Part shown: piece after piece, positions 1 through 18,099 of the stretch | Layout: each line of letters opens with the position of its first letter | Position numbering within the stretch: position 1 is the first letter of the stretch | DNA from: Enterococcus phage vB_EfaP_2/Chl-5 | Sequence record: PV455607.1 | DNA length: 18,099 bases | Reading direction: 5' to 3' (one strand) | Notes under the pieces: model-generated | Seen by the model: only the letters and a program-made list of their open reading frames with translations | Databases searched by the model: none | Told to the model about the DNA's origin: nothing | Translations under genes and position numbers: made by a program

Positions 1-43
1 AGAATATTGTTATAAAATACTTACATTTTTATCTATTATATCC

Positions 44-72
44 TTTACAAATATGTGATTATATGGTAAACT
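44..72 (+). promoter_or_regulatory. Candidate sigma-A early promoter: TTTACA (44-49), 17-bp spacer, extended -10 TGgTAAACT (64-72)
   Basis: Read directly. It has the same TTTACA-17-TGnTAxAxT architecture as the promoters at 956 and 4576. The -10 is only 4/6 but carries an extended TG. It lies about 30 bp upstream of the RBS of the first gene. Confidence 0.35.
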
Positions 73-101
73 ATATTTGTAAGGTAAAGGAGGTGAATAA
101 A

Positions 102-392
102 ATGAAACTTACAGATGCTACAAATTATATGTCAGAACTATCATCAAACTTAGAAACAATTGATAATTTAATTAAAGATCTTAATTCTTCATACAATATG
201 AATGATCAAGTTCGTGTTTACTTGGAAAAAGATGATGTCGCTCTCGATTATTGGTCAAAATCAAAATCTTTTAATGTTTCGTTTGAAAAAGAAATCATAA
301 TTTCAGCTTTAAAAGATCAAAGAAAAGTATTATACACAGAATTAATAAAGACGAAAGAATTTATCTCAGAACTATTGGAGGAAAAACAATGA
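102..392 (+). CDS. Small early protein, paralog A of a tandem triplet (97 aa from ATG 102; the track ORF begins at ATG 63 without an RBS)
   Basis: The RBS AAAGGAGG (87-94) sits 8 nt before ATG 102. The stop overlaps the next start (ATGA at 389-392). It shares length, MK-start, central D(P/Q)xxR(I/V) motif and I(I/S)ExLEE C-terminus with the next two ORFs. Confidence 0.7.
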   Translation: MKLTDATNYMSELSSNLETIDNLIKDLNSSYNMNDQVRVYLEKDDVALDYWSKSKSFNVSFEKEIIISALKDQRKVLYTELIKTKEFISELLEEKQ

Positions 393-670
393 AAACAAGT
401 TATAAACAATTAGATGAACTAATTTCATTAAAAAATCGTATGAAACACAATAAAACACATCTTAAATACATTACCGAATGTATAGATGAAGTTAAAAAAT
501 CATCGGGCGATCCATACCGTATTAAAGTTTCGTACGACAATCATTATCTTACACTTGTTTCTATCACAAAAGAACAAGTAATAAATAATTTAGAAAAAGA
601 AAAGTTAAAATTAACAACAGCGATTTTAGAAATACAAGATGAAATTATAGAAATTTTGGAGGAGAAATAA
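389..670 (+). CDS. Small early protein, paralog B (93 aa), translationally coupled
   Basis: ATGA overlap with paralog A and TAATG overlap with paralog C. Sequence pattern MKxSxxQxDEL...GDPYRIKVSY...IIEILEEK is shared with neighbours. Confidence 0.7.
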   Translation: MKTSYKQLDELISLKNRMKHNKTHLKYITECIDEVKKSSGDPYRIKVSYDNHYLTLVSITKEQVINNLEKEKLKLTTAILEIQDEIIEILEEK

Positions 671-942
671 TGAAATACTCACTAGAACAAATAGATGAGA
701 TTAGATCAACAATTCTCAGAATTAAATTAAAAAGGGATGAACTGGAGGAACTGTTGGACGAATTAAACGATATTTCTAAAGATCCGGAAGAAAGATATGT
801 TTTATCGTTTTATTACACAAGAGAAGAACGTCTGTTTGAAATTCCGTCAGTAAGATTAATAGATTATTACAACACAAAGATCATAAATCTGAAATCGGAA
901 ATCATATCACTCGAAAAAAGATTACAAAAACTAGTAAAATAA
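670..942 (+). CDS. Small early protein, paralog C (90 aa)
   Basis: TAATG coupling to paralog B. MKYSLEQIDEI...KDPEERYVLSFYY...IISLEKRLQKL resembles B and A. Confidence 0.7.
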   Translation: MKYSLEQIDEIRSTILRIKLKRDELEELLDELNDISKDPEERYVLSFYYTREERLFEIPSVRLIDYYNTKIINLKSEIISLEKRLQKLVK

Positions 943-955
943 TTACACAAAAAGC

Positions 956-984
956 TTTACAAATATAGCACATCATGTTATACT
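956..984 (+). promoter_or_regulatory. Early promoter: TTTACA (956-961), 17-bp spacer, TGtTATACT extended -10 (976-984)
   Basis: Read directly. It lies in the 120-bp gap before the p6-like gene. A 7-bp inverted repeat AGTAAGG/CCTTACT (about 991-1017) lies in the predicted 5' UTR. Confidence 0.55.
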
Positions 985-1063
985 AAAAGAGTAGTAAGGG
1001 AACGGAAAATACCTTACTTCACACCTCAATCATTCTTATCAAAATACAAAAGGAGGAAAAAGA

Positions 1064-1330
1064 ATGGCTCGAAAACTAATGCAACGAAACGTGACATCAA
1101 CTAAAGCGGAATTCTCAGAAGTTATCGTACAAGACGGAGCGCCAACAATTGTACCATGCGAACCAGTTGTACTAACAGGAAAACTTTCAGAAGAAAAAGC
1201 TTTATCAGCGATCAAACGTAAAAACCCTGATAAAAACGTAGTAGTAACAAATGTTTCACATGAAACAGCGCTTTACACAATGCCAGTCGATAAATTTATC
1301 GAGTTAGCAGACAAATCAACACAAGCCTAA
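1064..1330 (+). CDS. gp6: phi29 p6-like histone-like dsDNA-binding / replication-origin protein
   Basis: Strong RBS AAAGGAGG then ATG. MARKLMQRNVTSTK...KRKNPDKNVVVTNV...LYTMPVDKFIELA parallels phi29 p6 as recalled (MAKMMQREITKTT...KRKYKGNDVTVVSV...YELPVEKFLEVA). Size is 88 aa. Confidence 0.75.
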   Translation: MARKLMQRNVTSTKAEFSEVIVQDGAPTIVPCEPVVLTGKLSEEKALSAIKRKNPDKNVVVTNVSHETALYTMPVDKFIELADKSTQA

Positions 1331-1368
1331 TAAAACAAAACTAAAACAAAACAGAGGAGATTATAATC

Positions 1369-1740
1369 ATGGAAATCGTAAAAAGCACATTTGACACACA
1401 AACACCAGAAGGAATGTTACAAGTATTCAATGCCACAAACGGGGCTTCAATTCCGTTACGTAACGCAATTGGCGAAGTACTAGAATTGAAAGACATTCTA
1501 GTTTACTCAGACGAAGTTTCTGGTTTTGGTGGAGCCGAACCATCACAAGCAGAGCTAGTCGCTTTCTTCACAGAAGATGGTAAAACTTATGCTGGTGTAT
1601 CAGCGGTAGCAACAAAGTCAGCTAAAAACCTAATTGATATGATGAGTGCTAACCCTAACATCAAACCAAAAATTTCTTTTGTTGAAGGAAAATCAAACGG
1701 TGGACAAAAATTTGTAAATCTACAAGTGGTTTCACTGTAG
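1369..1740 (+). CDS. gp5: phi29 p5-like single-stranded DNA-binding protein
   Basis: VKSTFDTQTPEGMLQVFNA and the C-terminal KFVNLQVVSL match the recalled phi29 p5 (VKATFDTETLEGQIKIFNA ... FFSLQLSL). It is 123 aa, against 124 aa in phi29. RBS is AGAGGAG. Confidence 0.8.
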   Translation: MEIVKSTFDTQTPEGMLQVFNATNGASIPLRNAIGEVLELKDILVYSDEVSGFGGAEPSQAELVAFFTEDGKTYAGVSAVATKSAKNLIDMMSANPNIKPKISFVEGKSNGGQKFVNLQVVSL

Positions 1741-1765
1741 CATAAAAATACAGGAATCTAGTAAG

Positions 1766-1795
1766 CCACTTAGCGAATCTCGCTAGGTGGTTTTT
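1766..1795 (+). terminator. Rho-independent terminator between SSB and TP genes (11-bp stem CCACTTAGCGA/TCGCTAGGTGG with one G-U, 3-nt loop, T5)
   Basis: Read directly: stem 1766-1776 / 1780-1790 followed by TTTTT 1791-1795. Confidence 0.6.
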
Positions 1796-1824
1796 ATTAT
1801 GTTTCTACATTGAGGTGTGTAGAA

Positions 1825-2670
1825 TTGACAGTAAGAATATCAAAGAACGATAGAGCGAAGTTAGAGAAAATCTATGGAAAGTCTAACAAAGCTCGTAAAA
1901 AGTACAACCGTTTAAGACAAAAAGGAGTTGAGGAAAGGCAACTACCAACTGTTCCAACATCAAAGAAAAGACTTATTGACTACGTAAAATCAACAAATAT
2001 GAGTCGTAGTGATTTTAACAAGTTGTTAGATGAGTTGGTAGACTTTGCACAGCCTTACAACGAGAATTACATTTTTGAGATCAACAAGCGAAATGTTGCT
2101 ATCTCAAGAGCGCAAATCAAAGAAGCGCAAATTAAAACAGAGCAAGCTCAAAAAGCAAAAGAAGAACACTACAAAGAGCTTAACGAACTTCAGATTAAGA
2201 AGCCAACAGAAAACACAATTGTCACACCAACGATTTTAACAGAGTTAGGTGCGGACTTACCTTTTCAAGCAATACCAGATTTTAACATTGATTCTTTTAC
2301 TTCTCCAGAAGGAGTTCAGTCTTATTTAGAAAATATAGGAAAACAAGACGAACAATATTTTGATGAAAGGGATCAGCTTTATTATGACAATTTCAGACAA
2401 GCGATGTTTACTATTTTCAATTCAGACGCTGACGACATTGTTCGTTTACTTGATTCCATGGGGCTTGACCTATTTATGAAAACCTATGTTACCAACTTCT
2501 TGGACATGAACCTTGACTACATTTATGATGAAGCAGAAGTACAACAGAAAAAAGAACAAGTTTACAGTAAGATTGCAAAAGTGATCGAATCTGAAACAGG
2601 TGGAGAAGTCCCCTCATATAACCCCACGAAGAACATCACAATTAATTCAGAAACAGGAGAAGAATTATGA
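1825..2670 (+). CDS. gp3: Terminal protein (primer for protein-primed replication); start probably TTG 1825 after RBS GAGGTG (track start TTG 1810)
   Basis: VRISKNDRAKLEKIYGKSNKARKKYNRLRQKG parallels the phi29 TP N-terminus (IRIKDNDKAEYARLVKNTKAKIARTKKKYG, recalled). It is about 281 aa, against 266 aa in phi29. Its stop overlaps the polymerase start (ATGA). There is no in-frame ATG near the 5' end, so a non-ATG start is inferred. Confidence 0.8.
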   Translation: MTVRISKNDRAKLEKIYGKSNKARKKYNRLRQKGVEERQLPTVPTSKKRLIDYVKSTNMSRSDFNKLLDELVDFAQPYNENYIFEINKRNVAISRAQIKEAQIKTEQAQKAKEEHYKELNELQIKKPTENTIVTPTILTELGADLPFQAIPDFNIDSFTSPEGVQSYLENIGKQDEQYFDERDQLYYDNFRQAMFTIFNSDADDIVRLLDSMGLDLFMKTYVTNFLDMNLDYIYDEAEVQQKKEQVYSKIAKVIESETGGEVPSYNPTKNITINSETGEEL

Positions 2671-4388
2671 TTAAGAAATATACAGGCGACTTTGAAACAA
2701 CAACTGATCTCAACGATTGTCGTGTATGGTCGTGGGGCGTATGCGATATAGACAATGTTGACAATATAACATTCGGTTTAGACATTGATTCTTTTTTTGA
2801 ATGGTGCGAAATGCAAGGTAGTACAGATATCTATTTCCACAACGAAAAATTTGATGGAGAGTTTATGCTTTCATGGTTATTCAAAAATGGTTTCAAATGG
2901 AGCAAAGAAACGAAAGAAGAAAGAACATTCTCTACATTGATATCAAATATGGGTCAATGGTATGCTTTGGAAATTTGTTGGGAAGTTAATTACACAACAA
3001 CAAAATCAGGTAAAACGAAAAAAGAGAAAGTTCGAACGATCATCTATGATAGTCTTAAGAAATACCCATTTCCAGTCAAACAAATTGCAGAAGCTTTTAA
3101 TTTTCCTATAAAAAAAGGCGAAATAGATTATACAAAAGAAAGACCTATTGGTTACAAACCGACAAAAGATGAGTGGGAGTATTTAAAGAACGACATTCAG
3201 ATTATGGCAATGGCATTAAAAATTCAATTCGATCAAGGACTAACTCGAATGACTAGAGGAAGTGACGCTTTAGGCGATTACCAAGATTGGGTAAAGACCA
3301 CATATGGTAAATCAAGATTTAAACAATGGTTTCCTATTTTGTCTTTAGGGTTTGATAAAGACTTACGTAAAGCATACAAAGGCGGCTTCACTTGGGTAAA
3401 CAAAGTTTTTCAAGGGAAAGAAATAGGCGATGGCATTGTCTTTGATGTTAACTCTTTGTATCCCTCTCAAATGTATGTAAGACCTTTACCATATGGAACA
3501 CCTCTATTCTATGAGGGAGAATACAAACCGAACAACGACTATCCACTTTACATTCAAAATATCAAAGTAAGGTTTCGTTTAAAGGAGGGTTATATTCCAA
3601 CCATTCAAGTTAAGCAAAGCTCATTATTTATTCAAAACGAATATCTTGATTCGAGCGTAAACAAACTTGGAGTCGATGAATTAATTGATCTTACACTTAC
3701 AAACGTTGATCTTGAGTTGTTCTTTGAACATTACGACATTTTAGAGATACATTACACGTATGGTTATATGTTCAAAGCTTCTTGTGATATGTTCAAAGGC
3801 TGGATCGATAAATGGATCGAAGTAAAGAACACCACTGAAGGAGCTAGAAAAGCGAATGCTAAAGGTATGTTAAATAGCTTGTATGGAAAGTTCGGAACAA
3901 ACCCTGACATTACAGGAAAAGTGCCTTACATGGGCGAGGACGGCATTGTTCGATTGACACTAGGAGAAGAAGAATTAAGAGATCCTGTTTATGTTCCGCT
4001 TGCTAGTTTTGTGACGGCTTGGGGTAGATATACTACCATTACAACCGCTCAAAAATGTTTTGATCGCATTATTTATTGTGATACAGATAGCATTCATCTA
4101 GTAGGAACAGAAGTTCCAGAAGCAATCGATCACTTGGTTGATCCTAAAAAACTTGGTTATTGGGGACATGAAAGCACATTTCAACGAGCAAAATTTATTC
4201 GTCAGAAAACATATGTCGAAGAAATTGACGGAGAATTAAATGTAAAGTGTGCTGGTATGCCAGATCGAATAAAAGAGCTTGTAACCTTTGACAATTTTGA
4301 AGTTGGTTTTTCAAGCTATGGAAAGTTGCTACCGAAAAGAACACAAGGTGGCGTGGTATTAGTAGACACAATGTTTACAATCAAATAA
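2667..4388 (+). CDS. gp2: Protein-primed family-B DNA polymerase (phi29 p2-like)
   Basis: Exo I DFETTT, Exo II HNEKFDGEFM and Exo III YLKNDIQI are present. So are motif A DVNSLYPSQMY, motif B KGMLNSLYGKFG, motif C YCDTDS and KxY RQKTYVEE. At 573 aa it compares with 575 aa in phi29. Confidence 0.95.
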   Translation: MIKKYTGDFETTTDLNDCRVWSWGVCDIDNVDNITFGLDIDSFFEWCEMQGSTDIYFHNEKFDGEFMLSWLFKNGFKWSKETKEERTFSTLISNMGQWYALEICWEVNYTTTKSGKTKKEKVRTIIYDSLKKYPFPVKQIAEAFNFPIKKGEIDYTKERPIGYKPTKDEWEYLKNDIQIMAMALKIQFDQGLTRMTRGSDALGDYQDWVKTTYGKSRFKQWFPILSLGFDKDLRKAYKGGFTWVNKVFQGKEIGDGIVFDVNSLYPSQMYVRPLPYGTPLFYEGEYKPNNDYPLYIQNIKVRFRLKEGYIPTIQVKQSSLFIQNEYLDSSVNKLGVDELIDLTLTNVDLELFFEHYDILEIHYTYGYMFKASCDMFKGWIDKWIEVKNTTEGARKANAKGMLNSLYGKFGTNPDITGKVPYMGEDGIVRLTLGEEELRDPVYVPLASFVTAWGRYTTITTAQKCFDRIIYCDTDSIHLVGTEVPEAIDHLVDPKKLGYWGHESTFQRAKFIRQKTYVEEIDGELNVKCAGMPDRIKELVTFDNFEVGFSSYGKLLPKRTQGGVVLVDTMFTIK

Positions 4389-4400
4389 GGAGGACTAATA

Positions 4401-4571
4401 ATGGATTTATATAAAGCAATATTTATTGTACGTGATGAAGGAACGATTGACGGTTACGCTACCGAACACTTTGTTGATATTTCTTTACACGACTTTGAAG
4501 AAATCTATGGAAAAGAAACACGTGAAATTGAAGCAGTAACATTAGTAAAAACAGGAAATTTCAAAAAATAA
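4401..4571 (+). CDS. 56-aa acidic ORF missed by the ORF track; possible phi29 p56-like uracil-DNA-glycosylase inhibitor (DNA mimic)
   Basis: Strong RBS AAGGAGG (4389-4395) 5 nt before ATG 4401; stop TAA 4569-4571. Translation MDLYKAIFIVRDEGTIDGYATEHFVDISLHDFEEIYGKETREIEAVTLVKTGNFKK has net charge about -5. ISLHDFEEIYGKETREIE resembles the LSLSDFEVLYGNTADEII segment of phi29 p56 as I recall it. It is the same length (56 aa) and sits in the same genomic position, after the polymerase and before the pRNA. Confidence 0.55.
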   Translation: MDLYKAIFIVRDEGTIDGYATEHFVDISLHDFEEIYGKETREIEAVTLVKTGNFKK

Positions 4572-4575
4572 ATTA

Positions 4576-4604
4576 TTTACATCCTTTGCAAAGTATGGTA
4601 AAAT
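4576..4604 (+). promoter_or_regulatory. Promoter TTTACA (4576-4581), 17-bp spacer, extended -10 TGgTAAAAT (4596-4604) driving a short non-coding transcript
   Basis: Read directly. No ORF follows. A strong terminator lies about 160 nt downstream. Confidence 0.55.
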
Positions 4605-4610
4605 ATTCTT

Positions 4611-4767
4611 GTGATAGTTGACAAGAGTCAAATTTGGCGAGATTGGGCGAATGTACACGTGAAATATCGTGCGCTCCCGTTAAGTTATGGACACATAAAC
4701 GTTTTGACCGTCAACCAATCGCAAAAACCTTTTAGGAGTAGCCCTTAAATGTGGCTACTCTTTTTTT
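4611..4767 (+). ncRNA. Candidate packaging RNA (pRNA-like), about 155 nt from predicted TSS to terminator
   Basis: It is a promoter-to-terminator unit without coding capacity at the position adjacent to gene 2 / p56 where phi29 encodes pRNA. Internal hairpins are TTGAC-AAGA-GTCAA (4618-4632), GTTTT...AAAAC (4701-4728) and the terminator stem. Its 5' GTTGAC/GATTGG segments are complementary to its 3' GTCAACCAATC. Confidence 0.45.
4736..4767 (+). terminator. Rho-independent terminator (stem GAGTAGCC 4736-4743 / GGCTACTC 4753-4760, 9-nt loop, T7 4761-4767)
   Basis: Read directly: perfect 8-bp GC-containing stem followed by seven T residues. Confidence 0.75.
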
Positions 4768-4783
4768 GTGTTTCACAGAATTA

Positions 4784-4799
4784 TGTTTCACGTGAAACA
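4784..4799. promoter_or_regulatory. parS: Perfect 16-bp palindrome TGTTTCACGTGAAACA matching the bacterial parS (ParB/Spo0J) consensus tGTTNCACGTGAAACa
   Basis: Read directly. A GTTTCAC half-site lies at 4770-4776. ACACGTGAAAT occurs at 4518-4528 and 4655-4665. The palindrome overlaps the -35 position of the late promoter. Confidence 0.6.
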
Positions 4800-4815
4800 G
4801 TTTTTATGGTATAAT
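4787..4815 (+). promoter_or_regulatory. Late promoter: extended -10 TGgTATAAT (4807-4815) with a poor -35 (TTCACG)
   Basis: Read directly. It lies 24 nt upstream of the scaffold-gene start and heads the whole late operon. Confidence 0.6.
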
Positions 4816-4838
4816 AGAATCAAAAGGAGGTGGAGATT

Positions 4839-5129
4839 ATGGAAATTAAAGAACATGAAGCAATTCTAAATGGTATTCTTGAAAGTGTCACAGACGGTGA
4901 AGCAAGATCAAAGATTGTAGAACATCTTGAAGCATTGCGAGAAGACTACGGAGCAACAACTGAAGCTTTGACATCAGCAAATAGCACACTTGAGAAGTTA
5001 AAGAAAGATAACGAAGCGTTGGTGATTTCAAACTCAAAATTGTTCCGAGAACGAGCGAGCGTAGAACAACCAGAAAATAACGAACCAGAAACAGACCAGA
5101 ATATTACACTAGATGATCTAGGAATTTAA
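4839..5129 (+). CDS. gp7: Head scaffolding protein (phi29 gp7-like); start ATG 4839 (track GTG 4830 lies inside the RBS)
   Basis: AGGAGG 4825-4830 then an 8-nt spacer to ATG. VISNSKLFRE matches phi29 gp7 IVSNSKLFRQ (recalled). It is about 96 aa, acidic and coiled-coil-like. Confidence 0.8.
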   Translation: MEIKEHEAILNGILESVTDGEARSKIVEHLEALREDYGATTEALTSANSTLEKLKKDNEALVISNSKLFRERASVEQPENNEPETDQNITLDDLGI

Positions 5130-5142
5130 GGAGGAAACAAAC

Positions 5143-6471
5143 ATGGCAGATAAAATCACAGAACAAGATGTTCTTAACGCCACAAATGTAGAAACACCAG
5201 TACAATTAATGACTGCTATTTATAATAGCTCATCATCTCTTTTTCAAGCGAACGTACCTATGCCAAATGCAGATAACATTCAAGCGGTTGGTGCTGGGAT
5301 CACACGTTTAGATGTAGTAAAAAATGAATTTATTTCAACTTTAGTTGATCGTATTGGTAAAGTAGTTATTCAATACAAATCATGGCGAAACCCTTTGAAA
5401 ATGTTTAAAAAAGGAAACATGCCTTTAGGTCGAACGATCGAAGAAATTTTTGTTGACATTGCACAGGAACATAAATTCAATCCTGAAGAATCTGTTACAG
5501 GTGTATTTAAACAGGAAGTTCCCGATGTAAAAACATTGTTTCACGAAATTAATCGTGAAGGTTACTACAAACAAACGATCCAAGAAGCATGGTTAGAAAA
5601 AGCATTTACTTCATGGGATAATTTCAATAGTTTCGTTGCTGGTGTAATGAATGCTTTATACACAGGCGATGAAGTAAGTGAATTTGAATACACGAAATTG
5701 TTAATAGCAAACTACCAAGAAAAAGAGTTATTCAAAGAGATCGAAATTGGCGAAATTAATGAATCAAATGCAAAAAATTTTATTCGTAAGATCAAAGCAA
5801 CATCAAACAAACTTGAATTTATGAACAATTCTTACAATGCACAAGGTGTAAGAACATCAACAGCTAAAGCCGACCAATACGTTATTATTGACGCTGACAC
5901 TGACGCTACAATTGACGTTGACGTTTTAGCAGCGGCATTCAATATGAGTAAAACTGACTTTGTAGGACACAAAATCGTTATTGATGAGTTTCCTAAAAAA
6001 GAAGGCGAAGATTCGTCAAATATTGTGGCAGTTATTGTAGATAGTGAGTGGTTTATGATCTATGACAAATTGTACAAAACAACAAGTCTATACAACCCTG
6101 AAGGCTTATATTGGAATTATTGGTTGCACCACCACCAACTATATTCTACTTCTCAATTCGGGAACGCCGTTGCTTTTGTTAAATCAGCAACAAAACCTGT
6201 CACAAAAGTTGCTTTTGCAAGTGCAACAGCTACTGTTGTTAAAGGTTCATCTAAAGATATCGCATTGACATTTACACCAGCAGAAGCAACAAACCAAGAA
6301 GGAGAAGTAGTTTCATCAGCACCAACATTGGTTAAGGCAACCGTAAAACAAACAGCAGGTAAAGCGACTGGCGTAACCGTAGAAGGCTTAGAAGTCGGTC
6401 AATCATTAGTAACATTCACAGCTATCGGAGGTCAACAAGCAACGGTTCTTGTTACGGTTACTTCTGACTAA
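5143..6471 (+). CDS. gp8: Major capsid protein (phi29 gp8-like) with C-terminal Ig-like Big_2 domain
   Basis: [15 protein letters not shown]...[21 protein letters not shown] parallels phi29 gp8 (FITSLVDRIGLVVIR...[21 protein letters not shown]). The C-terminal 80 aa are rich in T/V/A beta-strand residues, typical of Big_2. It is 442 aa, against 448 aa in phi29. Confidence 0.95.
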   Translation: [442 protein letters not shown]

Positions 6472-6482
6472 GGAGGACAATT

Positions 6483-8297
6483 ATGGCAAGACGGTATACA
6501 CATGTAAAATTGTTGACTAACGTGCCTTTTGATAACACTTATGCACACACAAGATGGTGTAAAACTCAACAGGAACAGGAATCGTACTTTAATTCGTTTC
6601 CTGTTCTAAACGAGAATACTGATTGTTCTTATCAAAGAGATACACAACTCGGTGGAGTTTTTAGAGTAGATAAACACAAAGACGCTTTATATGCTTGTAA
6701 CTATCTCATCTTTAAAAACGAAGAAACTTATCCTAGTAAATGGCAGTATGCCTTTGTTACAGATATTGAATATAAGAACGACAACACAAGTTTCGTTACT
6801 TTTGAAATTGATGTTTTACAAACTTATCGCTTTGATATTGGTATACGAGAAAGTTTCATTGCAAAAGAACATCCTCAACTTTATTATTCGAACGGAATAC
6901 CTTTCATTAATACAATTGAAGAGTCGCTTGATTACGGTAGAGAATACACAACAACAAATGTAACAACTTTTCATCCTAACGATGGAGTCAATTTTCTTGT
7001 TATTCTAACAAGTGAAGCAATGCCAGTGGGAGATAAGGAAGATAAATCAGGAGGATCAATTGTCGGAGGGCCATCACCTTATTCCTATTATTTACTTCCT
7101 CTCAATTCAAGTGGCGAGGTATACAAACCAAATGGTGCAGGTAATGCTAACTTTGGAGAGTACATGGCGTTTCTTACAACGAAAGAACCTTTTTTAAATA
7201 AGATAGTCGGGATGTATATAACGTCATATACAGGTATACCATTTATTGTGGATCATGCTAACAAAACAGTAAGGTATAATGCAGGAGGTTCGTATAAGAT
7301 TACACTCCCAACCTATGCCAGTGATCCAACAGGAACAATGAAAACATTCGCTTTCTTTTGTGTGAAAGAGGCAAGAACATTTGTACCTAAAAGAATTGAT
7401 CTTGTAGGAAATGTGTATAACTACTTTAGAGAAAGTTTTCCATTTAATGTTAAGGAATCTAAACTATTTATGTATCCTTATTGTTTACTAGAAATTACAG
7501 ATACTAAAGGACATGTTATGACTATCAGACCCGAATATCTTACAGGTGGTAAATTGAGTGTATACGTAAAAGGTTCGTTAGGCATTTCTAATAAAGTCAT
7601 GATTGAACCAATTGATTATGATGTAACTAACTCAAGCATTATTACTAATTTAAGTGACAAGATGTTAATCGATAATGACCCTAACGATGTAGGAGTTAAA
7701 TCTGACTACGCTGCTGCATTTATGCAAGGAAATAAAAACTCCTTGATTGCTCAAGAACAAAACATACGAAATACCTTTAGGCACGGTATGGGAAACAGTG
7801 CAATGAGTACAGGTGGAGCAATCTTTTCTGCATTGGCCAGTGTCAATCCATTTGTTGGTTTGACTAACATTATGGGAGCAGGACAACAAGTAAACAACTA
7901 TGTTGCAGAAAAAGAAAACGGATTGAATCTCTTAGCAGGCAAAGTGGCAGATATTGAAAATATCCCAGATAATGTCACACAGCTAGGATCAAACTTATCT
8001 TTCACAATGGGAAACTTTCAAAATTATTATCAATTGCGATTCAAACAAATTAAATATGAGTATGCTACAAGACTGAATCGTTACTTCTCAATGTATGGCA
8101 CAAAGAGCAATCGAGTAGCTACACCAAACTTACAAACAAGAAAATCATGGAATTTCATTAAATTAAAAGAGCCAAATATTGTAGGTACAATGAGTAACGA
8201 TGTGTTAACGCGAGTGAAACAAATTTTTAGTGCAGGAGTTACCCTTTGGCATACGAACGATATTTTAAATTATAACCAAGACAACGGAGATGTGTAG
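6483..8297 (+). CDS. gp9: Tail knob / distal tail protein (phi29 gp9-like)
   Basis: HVKLLTNVPFDNTYAHTRW parallels the recalled phi29 gp9 N-terminus (VRILADVPFSNDYKNTRWF). It is 604 aa, against 599 aa in phi29. RBS is AGGAGG. Confidence 0.85.
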   Translation: MARRYTHVKLLTNVPFDNTYAHTRWCKTQQEQESYFNSFPVLNENTDCSYQRDTQLGGVFRVDKHKDALYACNYLIFKNEETYPSKWQYAFVTDIEYKNDNTSFVTFEIDVLQTYRFDIGIRESFIAKEHPQLYYSNGIPFINTIEESLDYGREYTTTNVTTFHPNDGVNFLVILTSEAMPVGDKEDKSGGSIVGGPSPYSYYLLPLNSSGEVYKPNGAGNANFGEYMAFLTTKEPFLNKIVGMYITSYTGIPFIVDHANKTVRYNAGGSYKITLPTYASDPTGTMKTFAFFCVKEARTFVPKRIDLVGNVYNYFRESFPFNVKESKLFMYPYCLLEITDTKGHVMTIRPEYLTGGKLSVYVKGSLGISNKVMIEPIDYDVTNSSIITNLSDKMLIDNDPNDVGVKSDYAAAFMQGNKNSLIAQEQNIRNTFRHGMGNSAMSTGGAIFSALASVNPFVGLTNIMGAGQQVNNYVAEKENGLNLLAGKVADIENIPDNVTQLGSNLSFTMGNFQNYYQLRFKQIKYEYATRLNRYFSMYGTKSNRVATPNLQTRKSWNFIKLKEPNIVGTMSNDVLTRVKQIFSAGVTLWHTNDILNYNQDNGDV

Positions 8298-8311
8298 GAA
8301 GGAGGAATAAG

Positions 8312-9292
8312 ATGAGTAGACGAAAAGGTGCAGGACTTGCTAGAAATAACCGTTATACAGCAAAAAGCAGACCTTATCCAAACGAACCCTATTCAAGTGA
8401 TGTAGAAGAAATCAGCTACTATGAACATTATCGTAGACAACTCACGCTCCTTACGTTTCAGTTGTTTGAATGGGAAAATTTACCGAAATCAATTGACCCT
8501 CGATATTTAGAAATTGCATTACACACAAATGGTTATCTCGGTTTCTTTAAAGATCCTACACTAGGGTTCATGGTTTGTGCAGGAGCAGAAGATGGCCAAA
8601 TCGATCATTATCACAATCCTATTTTCTTTACAGCAAATGAAGCAATGTATCACAAGAGATATCCTGTTTTAAGATATGATGATGATGATGACAAATCAAA
8701 ATGTATCATGTTGTATAACAATGATTTGAAAGTTCCTACACTACCGAGTCTTCATCGGTTTGCTTTGGATATGGCAGACATAAACCAGATATCACGAGTG
8801 AATCGAAGAGCGCAAAAAACACCTGTAATTATTCAAACTGATGAAAAGAAATACTTCTCATTGCTACAAGCTTATAACCAAATTGACGAAAATAATCAGG
8901 CTGTTTTTGTGGATAAAGATATGGAGTTTGACAAAGCTTTTAATGTGTGGCAAACAAATGCACCTTATGTAGTGGATAAACTAAGATCAGAATTGAACGA
9001 AGTATGGAATGAAGTCTTAACTTTTCTAGGTATCAACAATGCCAACGTAGATAAGACTGCACGTGTACAAACATCAGAAGTCTTATCTAACAACGAACAG
9101 ATTGAAAGCTCAGGAAACATCTTGTTAAAATCAAGAAAAGAGTTTTGTGATCGTGTAAATCGTGTCTTTGGCGATGAACTTGACGGAAAGATTGACGTGA
9201 AGTTTAGAACGGACGCGGTGCGACAATTACAACTAGCAGCAGGTCAATCAAAAAAAGACCAAATGAGTGGAGGGTTGCCAAGTGCTACTTAA
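8312..9292 (+). CDS. gp10: Head-tail connector / upper collar (portal, phi29 gp10-like)
   Basis: [21 protein letters not shown] parallels phi29 gp10 ([21 protein letters not shown]). Also [23 protein letters not shown] and FLGI.NAN match gp10. It is 326 aa. Confidence 0.92.
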   Translation: [326 protein letters not shown]

Positions 9293-10118
9293 ACGTTATA
9301 TTGAAAGTTTCACTTATTACCAACCTGAATTATCTCGAAAAGAACGTATTGAAGTTGGCAGAAAACAATTGTTTGATTTTGATTATCCATTTTATGACGA
9401 AACAAAACGAGCAGAATTTGAAACAAAATTTATCAATCACTTTTACTTGAGAGAGATAGGATCAGAAACGATGGGATCATTTAAGTTTAATCTTGACGAG
9501 TATTTAAATCTAAATATGCCCTATTGGAATAAGATGTTCCTATCAAATCTTGAAGAGTTTCCGATTTTTGATGATATGGACTATACCATTGATGAGAAAC
9601 AGAAATTGTTAAATGAGATTGATACAAACATCAAAGCGAATCGGGATGAGTCAAAAAATCAAACGAAACAAGTAGATCAAACAGACAACAGAAACAAAAA
9701 TACCCGTGACACAGGAACAACCGATTCTTTCTCAAGAAACACGTATACAGACACTCCTCAAAAAGATTTGAGAATTGCTAGTAATGGCGACGGAACAGGT
9801 GTCATCAATTATGCAACAAATATCACAGAAGATTTGAGTAAAGAAACAACAAGTTCTACAGGCGTTGAAACAAACAACGACAAAACAAATCAAAACACAC
9901 GAAGCAATGCTTCTGAAAAAGAAACAAAGAACACAGACATTAATAAAGATCAAAATCAAACCAAAGATACGATTACACGATATAAAGGTAAAAAGGGAAA
10001 CACTGATTATGCTGACTTACTCGAAAAATATCGCAAAAGTGTTTTGAGAATTGAGAAAATGATCTTTAGAGAAATGAACAAGGAAGGCTTATTTCTCCTT
10101 GTTTATGGAGGGAGGTAA
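9282..10118 (+). CDS. gp11: Lower collar protein (phi29 gp11-like) with a long polar low-complexity insertion; start probably GTG 9282 after GGAGGG (track GTG 9267)
   Basis: The position after the connector and the 279-aa size (293 aa in phi29) fit gp11. It overlaps the gp10 3' end. Residues about 125-245 are a T/N/K/D/Q-rich, apparently disordered segment. Confidence 0.7.
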   Translation: MLLKRYIESFTYYQPELSRKERIEVGRKQLFDFDYPFYDETKRAEFETKFINHFYLREIGSETMGSFKFNLDEYLNLNMPYWNKMFLSNLEEFPIFDDMDYTIDEKQKLLNEIDTNIKANRDESKNQTKQVDQTDNRNKNTRDTGTTDSFSRNTYTDTPQKDLRIASNGDGTGVINYATNITEDLSKETTSSTGVETNNDKTNQNTRSNASEKETKNTDINKDQNQTKDTITRYKGKKGNTDYADLLEKYRKSVLRIEKMIFREMNKEGLFLLVYGGR

Positions 10119-10123
10119 CAGCA

Positions 10124-10675
10124 ATGGTAGATTTTAACCCCGACAAGCGGTTTGACGGTTTACCCTCAGTATTCAAAGAACGTTTTAGTAAATATCCTCA
10201 TACGGAGTACAGATACGAATTACTATTAGATGAAGAAGTATCGGCTTTAATTGCCTATCTGAATGAGATTGGCGCTTTAGTTAATGATATGAGTGGTTAT
10301 TTAAATTACTTTATCGAACATTTTGTAGAGAAGTTAGAAGAGATCACAACTGACACACTCAAAAAATGGTTATCTGACGGTACACTAGAAAGTTTAATCA
10401 ACGATACTGTGTTTGCTAATTATATCAAAGAAATCAAAAGACTACAAATCTTGGTTGCTGAAACACGTGCTAACAGTGTGAATATTCTTTTGACAAAAAA
10501 TAAACCCGATGTTGCTGATGATCGAACATTTTGGTTTAAAATACAACGTGATAATACCGATTATGGGAATGATCCTATTGATACGTTACGTATTGTTGCA
10601 ATCAATAAAGTTAGTGGCTGGAATACCGCTACAGGAGATATTTATCTTAACATTAAAGGAACGGAGGGTGTATAA
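10124..10675 (+). CDS. Hypothetical structural protein (183 aa), no phi29 counterpart recognised
   Basis: RBS GGAGGGAGG and tight packing in the late operon; TAATG coupling to the next gene. Confidence 0.6.
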   Translation: MVDFNPDKRFDGLPSVFKERFSKYPHTEYRYELLLDEEVSALIAYLNEIGALVNDMSGYLNYFIEHFVEKLEEITTDTLKKWLSDGTLESLINDTVFANYIKEIKRLQILVAETRANSVNILLTKNKPDVADDRTFWFKIQRDNTDYGNDPIDTLRIVAINKVSGWNTATGDIYLNIKGTEGV

Positions 10676-10971
10676 TGGCAGACATTAGAACACAACTAAC
10701 AAGCGAAGATGGATCAGACAATTTATTTCCAATTTCAAAAGCCGTTAATATTATGACTAATAGCGGCAAGAATGTAGAAGGAGAATTGGGTACACTCAAA
10801 CAAAATAACGAAACAATGAATACGTCAGTTCAAAATGCGGTAGTTAATGCCAATCAAGCAAAAGATTCTGTAGCTGAATTAAATGTGAATGTTGGTAAAC
10901 TAACCAATCGAATAACAACATTAGAGAGTACAGTCGATAGTATTGACGGTATTCGTTATGTAGAGGTGTAA
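10675..10971 (+). CDS. Fibre-like protein 1 (98 aa) with conserved N-terminal module and coiled-coil tail
   Basis: N-terminus MADIRTQLTSEDGSDNLFPISKAVNIM is shared with the next two genes. C-terminal heptad-like NAVVNANQAKDSVAELNVNVGKLTNRITTLE. Confidence 0.65.
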   Translation: MADIRTQLTSEDGSDNLFPISKAVNIMTNSGKNVEGELGTLKQNNETMNTSVQNAVVNANQAKDSVAELNVNVGKLTNRITTLESTVDSIDGIRYVEV

Positions 10972-10972
10972 T

Positions 10973-11377
10973 ATGGCAGATAAAAATATTCAACTGAAGG
11001 ATAAAGATCAAAATCGTTTAATGCCTGTAACCATTGCTAAAAATGTTCTAACAGGCGACTCTAATCTTGAATTAGTTAATGCTGAAATAAGAGGTAACGC
11101 TAGTGAAGCTAAAACCCTTGCACAACAAGCTAAAGAAACTGCTGATGGATTGTCAACAGAAATTGAAACAGCAACTTCAACCGCAAATCAAGCGTTGACG
11201 AAAGCTGGTACAGCACAACAAACCGCAGAACAAGCGAAAACAGCAGCGAACAGTGTCAGTTCAGTTGCAACGACAGCTAAAAACACAGCTGATTCAGCAA
11301 AACAAACTGCAACTGATCTTGCTGTTCGAGTAAGCAGTTTAGAGAACACAGCAATACAATATACTGTATTACCGTAG
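10973..11377 (+). CDS. Fibre-like protein 2 (134 aa), A/T/Q-rich fibrous segment
   Basis: N-terminus MADKNIQLKDKDQNRLMPVTIAKNVL. Low-complexity AKTLAQQAKETADGLSTEIETATSTANQALTKAGTAQQTAEQAKTAANS repeat-like shaft. Confidence 0.65.
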   Translation: MADKNIQLKDKDQNRLMPVTIAKNVLTGDSNLELVNAEIRGNASEAKTLAQQAKETADGLSTEIETATSTANQALTKAGTAQQTAEQAKTAANSVSSVATTAKNTADSAKQTATDLAVRVSSLENTAIQYTVLP

Positions 11378-11388
11378 GAGGAAAAATA

Positions 11389-11811
11389 ATGGCAAATAAA
11401 AATATTCAAATGAAGGATAGCAATGACAATAATTTATATCCAATTGTTCGAGCAGAAAACTTGTTAGATTTAACTAGTCGTGCTGAATTGACAATGACAA
11501 ATTGTCAATTATATAACGCTAGTGATAAAACAAATGCAATCTCTTATCTCGGCGCAGTAGGTATGATCGAAGGTATGGTAAAGTTTACTGAAAGTTTAAC
11601 AAATCCAGTGATTACAACATTACCAGAAGGTTTTAGACCGATAAGAACAAAGCGTATTGGTTGTTTCGCAAAATACTACACACCAAATCCAGCAAATACA
11701 AAAGAAATGATTTATGTATCAATCACACCTGATGGTAGAGTAACCGTAAATGACAATGTAGGTAAAATCGAATATCTATCATTAGATAATTGTGTTTTCC
11801 CTCTAAAATAA
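11389..11811 (+). CDS. Fibre-like protein 3 (140 aa), globular C-terminal domain
   Basis: N-terminus MANKNIQMKDSNDNNLYPIVRAENLL. Its first 30 nt are nearly identical to the first 30 nt of the gene at 10973. Confidence 0.65.
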   Translation: MANKNIQMKDSNDNNLYPIVRAENLLDLTSRAELTMTNCQLYNASDKTNAISYLGAVGMIEGMVKFTESLTNPVITTLPEGFRPIRTKRIGCFAKYYTPNPANTKEMIYVSITPDGRVTVNDNVGKIEYLSLDNCVFPLK

Positions 11812-11821
11812 GGAGGTTCCT

Positions 11822-13156
11822 ATGGAAGAACGAATTGATATTCAAATGAACAAAATGAAAGAAGAAAATCAAAAGAATTACCTATTGCACCCTGAAACGA
11901 ACCCGACACAGGTTGTTTTTGATGAAACATTACATGGAAATAAAAATCAAGAGAGTTTCAACGAATTTGTTGACAAAAGAAAAATGACAACTACAATCGA
12001 TGTAAGTGCTTATGGCGTTATTGCAGATGGTGTAACAGATTGTACACCAATCTTAAATAAACTACTCGAAGAAAAAAGCGAAATGGGTATCACTTTTTAT
12101 TTTCCTCCTTGTGAACGTGATTCATATTATCGCTTTGCTAACACAATTGAATTAAAGCGTGATGTTCCAGTAGTGACTTTCTTAGGATCAGGAGAAACAA
12201 CATTAAAGTTTGAAACAATGACGGCATTTAATGTAAACATTGAAAGCTTCAATATTGATGGGTTTGCATTATGGTTGCCACAAGGCGCTCAAAGCGGTAA
12301 AGGAATTTTCTTTAATGATACTCGAAATTACAACCGTTTTGACTTTGATTTGTTTGTTCGCAACTGTACTTTAAATGAAGGAACATATGTTGTTGTTGCT
12401 AGAGGTAGAGGGGTTACCTTTAAAAATTGTCTATTCTCTAATATCTCTCAAGCAATCATCAAAACAGCTTTTCCAGATGTAAACAGTATGTGGCAAGGGA
12501 ACGATATTAATACTAGGGGTACAGGTTTTAGAGGTTTCTTTGTGAAAAACAACCGTATTCACTTTTGTACAGCGATCATTATCGACAATGAGGATGATTA
12601 TCAGAATGTCATTAATTTCTGTGAAATTTCTGGTAACACAATCGAAGGTGGCGTAAGTTATTATCGAGGATATGCACATAACTTGCATGTCCAAAACAAC
12701 AACCATTTTCTAGCATACGGAAATAGAAACGCTTTGTTTGAGTTTCAAGATGTGGATCAAGCTTATATTGATGTAGATGTTTATTCTCGTAACTCGAAAG
12801 TAGAGGGAATGAATAGTACAGCTATTTCACGTTTAGTTGTTGTTTACGGACATTACCGAAACTTAAGGATTACAGGAAAGTTATATCGTTGTCAAGGAAA
12901 TGTTATCACTTTATATGGTGGTGGCGTTAATTTCTATTGTGATCTAATGGCACAAGAAGCGCCTTTGACAGACGGATATCGGTTTATTCAAACAGCGGAC
13001 AAACGAGTCAACTATGACGGTTTTGTTGTTCGTGGACTGTCTAATTCAACAAAAGTAAATACACCAATGATCTATAAAGCACCTCAGACTGTTTTCTATA
13101 ATCGTAAAATCGATCATGTGCTAACAGGTCCAAATGCAAGTAATGTATATAACTAG
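11822..13156 (+). CDS. gp12: Pre-neck appendage / tailspike with pectate-lyase-type right-handed beta-helix (phi29 gp12 position, half its size)
   Basis: VSAYGVIADGVTDCTPILNKLL matches the YGAKGDGVTDDT signature of Pectate_lyase_3-type tailspikes. Repetitive N/G/V beta-helix-like composition. The position before the gp13-like gene fits. Confidence 0.7.
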   Translation: MEERIDIQMNKMKEENQKNYLLHPETNPTQVVFDETLHGNKNQESFNEFVDKRKMTTTIDVSAYGVIADGVTDCTPILNKLLEEKSEMGITFYFPPCERDSYYRFANTIELKRDVPVVTFLGSGETTLKFETMTAFNVNIESFNIDGFALWLPQGAQSGKGIFFNDTRNYNRFDFDLFVRNCTLNEGTYVVVARGRGVTFKNCLFSNISQAIIKTAFPDVNSMWQGNDINTRGTGFRGFFVKNNRIHFCTAIIIDNEDDYQNVINFCEISGNTIEGGVSYYRGYAHNLHVQNNNHFLAYGNRNALFEFQDVDQAYIDVDVYSRNSKVEGMNSTAISRLVVVYGHYRNLRITGKLYRCQGNVITLYGGGVNFYCDLMAQEAPLTDGYRFIQTADKRVNYDGFVVRGLSNSTKVNTPMIYKAPQTVFYNRKIDHVLTGPNASNVYN

Positions 13157-13167
13157 GAGGATATGAG

Positions 13168-14205
13168 ATGGCAACTCTTACAAATGAACAAATAGCTAGA
13201 GGACAAACAATCGCTAAAATACTTTCAAAATATGGCTATAATAAAAATTCACAAGTAGGAGTTGTCGCCAATCTCCATTGGGAATCGGCTGGTTTGAACC
13301 CGAACATCAATGAACATGGTGGGGGCGGATATGGGTTAGGTCAATGGACACCTAAAAGCAATCTTTATCGCCAGGCTCAAATTTGTGGGTTGTCTAATGC
13401 TAAAGCTGAAACGTTGGAAGGTCAAGCAGAGATTATCGCTCAAGGAGATAAAACAGGTCAATGGATGGATAATACGACTGTTTCTTCTGCAGGTTATACT
13501 AACCCGCAGACACTTTCAGCATTTAAACAATCTGCAAATATTGATGTTGCTACAATTAATTTTATGTGTCACTGGGAACGTCCTGGTATACTTCATATCG
13601 AAGAAAGACTTGATCTTGCACAAGCTTATAGTAAGCATATTGATGGTAGCGGTGGCGGTGGCGTAAAACGTTGCTATGGAACACCAATTAAGAATACAAA
13701 TCTTGATCCTAAAAGTTTCATGAGTGGACAACTTTTTGGCACGCATGCAGGAAATGGCAGACCAAATAATTTCCATGATGGACTGGACTTTGGGTCGATT
13801 GATCATCCAGGCAATGAAATGATCGCTTGTTGCGATGGTACAGTAACACACGTTGGAACAATGGGTGCATTAAGAGCATATTTTGTGATAAACGACGGCG
13901 CTTACAATATCGTTTATCAAGAATTTAGTTATAACCAGTCAAATATAAAGGTAAAAGTTGGCGACAAAGTTAAGAACGGACAAGTTTGCGCAATACGTGA
14001 CGCTGATCATTTACATTTAGGTTTTACTAAAAAAGATTTTATGACTGCGTTAGGATCTTCTTTCATAGACGATGGAACATGGGAAGACCCTTTGAAGTTT
14101 TTAGGACAATGTTTTGGAGATGGAGATAATGACGATAACAATAAGGATAAAAATGATCTTATTTATCTATTGCTATCCGATGCCTTGAATGGTTGGAAAT
14201 TTTAA
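13168..14205 (+). CDS. gp13: Tail-associated peptidoglycan hydrolase (phi29 gp13-like): N-terminal lysozyme-like domain plus C-terminal M23 peptidase
   Basis: HDGLDF (HxxxD) and HLHLG (HxH) zinc-ligand motifs of M23/LytM are present. N-terminal WESAGLNPN...GLGQWTP is lysozyme-like. Glycine linkers GGGGYG and GSGGGGV separate the domains. Confidence 0.8.
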   Translation: MATLTNEQIARGQTIAKILSKYGYNKNSQVGVVANLHWESAGLNPNINEHGGGGYGLGQWTPKSNLYRQAQICGLSNAKAETLEGQAEIIAQGDKTGQWMDNTTVSSAGYTNPQTLSAFKQSANIDVATINFMCHWERPGILHIEERLDLAQAYSKHIDGSGGGGVKRCYGTPIKNTNLDPKSFMSGQLFGTHAGNGRPNNFHDGLDFGSIDHPGNEMIACCDGTVTHVGTMGALRAYFVINDGAYNIVYQEFSYNQSNIKVKVGDKVKNGQVCAIRDADHLHLGFTKKDFMTALGSSFIDDGTWEDPLKFLGQCFGDGDNDDNNKDKNDLIYLLLSDALNGWKF

Positions 14206-14220
14206 TAAGGAGAAAAAGGT

Positions 14221-14613
14221 ATGATAGAATATATCACACAATGGTTAGCAGATGATAACCATATGGTTTATGGTTTGATTATATGGTTAATGGTTGCAAT
14301 GATTATCGATTTTGTGTTAGGTTTTACAATTGCCAAATTTAACAAGGAAATCGAGTTTAGTAGTTTTAAAGCTAAAGCAGGTATCATTGTTAAGGTGGCA
14401 GAAATGGTTTTAGTGGTTTACTTTATTCCTGTAGCAGTAAAATTCGGTGCAGTAGGCATTACAATGTATGTAACAATGTTGGTTGGTTTAATTTTATCAG
14501 AAATTTATAGTATACTAGGGCATATTTCAACCATAGACGATAACAACAATTGGACTGATTATATTAAGAAGTTTTTAGACGGAACACTCAACAGAAAGGA
14601 CGATATTAAATGA
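14221..14613 (+). CDS. gp14: Holin (three predicted transmembrane helices; phi29 gp14 position and size)
   Basis: Hydrophobic segments are VYGLIIWLMVAMIIDFVLGFTIA, IIVKVAEMVLVVYFIPVAV and AVGITMYVTMLVGLILSEIYSILG. It has a charged C-terminus, is 130 aa and has an ATGA overlap with the lysin. Confidence 0.8.
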   Translation: MIEYITQWLADDNHMVYGLIIWLMVAMIIDFVLGFTIAKFNKEIEFSSFKAKAGIIVKVAEMVLVVYFIPVAVKFGAVGITMYVTMLVGLILSEIYSILGHISTIDDNNNWTDYIKKFLDGTLNRKDDIK

Positions 14614-15488
14614 TGAATGGTATTGATATTTCTAGTCATCAAACAGGAATTGATCTTTCAAAAGTTCCATGTGATTTTGTAATTATTAAAGCTACAGGAG
14701 GTAAAGGTTATGTCAATCCTGATTGTGATCGAGCATTTCAACAAGCGTTAGCGTTAGGAAAGAAAATTGGTGTCTATCACTTTGCACATGAAAAAGGTTT
14801 AGAAGGTATACCAGAACAAGAAGCTGCATTTTTCTTAAAGAATATTAAAGGTTACATTGGCAAAGCAATTCTAATTCTTGACTTTGAAGGATCAAACCAA
14901 AAAGATTCAGCATGGGCGAAAGCATTTCTTGATTATGTGTACAATCAAACAGGTATTAAACCATGGTTTTACACGTATACAGCAAACCTCAATACAACAG
15001 ACTTTTCAAATGTAGCTAAAGGCGATTATGGATTGTGGATTGCGGAATATGGTAGGAATTTACCTCAAGGATATAGTCAACCTAGTCCACCACAAACAAA
15101 TAACTTTCCAGTTGTCGCTTGTTTTCAATATACGAGTAGCGGTCGTCTATCGGGCTATAATGGAAACCTTGATTTAAATGTATTTTATGGCGATCGAGAA
15201 ACATGGGATTTATATGTGGGTAAAAAATCAGATCAAGTTGTTGCTCCTGAAAATAAAATATTTGACGCTACAAGTGATGAGTTTATTTTCACCTTGACAT
15301 CAGGTAGCACAAGCGTATTCTATTTTGACGGAAACACGATCTTTGAATTGTCTGATCCCACACAACTCGATCATATTAGAGGAACATACAATCATGTTCA
15401 TGGAAAAGAAATTCCCTCAATGGTGTGGACACCTGAACAGTTTGATATTTATTTAAAAATGTATGATAAGAAACCAGTGTATAAATAG
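14610..15488 (+). CDS. gp15: Endolysin: N-terminal GH25 muramidase plus unassigned C-terminal wall-binding region
   Basis: MMNGIDISSHQ...DFVIIKATGG..YVNPDCDRAFQQA...GVYHFA is the GH25 (Cpl-1-like) signature. The last 90 aa have no recognisable SH3 or choline-binding repeats. Confidence 0.85.
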   Translation: MMNGIDISSHQTGIDLSKVPCDFVIIKATGGKGYVNPDCDRAFQQALALGKKIGVYHFAHEKGLEGIPEQEAAFFLKNIKGYIGKAILILDFEGSNQKDSAWAKAFLDYVYNQTGIKPWFYTYTANLNTTDFSNVAKGDYGLWIAEYGRNLPQGYSQPSPPQTNNFPVVACFQYTSSGRLSGYNGNLDLNVFYGDRETWDLYVGKKSDQVVAPENKIFDATSDEFIFTLTSGSTSVFYFDGNTIFELSDPTQLDHIRGTYNHVHGKEIPSMVWTPEQFDIYLKMYDKKPVYK

Positions 15489-15499
15489 GAGTGTATAGT

Positions 15500-16531
15500 A
15501 TGACAAATAGCTTAGGCGTTAAACTTAAAGAGAAAAACTTATACTATAGTCCTAACAATGCTTTAGGTTTCAATTGCCTAATGTTATTTGTTATAGGGGC
15601 GCGTGGTATAGGGAAAACATATGGATATAAGAAATTTGTTGTTAATCGTTTTATAAAACATGGCGAACAATTTATTTATTTAAGAAGATTCAAAACAGAG
15701 CTTAAAAAGATTCCTCAATTTTTCAAAACAATGGCGAAAGAGTTTCCGGATCATAAACTTGAAGTAAAAGGAAAAGAATTTTATTGTGATGATAAATTAA
15801 TGGGCTGGGCTGTTCCGCTTAGTACGTGGGGAATTGAAAAGTCTAATGAATATCCAGATGTTCGCACAATTTTGTTTGATGAGTTTTTAATTGAGAAATC
15901 AAAGATCACTTATTTACCAAATGAAGCTGAAGCCTTGTTGAATATGATGGAAACTGTTTTTCGTGATCGGACTAATACTAGATGTATTATGTTAAGCAAT
16001 GCAACGAGTGTAGTCAACCCTTATTTCTTGTATTTCAATCTACAGCCAGATTTGAATAAGCGTTTTAATCTCTATCAAGATCGAGGTATTTTGATTGAAT
16101 TGTGTGATTCTAAAGACTTTGCAGAAGTGAAGAAACAAACACCGTTCGGAAGGTTAATACGTGGTACAGATTATGAAGATTTCAGTATCAACAATGAATT
16201 TGTTAATGATAGTGATACATTTATTGAAAAGAGAAGTAAGAATAGTAGTTTTCTATGTGCAATTGCTTTTGAAGGGAAAATATTTGGTTATTGGATAGAC
16301 GCGGAAACGGGTTGTGTATATGTGAGTTATGATTATCAACCAAATACAAACCATTTTTATGCAATGACTACAAAAGACCATGAGGAAAACAGATTGTTGA
16401 TGAAAAATTGGCGGAATAATTATTATCTTTCAACAGTGGCGAAAGCATTCAAAAATAGTTATTTACGGTTTGATAATATTGTTATTAAGAATTTACATTA
16501 TGACTTGTTTAATAAGATGAAAATCTGGTAA
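15500..16531 (+). CDS. gp16: DNA packaging ATPase (phi29 gp16-like); start ATG 15500 after AGGAG (track GTG 15491)
   Basis: Walker A GARGIGKT is present. Extensive collinearity with recalled phi29 gp16 (VIGARGIGKS...NRFIKYGEQFIYVRRYK...EFPDH...GWAIPLS...EKSN.YP.V.TI.FDEF). Confidence 0.93.
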   Translation: MTNSLGVKLKEKNLYYSPNNALGFNCLMLFVIGARGIGKTYGYKKFVVNRFIKHGEQFIYLRRFKTELKKIPQFFKTMAKEFPDHKLEVKGKEFYCDDKLMGWAVPLSTWGIEKSNEYPDVRTILFDEFLIEKSKITYLPNEAEALLNMMETVFRDRTNTRCIMLSNATSVVNPYFLYFNLQPDLNKRFNLYQDRGILIELCDSKDFAEVKKQTPFGRLIRGTDYEDFSINNEFVNDSDTFIEKRSKNSSFLCAIAFEGKIFGYWIDAETGCVYVSYDYQPNTNHFYAMTTKDHEENRLLMKNWRNNYYLSTVAKAFKNSYLRFDNIVIKNLHYDLFNKMKIW

Positions 16532-16533
16532 CC

Positions 16534-16707
16534 CTATTTTAGTAGAGTTACCACGATTAGCTCTATGACAATGATGAATAGTAGGTAGCATATTGATTGT
16601 AGTCTGCGATAGTTATGTTTTGGTTCTTTGGCGCTAGTGATTTTTGCTAACGCCTTTTTGTTTGCTTTTGGATCTGGTGTGTTAATGTAGACGAAGTCTT
16701 TTCTCAT
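16534..16707 (-). CDS. Small right-early protein (57 aa) with C-terminal transmembrane helix; start ATG 16707 (track start 16806 would overlap the upstream gene by 100 nt)
   Basis: RBS AAGGAG sits 9 nt upstream of ATG 16707-16705. ATGA overlap with the stop of the gene at 16704. C-terminus ICYLLFIIVIELIVVTLL is hydrophobic. Confidence 0.55.
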   Translation of the reverse strand: MRKDFVYINTPDPKANKKALAKITSAKEPKHNYRRLQSICYLLFIIVIELIVVTLLK

Positions 16708-17015
16708 AGTTCTTTCTCCTTTAGATATCCTTTTGGTATTTGTATTGCTAACTGATAACGAGAACCAACTTTTATATATGAAGTTACTAATTTCATGGCT
16801 TGGCAATATTTTTCGAGAATATTGAATTGACTCGATTCCGGTAATAGTGTCGAATGAGTTAATAAAAGTTCGGTAATATTTATTTCCGGAACGTCGAAAT
16901 CTTTTAAAGTACCCTCTATGACCTCTATTTTTTCATTGTCTGAAAGGCTACGTTTAAAATAGAAACGTAGCCACTCGATAAGATCGTAGTGTTCTTTGAA
17001 TGTTCGTGCAATCAT
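16704..17015 (-). CDS. Right-early hypothetical protein (103 aa); start ATG 17015 after GGAGGG
   Basis: RBS GGAGGG is 6 nt before the second in-frame ATG. The first ATG (17057) has no RBS and would overlap the upstream gene. Confidence 0.6.
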   Translation of the reverse strand: MIARTFKEHYDLIEWLRFYFKRSLSDNEKIEVIEGTLKDFDVPEINITELLLTHSTLLPESSQFNILEKYCQAMKLVTSYIKVGSRYQLAIQIPKGYLKEKEL

Positions 17016-17016
17016 T

Positions 17017-17310
17017 TTAAGCCCTCCGTTTGTCCTTAATTTGTTTATATCCGTCATGTTTCAATTGTTCCGCATAGTGTTCAACGCTTTTCATTGATTT
17101 CGTTATTGCGATATTAATGCAATGGCTATCAAGATAAACATAGTTATATTTATCATGTGTTAAAACGAACTCTTTTGTAACGTAATCAATGTATAAAATT
17201 AATTGATTCCCTCCTTGTGTTATTTCTGACTTGATAGACGCTAAGCTATCGTTGTCATCTTTAGTTAGTTGATTTAAACCCTCTAAAATTAATGATAAAT
17301 TATTAATCAT
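17017..17310 (-). CDS. Right-early hypothetical protein (97 aa); start ATG 17310 (track GTG 17319)
   Basis: AAAGGAG is followed by an 8-nt spacer to ATG. The RBS lies inside the 74-bp repeat copy 1. Confidence 0.6.
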   Translation of the reverse strand: MINNLSLILEGLNQLTKDDNDSLASIKSEITQGGNQLILYIDYVTKEFVLTHDKYNYVYLDSHCINIAITKSMKSVEHYAEQLKHDGYKQIKDKRRA

Positions 17311-17313
17311 GTA

Positions 17314-17387
17314 AAACACTCCTTTTATATTAATTTGATATTGATACTACCAATCGATCGGGATTGGTAGCATTGTATTAAATTAAT
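17314..17387. repeat. 74-bp intercistronic repeat copy 1 with 9-bp-stem hairpin CTACCAATC-GATCGG-GATTGGTAG (17347-17370)
   Basis: It is about 90 percent identical to 17620-17693. On the minus strand it carries the AAAGGAG RBS of the downstream gene. Confidence 0.85.
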
Positions 17388-17616
17388 CAGTTATTTTTGT
17401 AGTTTTCCATGAATATTCGGAAATAAGATCCATATCTAATTCCTTTAACTCTTCAAAAGATAACAAACAATATTCCTCATCGCCTACATCATCGATATCT
17501 ATACGATAATGCTTATTGTTTTCGGTATCTATGATATGATAATTCATATCCCAGACATTAAAAGGGCGAAGTAGAGATACCTCTCCTTTTTCAGCTATTA
17601 ATGCTTTGTTAAACAT
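17383..17616 (-). CDS. Right-early small acidic protein (77 aa); start ATG 17616 (track ATG 17679 lies inside the repeat/hairpin)
   Basis: AAGGAG plus an 8-nt spacer precede ATG 17616. The product MFNKALIAEKGE... is rich in D/E. Confidence 0.55.
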   Translation of the reverse strand: MFNKALIAEKGEVSLLRPFNVWDMNYHIIDTENNKHYRIDIDDVGDEEYCLLSFEELKELDMDLISEYSWKTTKITD

Positions 17617-17619
17617 ATG

Positions 17620-17693
17620 AAACACTCCTTTTATATTAATTTGATATTGATACCACCAATCTGATAAGATTGGTAGCATTGTATTAAATTAAT
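17620..17693. repeat. 74-bp intercistronic repeat copy 2 with hairpin CCACCAATC-TGATAA-GATTGGTAG (17653-17676, one mismatch)
   Basis: Direct repeat of 17314-17387. The loop and a few flanking bases differ. Confidence 0.85.
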
Positions 17694-17880
17694 ATTCTGG
17701 ATAGTCTATTGAGTAACACCAATTATCAATATAAAGTCTTTCAGTATCTAGCAACTTTTTAGCGTCTGAATCGTCGAACTCTGAATGGATGAATTCGCTA
17801 AGTTTATCCTCATCTCTAAAAAGCTTCATATTCATTATAGTGTTTTCGTAGATCTCTGTATATACGATCGGTTCATTCAT
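17689..17880 (-). CDS. First right-early gene, small acidic protein (63 aa from ATG 17880; track ATG 17919 lies within the promoter)
   Basis: AAAGGA plus an 8-nt spacer precede ATG 17880. The upstream in-frame ATGs fall at or before the predicted transcription start. Confidence 0.5.
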   Translation of the reverse strand: MNEPIVYTEIYENTIMNMKLFRDEDKLSEFIHSEFDDSDAKKLLDTERLYIDNWCYSIDYPEY

Positions 17881-17909
17881 GTTTATCATCCTTTCTTTAT
17901 TACATCTAT

Positions 17910-17938
17910 AGTATATCATGTATTTACATATATGTCAA
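17910..17938 (-). promoter_or_regulatory. Right-end early promoter, proximal copy: -35 TTGACA (rc of 17933-17938), 17-bp spacer, extended -10 TGaTATACT (rc of 17910-17918)
   Basis: Read directly on the minus strand. It is a near-consensus sigma-A promoter pointing leftward into the right-early operon. Confidence 0.65.
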
Positions 17939-18004
17939 TCATTTAATTCATTTATTTAATGATTTATTTGATTGTTTTTATGATCCTTTCTTTATTACAT
18001 CTAT

Positions 18005-18033
18005 AGTATATCATGTATGTTTGTATTTGTCAA
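18005..18033 (-). promoter_or_regulatory. Right-end early promoter, distal copy: -35 TTGACA (rc of 18028-18033), 17-bp spacer, extended -10 TGaTATACT (rc of 18005-18013)
   Basis: It has the same architecture as the proximal copy, 95 bp further upstream (minus-strand sense). Both lie inside about 50-bp direct repeats at 17888-17940 and 17983-18035. Confidence 0.6.
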
Positions 18034-18099
18034 CAATTAAAATCATATAAATGTAGGTTGGGGTCATTTACAAATGTGTTATCAAAAAAAGATAATATT

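Follow-up and report, generated by a model that had tools for sequence, protein, structure and literature searches.

A divergent p56-family protein in a phi29-like Enterococcus faecium phage, a probable DNA-mimic inhibitor of the host uracil-DNA glycosylase

Phages phi29 and PZA of Bacillus encode the small acidic protein p56 (gene 56, also termed 1B or gp0.8; Pfam PF20763; PDB 2LE2, 3ZOQ, 4L5N), a DNA mimic that blocks the uracil-removing repair enzyme of the host. The protein is the product of an early gene, has a beta-beta-alpha-beta topology and requires the homodimer for inhibition. Mutagenesis and crystal structures have shown that E26, D35, F36, E37 and Y40 matter, and that the helix forms a hydrophobic pocket at the dimer interface, which captures the residue that the uracil-DNA glycosylase Ung intercalates into the minor groove (PMC3711442, PMC3239192). 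The mutant E26A loses 87% of inhibition (PMC3239192), and a D45R mutant retains partial activity (PMC3711442). Inhibitors of this kind can be described by the PROSITE-style pattern E-x(2)-Y-x(0,2)-G (PMC10303552), in which E37 and Y40 serve dimerization and the hydrophobic pocket. Also conserved among the validated p56 inhibitors is an N-terminal motif, F-x-D-S-Y; inhibition is said not to depend on it (PMC10303552). So far, p56-type Ung inhibitors have been characterized only in Bacillus phages (phi29, PZA, GA-1, VMY22).

Several relatives and functional analogs frame the comparison. The VMY22-type p56 (VMY22, Harambe, BeachBum; PDB 8AIL) is a validated inhibitor, which demonstrates that p56 can be functional at ~24% identity and where the K49/R51/D53 triad is missing; proteins of this type swap the helix phenylalanine for cysteine, a change offset by a tryptophan in beta3. 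The p56-fold homologs of Bacillus phages DK2, DK3 and Goe4, in turn, were shown not to inhibit Ung and have lost the motif tyrosine (PMC10303552). Ugi of PBS1/PBS2 and SAUGI of the Staphylococcus SCCmec would be expected to share the mode of action proposed below, as acidic mimics that plug the Ung cleft and sequester its leucine or phenylalanine (PMC3711442, PMC10303552); unlike the p56 family, they are monomeric inhibitors with unrelated folds, and the motif they employ is E-S-I on a beta-strand.

The locus considered here lies in an 18,099-nucleotide stretch of Enterococcus phage vB_EfaP_2/Chl-5 (PV455607.1), hereafter the window, which represents an almost complete Salasmaviridae phage of Enterococcus faecium and matches phage CUB-FM at 95.7% and phage Athos at 91%. 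The termini are probably incomplete, given that the two ends of the window show no terminal inverted repeat of more than 1 nt. At positions 4401-4571 of the plus strand an ORF starts with ATG and encodes 56 amino acids followed by TAA (stop codon included in the coordinates), with the translation MDLYKAIFIVRDEGTIDGYATEHFVDISLHDFEEIYGKETREIEAVTLVKTGNFKK. The original prediction, made from the letters of the window, had singled out this ORF as acidic and preceded by a near-perfect ribosome-binding site, and both descriptions are accurate: the product contains 12 acidic and 7 basic residues (pI 4.77, net charge -5; phi29 p56: 12 acidic and 5 basic residues, pI 4.17, net charge -7), and direct reading of the plus strand places AAGGAGG at 4387-4393, with 7 nt between its last G and the ATG. 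The ORF had further been called unannotated. This is true of the ORF track that accompanied the window, but Athos (ATHO_8) and CUB-FM (CUBFM_8) carry the same gene as an annotated CDS for a "hypothetical protein". Neither the ORF nor phi29 p56 is matched by any NCBIfam model, which fits the "hypothetical" label of both genes in the public records examined, and the papers on Athos and CUB-FM make no mention of uracil, p56 or pRNA.

Short ORFs are frequent at a G+C content of only 34%, as in this window, and one as short as 4401-4571 might be a chance, untranslated frame in an AT-rich intergenic stretch. The strength and ideal spacing of the ribosome-binding site speak against such an accident, as does the reading frame itself, which stays open in every relative down to 50% identity; pairwise dN/dS values against diverged relatives are ~0.1-0.25. 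The significant profile homology to a characterized protein family and the confident fold prediction described below point the same way. We conclude that this is a real gene, subject to purifying selection, and its reading as a chance ORF, to which we give next to no probability, is effectively refuted by the dN/dS values together with the hhalign and Bacillus-only profile results. Two overlapping ORFs, 4426-4539 on the plus and 4542-4658 on the minus strand, were also considered as genes and rejected, as the substitution pattern suits the 4401 frame. A promoter-like match at 4374-4402, which overlaps the ribosome-binding site and the start codon, is regarded as a chance AT-rich match.

Searched as a single sequence, the ORF finds p56 and nothing else, at modest scores. 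Its sole Pfam match is PF20763 (UDG-inhib_P56; profile positions 8-53 of 53, E = 0.013), at 15.7 bits, which misses the gathering threshold of 24.1 bits; a PDB search matched only p56 chains (2le2/3zoq, E = 0.54; 4l5n_C, E = 0.68). The only PHROG match is phrog_13823 (E = 0.001), which is the p56 family, being matched by the p56 proteins of phi29, Nf and Harambe at 1e-31 to 1e-34. In a word-indexed database, single-sequence searches retrieved only relatives of at least 79% identity for the ORF and at least 91% for phi29 p56, leaving the two groups unlinked, and an exhaustive search of representatives combined with profile searches was needed to connect them. Three bridging sequences exceed the Pfam cut-off, namely P0016 (26.3 bits), P0029 (31.2 bits) and P0027 (30.5 bits), and they share 60% (phmmer E = 1.9e-14), 64% and 57% identity, respectively, with the ORF product.

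At the level of profiles the relationship is clear. The family of the ORF aligns to the Bacillus p56 family with an hhalign probability of 95.8% (E = 7e-9, 46 columns), and its profile matches p56 chains only in the PDB (E = 1e-4; next match 0.65). Conversely, when the window was divided into its 357 six-frame stop-to-stop segments, a p56 profile built from Bacillus phages only matched the 4401-4571 ORF alone (E = 5e-6, 20.9 bits; next best 2.8 bits). Judged from sequence profiles and the modeled fold, the 4401-4571 protein belongs, as a divergent member, to the family of phi29 p56 (PF20763, PHROG 13823), and homology is established. The likeness to phi29 p56 noted in the original prediction therefore holds, and the profile search whose failure to find p56 had been named as grounds for abandoning the idea was run and came out the opposite way. 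The segment ISLHDFEEIYGKETREIE cited at that time corresponds to residues 27-44 of the ORF product, and the phi29 stretch named with it, LSLSDFEVLYGNTADEII, is correct and covers p56 residues 31-48; 9 of the 18 positions are identical. The parallel drawn from a length of exactly 56 residues, correct for the ORF itself, is coincidental: the alignment begins only at p56 residue 7-8, and the ORF product carries 2-3 inserted residues in the first hairpin and extends further at the C-terminus.

Outside the Athos-like phages, the nearest relatives form an uncultured clade within PF20763, known from metagenomic phi29-like contigs (e.g., P0016, P0027, P0029, P0035, P0038; 43-64% identity) and marked by the signature Y-G-N-E-T-R-E-I-E. 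The clade and the ORF product share the core S-L-[HS]-D-F-E-x-I-Y-G-[NK]-E-T-R-E-I-E and an arginine at the position of p56 D45, and the genes follow the polymerase gene where context is available. Most proteins of the clade carry V and N at the V38 and N42 positions, as phi29 does, and lie above the Pfam cut-off, whereas E34 and K38 take these places in the Athos-like proteins.

All five critical residues of p56 are present in the ORF product, E26, D35, F36, E37 and Y40 as E22, D31, F32, E33 and Y36. By alignment, the codon of E22 lies at 4464-4466 on the plus strand, and the helix motif D31-F32-E33-E34-I35-Y36-G37 (4491-4511, plus strand) corresponds to D35-F36-E37-V38-L39-Y40-G41, so that the D-F-E-x-x-Y-G motif of phi29/PZA p56 is shared and the family pattern recurs as E33-E-I-Y36-G37. 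The VMY22-type proteins share E-x-x-Y-G; unlike them, the ORF product keeps the phi29-type pocket phenylalanine (F36 of p56, here F32) and has no beta3 tryptophan. Across 90 family sequences, E33 and Y36 occur in every one, E22 in 88, and F32 and D31 in 87 each. The hydrophobic dimer core is likewise kept, p56 L33, I47, L50 and L52 being represented by L29, I43, V46 and L48, the last three in beta3.

Other features set the ORF product apart from phi29/PZA p56, to which it is ~30% identical and from whose Bacillus host its own, E. faecium, differs. It lacks the six-residue N-terminal tail, and because of this F-x-D-S-Y is reduced to D-L-Y in the start M-D-L-Y, in which D and Y are all that remains of the motif, the phenylalanine being absent; the insertion noted above falls in the beta1-beta2 hairpin, and the longer C-terminus is basic. 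Several interface or dimer positions are altered (S34 to H30, V38 to E34, N42 to K38, D45 to R41, and K49/R51/D53 to A45/T47/V49), the last of these changes leaving the protein without the salt-bridge triad. Among the acidic DNA-mimic positions that mutagenesis identified in p56 (E26, D35, the D18-D20 loop and D45), the first two are kept as stated above, D12/E13/D17 stand for the D18-D20 loop of p56, and R41 is flanked by E39 and E42. Arginine is the majority state at the D45 position (65 of the 90 family sequences), and the ten members of the set that were scanned all lie above the PF20763 cut-off. Across the family, E-x-x-Y and the glutamate equivalent to E26 are invariant or nearly so, whereas its members can dispense with D45 and the N-terminal motif.

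A p56-type fold is also predicted by AlphaFold2, which yields a model with a pLDDT of 93.1, a value to be read with the caveat that p56 structures may have been part of the training data. The model consists of three antiparallel strands (beta1, residues 2-11; beta2, 19-27; beta3, 43-53) with a helix (29-38) between beta2 and beta3. In a Foldseek search of the PDB, the top 10 matches are all p56 chains of PZA, phi29 and VMY22 (TMq 0.74-0.80, rmsd 1.8-2.9 A; next TM 0.36), the VMY22 type (8AIL) at TMq 0.75-0.76, and the best structural matches in BFVD are the p56 proteins of Nf, Karezi, BeachBum and Harambe. Neither Ugi nor SAUGI chains appear among the sequence or structure matches of the ORF (PDB searches, Foldseek).

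We consider it probable, at roughly three chances in four, that the 4401-4571 protein is a p56-family dimeric DNA mimic that inhibits the host Ung. By comparison with p56, beta-beta-alpha-beta monomers would pair through beta3 and the helix, and the two antiparallel helices would offer an acidic, DNA-like surface together with a hydrophobic pocket made of F32, E33 and Y36 of both subunits. The pocket would capture the loop residue, Leu or Phe, that the family-1 uracil-DNA glycosylase of the host (Ung) intercalates into the minor groove, and the acidic residues E22, D31 and D12/E13/D17 would fill the DNA-binding groove of the enzyme, leading to a stoichiometric block. Single-stranded intermediates of protein-primed replication would thereby be spared uracil excision and strand breakage. 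Dimerization, binding to the Ung of E. faecium and the biological role are all inferred by analogy. A literature search on ung in E. faecium found nothing usable; the survey "Life without dUTPase" lists Enterococcaceae among the families with dut- ung+ genomes, its table naming strains of E. faecalis, not E. faecium.

The Northropvirinae homologs (DK1, DK2, DK3, vB_BthP-Goe4), whose predicted fold is the same as that of the ORF product (PMC10303552), suggest a different outcome, in which the protein, much like those of DK2, DK3 and Goe4, does not inhibit Ung, having lost or never had this activity, and would serve another early function. Such inactive homologs are documented (PMC10303552), the proteins of DK1, DK2 and MG-B1 are among the structural neighbors of our model, and the ORF product shares neither F-x-D-S-Y nor D45 with p56. 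We nevertheless regard this alternative as unlikely, since the inactive homologs are far longer, have exchanged the tyrosine for isoleucine and occur in phages with a dUTPase (PMC10303552), whereas the ORF product retains E33-x-x-Y36-G37 and F32 in a chain of 56 residues, in a genome where no dUTPase was detected: none of the 20 ORFs scanned matched a Pfam dUTPase or UDG model, the other large ORFs being those of the polymerase and of structural proteins of head and tail. Identity amounts to 30-35% with the active p56 proteins versus only 14-17% with those of DK1 and DK2. The prevalence of arginine at the D45 position among family members, the passing of the Pfam cut-off by the ten scanned and the residual activity of the D45R mutant also count against this alternative.

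The changed Ung-contact positions (H30, E34, K38, R41) and the clade's own strongly conserved signature Y-G-[KN]-E-T-R-E-I-E, which the p56 proteins of Bacillus phages lack, could also be taken to mean that the DNA mimic has been retargeted in Enterococcus to another host DNA-binding protein, such as a different glycosylase, a nuclease or a restriction or defense factor. We judge this very unlikely, considering that the pocket- and dimer-forming residues that recognize the intercalating residue of Ung are strictly conserved, that large changes of the interface are tolerated among validated p56 variants (that of VMY22 is only 23-24% identical to PZA p56, and its pocket phenylalanine is replaced) and that there is no positive evidence for another target. 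A broader version of the idea would see the Athos-like protein and the uncultured clade as a distinct p56-fold branch whose remodeled surface (H30, E34, K38 and R41 in the Athos-like protein, along with the missing N-terminal tail and beta-sheet triad) reflects a target changed or broadened beyond Ung; we hold this to be improbable too.

If the protein is indeed an Ung inhibitor, this would suggest that phi29-like phages in general, and not just those infecting Bacillus, need to guard intermediates of protein-primed replication from excision of uracil by the host. The gene does not represent a new mechanism; rather, a known family gains a member, and a p56-type gene in Enterococcus phages has apparently gone unreported. 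Athos and CUB-FM are virulent phages under development against vancomycin-resistant enterococci, and a testable function could then be assigned to their "hypothetical" gene 8. The ORF and its ~70 metagenomic relatives also widen the sequence space in which the requirements of p56 inhibitors can be defined. The ORF product would moreover provide a small Ung inhibitor of potential value for work with Gram-positive bacteria or for biotechnology.

The genomic surroundings of the gene resemble those of p56. Directly upstream, at 2667-4388 on the plus strand, lies the gene of a protein-primed B-family DNA polymerase (573 aa), which is preceded by genes for a terminal protein, a p5-like SSB and a p6-like protein, a replication set of the phi29 type. 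The ORF starts 12 nt past the polymerase stop codon (4386-4388), which its ribosome-binding site overlaps, implying co-transcription with the early replication operon, and no terminator-like site lies between the two genes. Expression as the last gene of this operon is the best explanation. Comparison of gene positions in phi29, Nf and Goe1 shows that placement after the protein-primed polymerase agrees with that of p56, and a p56-like gene follows the polymerase in six other contigs as well (L012, L013, L015-L018).

The stretch directly downstream, 4576-4767 on the plus strand, comprises a promoter, a small RNA (~155 nt) with predicted structure and a hairpin. The original prediction had proposed colinearity with phi29, and the order of polymerase, p56-like gene and small RNA does agree; in phi29, however, the interval also holds genes 1, 0.6 and 0.4, whereas here the ORF directly adjoins both the polymerase gene and the small RNA, and lies, like phi29 p56, upstream of the promoter of the (here putative) pRNA. 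The identification as pRNA was not borne out by family: no Rfam model matched (whole window at the gathering threshold; 4500-4900 at E up to 10), a null that covers the pRNA family if Rfam 15 holds one. The element is a probable pRNA gene, a label that rests on position, promoter, terminator and covariation, not on family membership. A promoter scan placed TTTACA and TGgTAAAAT, separated by a 17 nt spacer, at 4576-4604 on the plus strand, and a hairpin at 4736-4760, followed by a T-run at 4761-4767, forms the terminator on the same strand. The RNA, placed at 4611-4767, folds with an MFE of -46.9 kcal/mol (z = -3.45) and, across 8 sequences, shows compensatory changes at 28 of 50 consensus pairs.

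[quoted passage not shown] The gene comprises an ATG start, 56 codons and a TAA stop, and its translation reads MDLYKAIFIVRDEGTIDGYATEHFVDISLHDFEEIYGKETREIEAVTLVKTGNFKK. An AAGGAGG motif (4387-4393) overlaps the stop codon of the polymerase gene and ends 7 nt 5' of the ATG. The product carries 12 D/E and 7 K/R residues (pI 4.77), compared with 12 and 5 (pI 4.17) in phi29 p56 (gp0.8 in NC_011048, MVQNDFVDSYDVTMLLQDDDGKQYYEYHKGLSLSDFEVLYGNTADEIIKLRLDKVL). The position, the length of 56 aa, the acidic character and the good ribosome-binding site named by the original prediction are thereby borne out, and the phi29 p56 string quoted with it is correct according to NC_011048, with 9 identities between the two 18-residue segments. 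The description of the gene as unannotated does not hold, as it is already called in public records as ATHO_8 of phage Athos and CUBFM_8 of phage CUB-FM, each labelled 'hypothetical protein'.

The ORF is a real gene. Its frame is kept in relatives of 79-96% identity from metagenomic and isolate assemblies, several of them labelled Enterococcus faecium, and more distant relatives (P0016, 60% identical; P0018, 52%) emerged when 1.8 billion representatives were scanned exhaustively with phmmer. Among nine codon-aligned sequences, dN/dS (Nei-Gojobori) amounts to ~0.1-0.25 where dS is large enough for measurement; for the window, dS and dN are 0.76 and 0.10 against contig L016, and 1.16 and 0.13 against contig L017. 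Wherever a contig offers sufficient context, the homologue lies 3' of the polymerase gene, either adjoining it or with one small ORF intervening, and 5' of a non-coding interval of ~270-450 nt and the scaffold gene.

Searches with the single sequence suggest p56 homology at sub-threshold scores. In the PDB the only matches up to E = 10 are p56 of phi29 (2LE2/3ZOQ, E = 0.54) and of PZA (4L5N chain C, E = 0.68), both aligned nearly end to end. The sole Pfam match is PF20763 'UDG-inhib_P56' at 15.7 bits, below the cut-off of 24.1 bits, and the sole PHROG match is phrog_13823 (E = 0.001), which represents the p56 family and is matched by the p56 proteins of phi29 (4e-33), Nf (4e-34) and Harambe (5e-31). 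At the level of sequence profiles the evidence argues decisively for homology. An hhalign comparison between the alignment of the ORF's own family and an alignment of Bacillus-phage p56 proteins (phi29, PZA, B103, Nf, Goe1, Karezi, Harambe, BeachBum and Goe23) gave a probability of 95.8% (E = 7e-9, 46 columns), so that the profile search did detect the proposed resemblance to phi29 p56. The ORF-family profile against all PDB sequences found p56 at E = 1e-4, the next match being at 0.65, and, of the 357 six-frame segments that make up the window, the Bacillus-only p56 HMM matched the ORF and no other (E = 5e-6, 20.9 bits, against 2.8 bits for the second-best segment). The combined alignment, used as a search profile, yielded 86 proteins, many of them 43-64% identical to the ORF and above the Pfam cut-off (PF20763 scores of 31.2 bits for P0029, 30.5 for P0027, 26.3 for P0016, and 36-41 for P0031, P0035 and P0038). 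These relatives bridge the ORF and the Pfam cut-off, and the ORF therefore represents a divergent p56 member that falls below the curated threshold on its own. The profile search also uncovered an uncultured clade of sizeable extent with a characteristic Y-G-N-E-T-R-E-I-E signature.

P0020 (223 aa; contig L014, 1011-1682) carries a p56-like domain at its N-terminus that is 50% identical to the ORF, with the motif intact; the genes of its contig are small, none in the vicinity encodes a polymerase, and the protein is reminiscent of GA-1 and Karezi, where p56 also occurs within longer proteins. Karezi gp08 (2902-3294) is annotated as 'uracil DNA glycosylase', the very activity that p56 inhibits, yet carries a p56-like inhibitor domain, and the RefSeq record of B103 has no CDS annotated over the p56 gene (301-471).

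An AlphaFold2 model, built from an 11-sequence alignment of the ORF family with no templates, has a mean pLDDT of 93.1 (at least 90 at 50 of the 56 residues) and contains a helix (29-38) and three strands (2-11, 19-27 and 43-53), in agreement with the published p56 topology (PMC3239192). The ten best Foldseek matches in the PDB are all p56 chains, from PZA (4L5N), phi29 (2LE2, 3ZOQ) and VMY22 (8AIL), with query-normalised TM scores of 0.74-0.80 and rmsd values of 1.8-2.9 A; the eleventh match drops to 0.36. Among predicted viral structures the best matches are p56 of Nf, Karezi, BeachBum and Harambe, followed lower down by homologues from DK1, DK2 and MG-B1. Because p56 structures predate the training set of AlphaFold2, the model does not count as wholly independent evidence.

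The residues on which p56 function depends are largely recognizable in the ORF. According to mutagenesis and crystallography, paired helices of the p56 dimer grip Phe191, which protrudes from B. subtilis UDG and corresponds to Leu in other Ungs, within a pocket formed by F36, E37 and Y40 of both subunits, and E37-Y40 hydrogen bonds hold the dimer together; inhibition drops by 87% in E26A, by 96% in E37A and about five-fold in D35 and D45 mutants, Y40A abolishes dimerisation, and the D18-D20 loop contributes charge (PMC3711442, PMC3239192). The alignments place E26, D35, F36, E37, Y40 and the D18-D20 loop opposite E22, D31, F32, E33, Y36 and D12/E13 of the ORF. Across an alignment of 90 family sequences, no substitution occurs at E33 or Y36 (90/90), and Y4, E22 and L29 (88/90), D31, F32 and I43 (87/90), S28 (86/90) and G37 (84/90) are nearly invariant; the ORF has the consensus residue at all ten positions. 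The ORF also matches E-x(2)-Y-x(0,2)-G, a pattern with which p56 homologues have been mined elsewhere. Compared with phi29 p56, the ORF differs by the substitutions S34 to H30, V38 to E34, N42 to K38 and D45 to R41, by A45, T47 and V49 in place of the K49/R51/D53 salt-bridge triad, by a missing N-terminal tail with F-x-D-S-Y cut down to D-L-Y, and by an insertion of 2-3 residues in the first hairpin. In the wider family, R is the majority state at the D45 position (65/90) and H at the S34 position (37/90), and all ten members of this set that were scanned against Pfam exceed the cut-off. The triad is likewise missing from p56 of Harambe and BeachBum, which appear to be of the VMY22 type and have Cys in place of F36 and Trp in beta3, two features described for that validated inhibitor. 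The F-x-D-S-Y motif is reportedly dispensable for inhibition (PMC10303552).

By analogy with p56, the ORF product is likely to inhibit Ung: it would most likely form a homodimeric DNA mimic, which would block the DNA-binding groove of host Ung and sequester its intercalating loop residue. Possession of the fold does not guarantee this activity, as the p56-fold homologues of Bacillus phages DK2, DK3 and Goe4 show no Ung inhibition (Muselmani et al., PMC10303552). Those are long proteins with Ile in place of the motif Tyr, from phages that encode a dUTPase (PMC10303552), whereas the ORF has the invariant Y36 and a length of 56 aa, and neither dUTPase nor UDG was matched in Pfam among the 20 further window ORFs scanned; the large ORFs besides these encode the polymerase and structural proteins of head and tail. 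The phage encodes the full phi29-type set for protein-primed, strand-displacement replication, the single-stranded intermediates of which p56 is thought to protect. One survey counts Enterococcaceae among the families with dut- ung+ genomes; its table gives E. faecalis rather than E. faecium. Neither the family nor the fold nor the mechanism of p56 is new. No report of a p56-type inhibitor in Enterococcus phages was found in the searchable literature, uracil, p56 and pRNA go unmentioned in the papers on Athos and CUB-FM, and NCBIfam contains no model for the family; the new point, as far as this literature shows, is family membership in an Enterococcus phage. In our view the functional prediction is sound, and it extends a known system modestly rather than coming as a surprise.

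The 18,099 bases represent almost the whole genome of a phi29-like E. faecium podophage, with end-to-end alignments to Enterococcus phages CUB-FM (PV646496; 95.7% identity) and Athos (LR990834; Salasmaviridae; 91.2%). The CUB-FM alignment spans positions 44-18070 only. No inverted terminal repeat was detected between the window ends (1-80 against 18020-18099), and the true ends of the genome therefore probably lie outside the window. On the + strand, three small genes of unknown kind are followed by those for a histone-like protein resembling p6, an SSB of the phi29 type, the terminal protein and the B-family DNA polymerase (2667-4388), then by the p56-like ORF, a non-coding interval of 268 nt, the scaffold gene (4839-5129), and genes for capsid, tail, connector, lysis and the gp16 packaging ATPase. 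The proposed colinearity with phi29 holds in order and fails in detail. The phi29 order is gene 2 (polymerase), gene 1, gene 0.8 (p56), 0.6, 0.4, promoter A1 and pRNA, and Nf and Goe1 are similar, with pRNA annotated; here the p56-like gene stands immediately 3' of the polymerase gene, and the early operon and late genes are co-directional rather than divergent. No Pfam match was obtained for three coiled-coil-like small ORFs arranged in tandem at the left end (109, 93 and 90 aa; 63-942, +) or for a block of 4-5 small ORFs at the right end (16534-17919, -). The capsid is a single 442-aa ORF in the window (5143-6471, +); the Athos record instead shows two genes here, a 'head morphogenesis protein' (5146-5346) and a 'major capsid protein' (5421-6473), probably because its Ion Torrent assembly contains an erroneous frameshift.

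A small-RNA unit starts 5 nt past the ORF stop codon. A promoter scan identified a strong promoter (4576-4604, +; TTTACA, 17 nt spacer, TGgTAAAAT), and a structured RNA of ~155 nt lies within 4576-4767 (+; MFE -46.9 kcal/mol, z = -3.45), with a GC-rich hairpin (4736-4760) and T-run (4761-4767) as intrinsic terminator. Eight aligned homologous regions from related phages share a closing helix between the 5' and 3' ends and two internal hairpins, and 28 of the 50 consensus pairs show a compensatory double change. The RNA is most likely the packaging RNA; because Rfam has no family matching it, we call it 'pRNA-like', on indirect grounds only. CUBFM_9, a 45-aa 'hypothetical protein' annotated in CUB-FM over this RNA (window ORF 4611-4748), is probably a false CDS. 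Further 3', the promoter of the scaffold and late genes (4787-4815, +) is overlapped at its -35 box by a perfect 16-bp palindrome (4784-4799; halves TGTTTCAC and GTGAAACA), with an extra TGTTTCAC copy at 4769-4776. No p4 homologue was identified. Two more distant relatives, contigs L012 and L013, carry repeated TTCATATGAA palindromes at the equivalent position, and the late-promoter palindrome has the appearance of an operator for a regulator of late transcription that co-varies with the phage lineage.

Follow-up and report, generated by a model that had tools for sequence, protein, structure and literature searches.

The 18,099-bp stretch of DNA analysed here (the window), which is essentially the whole genome of an Athos/CUB-FM-like Enterococcus faecium podophage (phi29-like, Salasmaviridae), encodes a real and conserved non-coding RNA that is structured into two domains. 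The prohead RNA (pRNA) of phi29 is needed to pack DNA into capsids, and we consider the window RNA most likely to serve Athos-like Enterococcus phages as their packaging RNA; it would then be a pRNA subtype that has diverged, not a new class of RNA. The strongest argument for reading it as a pRNA is its genomic position. A preliminary description of the region had proposed it as a candidate pRNA, and this proposal is supported by a structured RNA with covariation, by its pRNA architecture, by a p56-like neighbouring gene and by its sharing a genomic slot with the pRNA of a colinear metagenomic contig, IMGVR_UViG_3300029822_000436 (L033).

The RNA gene and its genomic setting

Between positions 4300 and 5200 the window shares 98% identity with Enterococcus phage CUB-FM and 95% with Athos, which is classified in the Salasmaviridae. 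Some 18-kb linear E. faecium 'plasmids' among the deposited records are of the same genome type. All replication and morphogenesis genes of the window are on the + strand, and the 258-nt gap between a 56-aa ORF and the scaffold gene is its sole intergenic non-coding stretch longer than 150 nt. In the Athos record the RNA region carries no annotation, and in the CUB-FM record a CDS (CUBFM_9) is annotated there. The genes and neighbouring sites to which we refer are the following.

Ahead of the terminal protein gene, + strand: p6-like gene and SSB gene
1810-2670, + strand: terminal protein (TP) gene
2667-4388, + strand: DNA polymerase (DNAP) gene
4401-4571, + strand: 56-aa ORF, upstream neighbour of the RNA gene, resembling the phi29 UDG inhibitor p56 (31% identity over 51 aa, pairwise E = 6e-5)
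4611-4748, + strand: 45-aa ORF starting with GTG, equivalent to the CUB-FM CDS CUBFM_9, rejected as a gene
4784-4799, + strand: 16-nt palindrome TGTTTCACGTGAAACA, downstream neighbour of the RNA, overlapping the -35 element of the late promoter
4787-4815, + strand: late promoter TTCACG-17-TATAAT, ahead of the scaffold ATG at 4840
4840-5129, + strand: gp7-type scaffold gene
5143-6471, + strand: capsid protein gene
8312-9292, + strand: connector gene, gp10 (Phage_connector, 296 bits)
15491-16531, + strand: packaging ATPase gene, gp16 (Podovirus_Gp16, 455 bits, profile positions 2-331 of 331)

The order of TP, DNAP, p56-like ORF and RNA in the window mirrors that of the left early operon of phi29, in which genes 3 (TP), 2 (DNAP), 1, p56, 0.6 and 0.4 are followed by the A1 promoter and the pRNA at the genome end. 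Like the phi29 pRNA gene, the RNA gene has its own promoter at the distal end of an early operon carrying TP and DNAP. The position beside an ORF56-like gene, syntenic with phi29, that the preliminary description had claimed is thus borne out by the 31% identity of the 56-aa neighbour to p56. A Pfam search with this 56-aa ORF gave no match. Both of the proteins expected to partner a pRNA are encoded in the window. The predicted gp16 covers its Pfam profile end to end, C-terminal end included, and gp10 has a strongly basic N-terminus, MSRRKGAGLARNNRYTAKSR (MSRRKG...), which we take to resemble the RKR-containing N-terminus of the phi29 connector implicated in pRNA binding.

The RNA gene itself comprises the following features, in which RNA position n corresponds to window coordinate 4609 + n.

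4576-4604, + strand: promoter, with -35 element TTTACA (4576-4581), 17-nt spacer and extended -10 element TGgTAAAAT (4596-4604)
4610-4767, + strand: predicted transcript of ~158 nt, from the fold, with its putative 5' end at ~4610/4611 and its 3' end in the U tract
4610-4632, + strand: 5' strand of the A helix (4610-4615, 4617-4622, 4627-4632), pairing with 4703-4723
4633-4649, + strand: 5' strand of the C arm, with internal loops (4633-4639, 4641, 4645-4649), pairing with 4672-4684
4650-4655 (RNA 41-46), + strand: 5'-only bulge AAUGUA, equivalent to the CE loop (family consensus RAUGUR, AUGU invariant)
4656-4671, + strand: E hairpin, with a 4-bp stem CACG/CGUG and an 8-nt loop UGAAAUAU (4660-4667); three of four pairs covary
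4672-4684, + strand: 3' strand of the C arm, contiguous with the E stem and lacking any 3'-side bulge
4685-4698, + strand: D hairpin, with a 5-bp stem UUAUG/CAUAA and an invariant loop GACA (4690-4693); four of five pairs covary
4703-4723, + strand: 3' strand of the A helix (4703-4708, 4710-4715, 4718-4723), from the fold and covariation
4724-4733, + strand: single-stranded linker AAAAACCUUU(U) of 10 nt, unpaired in the fold
4734-4767, + strand: 3' domain and intrinsic terminator, with a 10-bp stem, a loop CUUAAAUGU (4744-4752) and U7 (4761-4767)

A promoter scan scored the site at 4576-4604 with 10 of 12 consensus matches and a TG upstream of TAAAAT. Such a match alone carries little weight, because promoter-like sites are equally frequent in shuffled sequence (74 found in the window vs 76 expected from shuffles). 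Conservation is what counts here: the -10 region and spacer (TTTTGCAAAGTATGGTAAA) are kept in the relatives L013 and L015-L018, in which the -35 element is TTGACA, and TTGACA-TATTTTGCAAAGTATGGTAAA recurs nearly letter for letter in relatives whose capsid protein is only 60-66% identical to that of the window. Scan score and conservation in diverged relatives together uphold the preliminary claim of a good promoter of the form TTTACA-17-TGgTAAAAT.

At the other end of the gene, the terminator stem GGAGUAGCC/GGCUACUC(U) has 9-10 bp (4734/4735-4762) and is followed, beyond its 9-nt loop, by U7. Our terminator scan missed this hairpin because the scan allows loops of at most 8 nt. The strong terminator described earlier as an 8-bp stem plus T7 is therefore confirmed with a somewhat longer stem, as is the promoter-to-terminator non-coding unit with several stem-loops, for which a length of about 155 nt had been given and for which we predict a transcript of ~158 nt. 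Matches of the two covariance models built from the window family (R1 and R2, described below) span 4610-4766.

The 158-nt transcript has a predicted folding energy of −46 kcal/mol (z = −3.4), and only one of 200 shuffled sequences folds as well. Its domain I of 114 nt (4610-4723) is followed by the 10-nt linker and the 3' hairpin (4734-4762), which gives the RNA a two-domain organisation. In RNA numbering, domain I consists of an A helix (1-6/109-114, 8-13/101-106 and 18-23/94-99), a C arm (24-30/69-75, 32/68 and 36-40/63-67) that continues into the E stem (47-50/59-62), and a D stem (76-80/85-89). These meet in a three-way junction with no nucleotides between C and D and four between D and A. 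The 5' strand of the A helix contains a 4-nt bulge, AAGA (4623-4626), which lies opposite a single nucleotide and 6 bp from the junction.

Conservation and covariation of the fold in relatives

By the preliminary description, a lack of conserved structure in relatives would have told against the proposal; such structure is clearly present and is accompanied by covariation. Even among eight near-identical genomes (97% identity), the pair G4620/C4712 is replaced by A/T in four genomes and the pair A4657/T4670 by G/C in one (L007), and the remaining substitutions are confined to predicted loops and a single weak pair. Once L013 (capsid protein 80% identical) is added, the close set, in which seven close relatives are compared, has seven pairs changed on both sides; none of 500 shuffles reached this number of compensatory pairs, and controls with slid partners gave none.

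More diverged homologues, with capsid proteins 60-80% identical to that of the window, were obtained from Logan assemblies. Four of these contigs (L015-L018, capsid protein 60-66% identical) are syntenic with the window, the gap before their scaffold gene measuring 320-500 nt. R1, the covariance model built from the close set, found a full-length match in each of these gaps (58-77 bits, E = 1e-11 to 1e-16); R2 is a broader model of the window family. When 14 distinct homologues were aligned to one common fold, 97.7% of the cells were paired, vs 37-46% in slid controls, and 37 of the 50 pairs showed compensatory changes, vs 9-13 when slid. Every helix covaries, and on none of five measures was the value for this alignment reached by any of 500 shuffles.

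Because the 14-sequence alignments were fitted to the model, we sought support for the fold that is independent of it. The helices of the C/E arm, D hairpin and terminator were recovered by RNAalifold from a plain MAFFT alignment, in which 19 of 23 pairs are compensated, and separate minimum-free-energy folds of L015-L018 gave the same architecture. By element, covariation was found at five of five upper and five of seven lower pairs of the C arm and at nine of ten pairs of the terminator stem. In the A helix, compensatory changes occur at 4614/4719, 4620/4712 and 4629/4706, and its outermost segment, UGUGAU/AUCGCA, shows an A-U to G-C change in L013. The linker (4724-4733) tolerates 1-nt indels among close relatives, and these indels throw the 45-aa ORF out of frame.

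Complementarity between 5' and 3' segments had led the preliminary description to suggest an end-pairing helix. Of the two pairings named, GUUGAC/GUCAAC holds, with a compensatory G-C to A-U change, but GAUUGG/CCAAUC does not. The latter was ruled out by the relatives, in which GAUUGG varies (GAUAGG, GUUAGG) while CCAAUC stays fixed, with no compensation.

The pattern of conservation is inverted relative to that of a protein gene, with stems that vary and covary and loops that are invariant. The invariant segments are AUGU.C in the bulge, UGA.A.A in the E loop, GACA in the D loop, CGCAA in a 3' segment and CUUAAAUG in the terminator loop. A DNA-pattern search recovered all known members among its loci, together with five further ~18-kb Athos-like metagenome contigs; no new diverged lineage of the window RNA family was found in the metagenomes by this search.

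pRNA models, colinear relatives and rival readings

A match to the Rfam pRNA model RF00044, which the preliminary description had suggested as a check and whose absence it had named as counting against the proposal, was not obtained. The model found nothing at its gathering score (100 bits) in the whole window and nothing even at E <= 10 in 4500-4850, while the phi29 positive control scored 145 bits. RF00044 is demonstrably narrow, since B103 (50 bits) and Goe1 (48 bits) both score below the cut-off of 100 and the GA1 genome has no match at E <= 0.1, though the GA1 pRNA is treated as established in the literature. We therefore built a broader canonical model (R3) from 12 sequences, namely phi29, B103 and ten metagenomic pRNAs, each of the ten being tied to the family by RF00044 E-value matches and/or nhmmer.

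R3 detects pRNAs in at least 20 loci elsewhere, but with filters off it found nothing at 4610-4767, and its best match in the window (10.7 bits, E = 0.89) lies within a coding region. Neither RF00044 nor R3 with filters off revealed any other pRNA candidate in the 18-kb genome. Weak matches of other Rfam models to the window (sbrA, snoU13 and MicX) reflect the terminator hairpin or chance. With both pRNA models lacking a match at the locus, homology of the window RNA to pRNA is not demonstrated at the profile level.

Searches in the reciprocal direction gave weak but suggestive results. R1 matched the canonical pRNA of contig L055 (139-305) at its exact full-length bounds, at the sub-threshold score of 20.1 bits (E = 0.077 over ~0.94 Mb, both strands). 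R2 matched no canonical pRNA with default filters; with filters off it placed the pRNAs of L055 and L052 (47-213), 3' domains included and correctly bounded, at ranks 2 and 8 of 29 weak matches, its score for L055 being lower than that of R1. These matches exceed what would be expected from position alone and are suggestive, but they do not thereby establish homology.

The genomic slot of the RNA is more telling. Of 80 phi29-like viral contigs, most are laid out divergently as in phi29 and carry the pRNA on the early strand close to the end of the contig, and a minority are colinear like the window. In three colinear contigs a canonical pRNA occupies the interval that separates the early genes from the scaffold gene, at the following positions of each contig.

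4653-4768: pRNA of L033 (R3, 109 bits; RF00044, 49 bits, E = 8e-10)
3919-4035: pRNA of L096
4415-4526: pRNA of L030

L033 resembles the window throughout this region, its order being TP, DNAP, two small ORFs, promoter-RNA-terminator, TGTTTCACGTGAAACA palindrome, TGgTATAAT late promoter, scaffold and capsid. It shares with the window the downstream flank of T tract, TGTTTCACGTGAAACA palindrome and ATGGTATAAT late promoter, and from terminator tail through late promoter the window, L013 and L033 can be aligned with one another. The two differ in that the L033 RNA is recognised by both RF00044 and R3 and that of the window by neither, in the longer stretch from domain I to the terminator in L033, and in their proteins, which are only 44-52% identical. 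The window's 56-aa ORF and the ORF flanking the L033 pRNA show no similarity. Because it occupies the same slot and is bordered on its 3' side by homologous DNA, the window RNA is the positional counterpart of a bona fide pRNA.

By analogy with phi29 we infer that the window RNA is transcribed, binds the prohead, forms a ring and is required for packaging. Transcription of the RNA would start at a strong promoter of its own, placed distally in the TP-DNAP-p56-like early operon, and would stop at its own terminator. Domain I (4610-4723) would fold into the three-way junction, the C/E arm and D hairpin would dock on the connector/prohead vertex, and neighbouring RNAs might be linked by way of UGU in the conserved bulge and ACA in the D loop. 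The A helix would then project outward as a scaffold for the gp16 ATPase ring, which would pump TP-capped DNA into the prohead, and the RNA would depart after packaging.

A more far-reaching version, which we regard as possible but doubtful, is that the RNA represents a second, structurally distinct lineage of packaging RNA in which the three-way-junction plan has been kept and the contact code is different. Ring formation in such a lineage might depend mainly on protein contacts or on a minimal 3-bp kiss, and the 3' domain might take part in assembly. The family has four invariant loops, these being the RAUGUR bulge, the GACA tetraloop, the UGAAAGAYA loop and, in the terminator, the CUUAAAUG loop, where the AAUG(U) motif of the bulge recurs. 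If this version were true, a natural pRNA variant missed by all current models would exist in E. faecium phages that are candidates for therapy.

It is unlikely, in our judgement, that the pRNA slot is instead occupied by a structured phage sRNA without a packaging role (for example a regulator of the early/late switch, an anti-defence decoy or a host-targeting sRNA) and that packaging proceeds without RNA. The failure of both pRNA covariance models to detect the RNA speaks for such an sRNA, as does the location of the gene directly upstream of the late-promoter operator, and the invariant loops would also fit a conserved protein or mRNA target. However, both the element-by-element pRNA architecture and the identical slot and shared flanks with the Rfam-positive pRNA of L033 would then have to be coincidences; gp16 is moreover retained at full length through its C-terminal end, and the searched genome yielded no other pRNA.

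It is much less probable still that the unit acts in cis as leader or attenuator for the late operon, or merely terminates the early operon, rather than yielding a trans-acting RNA. The unit does lie between the early and late operons and does end in a terminator, but a conserved promoter of its own follows the last early ORF, a separate late promoter follows the terminator, and ~115 nt of covarying three-way-junction structure far exceed what a terminator needs.

Finally, the preliminary statement that the unit contains no ORF is literally incorrect, since the 45-aa GTG frame is open in the window and several close relatives, but it stands in the sense that this ORF is not a gene: the frame is broken in relatives by stop codons (L007, L013 and L015-L018) and by frameshifting 1-nt indels (L004, L011 and L007), the substitutions within it are compensatory in stems or confined to loops, a Pfam search gave no match and no Shine-Dalgarno-like purine-rich motif (GGAGG/AGGAG) was found ahead of the GTG, which leaves only a negligible chance that 4611-4748 codes for the protein annotated in CUB-FM. 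These rival readings all fit worse than the pRNA reading.

A 2024 review describes pRNA as a feature, so far as is known, of phi29 and of Bacillus phages related to it (PMC11476376), and our search of a searchable literature library found no paper on pRNA in Enterococcus phages. A covariation-supported RNA of pRNA type in Athos/CUB-FM-like phages would widen the range of the RNA-dependent packaging motor to a further host genus and to genomes with a colinear layout. Both the blank region in the Athos record and the protein call in that of CUB-FM can be corrected. The results also expose a gap in detection, most natural pRNA diversity lying beyond RF00044. With its own junction, loop and helix dimensions, the window RNA family offers a divergent natural scaffold that is useful for comparing how the ATPase ring is positioned and for pRNA-based RNA nanotechnology. 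For phage therapy against vancomycin-resistant E. faecium, the RNA gene is probably an essential non-coding gene that should be preserved in engineering.

Comparison with known packaging RNAs

Among non-Bacillus Salasmaviridae, the Streptococcus phage Cp-1 offers a parallel in its colinear genome and in its putative pRNA (Martin et al. 1996, as cited in PMC6266182), which was not found by a phi29-based covariance model. No model applied here, R1, R2 and R3 included, gave a match on Cp-1, and the Cp-1 region from PL1/orf7 to the scaffold gene folds differently from the window RNA architecture. The pRNA of GA1, known here from the literature and from our genome search, is an accepted pRNA that escapes RF00044 as the window RNA does, but its phage has a Bacillus host and the divergent phi29-type genome layout.

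GA1 is also instructive with respect to the contacts between neighbouring RNAs, its pRNA having 2 kissing base pairs and other known pRNAs 4-5 (Hao and Kieft, PMC4201828). In all members of the window family, UGU in the bulge and ACA in the D loop can form three contiguous Watson-Crick pairs, a number also attained in ~10% of cases by random loops of equal size. The canonical pRNAs in our set have 2-4 such bulge/D-loop pairs, with a mean of 3.2 for their own loops and 2.3 for non-self combinations. Covariation between UGU and ACA is impossible within the window family because both loops are invariant.

In full-length pRNA, a domain I of ~117 nt is joined through an unstructured ~13-nt linker to a structured 3' domain II (PMC5066667). 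We read the canonical plan from the Rfam phi29 pRNA alignment and from our alignment of 12 canonical pRNAs. It begins with an A helix that carries, on its 5' strand and 7 bp from a three-way junction, a 4-nt bulge opposite one nucleotide, and it continues with the C helix, a 5'-only CE bulge, a 4-bp E stem, a 6-nt loop and a D hairpin before returning to the A helix.

The window RNA differs from this plan in several dimensions. Its A helix has 18 bp vs ~22-25 bp, its C arm 13 bp with internal loops vs ~9 bp, its bulge 6 nt vs 7-9 nt, its E loop 8 nt vs 6 and its D loop (GACA) 4 nt vs 5. In the junction of the window RNA, C and D adjoin directly and D is separated from A by 4 nt, whereas phi29 has UUU at the first of these places and 0 nt at the second. 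The loops of the window family are invariant, whereas canonical loops vary between phages, and the window's 3' domain consists of a single terminator hairpin with the conserved CUUAAAUG loop. Whereas phi29 is a Bacillus phage with its pRNA gene at the genome end, the window RNA belongs to an Enterococcus phage, and its gene separates the early from the late operon in a colinear genome.

In contrast to these differences, the likenesses concern the plan itself. Each is a small non-coding RNA whose own promoter lies distally in an early operon that contains DNAP, and in each a domain I of ~115-120 nt is followed by a single-stranded linker and then by a 3' hairpin domain. In both, an A helix with a 4-nt bulge on its 5' strand, 6-7 bp from the junction, closes the 5' and 3' ends, and the three-way junction leads to a C/E arm bulged on the 5' side only and to a D hairpin. 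They share a 4-bp E stem with a U-rich/purine loop (UUGAGU in phi29, UGAAAUAU in the window) and the partner proteins gp16 and gp10, and in the window RNA, too, the bulge and D loop might pair over a short stretch. The window RNA thus reproduces every element of the pRNA plan in the same order and with the support of covariation, in dimensions of its own.

A palindrome at the predicted late promoter

The predicted late promoter lies 3' of the terminator of the RNA, and its −35 element is overlapped by a perfect 16-nt palindrome.

Palindrome and promoter features in the window
1252-1267: second copy of the palindrome, TGTTTCACATGAAACA, with one mismatch, within the p6-like gene
4768-4774: half-site GTTTCAC of the palindrome
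4784-4799: perfect 16-nt palindrome TGTTTCACGTGAAACA, which overlaps the −35 element of the promoter at 4787-4815
4787-4815: predicted late promoter, TTCACG-17-TATAAT

Two matches to the palindrome were found versus 0.17 expected by chance, and the identical palindrome is present in L013, a relative of the window phage (~2636-2651), as well as in L033 (4889-4904), a distant phage with a colinear genome. The palindrome is probably an operator for a regulator of early/late transcription, a putative analogue of p4. In the more diverged relatives, repeated CATATGAA / TTCATATGA / CATGTGAA motifs stand in for the palindrome 3' of the RNA terminator.

Repeated motifs in place of the palindrome in diverged relatives
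L014: ~55-100
L015: ~2560-2640
L016: ~2565-2625
L017: ~2560-2600
L018: ~2555-2610

This exchange suggests that the operator of the late promoter and the regulator acting on it have diverged in step.

Conserved elements of the RNA and its promoter

The spacer of the RNA promoter (window 4576-4604), TATTTTGCAAAGTATGG, is conserved nearly base for base among the window, L013 and L015-L018, at capsid protein identities of 60-80%. Such conservation exceeds what sigma-A recognition requires, and the spacer may be either a site for a regulator or under strong constraint on promoter strength. Within the RNA itself, the motif AAUGU is shared by two elements: the domain I bulge that lies on the 5' side only (window 4650-4654), and the terminator hairpin, whose conserved loop, CUUAAAUGU, carries it at 4747-4752. 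Both copies could pair with the ACA of the D loop or could be bound by one and the same protein.

Reach of the pRNA covariance models

The Rfam pRNA model RF00044, which has a gathering score of 100 bits, is very narrow, as judged from loci L006, L036, L039, L043, L052, L055, L076, L080 (GA1), L082 and L084 (SRT01hs). It scored the pRNAs of B103 and Goe1 at 48-50 bits and metagenomic pRNAs at 30-57 bits, missed the pRNA of L055, and gave no match in GA1 or SRT01hs. Our 12-sequence model R3 detected more than 20 pRNAs, at 28-125 bits.

Annotation of the locus in related records

Neither the Athos nor the CUB-FM record contains an ncRNA feature; the RNA region carries no annotation at all in Athos (4577-4842) and is annotated over in CUB-FM (4569-4706) as the 45-aa hypothetical protein CUBFM_9. 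The capsid region of Athos is given as two CDSs, a 'head morphogenesis protein' (5146-5346) and a 'major capsid protein' (5421-6473), versus a single 442-aa capsid ORF in the window (5143-6471) and in CUB-FM; the split is possibly a frameshift error of the Ion Torrent assembly. Two further Athos-like phage genomes, both from rectal swabs, are filed under E. faecium as linear 'plasmids' of 18 kb, classed as non-mobilizable (CP063571.1 and NZ_CP019991.1); the Athos paper comments to the same effect with regard to a carrier state or pseudolysogeny (PMC11210271).

Adjoining the RNA is a 56-aa ORF (window 4401-4571) that had no match in a Pfam search; a 58-aa ORF in the diverged relative L016 matches PF20763 weakly. 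The 56-aa product resembles p56 of phi29, which inhibits uracil-DNA glycosylase: a pairwise comparison gave E = 6e-5, with 31% identity across 51 aa.

Follow-up and report, generated by a model that had tools for sequence, protein, structure and literature searches.

Phage phi29 carries five parS sites, and the segregation of its genome into the prespore depends on the host protein Spo0J (Meijer et al. 2005, as given in the available text of PMC2731898). Four identical TGTTTCACGTGGAACA copies were located in phi29, behind gene 16 as well as within genes 10/11, 15 and 17, with no copy at the A3 late promoter, and two sites were located in phage Nf; the precedent within the phi29 family on which the original prediction for the present locus drew is thus sound. 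The use of host parS by phi29 has so far been read as specific to sporulation. The linear plasmid-prophage N15 carries four single, dispersed inverted repeats (IR1-4) that are bound by SopB (PMC7205306). In other replicons, a ParB-family palindrome at or beside a promoter lowers its activity, as described for KorB-OB of IncP-1 and for the com operon of S. pneumoniae in the available text of PMC5521831 and PMC4488948, and P. aeruginosa ParB represses the promoters adjoining the intergenic sites parS3 and parS4 (PMC7022226). In parallel, lytic phage genomes without integrase or repressor were found to recur in assemblies of purified isolates, a phenomenon called 'BAPS' and read as a carrier-like state (PMC12768965).

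The window analyzed here, a stretch of 18,099 bp from Enterococcus phage vB_EfaP_2/Chl-5 (PV455607.1), covers nearly the whole genome of a podophage of the phi29 family whose host is Enterococcus faecium. It shares 95.7% identity with Enterococcus phage CUB-FM and 91.2% with phage Athos (Salasmaviridae). Two linear 18-kb E. faecium 'plasmids', pIN-1-11_03 and p63-3, are also ~95% identical to the window, the latter over the 61% of the window aligned as one place, and E. faecium assemblies at NCBI include an annotated p6 protein identical to that of the window. No relatives at intermediate distance were found in phage, plasmid and IMG/VR collections, and a sensitive blastn of the region returned two close relatives only. 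Beyond this Athos-like group, the next relatives have a polymerase identity of at most 58% and a divergent, phi29-like layout, so that there is no homologous promoter region to compare outside the genus. The early and late blocks are collinear in the window, unlike in phi29 and every outgroup recovered. The layout is as follows:

63-942, plus strand: three small ORFs (ORF list)
1064-1330, plus strand: p6 histone-like protein (Pfam p6)
1369-1740, plus strand: SSB, followed by a terminator
1810-2670, plus strand: terminal protein
2667-4388, plus strand: protein-primed DNA polymerase, 56% identical to the phi29 polymerase
4401-4571, plus strand: 56-aa ORF with a weak match to the UDG inhibitor p56 only
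4572-4829: 258-bp spacer between the 56-aa ORF and the late operon
4840-5129, plus strand: gp7-type scaffolding protein, the first late gene (Athos and p63-3 annotations; Pfam Scaffolding_pro on an orthologue)
4840-16531, plus strand: late operon, beginning with the scaffold gene, ending with the gp16 packaging ATPase and including the holin and endolysin genes
right end, minus strand: five small ORFs

Pfam and PHROG scans detected no ParB, HTH or p4 protein among ten small ORFs of the window. Likewise, the SSB gene is followed by the terminal-protein gene with no p4 gene in between, and none of the small ORFs matched p4 in either collection. The late promoter described below is accordingly not of the p4-dependent A3 type known from phi29, the p4 activator gene being absent, and the window represents a phi29-family phage that has host-type parS and lacks a ParB of its own. 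The elements on which the analysis centers are the following:

1252-1267, no strand: parS-2, TGTTTCACATGAAACA, with one central mismatch (15/16), within the p6 gene, where it is read N-V-S-H-E-T
4576-4604, plus strand: strong upstream promoter found by promoter scan, TTTACA-17 nt-TGgTAAAAT, serving the probable packaging RNA
4611-4768, plus strand: probable packaging RNA (pRNA), ~158 nt, with an intrinsic terminator at 4733-4768, forming the left boundary of the parS/promoter spacer
4769-4776, plus strand: exact 8-nt parS arm TGTTTCAC, immediately following the T-run of the pRNA terminator and separated from the downstream parS-1 by 7 nt
4784-4799, no strand: parS-1, perfect palindrome TGTTTCACGTGAAACA, 16/16 against the parS consensus
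4787-4815, plus strand: predicted sigma-A-type late promoter, with TTCACG (4787-4792, inside parS-1), a 17-nt spacer and the TG-extended -10 element TGgTATAAT (4807-4815)

The palindrome at 4784-4799 had been described as a perfect inverted repeat identical to the ParB/Spo0J parS consensus, and all 16 positions agree. The same sequence, TGTTTCACGTGAAACA, serves as the consensus for genome-wide parS detection in PMC10197239, where the available text cites Livny 2007. Measured against the 16-bp chromosomal-type palindrome TGTTNCACGTGAAACA, parS-1 matches at 16/16 and parS-2 at 15/16 positions. The original prediction spoke of a single perfect site, which has to be amended: parS-2 had been missed, and an exact half-site is also present. 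The GTTTCAC half-site noted upstream is real and longer than reported, comprising the complete 8-nt arm 7 nt before parS-1. The mismatch-tolerant scan that had been suggested as a check was applied to the window; with up to three mismatches allowed, it returned parS-1 and parS-2 and no further parS-like site. From the base composition of the window, chance would yield 6e-6 perfect and 3e-4 one-mismatch sites, and one of each is present; the expectation for a half-site like TGTTTCAC within 40 bp is 0.003.

Conservation in relatives, a further check named at the outset, gave a favorable result, as the palindrome is kept in 16/16 Athos-like genomes. Across these genomes (90.7-99.96% pairwise identity), parS-1 and the half-site are both invariant, and parS-2 is invariant in all 15 genomes that cover it, six third-codon positions included; flanking positions 4780, 4800 and 4801 vary. 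By chance, parS-1 would be unchanged within the genus with a probability of ~0.19, and the third-codon positions of parS-2 with one of ~0.24, so that within-genus conservation is not decisive alone, the Athos-like genus being too uniform. Taken together, the chance expectations, the invariance in 16 genomes and the 29 perfect sites found elsewhere (see below) point to sites that exceed chance and are maintained by selection. At the level of sequence, the identification of the palindrome as a genuine chromosomal-type parS is well supported.

Sites of this type recur in phi29-like phages. An exact scan of IMG/VR with the 16-mer matched at least 120 contigs, and among the matches listed are ~25 phi29-like podophages with 22-50% polymerase identity, many of which have 2-5 perfect sites. 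When phi29-like contigs were chosen from IMG/VR by polymerase profile alone, blind to parS (78 contigs, 1.03 Mb), 17 perfect and 12 one-mismatch sites were present, with a perfect site in 11/78 contigs; ~0.0003 and 0.016 sites, respectively, were expected. A polymerase profile search of GTDB genome assemblies supplied a second sequence sample (80 contigs, 0.95 Mb) with 12 perfect and three one-mismatch sites and a perfect site in 6/80 contigs; it consists mostly of mis-binned MAG contigs, was accordingly not used for host assignment, and was assumed to have an expectation similar to that of the IMG/VR sample, its size being similar. Pooled, the two samples hold 29 perfect sites in 158 contigs (~2 Mb) versus ~0.0006 expected, an enrichment of ~50,000-fold, which suggests that hijacking of host ParB recurs in the phi29 family.

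The phage sites have further features in common. Twenty-four of 44 lie outside any ORF of at least 75 aa, versus 11.5% of bases (P = 5e-12), and they are typically found 0-15 nt before a ribosome-binding site. Single mismatches fall at half-site position 5 nine times, at position 8 five times and at position 1 five times; this spectrum covers the position given as 'N' in the Bacillus consensus, the one at which the phi29 sites vary and the variant found in parS-2, C8>T, which ranks second in frequency among the one-mismatch forms of phage parS (5/25). An exact half-site lies within 40 bp of 17/85 distinct phage parS sites, versus 0.01 expected per site, and the half-plus-full arrangement of the window is thus typical. 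No parS sites were found in the Enterococcus Copernicusviruses Efae230P-4 and Efmus1 or in Actinomyces phage Av-1. The nearest outgroups (51-58% polymerase identity, different layout) likewise show no site in the stretches recovered, which are partial for some, so that the origin of parS in the genus cannot be traced.

ParS-1 lies on the predicted late promoter: the original prediction had placed the palindrome on its -35 element, and an overlap with the -35 region of the predicted promoter was indeed found. This promoter, a sequence prediction that scores 10/12 matches with TG in the promoter scan, is the only one predicted for the morphogenesis/lysis operon. Its -10 block, TATGGTATAATA (4805-4816), is a near copy of TATGGTAAAATA (4594-4605) in the upstream promoter, and this duplication supports a real sigma-A promoter before the scaffold gene. 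Because TTCACG and spacer sequence lie within the palindrome, parS-1 would supply the -35-like hexamer and most of the 17-nt spacer. If transcription starts near 4822, parS-1 extends from ~-38 to -23 relative to the start, with its center at ~-30.5. The intergenic region is densely filled, in the order promoter, structured RNA with terminator, half-site, parS-1, extended -10, ribosome-binding site and scaffold start codon. As in KorB-OB-type control, the site overlaps the core promoter, here a predicted one.

The structured RNA upstream of parS-1 accounts for another part of the original prediction. The probable pRNA has a fold energy of -45.5 kcal/mol (z = -2.9) and 52 predicted pairs, two of which show compensatory changes; no Rfam family was found for spacer 4572-4830, at either gathering or E-value thresholds. 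The motif CACGTGAAA has four matches in the window versus 0.26 expected, all within 4519-4797, and 0/200 shuffles reach four. Extra half-sites of this sequence had been proposed, and both copies, at 4519 and 4656, are real; the second, however, belongs to the probable packaging RNA rather than to a ParB array. Within the structured RNA, the copy at 4656-4664 makes up stem and loop of a hairpin, and it is variable among relatives, reading CACGTGAGA in several and CGCGTG in L006, where an A>G change in the copy is offset by T>C 13 nt downstream so that the hairpin stem is kept. Given this variability and the compensatory change that the pRNA hairpin explains, the 4656 copy was rejected as a ParB half-site. 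The other compensatory pair belongs to the long terminal helix of the probable pRNA. The copy at 4519-4527 is conserved, within conserved coding sequence. A role of the parS-1 palindrome itself at the RNA level was also rejected because it sits downstream of the pRNA terminator and upstream of the predicted transcription start.

Host ParB of the Spo0J family probably binds the sites of the window. The small ORFs of the window have no homologues in the distant parS-bearing phi29-like phages examined; as no small ORFs are shared and no ParB or HTH protein is detectable in the window, the common binder across phi29-like phages would most simply be the host's universally conserved ParB. ParABS homologues and 1-10 parS sites were described in each of 12 gut bacteria, including E. 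faecalis (KB1) (PMC10197239). A search with B. subtilis Spo0J returned, among the matches listed (120), only Bacillus, and literature searches on E. faecium parB/parS yielded nothing specific.

Hundreds of E. faecium assemblies contain an Athos-like genome as a contig of ~18 kb. In the index of an assembly collection (NCBI assemblies and SRA runs), a single p6 variant is listed for 440 blocks, of which 341 have 10-20 kb contigs; for SSB, variants are found on 234, 135, 45 and further contigs that bear the label E. faecium. The linear records pIN-1-11_03 and p63-3 come from rectal-swab isolates from Germany and Korea. The capsid cluster of the parS-less Enterococcus Copernicusviruses, in contrast, bears names from phage isolates only, with 1-18 contigs per member. 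This difference in prevalence concerns two genera only, with sequencing effort and host species as confounders, but is in the direction expected for parS-linked persistence. The authors who described Athos recognized two 18-kb E. faecium 'plasmids' as Athos-like phages that lack both integrase and repressor, and considered pseudolysogeny or a carrier state (PMC11210271). ParS and Spo0J are mentioned neither there nor in a 2024 review of phi29-like phages.

The best explanation overall, to which we assign a probability of roughly 0.55, is that host ParB nucleates on cis-acting parS sites of a phi29-family phage that has no ParB, with both persistence of the phage genome and promoter occlusion as possible consequences. 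E. faecium ParB dimers would recognise parS-1, together with the adjacent half-site, and parS-2, bind CTP, close as clamps and slide along the DNA. Such ParB-CTP clamps build up on DNA only if it is closed or capped by proteins (PMC7053999). The covalent terminal proteins would cap both ends of the 18-kb linear genome, and because of these caps the clamps presumably could not run off, so that a partition complex could build up on the phage DNA. This complex would link the phage genome to the ParA/SMC segregation machinery of the host, and an infected cell that has not yet lysed could pass the genome to both daughters, giving rise to a carrier or pseudolysogenic state. For such a segregation or persistence role of parS, we put the chances slightly below even.

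Concurrently, ParB on parS-1 (-38 to -23) would exclude RNA polymerase, and the morphogenesis/lysis operon would be held back while genome copies are few relative to ParB; replication would multiply the parS copies and titrate ParB, easing repression of the late promoter. Repression would be the expected effect of occupancy, since parS-1 fills the -35/spacer region of a promoter with a strong extended -10 and no dedicated activator. Late-promoter repression by ParB nonetheless stays a tentative part of the proposal. The -35 overlap may be a by-product of scarce non-coding space, as there is no preferred parS/-10 distance and the sites sit in short spacers before ribosome-binding sites. The parS sites of phi29 are not at its own late promoter, which counts against a promoter-repression role. 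The distance from parS to a -10-like box likewise shows no preferred value across the other parS-bearing phi29-like phages. A family-wide 'ParB operator' was dropped because this spacing is not fixed among phages; the phi29 sites, too, avoid the late promoter. In a bolder and rather unlikely version of the proposal, the phage would borrow host ParB for partition and at the same time as its 'lysogeny repressor'; having one parS on the late/lysis promoter and another in the early region, a phage without integrase, repressor or par genes would live in E. faecium as a stably inherited linear plasmid capped by terminal protein. Equally doubtful is its corollary that virions would be produced only once parS copies titrate ParB or ParB/CTP falls.

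Other explanations were weighed against host ParB nucleation. Entrapment in spores, in which ParB pulls the phage genome into the forespore, is the documented role of parS in phi29 (according to the available text of PMC2731898) and may apply to many of the gut phi29-like contigs, whose hosts are probably clostridia. The present phage, however, belongs to the Athos/CUB-FM group of E. faecium phages and its host is not a spore former; because enterococci form no spores, this function, which the original prediction had included, is effectively excluded here. To our knowledge, the genus Enterococcus shows no sporulation and has no Spo0A. The original prediction had also allowed for the operator of a phage-encoded p4 substitute, a late regulator whose binding sequence resembles parS, so that a small early protein would bind the palindrome and half-site. 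A temporal switch is needed in a phage without a p4 homologue, eight small ORFs have no assigned function and a ninth (4401-4571) has the weak p56 match only, and the center of parS-1 at ~-30.5 is a typical operator position. Yet the 16/16 match to the universal parS would then be accidental, a second copy is intragenic and distant from any promoter, the Pfam and PHROG scans of the small ORFs revealed no DNA-binding domain and no ParB-like or HTH protein, and the identical 16-mer recurs in distant phi29-like phages, at 22-50% polymerase identity, that share none of the window's small ORFs. We consider this operator very improbable.

Amplified phage parS could alternatively act as a sink, titrating ParB, and with it SMC loading and ParA control, off the host origin and thereby disturbing chromosome organisation to the advantage of the phage, with persistence and promoter control being incidental. 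Sites in phages mostly match the consensus perfectly, and a genome frequently has several of them or a cluster (4-5 at most), as would suit competitors of host sites, and they occur in many phi29-like lineages regardless of gene context; against this, the Athos-like genus has two sites only, and the plasmid-like prevalence in isolates would be left unexplained. No benefit from disabling ParB is evident either, and its loss has mild effects in many bacteria (review, PMC7022226), and both the sink itself and the incidental status of the other effects appear unlikely. Somewhat less plausible still is that the sites are functionless hitch-hikers, parS relics left by recombination with host DNA or by an ancestor that infected spore formers, whose overlap with the -35 is a coincidence. 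Such relics would fit the statistically indecisive conservation within the genus, the lack of a common parS/-10 geometry across phages and an origin that is untraceable in the outgroup stretches recovered. They would hardly account for the presence, within 18 kb, of a perfect 16-mer along with a one-mismatch copy and an exact half-site (chance 6e-6, 3e-4 and 3e-3), for the retention of both sites in all 16 genomes, for the ~50,000-fold recurrent enrichment across phi29-like contigs, or for the intergenic bias (24/44 sites, P = 5e-12).

Nucleation of host ParB on phage parS would have implications beyond this genus. That a perfect parS is found in a phage whose host is a non-sporulating pathogen, and that ~10% of phi29-like contigs have such sites, suggests that the recruitment of host ParB by small lytic phages has a more general reason. 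It also offers a testable mechanism for the presence of 'virulent' Athos-like genomes as 18-kb linear 'plasmids' in hundreds of clinical assemblies and, if true, would be the first cis-element candidate for lytic phages found in bacterial assemblies. The borrowed-repressor version would add a third, host-factor-gated lifestyle between lytic and temperate, maybe common to ~10% of phi29-like phages. Athos-like phages are under evaluation against vancomycin-resistant E. faecium (VRE), and a ParB-dependent carrier state with ParB-gated lysis would, if true, bear on the efficacy and safety of phage therapy.

Compared with known systems, the locus is closest to phi29, with which the window shares family membership (polymerase 56% identical; terminal protein, p6, SSB, pRNA and gp16 in common) and what appear to be cis sites for a host chromosomal ParB, nearly the same in sequence (TGTTTCACGTGGAACA), with no phage ParB. 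However, phi29 pairs parS with Spo0A boxes for forespore entry, whereas the host of the present phage is non-sporulating, and the window has one site on the late promoter, no p4 activator and a collinear rather than divergent layout. Like N15, a low-copy extrachromosomal element, it is a linear phage genome with single palindromic ParB-family sites scattered along it; N15, in contrast, is temperate and encodes SopA/SopB and a repressor, whereas the present phage encodes neither and would rely on host ParB, and the N15 ends are covalently closed hairpins while those here are capped by terminal protein. Athos-like genomes recur in isolate assemblies as the BAPS genomes do (PMC12768965), but that survey offers no molecular mechanism and does not mention parS, whereas the present phage has a concrete cis element. 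With KorB-OB, P. aeruginosa and S. pneumoniae, the locus shares a ParB-family palindrome at or beside a promoter, a predicted one in this phage; those systems represent self-regulation of the replicon that encodes the ParB, whereas here a virus would borrow the ParB of its host for the control of its late and lysis genes.

Perfect host-type parS, the 16-bp ParB/Spo0J palindrome, is present in ~10% of phi29-like contigs in IMG/VR and GTDB, a set not selected for parS, and the contigs that bear it often carry 2–5 sites per genome (examples are L015, L022, L056/L143, L074, L103, L152 and L231). The sites lie chiefly in short spacers directly 5′ of ribosome-binding sites, flanked by A-rich and T-rich sequence (AA-parS-TT). 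No report of parS as a family-wide feature of phi29-like phages was found in the literature searched. In a further phi29-like contig, L109, two perfect sites (132–147 and 11579–11594) have matching flanks and sit in mirrored positions, one close to each end of the contig; the pair apparently lies within inverted terminal repeats.

The window also contains isolated exact copies of the 8-nt parS arm, three in total (at 4769, 5537 and 8214), where 0.73 exact arms, isolated or not, would be expected. The latter two are located in late genes:

5537–5544, plus strand, isolated exact 8-nt parS arm
8214–8221, minus strand, isolated exact 8-nt parS arm

A structured RNA follows the polymerase block and a short ORF, and precedes the late promoter:

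4401–4571, 56-aa ORF, 3′ of the polymerase gene
4576–4604, promoter of the structured RNA
4611–4768, structured RNA, ~158 nt
4733–4768, terminator of the structured RNA

The fold has a z-score of -2.9, and comparison of seven relatives revealed two compensatory base-pair changes; Rfam recognised no family in this RNA. It is most likely a packaging RNA (pRNA). The RNA is missing from the annotation of Athos, a close relative, and that of CUB-FM, another close relative, calls a 45-aa ORF there. The 11-mer ACACGTGAAAT occurs in two identical copies 137 nt apart, of which that at 4655–4665 is accounted for by the hairpin of the putative pRNA. The other, at 4518–4528, lies within the 56-aa ORF and is kept in all relatives; in Pfam this ORF weakly matches p56, the uracil-DNA-glycosylase inhibitor of phi29 (E = 0.013, short of the curated cut-off).

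Athos-like genomes were found as ~18 kb contigs in hundreds of Enterococcus faecium assemblies and SRA runs, as gauged from the whole window, loci L296–L305 and the protein clusters of P0121/P0123/P0151, and one variant of their histone-like protein p6 spans 440 index blocks. The capsid cluster of the parS-less Enterococcus Copernicusvirus holds names from phage isolates only and few contigs. Plasmid p63-3 (NZ_CP019991.1; L209/L003) is exactly 18,099 bp, equal to the window; the two share only ~95.5% identity and differ in sequence start point, and the equal length appears to be a coincidence. The capsid region is a single 442-aa ORF in the window (5143–6471), CUB-FM and the plasmid records, and is annotated in Athos (L001, 5146–6473) as two genes, 'head morphogenesis' and major capsid, a split that possibly stems from a frameshift in the Ion Torrent assembly.

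No homologue of p4, the phi29 late activator, is present in the window. In the Athos-like genus, the blocks of early replication genes and of late genes are transcribed in one direction (window 1–16531, compared with database genomes or contigs L130, L132, L133, L136 and L007), unlike all recovered outgroups (51–58% polymerase identity), which keep the divergent layout of phi29.

What the first reader, a model, noticed from the sequence alone, without database searches (positions are those of the whole stretch)
10675..11811. Three consecutive fibre-like genes sharing a conserved about 27-aa N-terminal module (and near-identical first 30 nt) but different C-terminal domains
MADIRTQLTSEDGSDNLFPISKAVNIM, MADKNIQLKDKDQNRLMPVTIAKNVL and MANKNIQMKDSNDNNLYPIVRAENLL head proteins of 98, 134 and 140 aa. 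Their tails are a short coiled coil, an A/T/Q-rich fibrous shaft and a globular domain. A shared anchor module with swapped distal domains is the hallmark of head fibres or collar appendages attaching to a common site. The nucleotide identity at the 5' ends (10973-11003 vs 11389-11419) would allow recombinational module shuffling. No separate gp8.5 head-fibre gene follows the capsid gene, so these may replace it.
Basis: seen in the sequence. Interest (0 to 1): 0.6.

Follow-up and report, generated by a model that had tools for sequence, protein, structure and literature searches.

The report
Split collar fibre with plug-and-socket joints
Three small neighbouring genes of a tiny phi29-like Enterococcus faecium phage share a docking peptide at their start, and are most likely separately encoded segments of the phage's collar appendage rather than head fibres; the same joint recurs in many phages of Gram-positive bacteria and has not been described.

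Summary
ORFs 10675-10971 (98 aa), 10973-11377 (134 aa) and 11389-11811 (140 aa) share a roughly 27-aa N-terminal module. The 134- and 140-aa genes match at 28 of their first 30 nt. All three are under purifying selection.

The window is an Athos/CUB-FM-like Salasmaviridae phage. The three genes lie inside a split gp12 (pre-neck appendage) locus:
- Upstream, a 183-aa protein matches only the collar-binding N-terminus of phi29 gp12.
- Downstream, a 444-aa protein is the beta-helix-like part.

A profile built only from unrelated phages finds exactly these three ORFs in the window. In those phages the module heads distal fibre proteins that directly follow a protein ending ...GDFWYKEV. In two proteins, one of them a phi29-like gp12, both halves are fused in one chain. 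Among 38 phi29-like loci, all 4 with a short stand-alone anchor have module-headed genes downstream; none of 30 with long, module-free gp12 does.

Best reading: a multi-protein collar appendage joined by plug-and-socket junctions, probably in series (183, 98, 134, then 140). The 98- and 134-aa proteins are coiled-coil extenders and the 140-aa protein carries a tail-fibre tip domain. The head-fibre idea is not supported. Both AlphaFold runs failed, so the assembly order is inferred.

The parts
10124..10675 (+). o183: stand-alone collar anchor. It is a homologue of the N-terminal collar-binding domain of phi29 gp12, followed by two FW-type 'socket' motifs (TFWFKI and, at the C-terminus, GDIYLNIKGTEGV).
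   Evidence: Residues 8-94 match residues 8-95 of phi29 gp12 in the virion structure 6qz9 (E 3.6e-6). It matches PHROG 17212, pre-neck appendage. By tblastn it matches the first ~110 aa of gp12 in 40+ Bacillus phages. Residues 13-139 align to residues 13-121 of the unsplit gp12-like protein of L024 and the alignment ends exactly at TFWFK/TFWLK (E 4e-8). Its C-terminus ranks first of 27 window genes against a matrix of outside socket ends. A socket HMM alone is not significant (E 0.41).
10675..10971 (+). o98: N-terminal plug module, ~60-residue coiled coil and conserved C-terminal end (DGIRYVEV). Proposed extender segment 1.
   Evidence: Module HMM E 6.7e-6. Unbroken heptad register. Invariant positions across six relatives: N-terminal 27 aa 78%, middle 40%, last 20 aa 55%. 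Start codon overlaps the o183 stop.
10675..10755 (+). Plug module of o98 (MADIRTQLTSEDGSDNLFPISKAVNIM).
10973..11377 (+). o134: N-terminal plug module, ~95-residue alanine-zipper coiled coil and conserved C-terminal end (LAVRVSSLENTAIQYTVLP). Proposed extender segment 2.
   Evidence: Module HMM E 3.3e-7. Pfam Alanine_zipper E 1.2e-8, above the curated threshold. Heptads 0.96 vs 0.13. C-terminus ranks 2nd of 27 against the socket matrix. A natural 71-aa variant (P0091) lacks the middle but keeps both ends.
10973..11053 (+). Plug module of o134 (MADKNIQLKDKDQNRLMPVTIAKNVLT). Its first 30 nt match the first 30 nt of o140 at 28 positions.
11389..11811 (+). o140: N-terminal plug module, short linker and C-terminal ~85-aa fibre-tip domain. 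Proposed distal, receptor-contacting end.
   Evidence: Module HMM E 6.5e-9. PHROG 3639, minor tail protein, profile positions 353-454 of 474 (E 2.3e-7). An exhaustive profile search finds the same domain at the C-terminal end of P0077, P0078 and P0080. P0077 also starts with the module.
11389..11469 (+). Plug module of o140 (MANKNIQMKDSNDNNLYPIVRAENLLD).
   Evidence: Residues 1-10 and 14-18 are invariant in 21 variants.
11554..11808 (+). Tip domain of o140 (residues about 56-140).
   Evidence: No solved structure found by sequence.
11822..13156 (+). o444: probable tailspike, the part equivalent to the beta-helix of gp12, with a 54-aa N-terminal extension of unknown attachment mode.
   Evidence: Pfam pectate-lyase-like family at E 7.8e-6, just below the curated threshold. 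The Athos record annotates remote gp12 homology. 'IDVSAYGVIADGVTD' resembles phi29 gp12 'VSVKTYGAKGDGVTDD' at the start of its helix (comparison by eye). Its N-terminus looks module-like by eye, but profile tests are negative (HMM E 6.9; hhalign E 0.22).

Best explanation
The three genes encode separately translated segments of the phage's collar (pre-neck) appendage. In phi29 that appendage is the single protein gp12.

In this Enterococcus faecium phage the gp12 gene is split:
- o183 keeps only the collar-binding N-terminal domain and ends in FW-type 'socket' strands.
- o98, o134 and o140 each begin with a ~27-residue 'plug' module, with consensus MADKNIQ-x(5-12)-NL[YFM]P[IV]TKAxN[VIL].
- In other phages this plug always follows such a socket, either in the next gene or in the same chain.

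Inferred mechanism: the C-terminal strand of the proximal protein and the first strand of the plug form one small beta unit across two polypeptides. This joins trimers non-covalently.

Most likely order is the gene order. o183 (anchor) is followed by o98 (about 9 nm of coiled coil), then o134 (about 14 nm of coiled coil), then o140 (tip domain). The result would be a thin segmented fibre that reaches from the collar to the cell-wall polysaccharide. o444 would supply the enzymatic tailspike part.

Shown: the module family, the split of gp12, the strict link between a stand-alone anchor and module-headed genes, and the coiled coils.

Inferred: physical contact between plug and socket, trimeric state, serial order, presence in the virion, and a role in adsorption.
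For: 1. Split gp12. o183 matches gp12 residues 8-95 and the gp12 N-terminus of 40+ phages, where that domain always heads a 500-870-aa protein. o444 is the beta-helix-like remainder.

2. The module is a family with an attachment context.
- HMMs built without any Athos-clade sequence pick out exactly the three ORFs.
- Outside, the module heads proteins with unrelated distal parts: a GDSL esterase, a beta-propeller, small tips, and a NAGPA-like glycosidase tail.
- In L015, L016, L019, L023, L025, L028, L031, L033, L034, L035 (twice) and L037 the gene just upstream ends with an FW-type socket 3-25 nt before the module gene's ATG. Most read ...GD[FY]WY[KQ][EV][VL]; others read ADFWYKIL, ATIWLDEE and ADFWYEELA.

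3. Fusion ('Rosetta stone') evidence.
- In the phi29-like contig L024 one 588-aa protein is gp12 anchor (2-100, E 9e-23 to 6qz9), then TFWLKDDGE, then the module (124-157), then a NAGPA glycosidase.
- Bacillus phage Shbh1 YomR-like protein also has socket and module fused.
- Concatenated split pairs align collinearly with the fused proteins.

4. Association. Of 38 phi29-like loci, all 4 with a short stand-alone anchor (127-195 aa) have module-headed ORFs directly downstream. None of 30 with a long gp12 lacking the module does. My Fisher estimate is about 2e-5.

5. Serial precedent.
- L042: anchor, then a 160-aa protein (module ... TTLWFQEV*), then a 466-aa protein (module plus a tail resembling the NAGPA protein of L024 by eye).
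- L044: anchor, then a 197-aa protein (module ... NTVWFETL*), then a 70-aa module protein.
- L035: 83 aa, then 140 aa (module ... ADFWYEELA*), then 81 aa.

6. In the window, the C-termini of o183, o134 and o98 rank 1, 2 and 6 of 27 genes against a matrix of 14 outside sockets. The rank sum is 9, reached by 7 of 2925 triples.

7. Both ends of o98 and o134 are more conserved than the middle. A natural o134 variant has lost the middle only.

8. Start and stop codons of o183, o98 and o134 overlap or are 1 nt apart. No terminator-like site lies on the coding strand between the genes, and promoter-like sites are no more frequent than in shuffled sequence.

9. The three genes change amino acids faster than o183 and o444, as expected for exposed, host-facing parts. 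Athos adsorption depends on the epa cell-wall polysaccharide locus (PMC11210271).
Against: - No structural or proteomic evidence. Both AlphaFold2 runs gave unusable models (pLDDT 44 and 37). No solved structure contains the module, the junction or the tip domain.
- The socket motif is weak in this phage. The socket HMM gives E 0.41 for o183.
- o98 and o134 end in IRYVEV and IQYTVLP without the tryptophan. Taken one by one they are not significant (background fractions 0.13 and 0.05). The matrix test was designed after seeing the data.
- The plugs of o134 and o140 are nearly identical over the first 10 residues. Strict pairwise specificity, which an ordered chain needs, is therefore not obvious.
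- The attachment of o444 is unexplained, because its N-terminus fails every profile test.
- Tandem module-headed tip genes without FW-type socket ends exist elsewhere (L009, L010). Parallel use of one site therefore also occurs in nature.
Confidence: 0.6

Rival explanations
1. Parallel (branched) attachment. o98, o134, o140 and perhaps o444 each dock independently, through the same plug, onto the socket(s) of the o183 anchor. Each virion would carry a mixture or a bouquet of different distal proteins on its twelve collar positions.
For: - The plugs are alike, especially those of o134 and o140.
- o183 has the only socket-like C-terminus that stands out on its own (rank 1 of 27), and it has two FW-type motifs.
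- Tandem module-headed tip genes without FW-type socket ends occur in L009 and L010.
- Branched receptor-binding systems with a conserved docking peptide are established in Klebsiella podophages (PMC6872550, PMC13352976).
Against: - Coiled coils with no distal domain (o98, o134) make little sense as independent receptor binders.
- Their C-terminal ends are conserved and are retained when the middle is deleted.
- The closest architectural relatives (L042, L044, L035) have extender proteins with a plug at one end and a clear socket at the other.
Confidence: 0.28
2. Head fibres. The three proteins decorate the capsid through the shared module and replace the missing gp8.5.
For: - No gene lies between the capsid and tail-knob genes.
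- Trimeric coiled-coil fibres are a common capsid decoration (general knowledge).
Against: - No similarity to gp8.5.
- The genes lie between the two halves of a split gp12.
- All outside occurrences of the module are in tail-fibre, baseplate or gp12 contexts, and are tied to stand-alone gp12 anchors.
- The o140 domain is a minor-tail-protein end domain.
Confidence: 0.04
3. Non-structural helpers. The small proteins are assembly chaperones for the o444 tailspike and are absent from the finished virion.
For: Small ORFs next to fibre genes are often chaperones (general knowledge). The three have no annotated function.
Against: - Chaperone genes usually follow, not precede, their client.
- Long continuous coiled coils and a fibre-tip domain are structural features.
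- Homologous modules head large enzymatic fibre proteins elsewhere.
Confidence: 0.05

Closest known systems
Phi29 gp12 pre-neck appendage (tailspike); PDB 6qz9 virion. The separate crystal structure of residues 89-691 is cited from my own knowledge.
   Same: - Same genome position, after the lower-collar gene.
- The o183 N-terminus is homologous to the collar-binding N-terminus of gp12.
- o444 resembles the beta-helix part.
- Presumably twelve trimeric appendages that bind a cell-wall glycopolymer.
   Different: - Phi29 gp12 is one 854-aa chain in which the helix follows the anchor directly.
- Here the gene is cut into an anchor and a helix protein, with three extra genes and a plug module in between.
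- The module is absent from phi29-type gp12.
Branched receptor-binding proteins of Klebsiella podophages KP32, KP34 and K11: anchor domain, branching domain and a conserved docking peptide on the second protein (PMC6872550, PMC13352976).
   Same: A short conserved N-terminal peptide on otherwise unrelated distal proteins docks them onto a virion-bound anchor protein. This makes the distal parts exchangeable.
   Different: - No sequence relationship.
- Different virus family (T7-like, Gram-negative host).
- There the acceptor is a T4 gp10-like branching domain. Here it appears to be a short C-terminal FW strand, and the units can be strung in series.
T4 long tail fibre (gp34, gp35, gp36, gp37) and T4 fibritin.
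   Same: - A fibre built end to end from several gene products encoded in order of assembly.
- Fibritin is a trimeric coiled coil with a small N-terminal attachment element at the neck (general knowledge).
   Different: No homology. The T4 junctions are each different, whereas here one and the same joint is reused.
Lactococcal phage TP901-1 BppU/BppL baseplate tripod.
   Same: The N-terminal segment of a small trimeric receptor-binding protein (N-terminal strand, coiled-coil stem, head) is held by the C-terminal part of a carrier protein (general knowledge).
   Different: No detectable sequence similarity. It is a siphophage baseplate, not a podophage collar. This comparison was not tested here beyond the negative PDB sequence searches.
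Phi29 gp8.5 head fibre.
   Same: A small trimeric fibre of a phi29-like virion.
   Different: No sequence similarity, a different gene position, and a different context for all homologues.

Membership tests
Phi29 gp12-type pre-neck appendage | N-terminal collar-binding domain homologous to gp12 residues 1-100 | tested here: met
   Met by the neighbouring o183 (E 3.6e-6 to 6qz9). Not present in o98, o134 or o140 themselves.
Phi29 gp12-type pre-neck appendage | Anchor and right-handed beta-helix in one polypeptide | tested here: not met
   The anchor (o183) and the helix-like protein (o444) are separate genes, with three genes between them.
Phi29 gp12-type pre-neck appendage | Pectate-lyase-like beta-helix | tested here: inconclusive
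   o444 scores 26.3 bits against a curated cut-off of 27 for PF12708. No PDB sequence match. No structure model was made for it.
Phi29 gp8.5 head fibre | Sequence similarity to gp8.5, in particular to its N-terminal capsid-binding base | tested here: not met
   BLASTP best E 0.25, to the C-terminal part only. The module HMM scores 1.6 bits on gp8.5. No head-fibre family appeared in the Pfam or PHROG scans.
Phi29 gp8.5 head fibre | Gene between the capsid and tail-knob genes | tested here: not met
   The genes lie after the lower-collar gene. Nothing lies between 6471 and 6483.
Plug module family (defined here; not in Pfam, PHROGs or PDB) | N-terminal ~27-35 residues matching MADKNIQ...NL[YF]P[IV]TKAxNV | tested here: met
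   Independent HMMs: E 6.5e-9, 3.3e-7 and 6.7e-6.
Plug module family (defined here; not in Pfam, PHROGs or PDB) | Directly preceded by a gene, or chain segment, that ends in an FW-type socket | tested here: inconclusive
   The C-termini of o183, o134 and o98 rank 1, 2 and 6 of 27, but none has the canonical GDFWYKEV. The socket HMM is not significant.
Plug module family (defined here; not in Pfam, PHROGs or PDB) | Physical docking of plug to socket | not testable with these tools
   No multimer prediction was available. Monomer models failed.
Phage fibre tip domain (PHROG 3639, 3285, 1798 C-terminal region) | Profile match of the last ~85 residues at the C-terminal end of the protein | tested here: met
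   o140: PHROG 3639 at E 2.3e-7. Remote homologues P0077, P0078 and P0080 align end to end.
Trimeric alanine-zipper coiled coil (Pfam PF11839) | Score above the Pfam curated threshold, with a continuous heptad register | tested here: met
   o134: 35.6 bits against a cut-off of 23.1. Heptads 0.96 vs 0.13. The oligomeric state itself was not tested.

The most novel reading that the evidence does not exclude
A single reusable plug-and-socket joint (...GDFWYKEV* onto MADKNIQ...NLYPITKAxNV) lets phages of Gram-positive bacteria build fibres from separately encoded, freely exchangeable segments. It occurs in all three tail types: podo-, sipho- and myophages. In Athos-like phages it strings four, possibly five, gene products into one collar appendage. 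That would make this 18-kb virus the smallest known phage with a multi-segment fibre, and the joint a ready-made handle for re-targeting phages against vancomycin-resistant E. faecium.
Probability: 0.4. Interest if true: 0.75.

Novelty: new variant of a known kind. Interest (0 to 1): 0.6.

Why it matters
- Modular attachment of receptor-binding proteins is the main lever for changing phage host range. It is well worked out for T7-like Klebsiella and E. coli phages but hardly at all for phages of Gram-positive pathogens.
- The data define three things in sequence terms. First, a previously unannotated docking module with no Pfam, PHROG or PDB entry. Second, its partner motif. Third, a split form of the phi29 appendage that occurs in at least five independent lineages of phi29-like phages.
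- This gives a direct, testable design rule: swap whatever follows the plug. It applies to Athos/CUB-FM-type phages, which are being developed against vancomycin-resistant E. faecium.
- It also gives four 'hypothetical proteins' in those genomes (o183, o98, o134, o140) a proposed role.

Tried and rejected
- AlphaFold2 of o140 with 21 close homologues gave pLDDT 44. AlphaFold2 of o183 with 4 sequences gave pLDDT 37. Both models are unusable, so no fold search was run.
- PDB sequence searches were all negative: o140, o444, the module profile, the tip-domain profile and the fused junction profile. The only 'hits' to the module were antibody light chains starting DIQMTQS, which is chance.
- The module alone has no match in Pfam or PHROGs.
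- tblastn of the three proteins and of the module against 50,697 phage genomes finds only Athos and CUB-FM, plus a weak hit in Bacillus phage Shbh1.
- The word-indexed protein search with o140 gave only relatives at 78% identity or more (85% or more among full-length ones). With o183 it gave three clusters. With the module alignment it gave only short fragments.
- I looked for a fourth member, the N-terminus of o444 (IDIQMNKMKEENQKNYLLHPETNPTQVVF). It looks alike by eye, especially next to ...NLFPYTVTENVFD of L044, but failed the pairwise shuffle test, three HMMs and hhalign (E 0.22). It is left open.
- I considered that the last 30 residues of o183 are a degenerate module in cis. The HMM does not support this. 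They read better as a second socket, as in L035, L042 and L044.
- The socket HMM against the window is not significant.
- A literature text search for the motif strings found nothing.
- Rfam found no pRNA or other RNA.
Full report
**What the window is**

The 18,099-nt window is a complete or nearly complete phi29-like podophage genome. It is 95.7% identical to Enterococcus phage CUB-FM and 91% identical to Enterococcus phage Athos (Salasmaviridae; host E. faecium).

The late genes run in phi29 order:

| Gene | Coordinates |
|---|---|
| scaffold | 4830-5129 |
| capsid with Ig-like end | 5143-6471 |
| tail knob gp9 | 6483-8297 |
| connector gp10 | 8312-9292 |
| lower collar gp11 | 9267-10118 |
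| o183 | 10124-10675 |
| o98 | 10675-10971 |
| o134 | 10973-11377 |
| o140 | 11389-11811 |
| o444 | 11822-13156 |
| gp13-like lysozyme/M23 | 13168-14205 |

Holin, endolysin and the packaging ATPase follow. In both deposited genomes o183, o98, o134 and o140 are 'hypothetical'. The paper describing Athos says nothing about them. It shows only that Athos adsorption depends on the epa cell-wall polysaccharide locus (PMC11210271).

**Check of the observation**

- ORF coordinates and lengths are as stated.
- The N-terminal similarity is far beyond chance. For o134 vs o140 the local score is 82, reached by 0 of 2000 shuffles. For o98 against either, 1-2 of 2000 shuffles reach the score.
- The first 30 nt of o134 and o140 are identical at 28 positions.
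- The genes are real. The five-gene layout recurs in Athos, CUB-FM, two IMG/VR contigs and a 77%-identical relative, L013.
- dN/dS is 0.13-0.48. That is purifying selection, but several-fold more relaxed than in o183, o444 and the collar genes, which lie at 0.01-0.10.
- Translation looks coupled. The o183 stop overlaps the o98 start, and one base separates o98 from o134. No terminator-like site lies on the coding strand between the genes, and promoter-like sites are no more frequent than in shuffled sequence.
- One correction. o98 and o134 are both continuous coiled coils with a single heptad register. o134 passes the Pfam alanine-zipper threshold.

**What flanks them**

- o183 is the key. Its residues 8-94 match residues 8-95 of phi29 gp12 in the virion structure 6qz9 (E 3.6e-6).
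- By tblastn it matches the first ~110 residues of gp12 in more than 40 Bacillus, Cytobacillus and Clostridium phages. In the three of those I opened, the domain is the start of a 528-770-aa protein.
- In phi29 itself the beta-helix begins right after the anchor (...QFG VSVKTYGAKGDGVTDD...).
- Here the helix-like part is a separate protein, o444. It is pectate-lyase-like at E 7.8e-6, just under the Pfam cut-off. It reads ...IDVSAYGVIADGVTD... from residue ~58.
- So the appendage gene is split, and the three genes of the finding sit in the split.

**The module is a family**

The exhaustive profile search with o140 found only a few remote relatives. All matched through the C-terminal ~85 residues, which lie at the very end of those proteins. 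The same region hits PHROG 'minor tail protein' families.

One relative, P0077, also begins with the module (...NIIYPITKTENILDL). On its contig it is followed by a paralogue with the same start.

Degenerate DNA patterns for NL[FY]P[IV]TKxxN[IV] and for MADKNIQM then recovered module-headed genes in IMG/VR contigs and in Fredinandcohnia, Paenibacillus and Clostridium genomes. They start MADKNIQMTQRNxxNTxWDNLYPITKAxNV.

Their distal parts are unrelated to one another: a GDSL esterase, a beta-propeller, and small domains.

An HMM made only from these outside sequences finds exactly o140, o134 and o98 in the window (E 6.5e-9, 3.3e-7, 6.7e-6; next best 0.16). Neither Pfam, PHROGs nor the PDB has anything for it.

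**The partner motif**

In L015, L016, L019, L023, L025, L028, L031, L033, L034, L035 and L037 the gene immediately upstream of a module-headed gene ends in an FW-type strand. Most read ...P..P..GD[FY]WY[KQ][EV][VL]*; L031 reads ADFWYKIL* and L035 reads ATIWLDEE* and ADFWYEELA*. The end lies 3-25 nt before the ATG.

In two proteins the two halves are one chain:
- The Herelleviridae phage Shbh1 YomR-like protein reads ...PSAGLFWYQVDPQGNFYIKRRNNDNTDWDDLFTVTMASNVL....
- The gp12-like protein of the phi29-like contig L024 is more telling. It is gp12 anchor (residues 2-100, E 9e-23 to 6qz9), then ...TNTFWLKDDGE, then the module (124-157), then a NAGPA phosphodiester glycosidase.

o183 aligns to this protein from residue 13 to 139, and the alignment stops exactly at TFWFK/TFWLK (E 4e-8). 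Concatenated split pairs align collinearly with the fused proteins, with no gap at the break.

The simplest reading is that socket strand and plug form one small folded unit, and that this unit can be divided between two polypeptides. This is inference; there is no structure.

**Association test**

A scan of IMG/VR with a gp12-anchor alignment returned 38 phi29-like loci. The result:
- All four with a short stand-alone anchor ORF (127, 143, 159 and 195 aa) have one or two module-headed ORFs directly downstream.
- None of the 30 with a long gp12 lacking the module has a module-headed gene nearby.
- The one remaining long gp12 is L024, with the module fused inside.
- Three loci were cut by contig ends or too short to judge.
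- By my calculation this split has a Fisher probability of about 2e-5.

The split appendage with plug-headed partners is therefore a recurrent architecture among phi29-like phages, not a quirk of this genome.

**Serial or parallel**

Three outside loci show proteins that have the plug at one end and a clear socket at the other, followed by another plug-headed gene:
- L042: anchor, then 160 aa (... TTLWFQEV*), then 466 aa.
- L044: anchor, then 197 aa (... NTVWFETL*), then 70 aa.
- L035 (Paenibacillus): 83 aa, then 140 aa (... ADFWYEELA*), then 81 aa.

These are extender segments. o98 and o134 have the same build: plug, spacer (here a coiled coil), and a conserved C-terminal end.
- Across six relatives the ends are more conserved than the middle.
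- A natural 71-aa variant of o134 has lost only the middle.

Their last residues (DGIRYVEV, AIQYTVLP) are degenerate compared with the outside sockets. I scored the C-termini of all 27 window genes with a matrix from 14 outside sockets. This gives o183 rank 1, o134 rank 2 and o98 rank 6. The rank sum of 9 is reached by 7 of 2925 possible triples. Individually only o183 stands out, and the test was devised after the fact.

I therefore favour a chain in gene order: anchor, about 9 nm of coiled coil, about 14 nm of coiled coil, then tip. A branched arrangement on o183 stays as a serious rival.

How o444 attaches is open. Its N-terminus resembles the plug by eye but fails every statistical test.

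**The head-fibre idea**

- There is no similarity to gp8.5.
- The gene position is wrong.
- All homologues of the module and of the o140 end domain are tail-fibre or appendage parts.
- It is true that no gp8.5 gene follows the capsid gene. However, the capsid protein keeps its C-terminal Ig-like domain, and nothing links the three genes to the head.

**Recombination**

CUB-FM has, between o98 and o134, a 29-codon leftover. It consists of ATGGCAG joined to the last ~100 nt of an o134-like gene, followed by the spacer that normally separates o134 from o140.

That is the product expected from two events:
- unequal crossing-over between the near-identical 5' ends of o134 and o140, which duplicates o134;
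- then an internal deletion between ATGGCAG and ACGACAG.

It rests on one genome.

**Limits**

- Everything about physical contact, oligomeric state, order of assembly and virion presence is inferred.
- Both structure predictions failed because the families are shallow.
- No multimer prediction was available.

**Verdict**

- The feature is a new variant of a known principle, modular receptor-binding proteins joined by a conserved docking peptide. It sits in a virus family where it has not been described, and it uses a joint with no entry in Pfam, PHROGs or the PDB and no mention in the papers I searched.

Noticed in passing
L002 (CUB-FM) 10941-11038, corresponding to the o98/o134 junction at window ~10972: A 29-codon remnant ORF. 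It is ATGGCAG fused to the 3' ~100 nt of a second o134 copy, followed by the o134/o140-type spacer. It looks like the scar of a tandem duplication by crossover at the repeated 5' module, followed by an internal deletion.
   Followed up: yes
P0091 (71 aa, on a 5.6-kb ENA contig); homologue of window 10973-11377: A natural o134 variant that lacks about 63 central coiled-coil residues but keeps the plug and the last ~22 residues.
   Followed up: partly
window 11822-11980 (o444 residues 1-54): The N-terminal extension IDIQMNKMKEENQKNYLLHPETNPTQVVFDE resembles the plug by eye, especially ...NLFPYTVTENVFD of L044 and ...LLFPKTQAAVVF of P0093. No profile test supports it. How the tailspike-like protein is attached is unknown.
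   Followed up: yes
L015, L016 and L031 (siphophage tail regions): FW-type C-terminal ends also precede genes with other conserved starts. ...GDIWLKTV* is followed by MTDMQPIRILTP..., and ...DFWFRET* is followed by MAQTIQVKRGL...GFCTDTKEIFIGDG. The socket may therefore accept several plug types.
   Followed up: no
L009 871-2535 and L010 10851-13365: Tandem genes of the form plug, middle domain, tip domain, where the tip ends ...SWVSFDNITYSLD* or ...KWISLDGVSFSIKE* and is followed directly by another plug-headed gene. Either they are parallel paralogues, or the tip domain itself can carry a further segment.
   Followed up: no
window 5143-6471 vs Athos L001 5146-5346 and 5421-6473: The capsid gene is one 442-aa ORF here and in CUB-FM, but is annotated as two genes in Athos ('head morphogenesis protein' and 'major capsid protein'). 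This is probably a frameshift in the Ion Torrent assembly.
   Followed up: no
whole window; protein clusters P0001-P0075 and P0082: Dozens of 16-18-kb contigs carrying this phage come from E. faecium isolate assemblies, including one cluster with 168 members. This fits the carrier-state idea raised in the Athos paper. One o183 fragment is labelled Acinetobacter baumannii in NCBI, which is probably contamination.
   Followed up: no
window 1-62, 943-1063, 4572-4829 and 17920-18099: Rfam gives no pRNA or any other RNA family match, even at E up to 1, although phi29 relatives use a packaging RNA. The two ends of the window show no obvious inverted terminal repeat, so the contig may lack the true ends.
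   Followed up: partly
window 13168-14205: The gp13-like protein (tail lysozyme plus M23 peptidase) ends in a Gly/Asp/Asn-rich stretch whose length varies between relatives (345-349 aa).
   Followed up: no

Follow-up and report, generated by a model that had tools for sequence, protein, structure and literature searches.

In the right-early operon of a phi29-like Enterococcus phage, two closely similar copies of a repeat separate consecutive genes, and we propose, with a probability of about 0.6, that this repeat serves both as a structured module between cistrons of the polycistronic right-early mRNA and as a cassette joint. Comparison of related genomes makes it very probable that the repeat, hereafter the element, acts as a homologous recombination or gene-conversion joint, with single early genes being lost, gained and swapped exactly at this place. 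Some RNA-level role of the element is likely, judging from the covariation described below, and cleavage by RNase III specifically is a candidate mechanism to which we give somewhat less than even odds.

The element in the right-early operon

The DNA analysed here (the window; 18,099 nt) is the complete genome of a phi29-like podophage of the Salasmaviridae. Closely related phages are CUB-FM (PV646496; an Enterococcus faecium phage) and Athos (LR990834), with 95.7% and 91% identity to the window, respectively, and the packaging ATPase is 55% identical to phi29 gp16. The right end has the phi29 layout, comprised of a gp16-like ATPase gene ending at 16531, a bidirectional terminator, and an inward minus-strand operon of small genes read from right-end promoters, which bears out the label of right-early genes used in the sequence-only reading. 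Near the right terminus, the promoter scan identified two right-early promoters (18033-18005 and 17938-17910, minus strand; consensus TTGACA-17-TATACT). The operon contains, all on the minus strand, the first right-early gene orfA (17880-17689; 63 aa), the cassette gene orfB between both copies of the element (17616-17383; 77 aa, acidic, phrog_19608), orfC downstream of copy 1 (17310-17017; 97 aa), orfD (17015-16704; 103 aa), and orfE (16707-16534; 57 aa). The operon is closed by an intrinsic terminator (16526..16553, minus strand), where the gp16-like ATPase gene also ends, in a back-to-back arrangement.

The right-early promoter region is itself repetitive, with two tandem units of promoter, leader and RBS at 17882..18049 (minus strand) that form a 73-nt repeat of 85% identity. 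This phi29 C2-like region is a second conserved joint, bounding the swap between orfA and its allele orfA' that is described below. The outer promoter unit is followed in the window only by a decayed mini-ORF with ATC in place of ATG, and in Athos by a 9-codon ORF. Contig L009 has at least three promoter units (5304-5100) and starts within the outermost one, and the more distant L258 has two, each with a small gene of its own.

Elsewhere in the window, a non-coding gap between the replication and structural genes (4571-4830, plus strand) contains a promoter-like TTTACA-N17-TGgTAAAAT and a GC-richer stretch of ~150 nt, whose predicted fold brings the 5' and 3' ends into pairing (-47.3 kcal/mol, z = -3.4); a classical terminator is found at ~4735-4767 (plus strand; GGAGTAGCC...GGCTACTC then T7). 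This stretch is probably the packaging RNA (pRNA) of the phage, one with no pRNA match in Rfam.

The sequence-only reading had described two copies about 90% identical, each lying between a stop codon and the next minus-strand start, each providing an AAAGGAG RBS and an inverted repeat without a U-tract, and with the likeness running on into the first codons downstream; these observations hold. Between 17314-17387 and 17620-17693, 67 of 74 bases match (90.5%), and six of the seven differences are hairpin loop positions. The ungapped repeat is 88 nt long at 88% identity (17300-17387 versus 17606-17693, a spacing of 306 nt), and the gapped self-alignment of 17288-17387 with 17597-17693 scores 115 bits, as compared with at most 36.5 bits for dinucleotide shuffles (n=40). 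Copy 1 occupies the orfB-orfC junction (17311..17387, minus strand), from the last bases and stop codon of orfB to the base ahead of the orfC ATG, and copy 2 occupies the orfA-orfB junction (17617..17695, minus strand); the covariance model scores are 108.6 and 110.4 bits, respectively. The upstream stop codons are TAA at 17385-17383 and 17691-17689, and the downstream ATG codons are at 17310-17308 and 17616-17614. The Shine-Dalgarno (SD) sequence AAAGGAG is placed 8-9 nt ahead of the downstream ATG in both copies (17325-17319 and 17631-17625, minus strand), and the downstream ORFs remain alike for ~4 codons, or up to ~8 when a gap is allowed.

The inverted repeat ACCAATC-N6-GATTGGT has exact matches in the window at these two sites only, and a mismatch-tolerant pattern search and covariance model R1 run with filters off found no further copies in the window. 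By pattern search and the same model, the element is absent from the phi29 right arm and from the loci of orfB and orfY homologues in Saphexavirus and Schiekvirus. Comparison of the complete window with Rfam (E <= 1) returned nothing relevant and no pRNA, and ARAGORN identified no tRNA in the window or in distant relatives. No minus-strand promoter was called inside either copy by the promoter scan. The best manual candidate (TTGGTG/TTGGTA-N18-TATAAA) was rejected, being without the conserved final T and having a start that would fall after the SD.

The terminator scan called no minus-strand terminator inside either copy, in agreement with the inverted repeat being no classic terminator; its sole call within the copies was in copy 1 on the non-transcribed plus strand. 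This bears on the possibility of a partial terminator or pause site (attenuator) that would grade expression in the order orfA > orfB > orfC, a reading that we regard as unlikely. There is a stable hairpin between the cistrons, and the stem-loops of the PeSL cassettes discussed below terminate efficiently in reporter assays (PMC2839356), but no U-tract follows the stem of the element on the sense strand (UAUCAAUAUC), no promoter stands after it, so that termination would silence the 4-5 downstream genes, and the operon has a true terminator, of classical form, at 16553-16526.

The two-tier hairpin and its conservation

Each copy of the element folds into a two-tier hairpin of ~23-25 bp in total (z = -3.2 and -5.1 for the two copies). 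The two 7-nt arms recognized in the sequence-only reading are present exactly, but the true helix is longer and starts at the stop codon. A 12-bp inner stem with two G.U pairs and a 6-nt loop is followed by a 2x3 internal loop, a 3-bp helix, an A.C mismatch (1x1), and an AU-rich outer stem of 8-10 bp with the stop codon within its 5' arm; from the 3' end of the hairpin to the SD there are 3-4 nt. In copy 1 the whole hairpin spans 17387-17329 (minus strand), with the outer stem formed by 17387-17380 and 17336-17329, the 3-bp helix by 17378-17376 and 17340-17338, and the inner stem by 17373-17362 and 17355-17344 around the loop CCGAUC (17361-17356). In copy 2 (17695-17635, minus strand) the inner stem pairs 17679-17668 with 17661-17650 around the loop UUAUCA (17667-17662).

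Across six copies the folding z-scores range from -3.2 to -5.1. The minus-strand fold is better by 1-4 kcal/mol in most copies, and the plus strand is better in 2 of 17. The plus strand folds nearly as well because the sequence is a palindrome, and for this reason covariation does not distinguish an RNA hairpin from a DNA hairpin. Most imperfect pairs of the inner stem are G.U on the transcribed strand. We infer that the hairpin acts in the mRNA, since it lies on the sense strand between cistrons, has its G.U pairs there, and occurs in a spacer without promoter, terminator or coherent frame.

The copies used to assess conservation among close relatives number 32 (17 distinct) and come from 18 related genomes and contigs (alignment A1), including CUB-FM, Athos, two IMG/VR contigs, three metagenome contigs, and ten contigs with an identical orfB, nine of which are from NCBI genome assemblies. 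Scans of genome and metagenome collections with 18-mers gave mostly chance AT-rich matches, the real relatives among the matches listed being L071, L092 and L126. The element is present in every related genome examined. Among the 17 distinct copies, the 68 non-loop columns have 6 extra alleles (0.09 per site), and the 6 loop columns have 9 extra alleles and an indel (1.5 per site), with 11 loop alleles overall and variation at all loop positions. The corresponding values for orfB-orfE in the same genomes are 0.26-0.52 extra alleles per site at third codon positions and 0.07-0.12 at second codon positions. By this measure, the arms, the internal loops and the tail to the SD are constrained like second codon positions, and the loop is unconstrained; strong purifying selection acts on the helix and on the unpaired bases that flank it. 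Loop variation is 3-6 times that of third codon positions, an excess that is marginal because pooling two paralogous copies approximately doubles the expectation, and that we do not take as loop hypermutation.

The conservation makes a recent fortuitous tandem duplication without meaning hardly credible. Two copies 306 nt apart with first codons that are alike too would be expected of such an event, but the repeat occurs in every related genome examined and is conserved above the level of genes, it is also found as a single copy or beside other genes, and the coding parts are unrelated.

A coding function can be considered as well, in which an ATG in the 5' arm would start an N-terminal extension (MLPIxxDWWYQYQINIKGVFxM), as in CUB-FM gene 28c. 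This frame is open in most copies and is used by the public CUB-FM annotation, but it is interrupted by a stop or frameshift in 5 of the 17 distinct copies, among them window copy 1 (TAG), Athos copy 2 (one additional A, +1), and the copies of L249 and L251 that have a 7-nt loop. Moreover, the loop varies at all three codon positions, and the internal ATG has no SD before it, whereas the downstream ATG is preceded by a perfect AAAGGAG; we consider the coding reading highly improbable. In the CUB-FM record (L001; 1085-1381 and 1391-1621), the annotated start of CUBFM_28c is the hairpin-arm ATG and that of CUBFM_29c lies inside a promoter, whereas the Athos annotation uses short, SD-preceded starts. 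The long CUBFM_28c and CUBFM_29c forms are very likely mis-called.

Pairing of the inner stem is complete (100%) throughout the close clade and survives all of the stem changes: window copy 1 has U-A in place of U.G, and Athos copy 1 has C-G in place of U.G together with U-A in place of C-G. Covariation within this clade is weak, with one two-sided change and the observed score reached in 33 of 500 shuffles. Further phage contigs were reached via terminase homologues of 73-79% identity, and their right-early operons contain, at the same operon position, spacers with the order stop codon, hairpin and SD but with different stem sequences. Two such elements are found in L258 (inner stems GUACUGAUAAC/GUUAUCAGUAC and GUGCUGACAAC/GUUGUCAGUAU), one in L260 (UAGAUAAGACAAU/AUUGUCUUAUCUA), and one in L257, with an apex resembling a tRNA T-arm (GGGUUCGAUUCCC). 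The distant elements have in common the flank motifs AUGCUA..., ...GUAUCA, and UUAA at the stop codon, and their outer stem also takes in the stop codon. The total helix is ~24-25 bp in L258b and L260 and 15-16 bp in L258a and L257, two of the five distant elements thus being short. The spacer of L382 has a small ORF and no element, and a search of IMG/VR with a 14-mer from the distant elements gave chance matches only.

Taking the distant elements as positional homologues, on which the strong covariation signal rests, we applied RNAalifold to three copies of the window clade and three distant elements and obtained the same two-tier hairpin with 20 pairs, 13 of which have two-sided compensatory changes. 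In an explicit count 96.5% of cells are paired and the observed values are reached in 0 of 500 shuffles, and slid controls have only 2-3 pairs with two-sided changes. The conserved feature is the helix and not the helix sequence, and the covariation favours the structural role in RNA that the sequence-only reading had suggested as one option. Its other option, in which ACCAATC N6 GATTGGT is an operator whose paired half-sites are recognized in duplex DNA by a dimeric regulator of the phage or the host, is disfavoured and in our estimate very unlikely. Arms that form a perfect 7+7 palindrome, around a spacer of fixed length (6 bp) and variable sequence, would suit an operator. However, the complementarity extends over ~23 bp and takes in the stop-codon region, the changes are symmetric and compensatory, and distant relatives have both arms changed to unrelated sequences that form the same helix; in addition, a variant with a 7-nt spacer exists, and the sites are within the operon and not at a promoter.

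The apex of the L257 element (5317-5395, minus strand) has the form of a canonical tRNA T-arm (GUCAGGG-UUCGAUU-CCCUGAC) and is accompanied by a 6-bp acceptor-like stem. The terminase of this contig has 77% identity, and ARAGORN calls no tRNA at the element, which may be a tRNA-like processing signal.

Exchange of early genes at the element

With E denoting the element, the window, CUB-FM, Athos and L246 have the arrangement orfA-E-orfB-E-orfC. The arrangement orfA'-E-orfB-E-orfC, in which orfA is replaced by a 31%-identical allele found in many relatives, occurs in L071, L092 and L247-254, and L255 is alike except that its first hairpin is deleted. In L007 and L126 orfB is absent and one chimeric element remains (orfA-E-orfC), and in L009 an unrelated gene, orfY, stands in place of orfB-E-orfC (orfA'-E-orfY-orfD). 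A search of related phages for the same repeat flanking different genes, proposed as a check in the sequence-only reading, is therefore positive.

The exchange has left clear traces in L092. Its promoter region is 93% identical to that of the window, the corresponding values for other parts being 48% (orfA), 92% (element), 100% (orfB), 95% (orfC), and 89% (orfD). L092 is by these values a sharp mosaic, the boundaries of which are both kinds of conserved non-coding unit. The orfB gene is 100% identical in L071 and L092 despite diverged flanks. In L246 and L249 one loop allele is found in both copies of the same genome, and loop alleles are common to both junction positions across different genomes; this sharing indicates gene conversion. 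With ~75 nt of near-invariant sequence, the element very probably serves as a joint for homologous recombination and gene conversion.

A natural hairpin-minus mutant is found in L255 (355-395), where the hairpin at the orfA'-orfB junction is gone between two ATTAAT direct repeats, which are the outer-stem arms; the remnant ...TATTAATATAAAAGGAG...ATG keeps the stop codon and the SD. The hairpin is thus not strictly needed for the presence of the downstream gene.

These observations can also be explained by a purely DNA-level recombination joint, the uniformity of which would be due solely to frequent exchange by homology and gene conversion among co-infecting phages, with no role of the hairpin in RNA. 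The gain, loss and swap of cassettes at the element, the loop alleles common to both positions of one genome, and the L255 variant without the hairpin all agree with such a joint. Homogenisation fails, however, to explain six diverged loop bases amid 68 fixed flanking bases, and distant lineages keep the helix by compensatory changes while replacing its sequence. We consider the purely DNA-level explanation unlikely and favour a joint that also functions as a structured module in the mRNA.

A different DNA-based proposal, also unlikely in our view, is that the hairpins are dedicated sites of cassette exchange in single-stranded DNA. Folding of the strand displaced during protein-primed strand-displacement replication would lead to a template switch or a break at the hairpin apex, made by the phi29-type polymerase or in a repair step. 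If true, this would explain the unusually variable apex (loop and upper stem) and the clustered mosaic breakpoints, and one of the smallest tailed phages would have an integron-like cassette system that needs no recombinase. In comparison with integron attC sites or MITEs, the element occurs just twice, each time between a stop and a start codon of the same operon, and its sequence was seen only in relatives of this phage among the matches listed. No integrase or transposase was noticed by inspection of the ORF list and of the annotations of relatives.

The genes flanked by the element differ in origin. The orfB and orfC products have no detectable similarity (E = 14), and homologues of orfB (phrog_19608) and orfY (phrog_14566) are found in the early regions of Saphexavirus and Schiekvirus, which are sipho- and myophages of Enterococcus. 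The duplication of a whole cassette followed by divergence, as proposed in the sequence-only reading, is not supported by these unrelated genes and by the presence of the orfB family in unrelated Enterococcus phages; the repeated part comprises the spacer and the first few codons only. The orfB homologues of large phages begin with MIIAENE..., and podophage orfB begins with MFNKALIAEKGE...; the first ~4 codons of orfB (M-F/I-N-K/N, orfC-like) are probably derived from the resident junction and not from the incoming gene.

An identical orfB is listed in 94 blocks of the collection, mostly in contigs of 10-20 kb, and contigs L246-L255 are from NCBI assemblies (including GCA_015356265.1 and GCA_015452145.1) and one ENA assembly. 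The occurrence of identical orfB across isolate assemblies fits a suggestion made in the Athos paper, namely that phages of this kind persist as carrier-state or pseudolysogenic phages (PMC11210271).

Variation in the right arm is also seen in other forms. A small gene, orfX (76 aa, MATFYKKPIY...), is located between orfD and orfE in Athos and L008 and is absent from the window (loci: window ~16705-16725, minus strand; L002 400-660; L008 4230-4450). The edges of this indel are an RBS microhomology, (T)AAGGAG, and the C-terminal KEKEL with the overlapping ATGA junction is kept with and without orfX. The genome IMGVR_UViG_2870046823_000001 (L005/L007) has the same listed length as the window (18,099 nt) but is distinct from it, with a right arm ~96% identical; it is without orfB and one copy of the element and is ~49 nt short at the right end.

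Proposed function and known counterparts

The long hairpin extends from the upstream stop codon to a few bases before the strong SD of the next gene. In the mechanism that we consider, its ~23-25-bp helix with small internal loops would be recognized by host RNase III, or would undergo some similar structure-specific step. The operon transcript would thereby be cleaved into single-gene mRNAs, with the upstream cistron retaining a protective 3' hairpin and the downstream cistron retaining an SD-proximal polypurine 5' end, as in the early mRNAs of T7 and SP82, and such processing or stabilisation would uncouple the cistrons. The element could also be a plain exonuclease barrier, or a translation insulator or coupler; a terminating ribosome has to melt the outer stem.

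Processing or stabilisation is favoured because two interrupted helical turns and a purine-rich SD resemble the RNase III sites of phages T7 and SP82. The T7 R0.3-R1.3 and SP82 sites are hairpins of about two turns with small internal loops between early cistrons of operons transcribed by host RNA polymerase, and they are repeated, mutually similar, and followed by a purine-rich SD that is a possible 5' stabiliser. The element likewise is a repeated, interrupted two-turn hairpin between early cistrons with a purine-rich SD after it, and the near-continuous double-stranded RNA of ~20 bp or more between cistrons that marks an RNase III site is present in the window (8-10 + 3 + 12 bp). It differs from the T7 and SP82 sites in having no sequence similarity to them, no Rfam match, and shorter helices in some relatives, the 15-16-bp helices of L258a and L257 being short for RNase III. 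The RNase III sites in SP82 early mRNA are attributed to Panganiban & Whiteley 1983 as cited in PMC4838370.

The nearest analogue of the element as a cassette joint is the PeSL (promoter-early stem-loop), a type of regulatory cassette in T4-type phages (Arbiol et al. 2010, PMC2839356; Comeau et al. 2014, PMC4122927). Both are repeated intergenic modules of ~70-100 nt. They open in AT-rich sequence at the stop codon of the preceding gene, include a stem-loop in which G-T pairs occur, and close with the SD and start codon of the gene that follows; the genes beside them are small, of unknown function, and part of a hyperplastic early region. Indels and replacements are bounded by the repeat in PeSLs and here alike, with two copies around a gene in one genome and one chimeric copy in another; the orfB case matches that of RB49 ORF192 versus phi1. 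The differences are: i) a sigma-70-type early promoter inside the PeSL, whereas the element has no sigma-70/SigA promoter inside it and is thus located within an operon, ii) a much longer stem-loop in the element, which is two-tier with ~23 bp and is not GC-rich, and iii) occurrence of the element, in two copies only, in an 18-kb protein-primed podovirus of a Gram-positive host. Since the defining promoter is absent, the element is not a PeSL but a promoter-less, long-hairpin analogue within an operon.

Repeated non-coding units before successive small early genes are also found in Enterococcus phages of Schiekvirus and Saphexavirus, where they consist of promoter and RBS; phage 113, for example, has seven such units of 99 nt in 3.2 kb. 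Two tandem copies of such a unit are present at the right end of the window. Unlike the element, these units are promoters, some of them after a classical terminator, they have no long hairpin, and they are unmatched by the covariance model. In phi29 the right-early genes abut or overlap without spacers, and there is no positional analogue of the element. A description of the element was not found in the literature on Athos-like phages.

The element would provide a compact example of how mRNA is structured in phages of Gram-positive bacteria; to our knowledge, intercistronic processing in such phages has barely been studied since SP82. The analysis of the element also corrects gene starts in public annotations. 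Athos-like phages are therapy candidates against vancomycin-resistant E. faecium, and they occur in many E. faecium isolate assemblies (PMC11210271), as also seen here. Their right-early operon is the sole fast-changing part of their gene content, and the element marks the points of exchange within it. Genes orfA, orfB, orfC and orfY are candidates for accessory functions in host takeover or anti-defence, and knowledge of the joints would allow one to predict and engineer cassette swaps in these phages.
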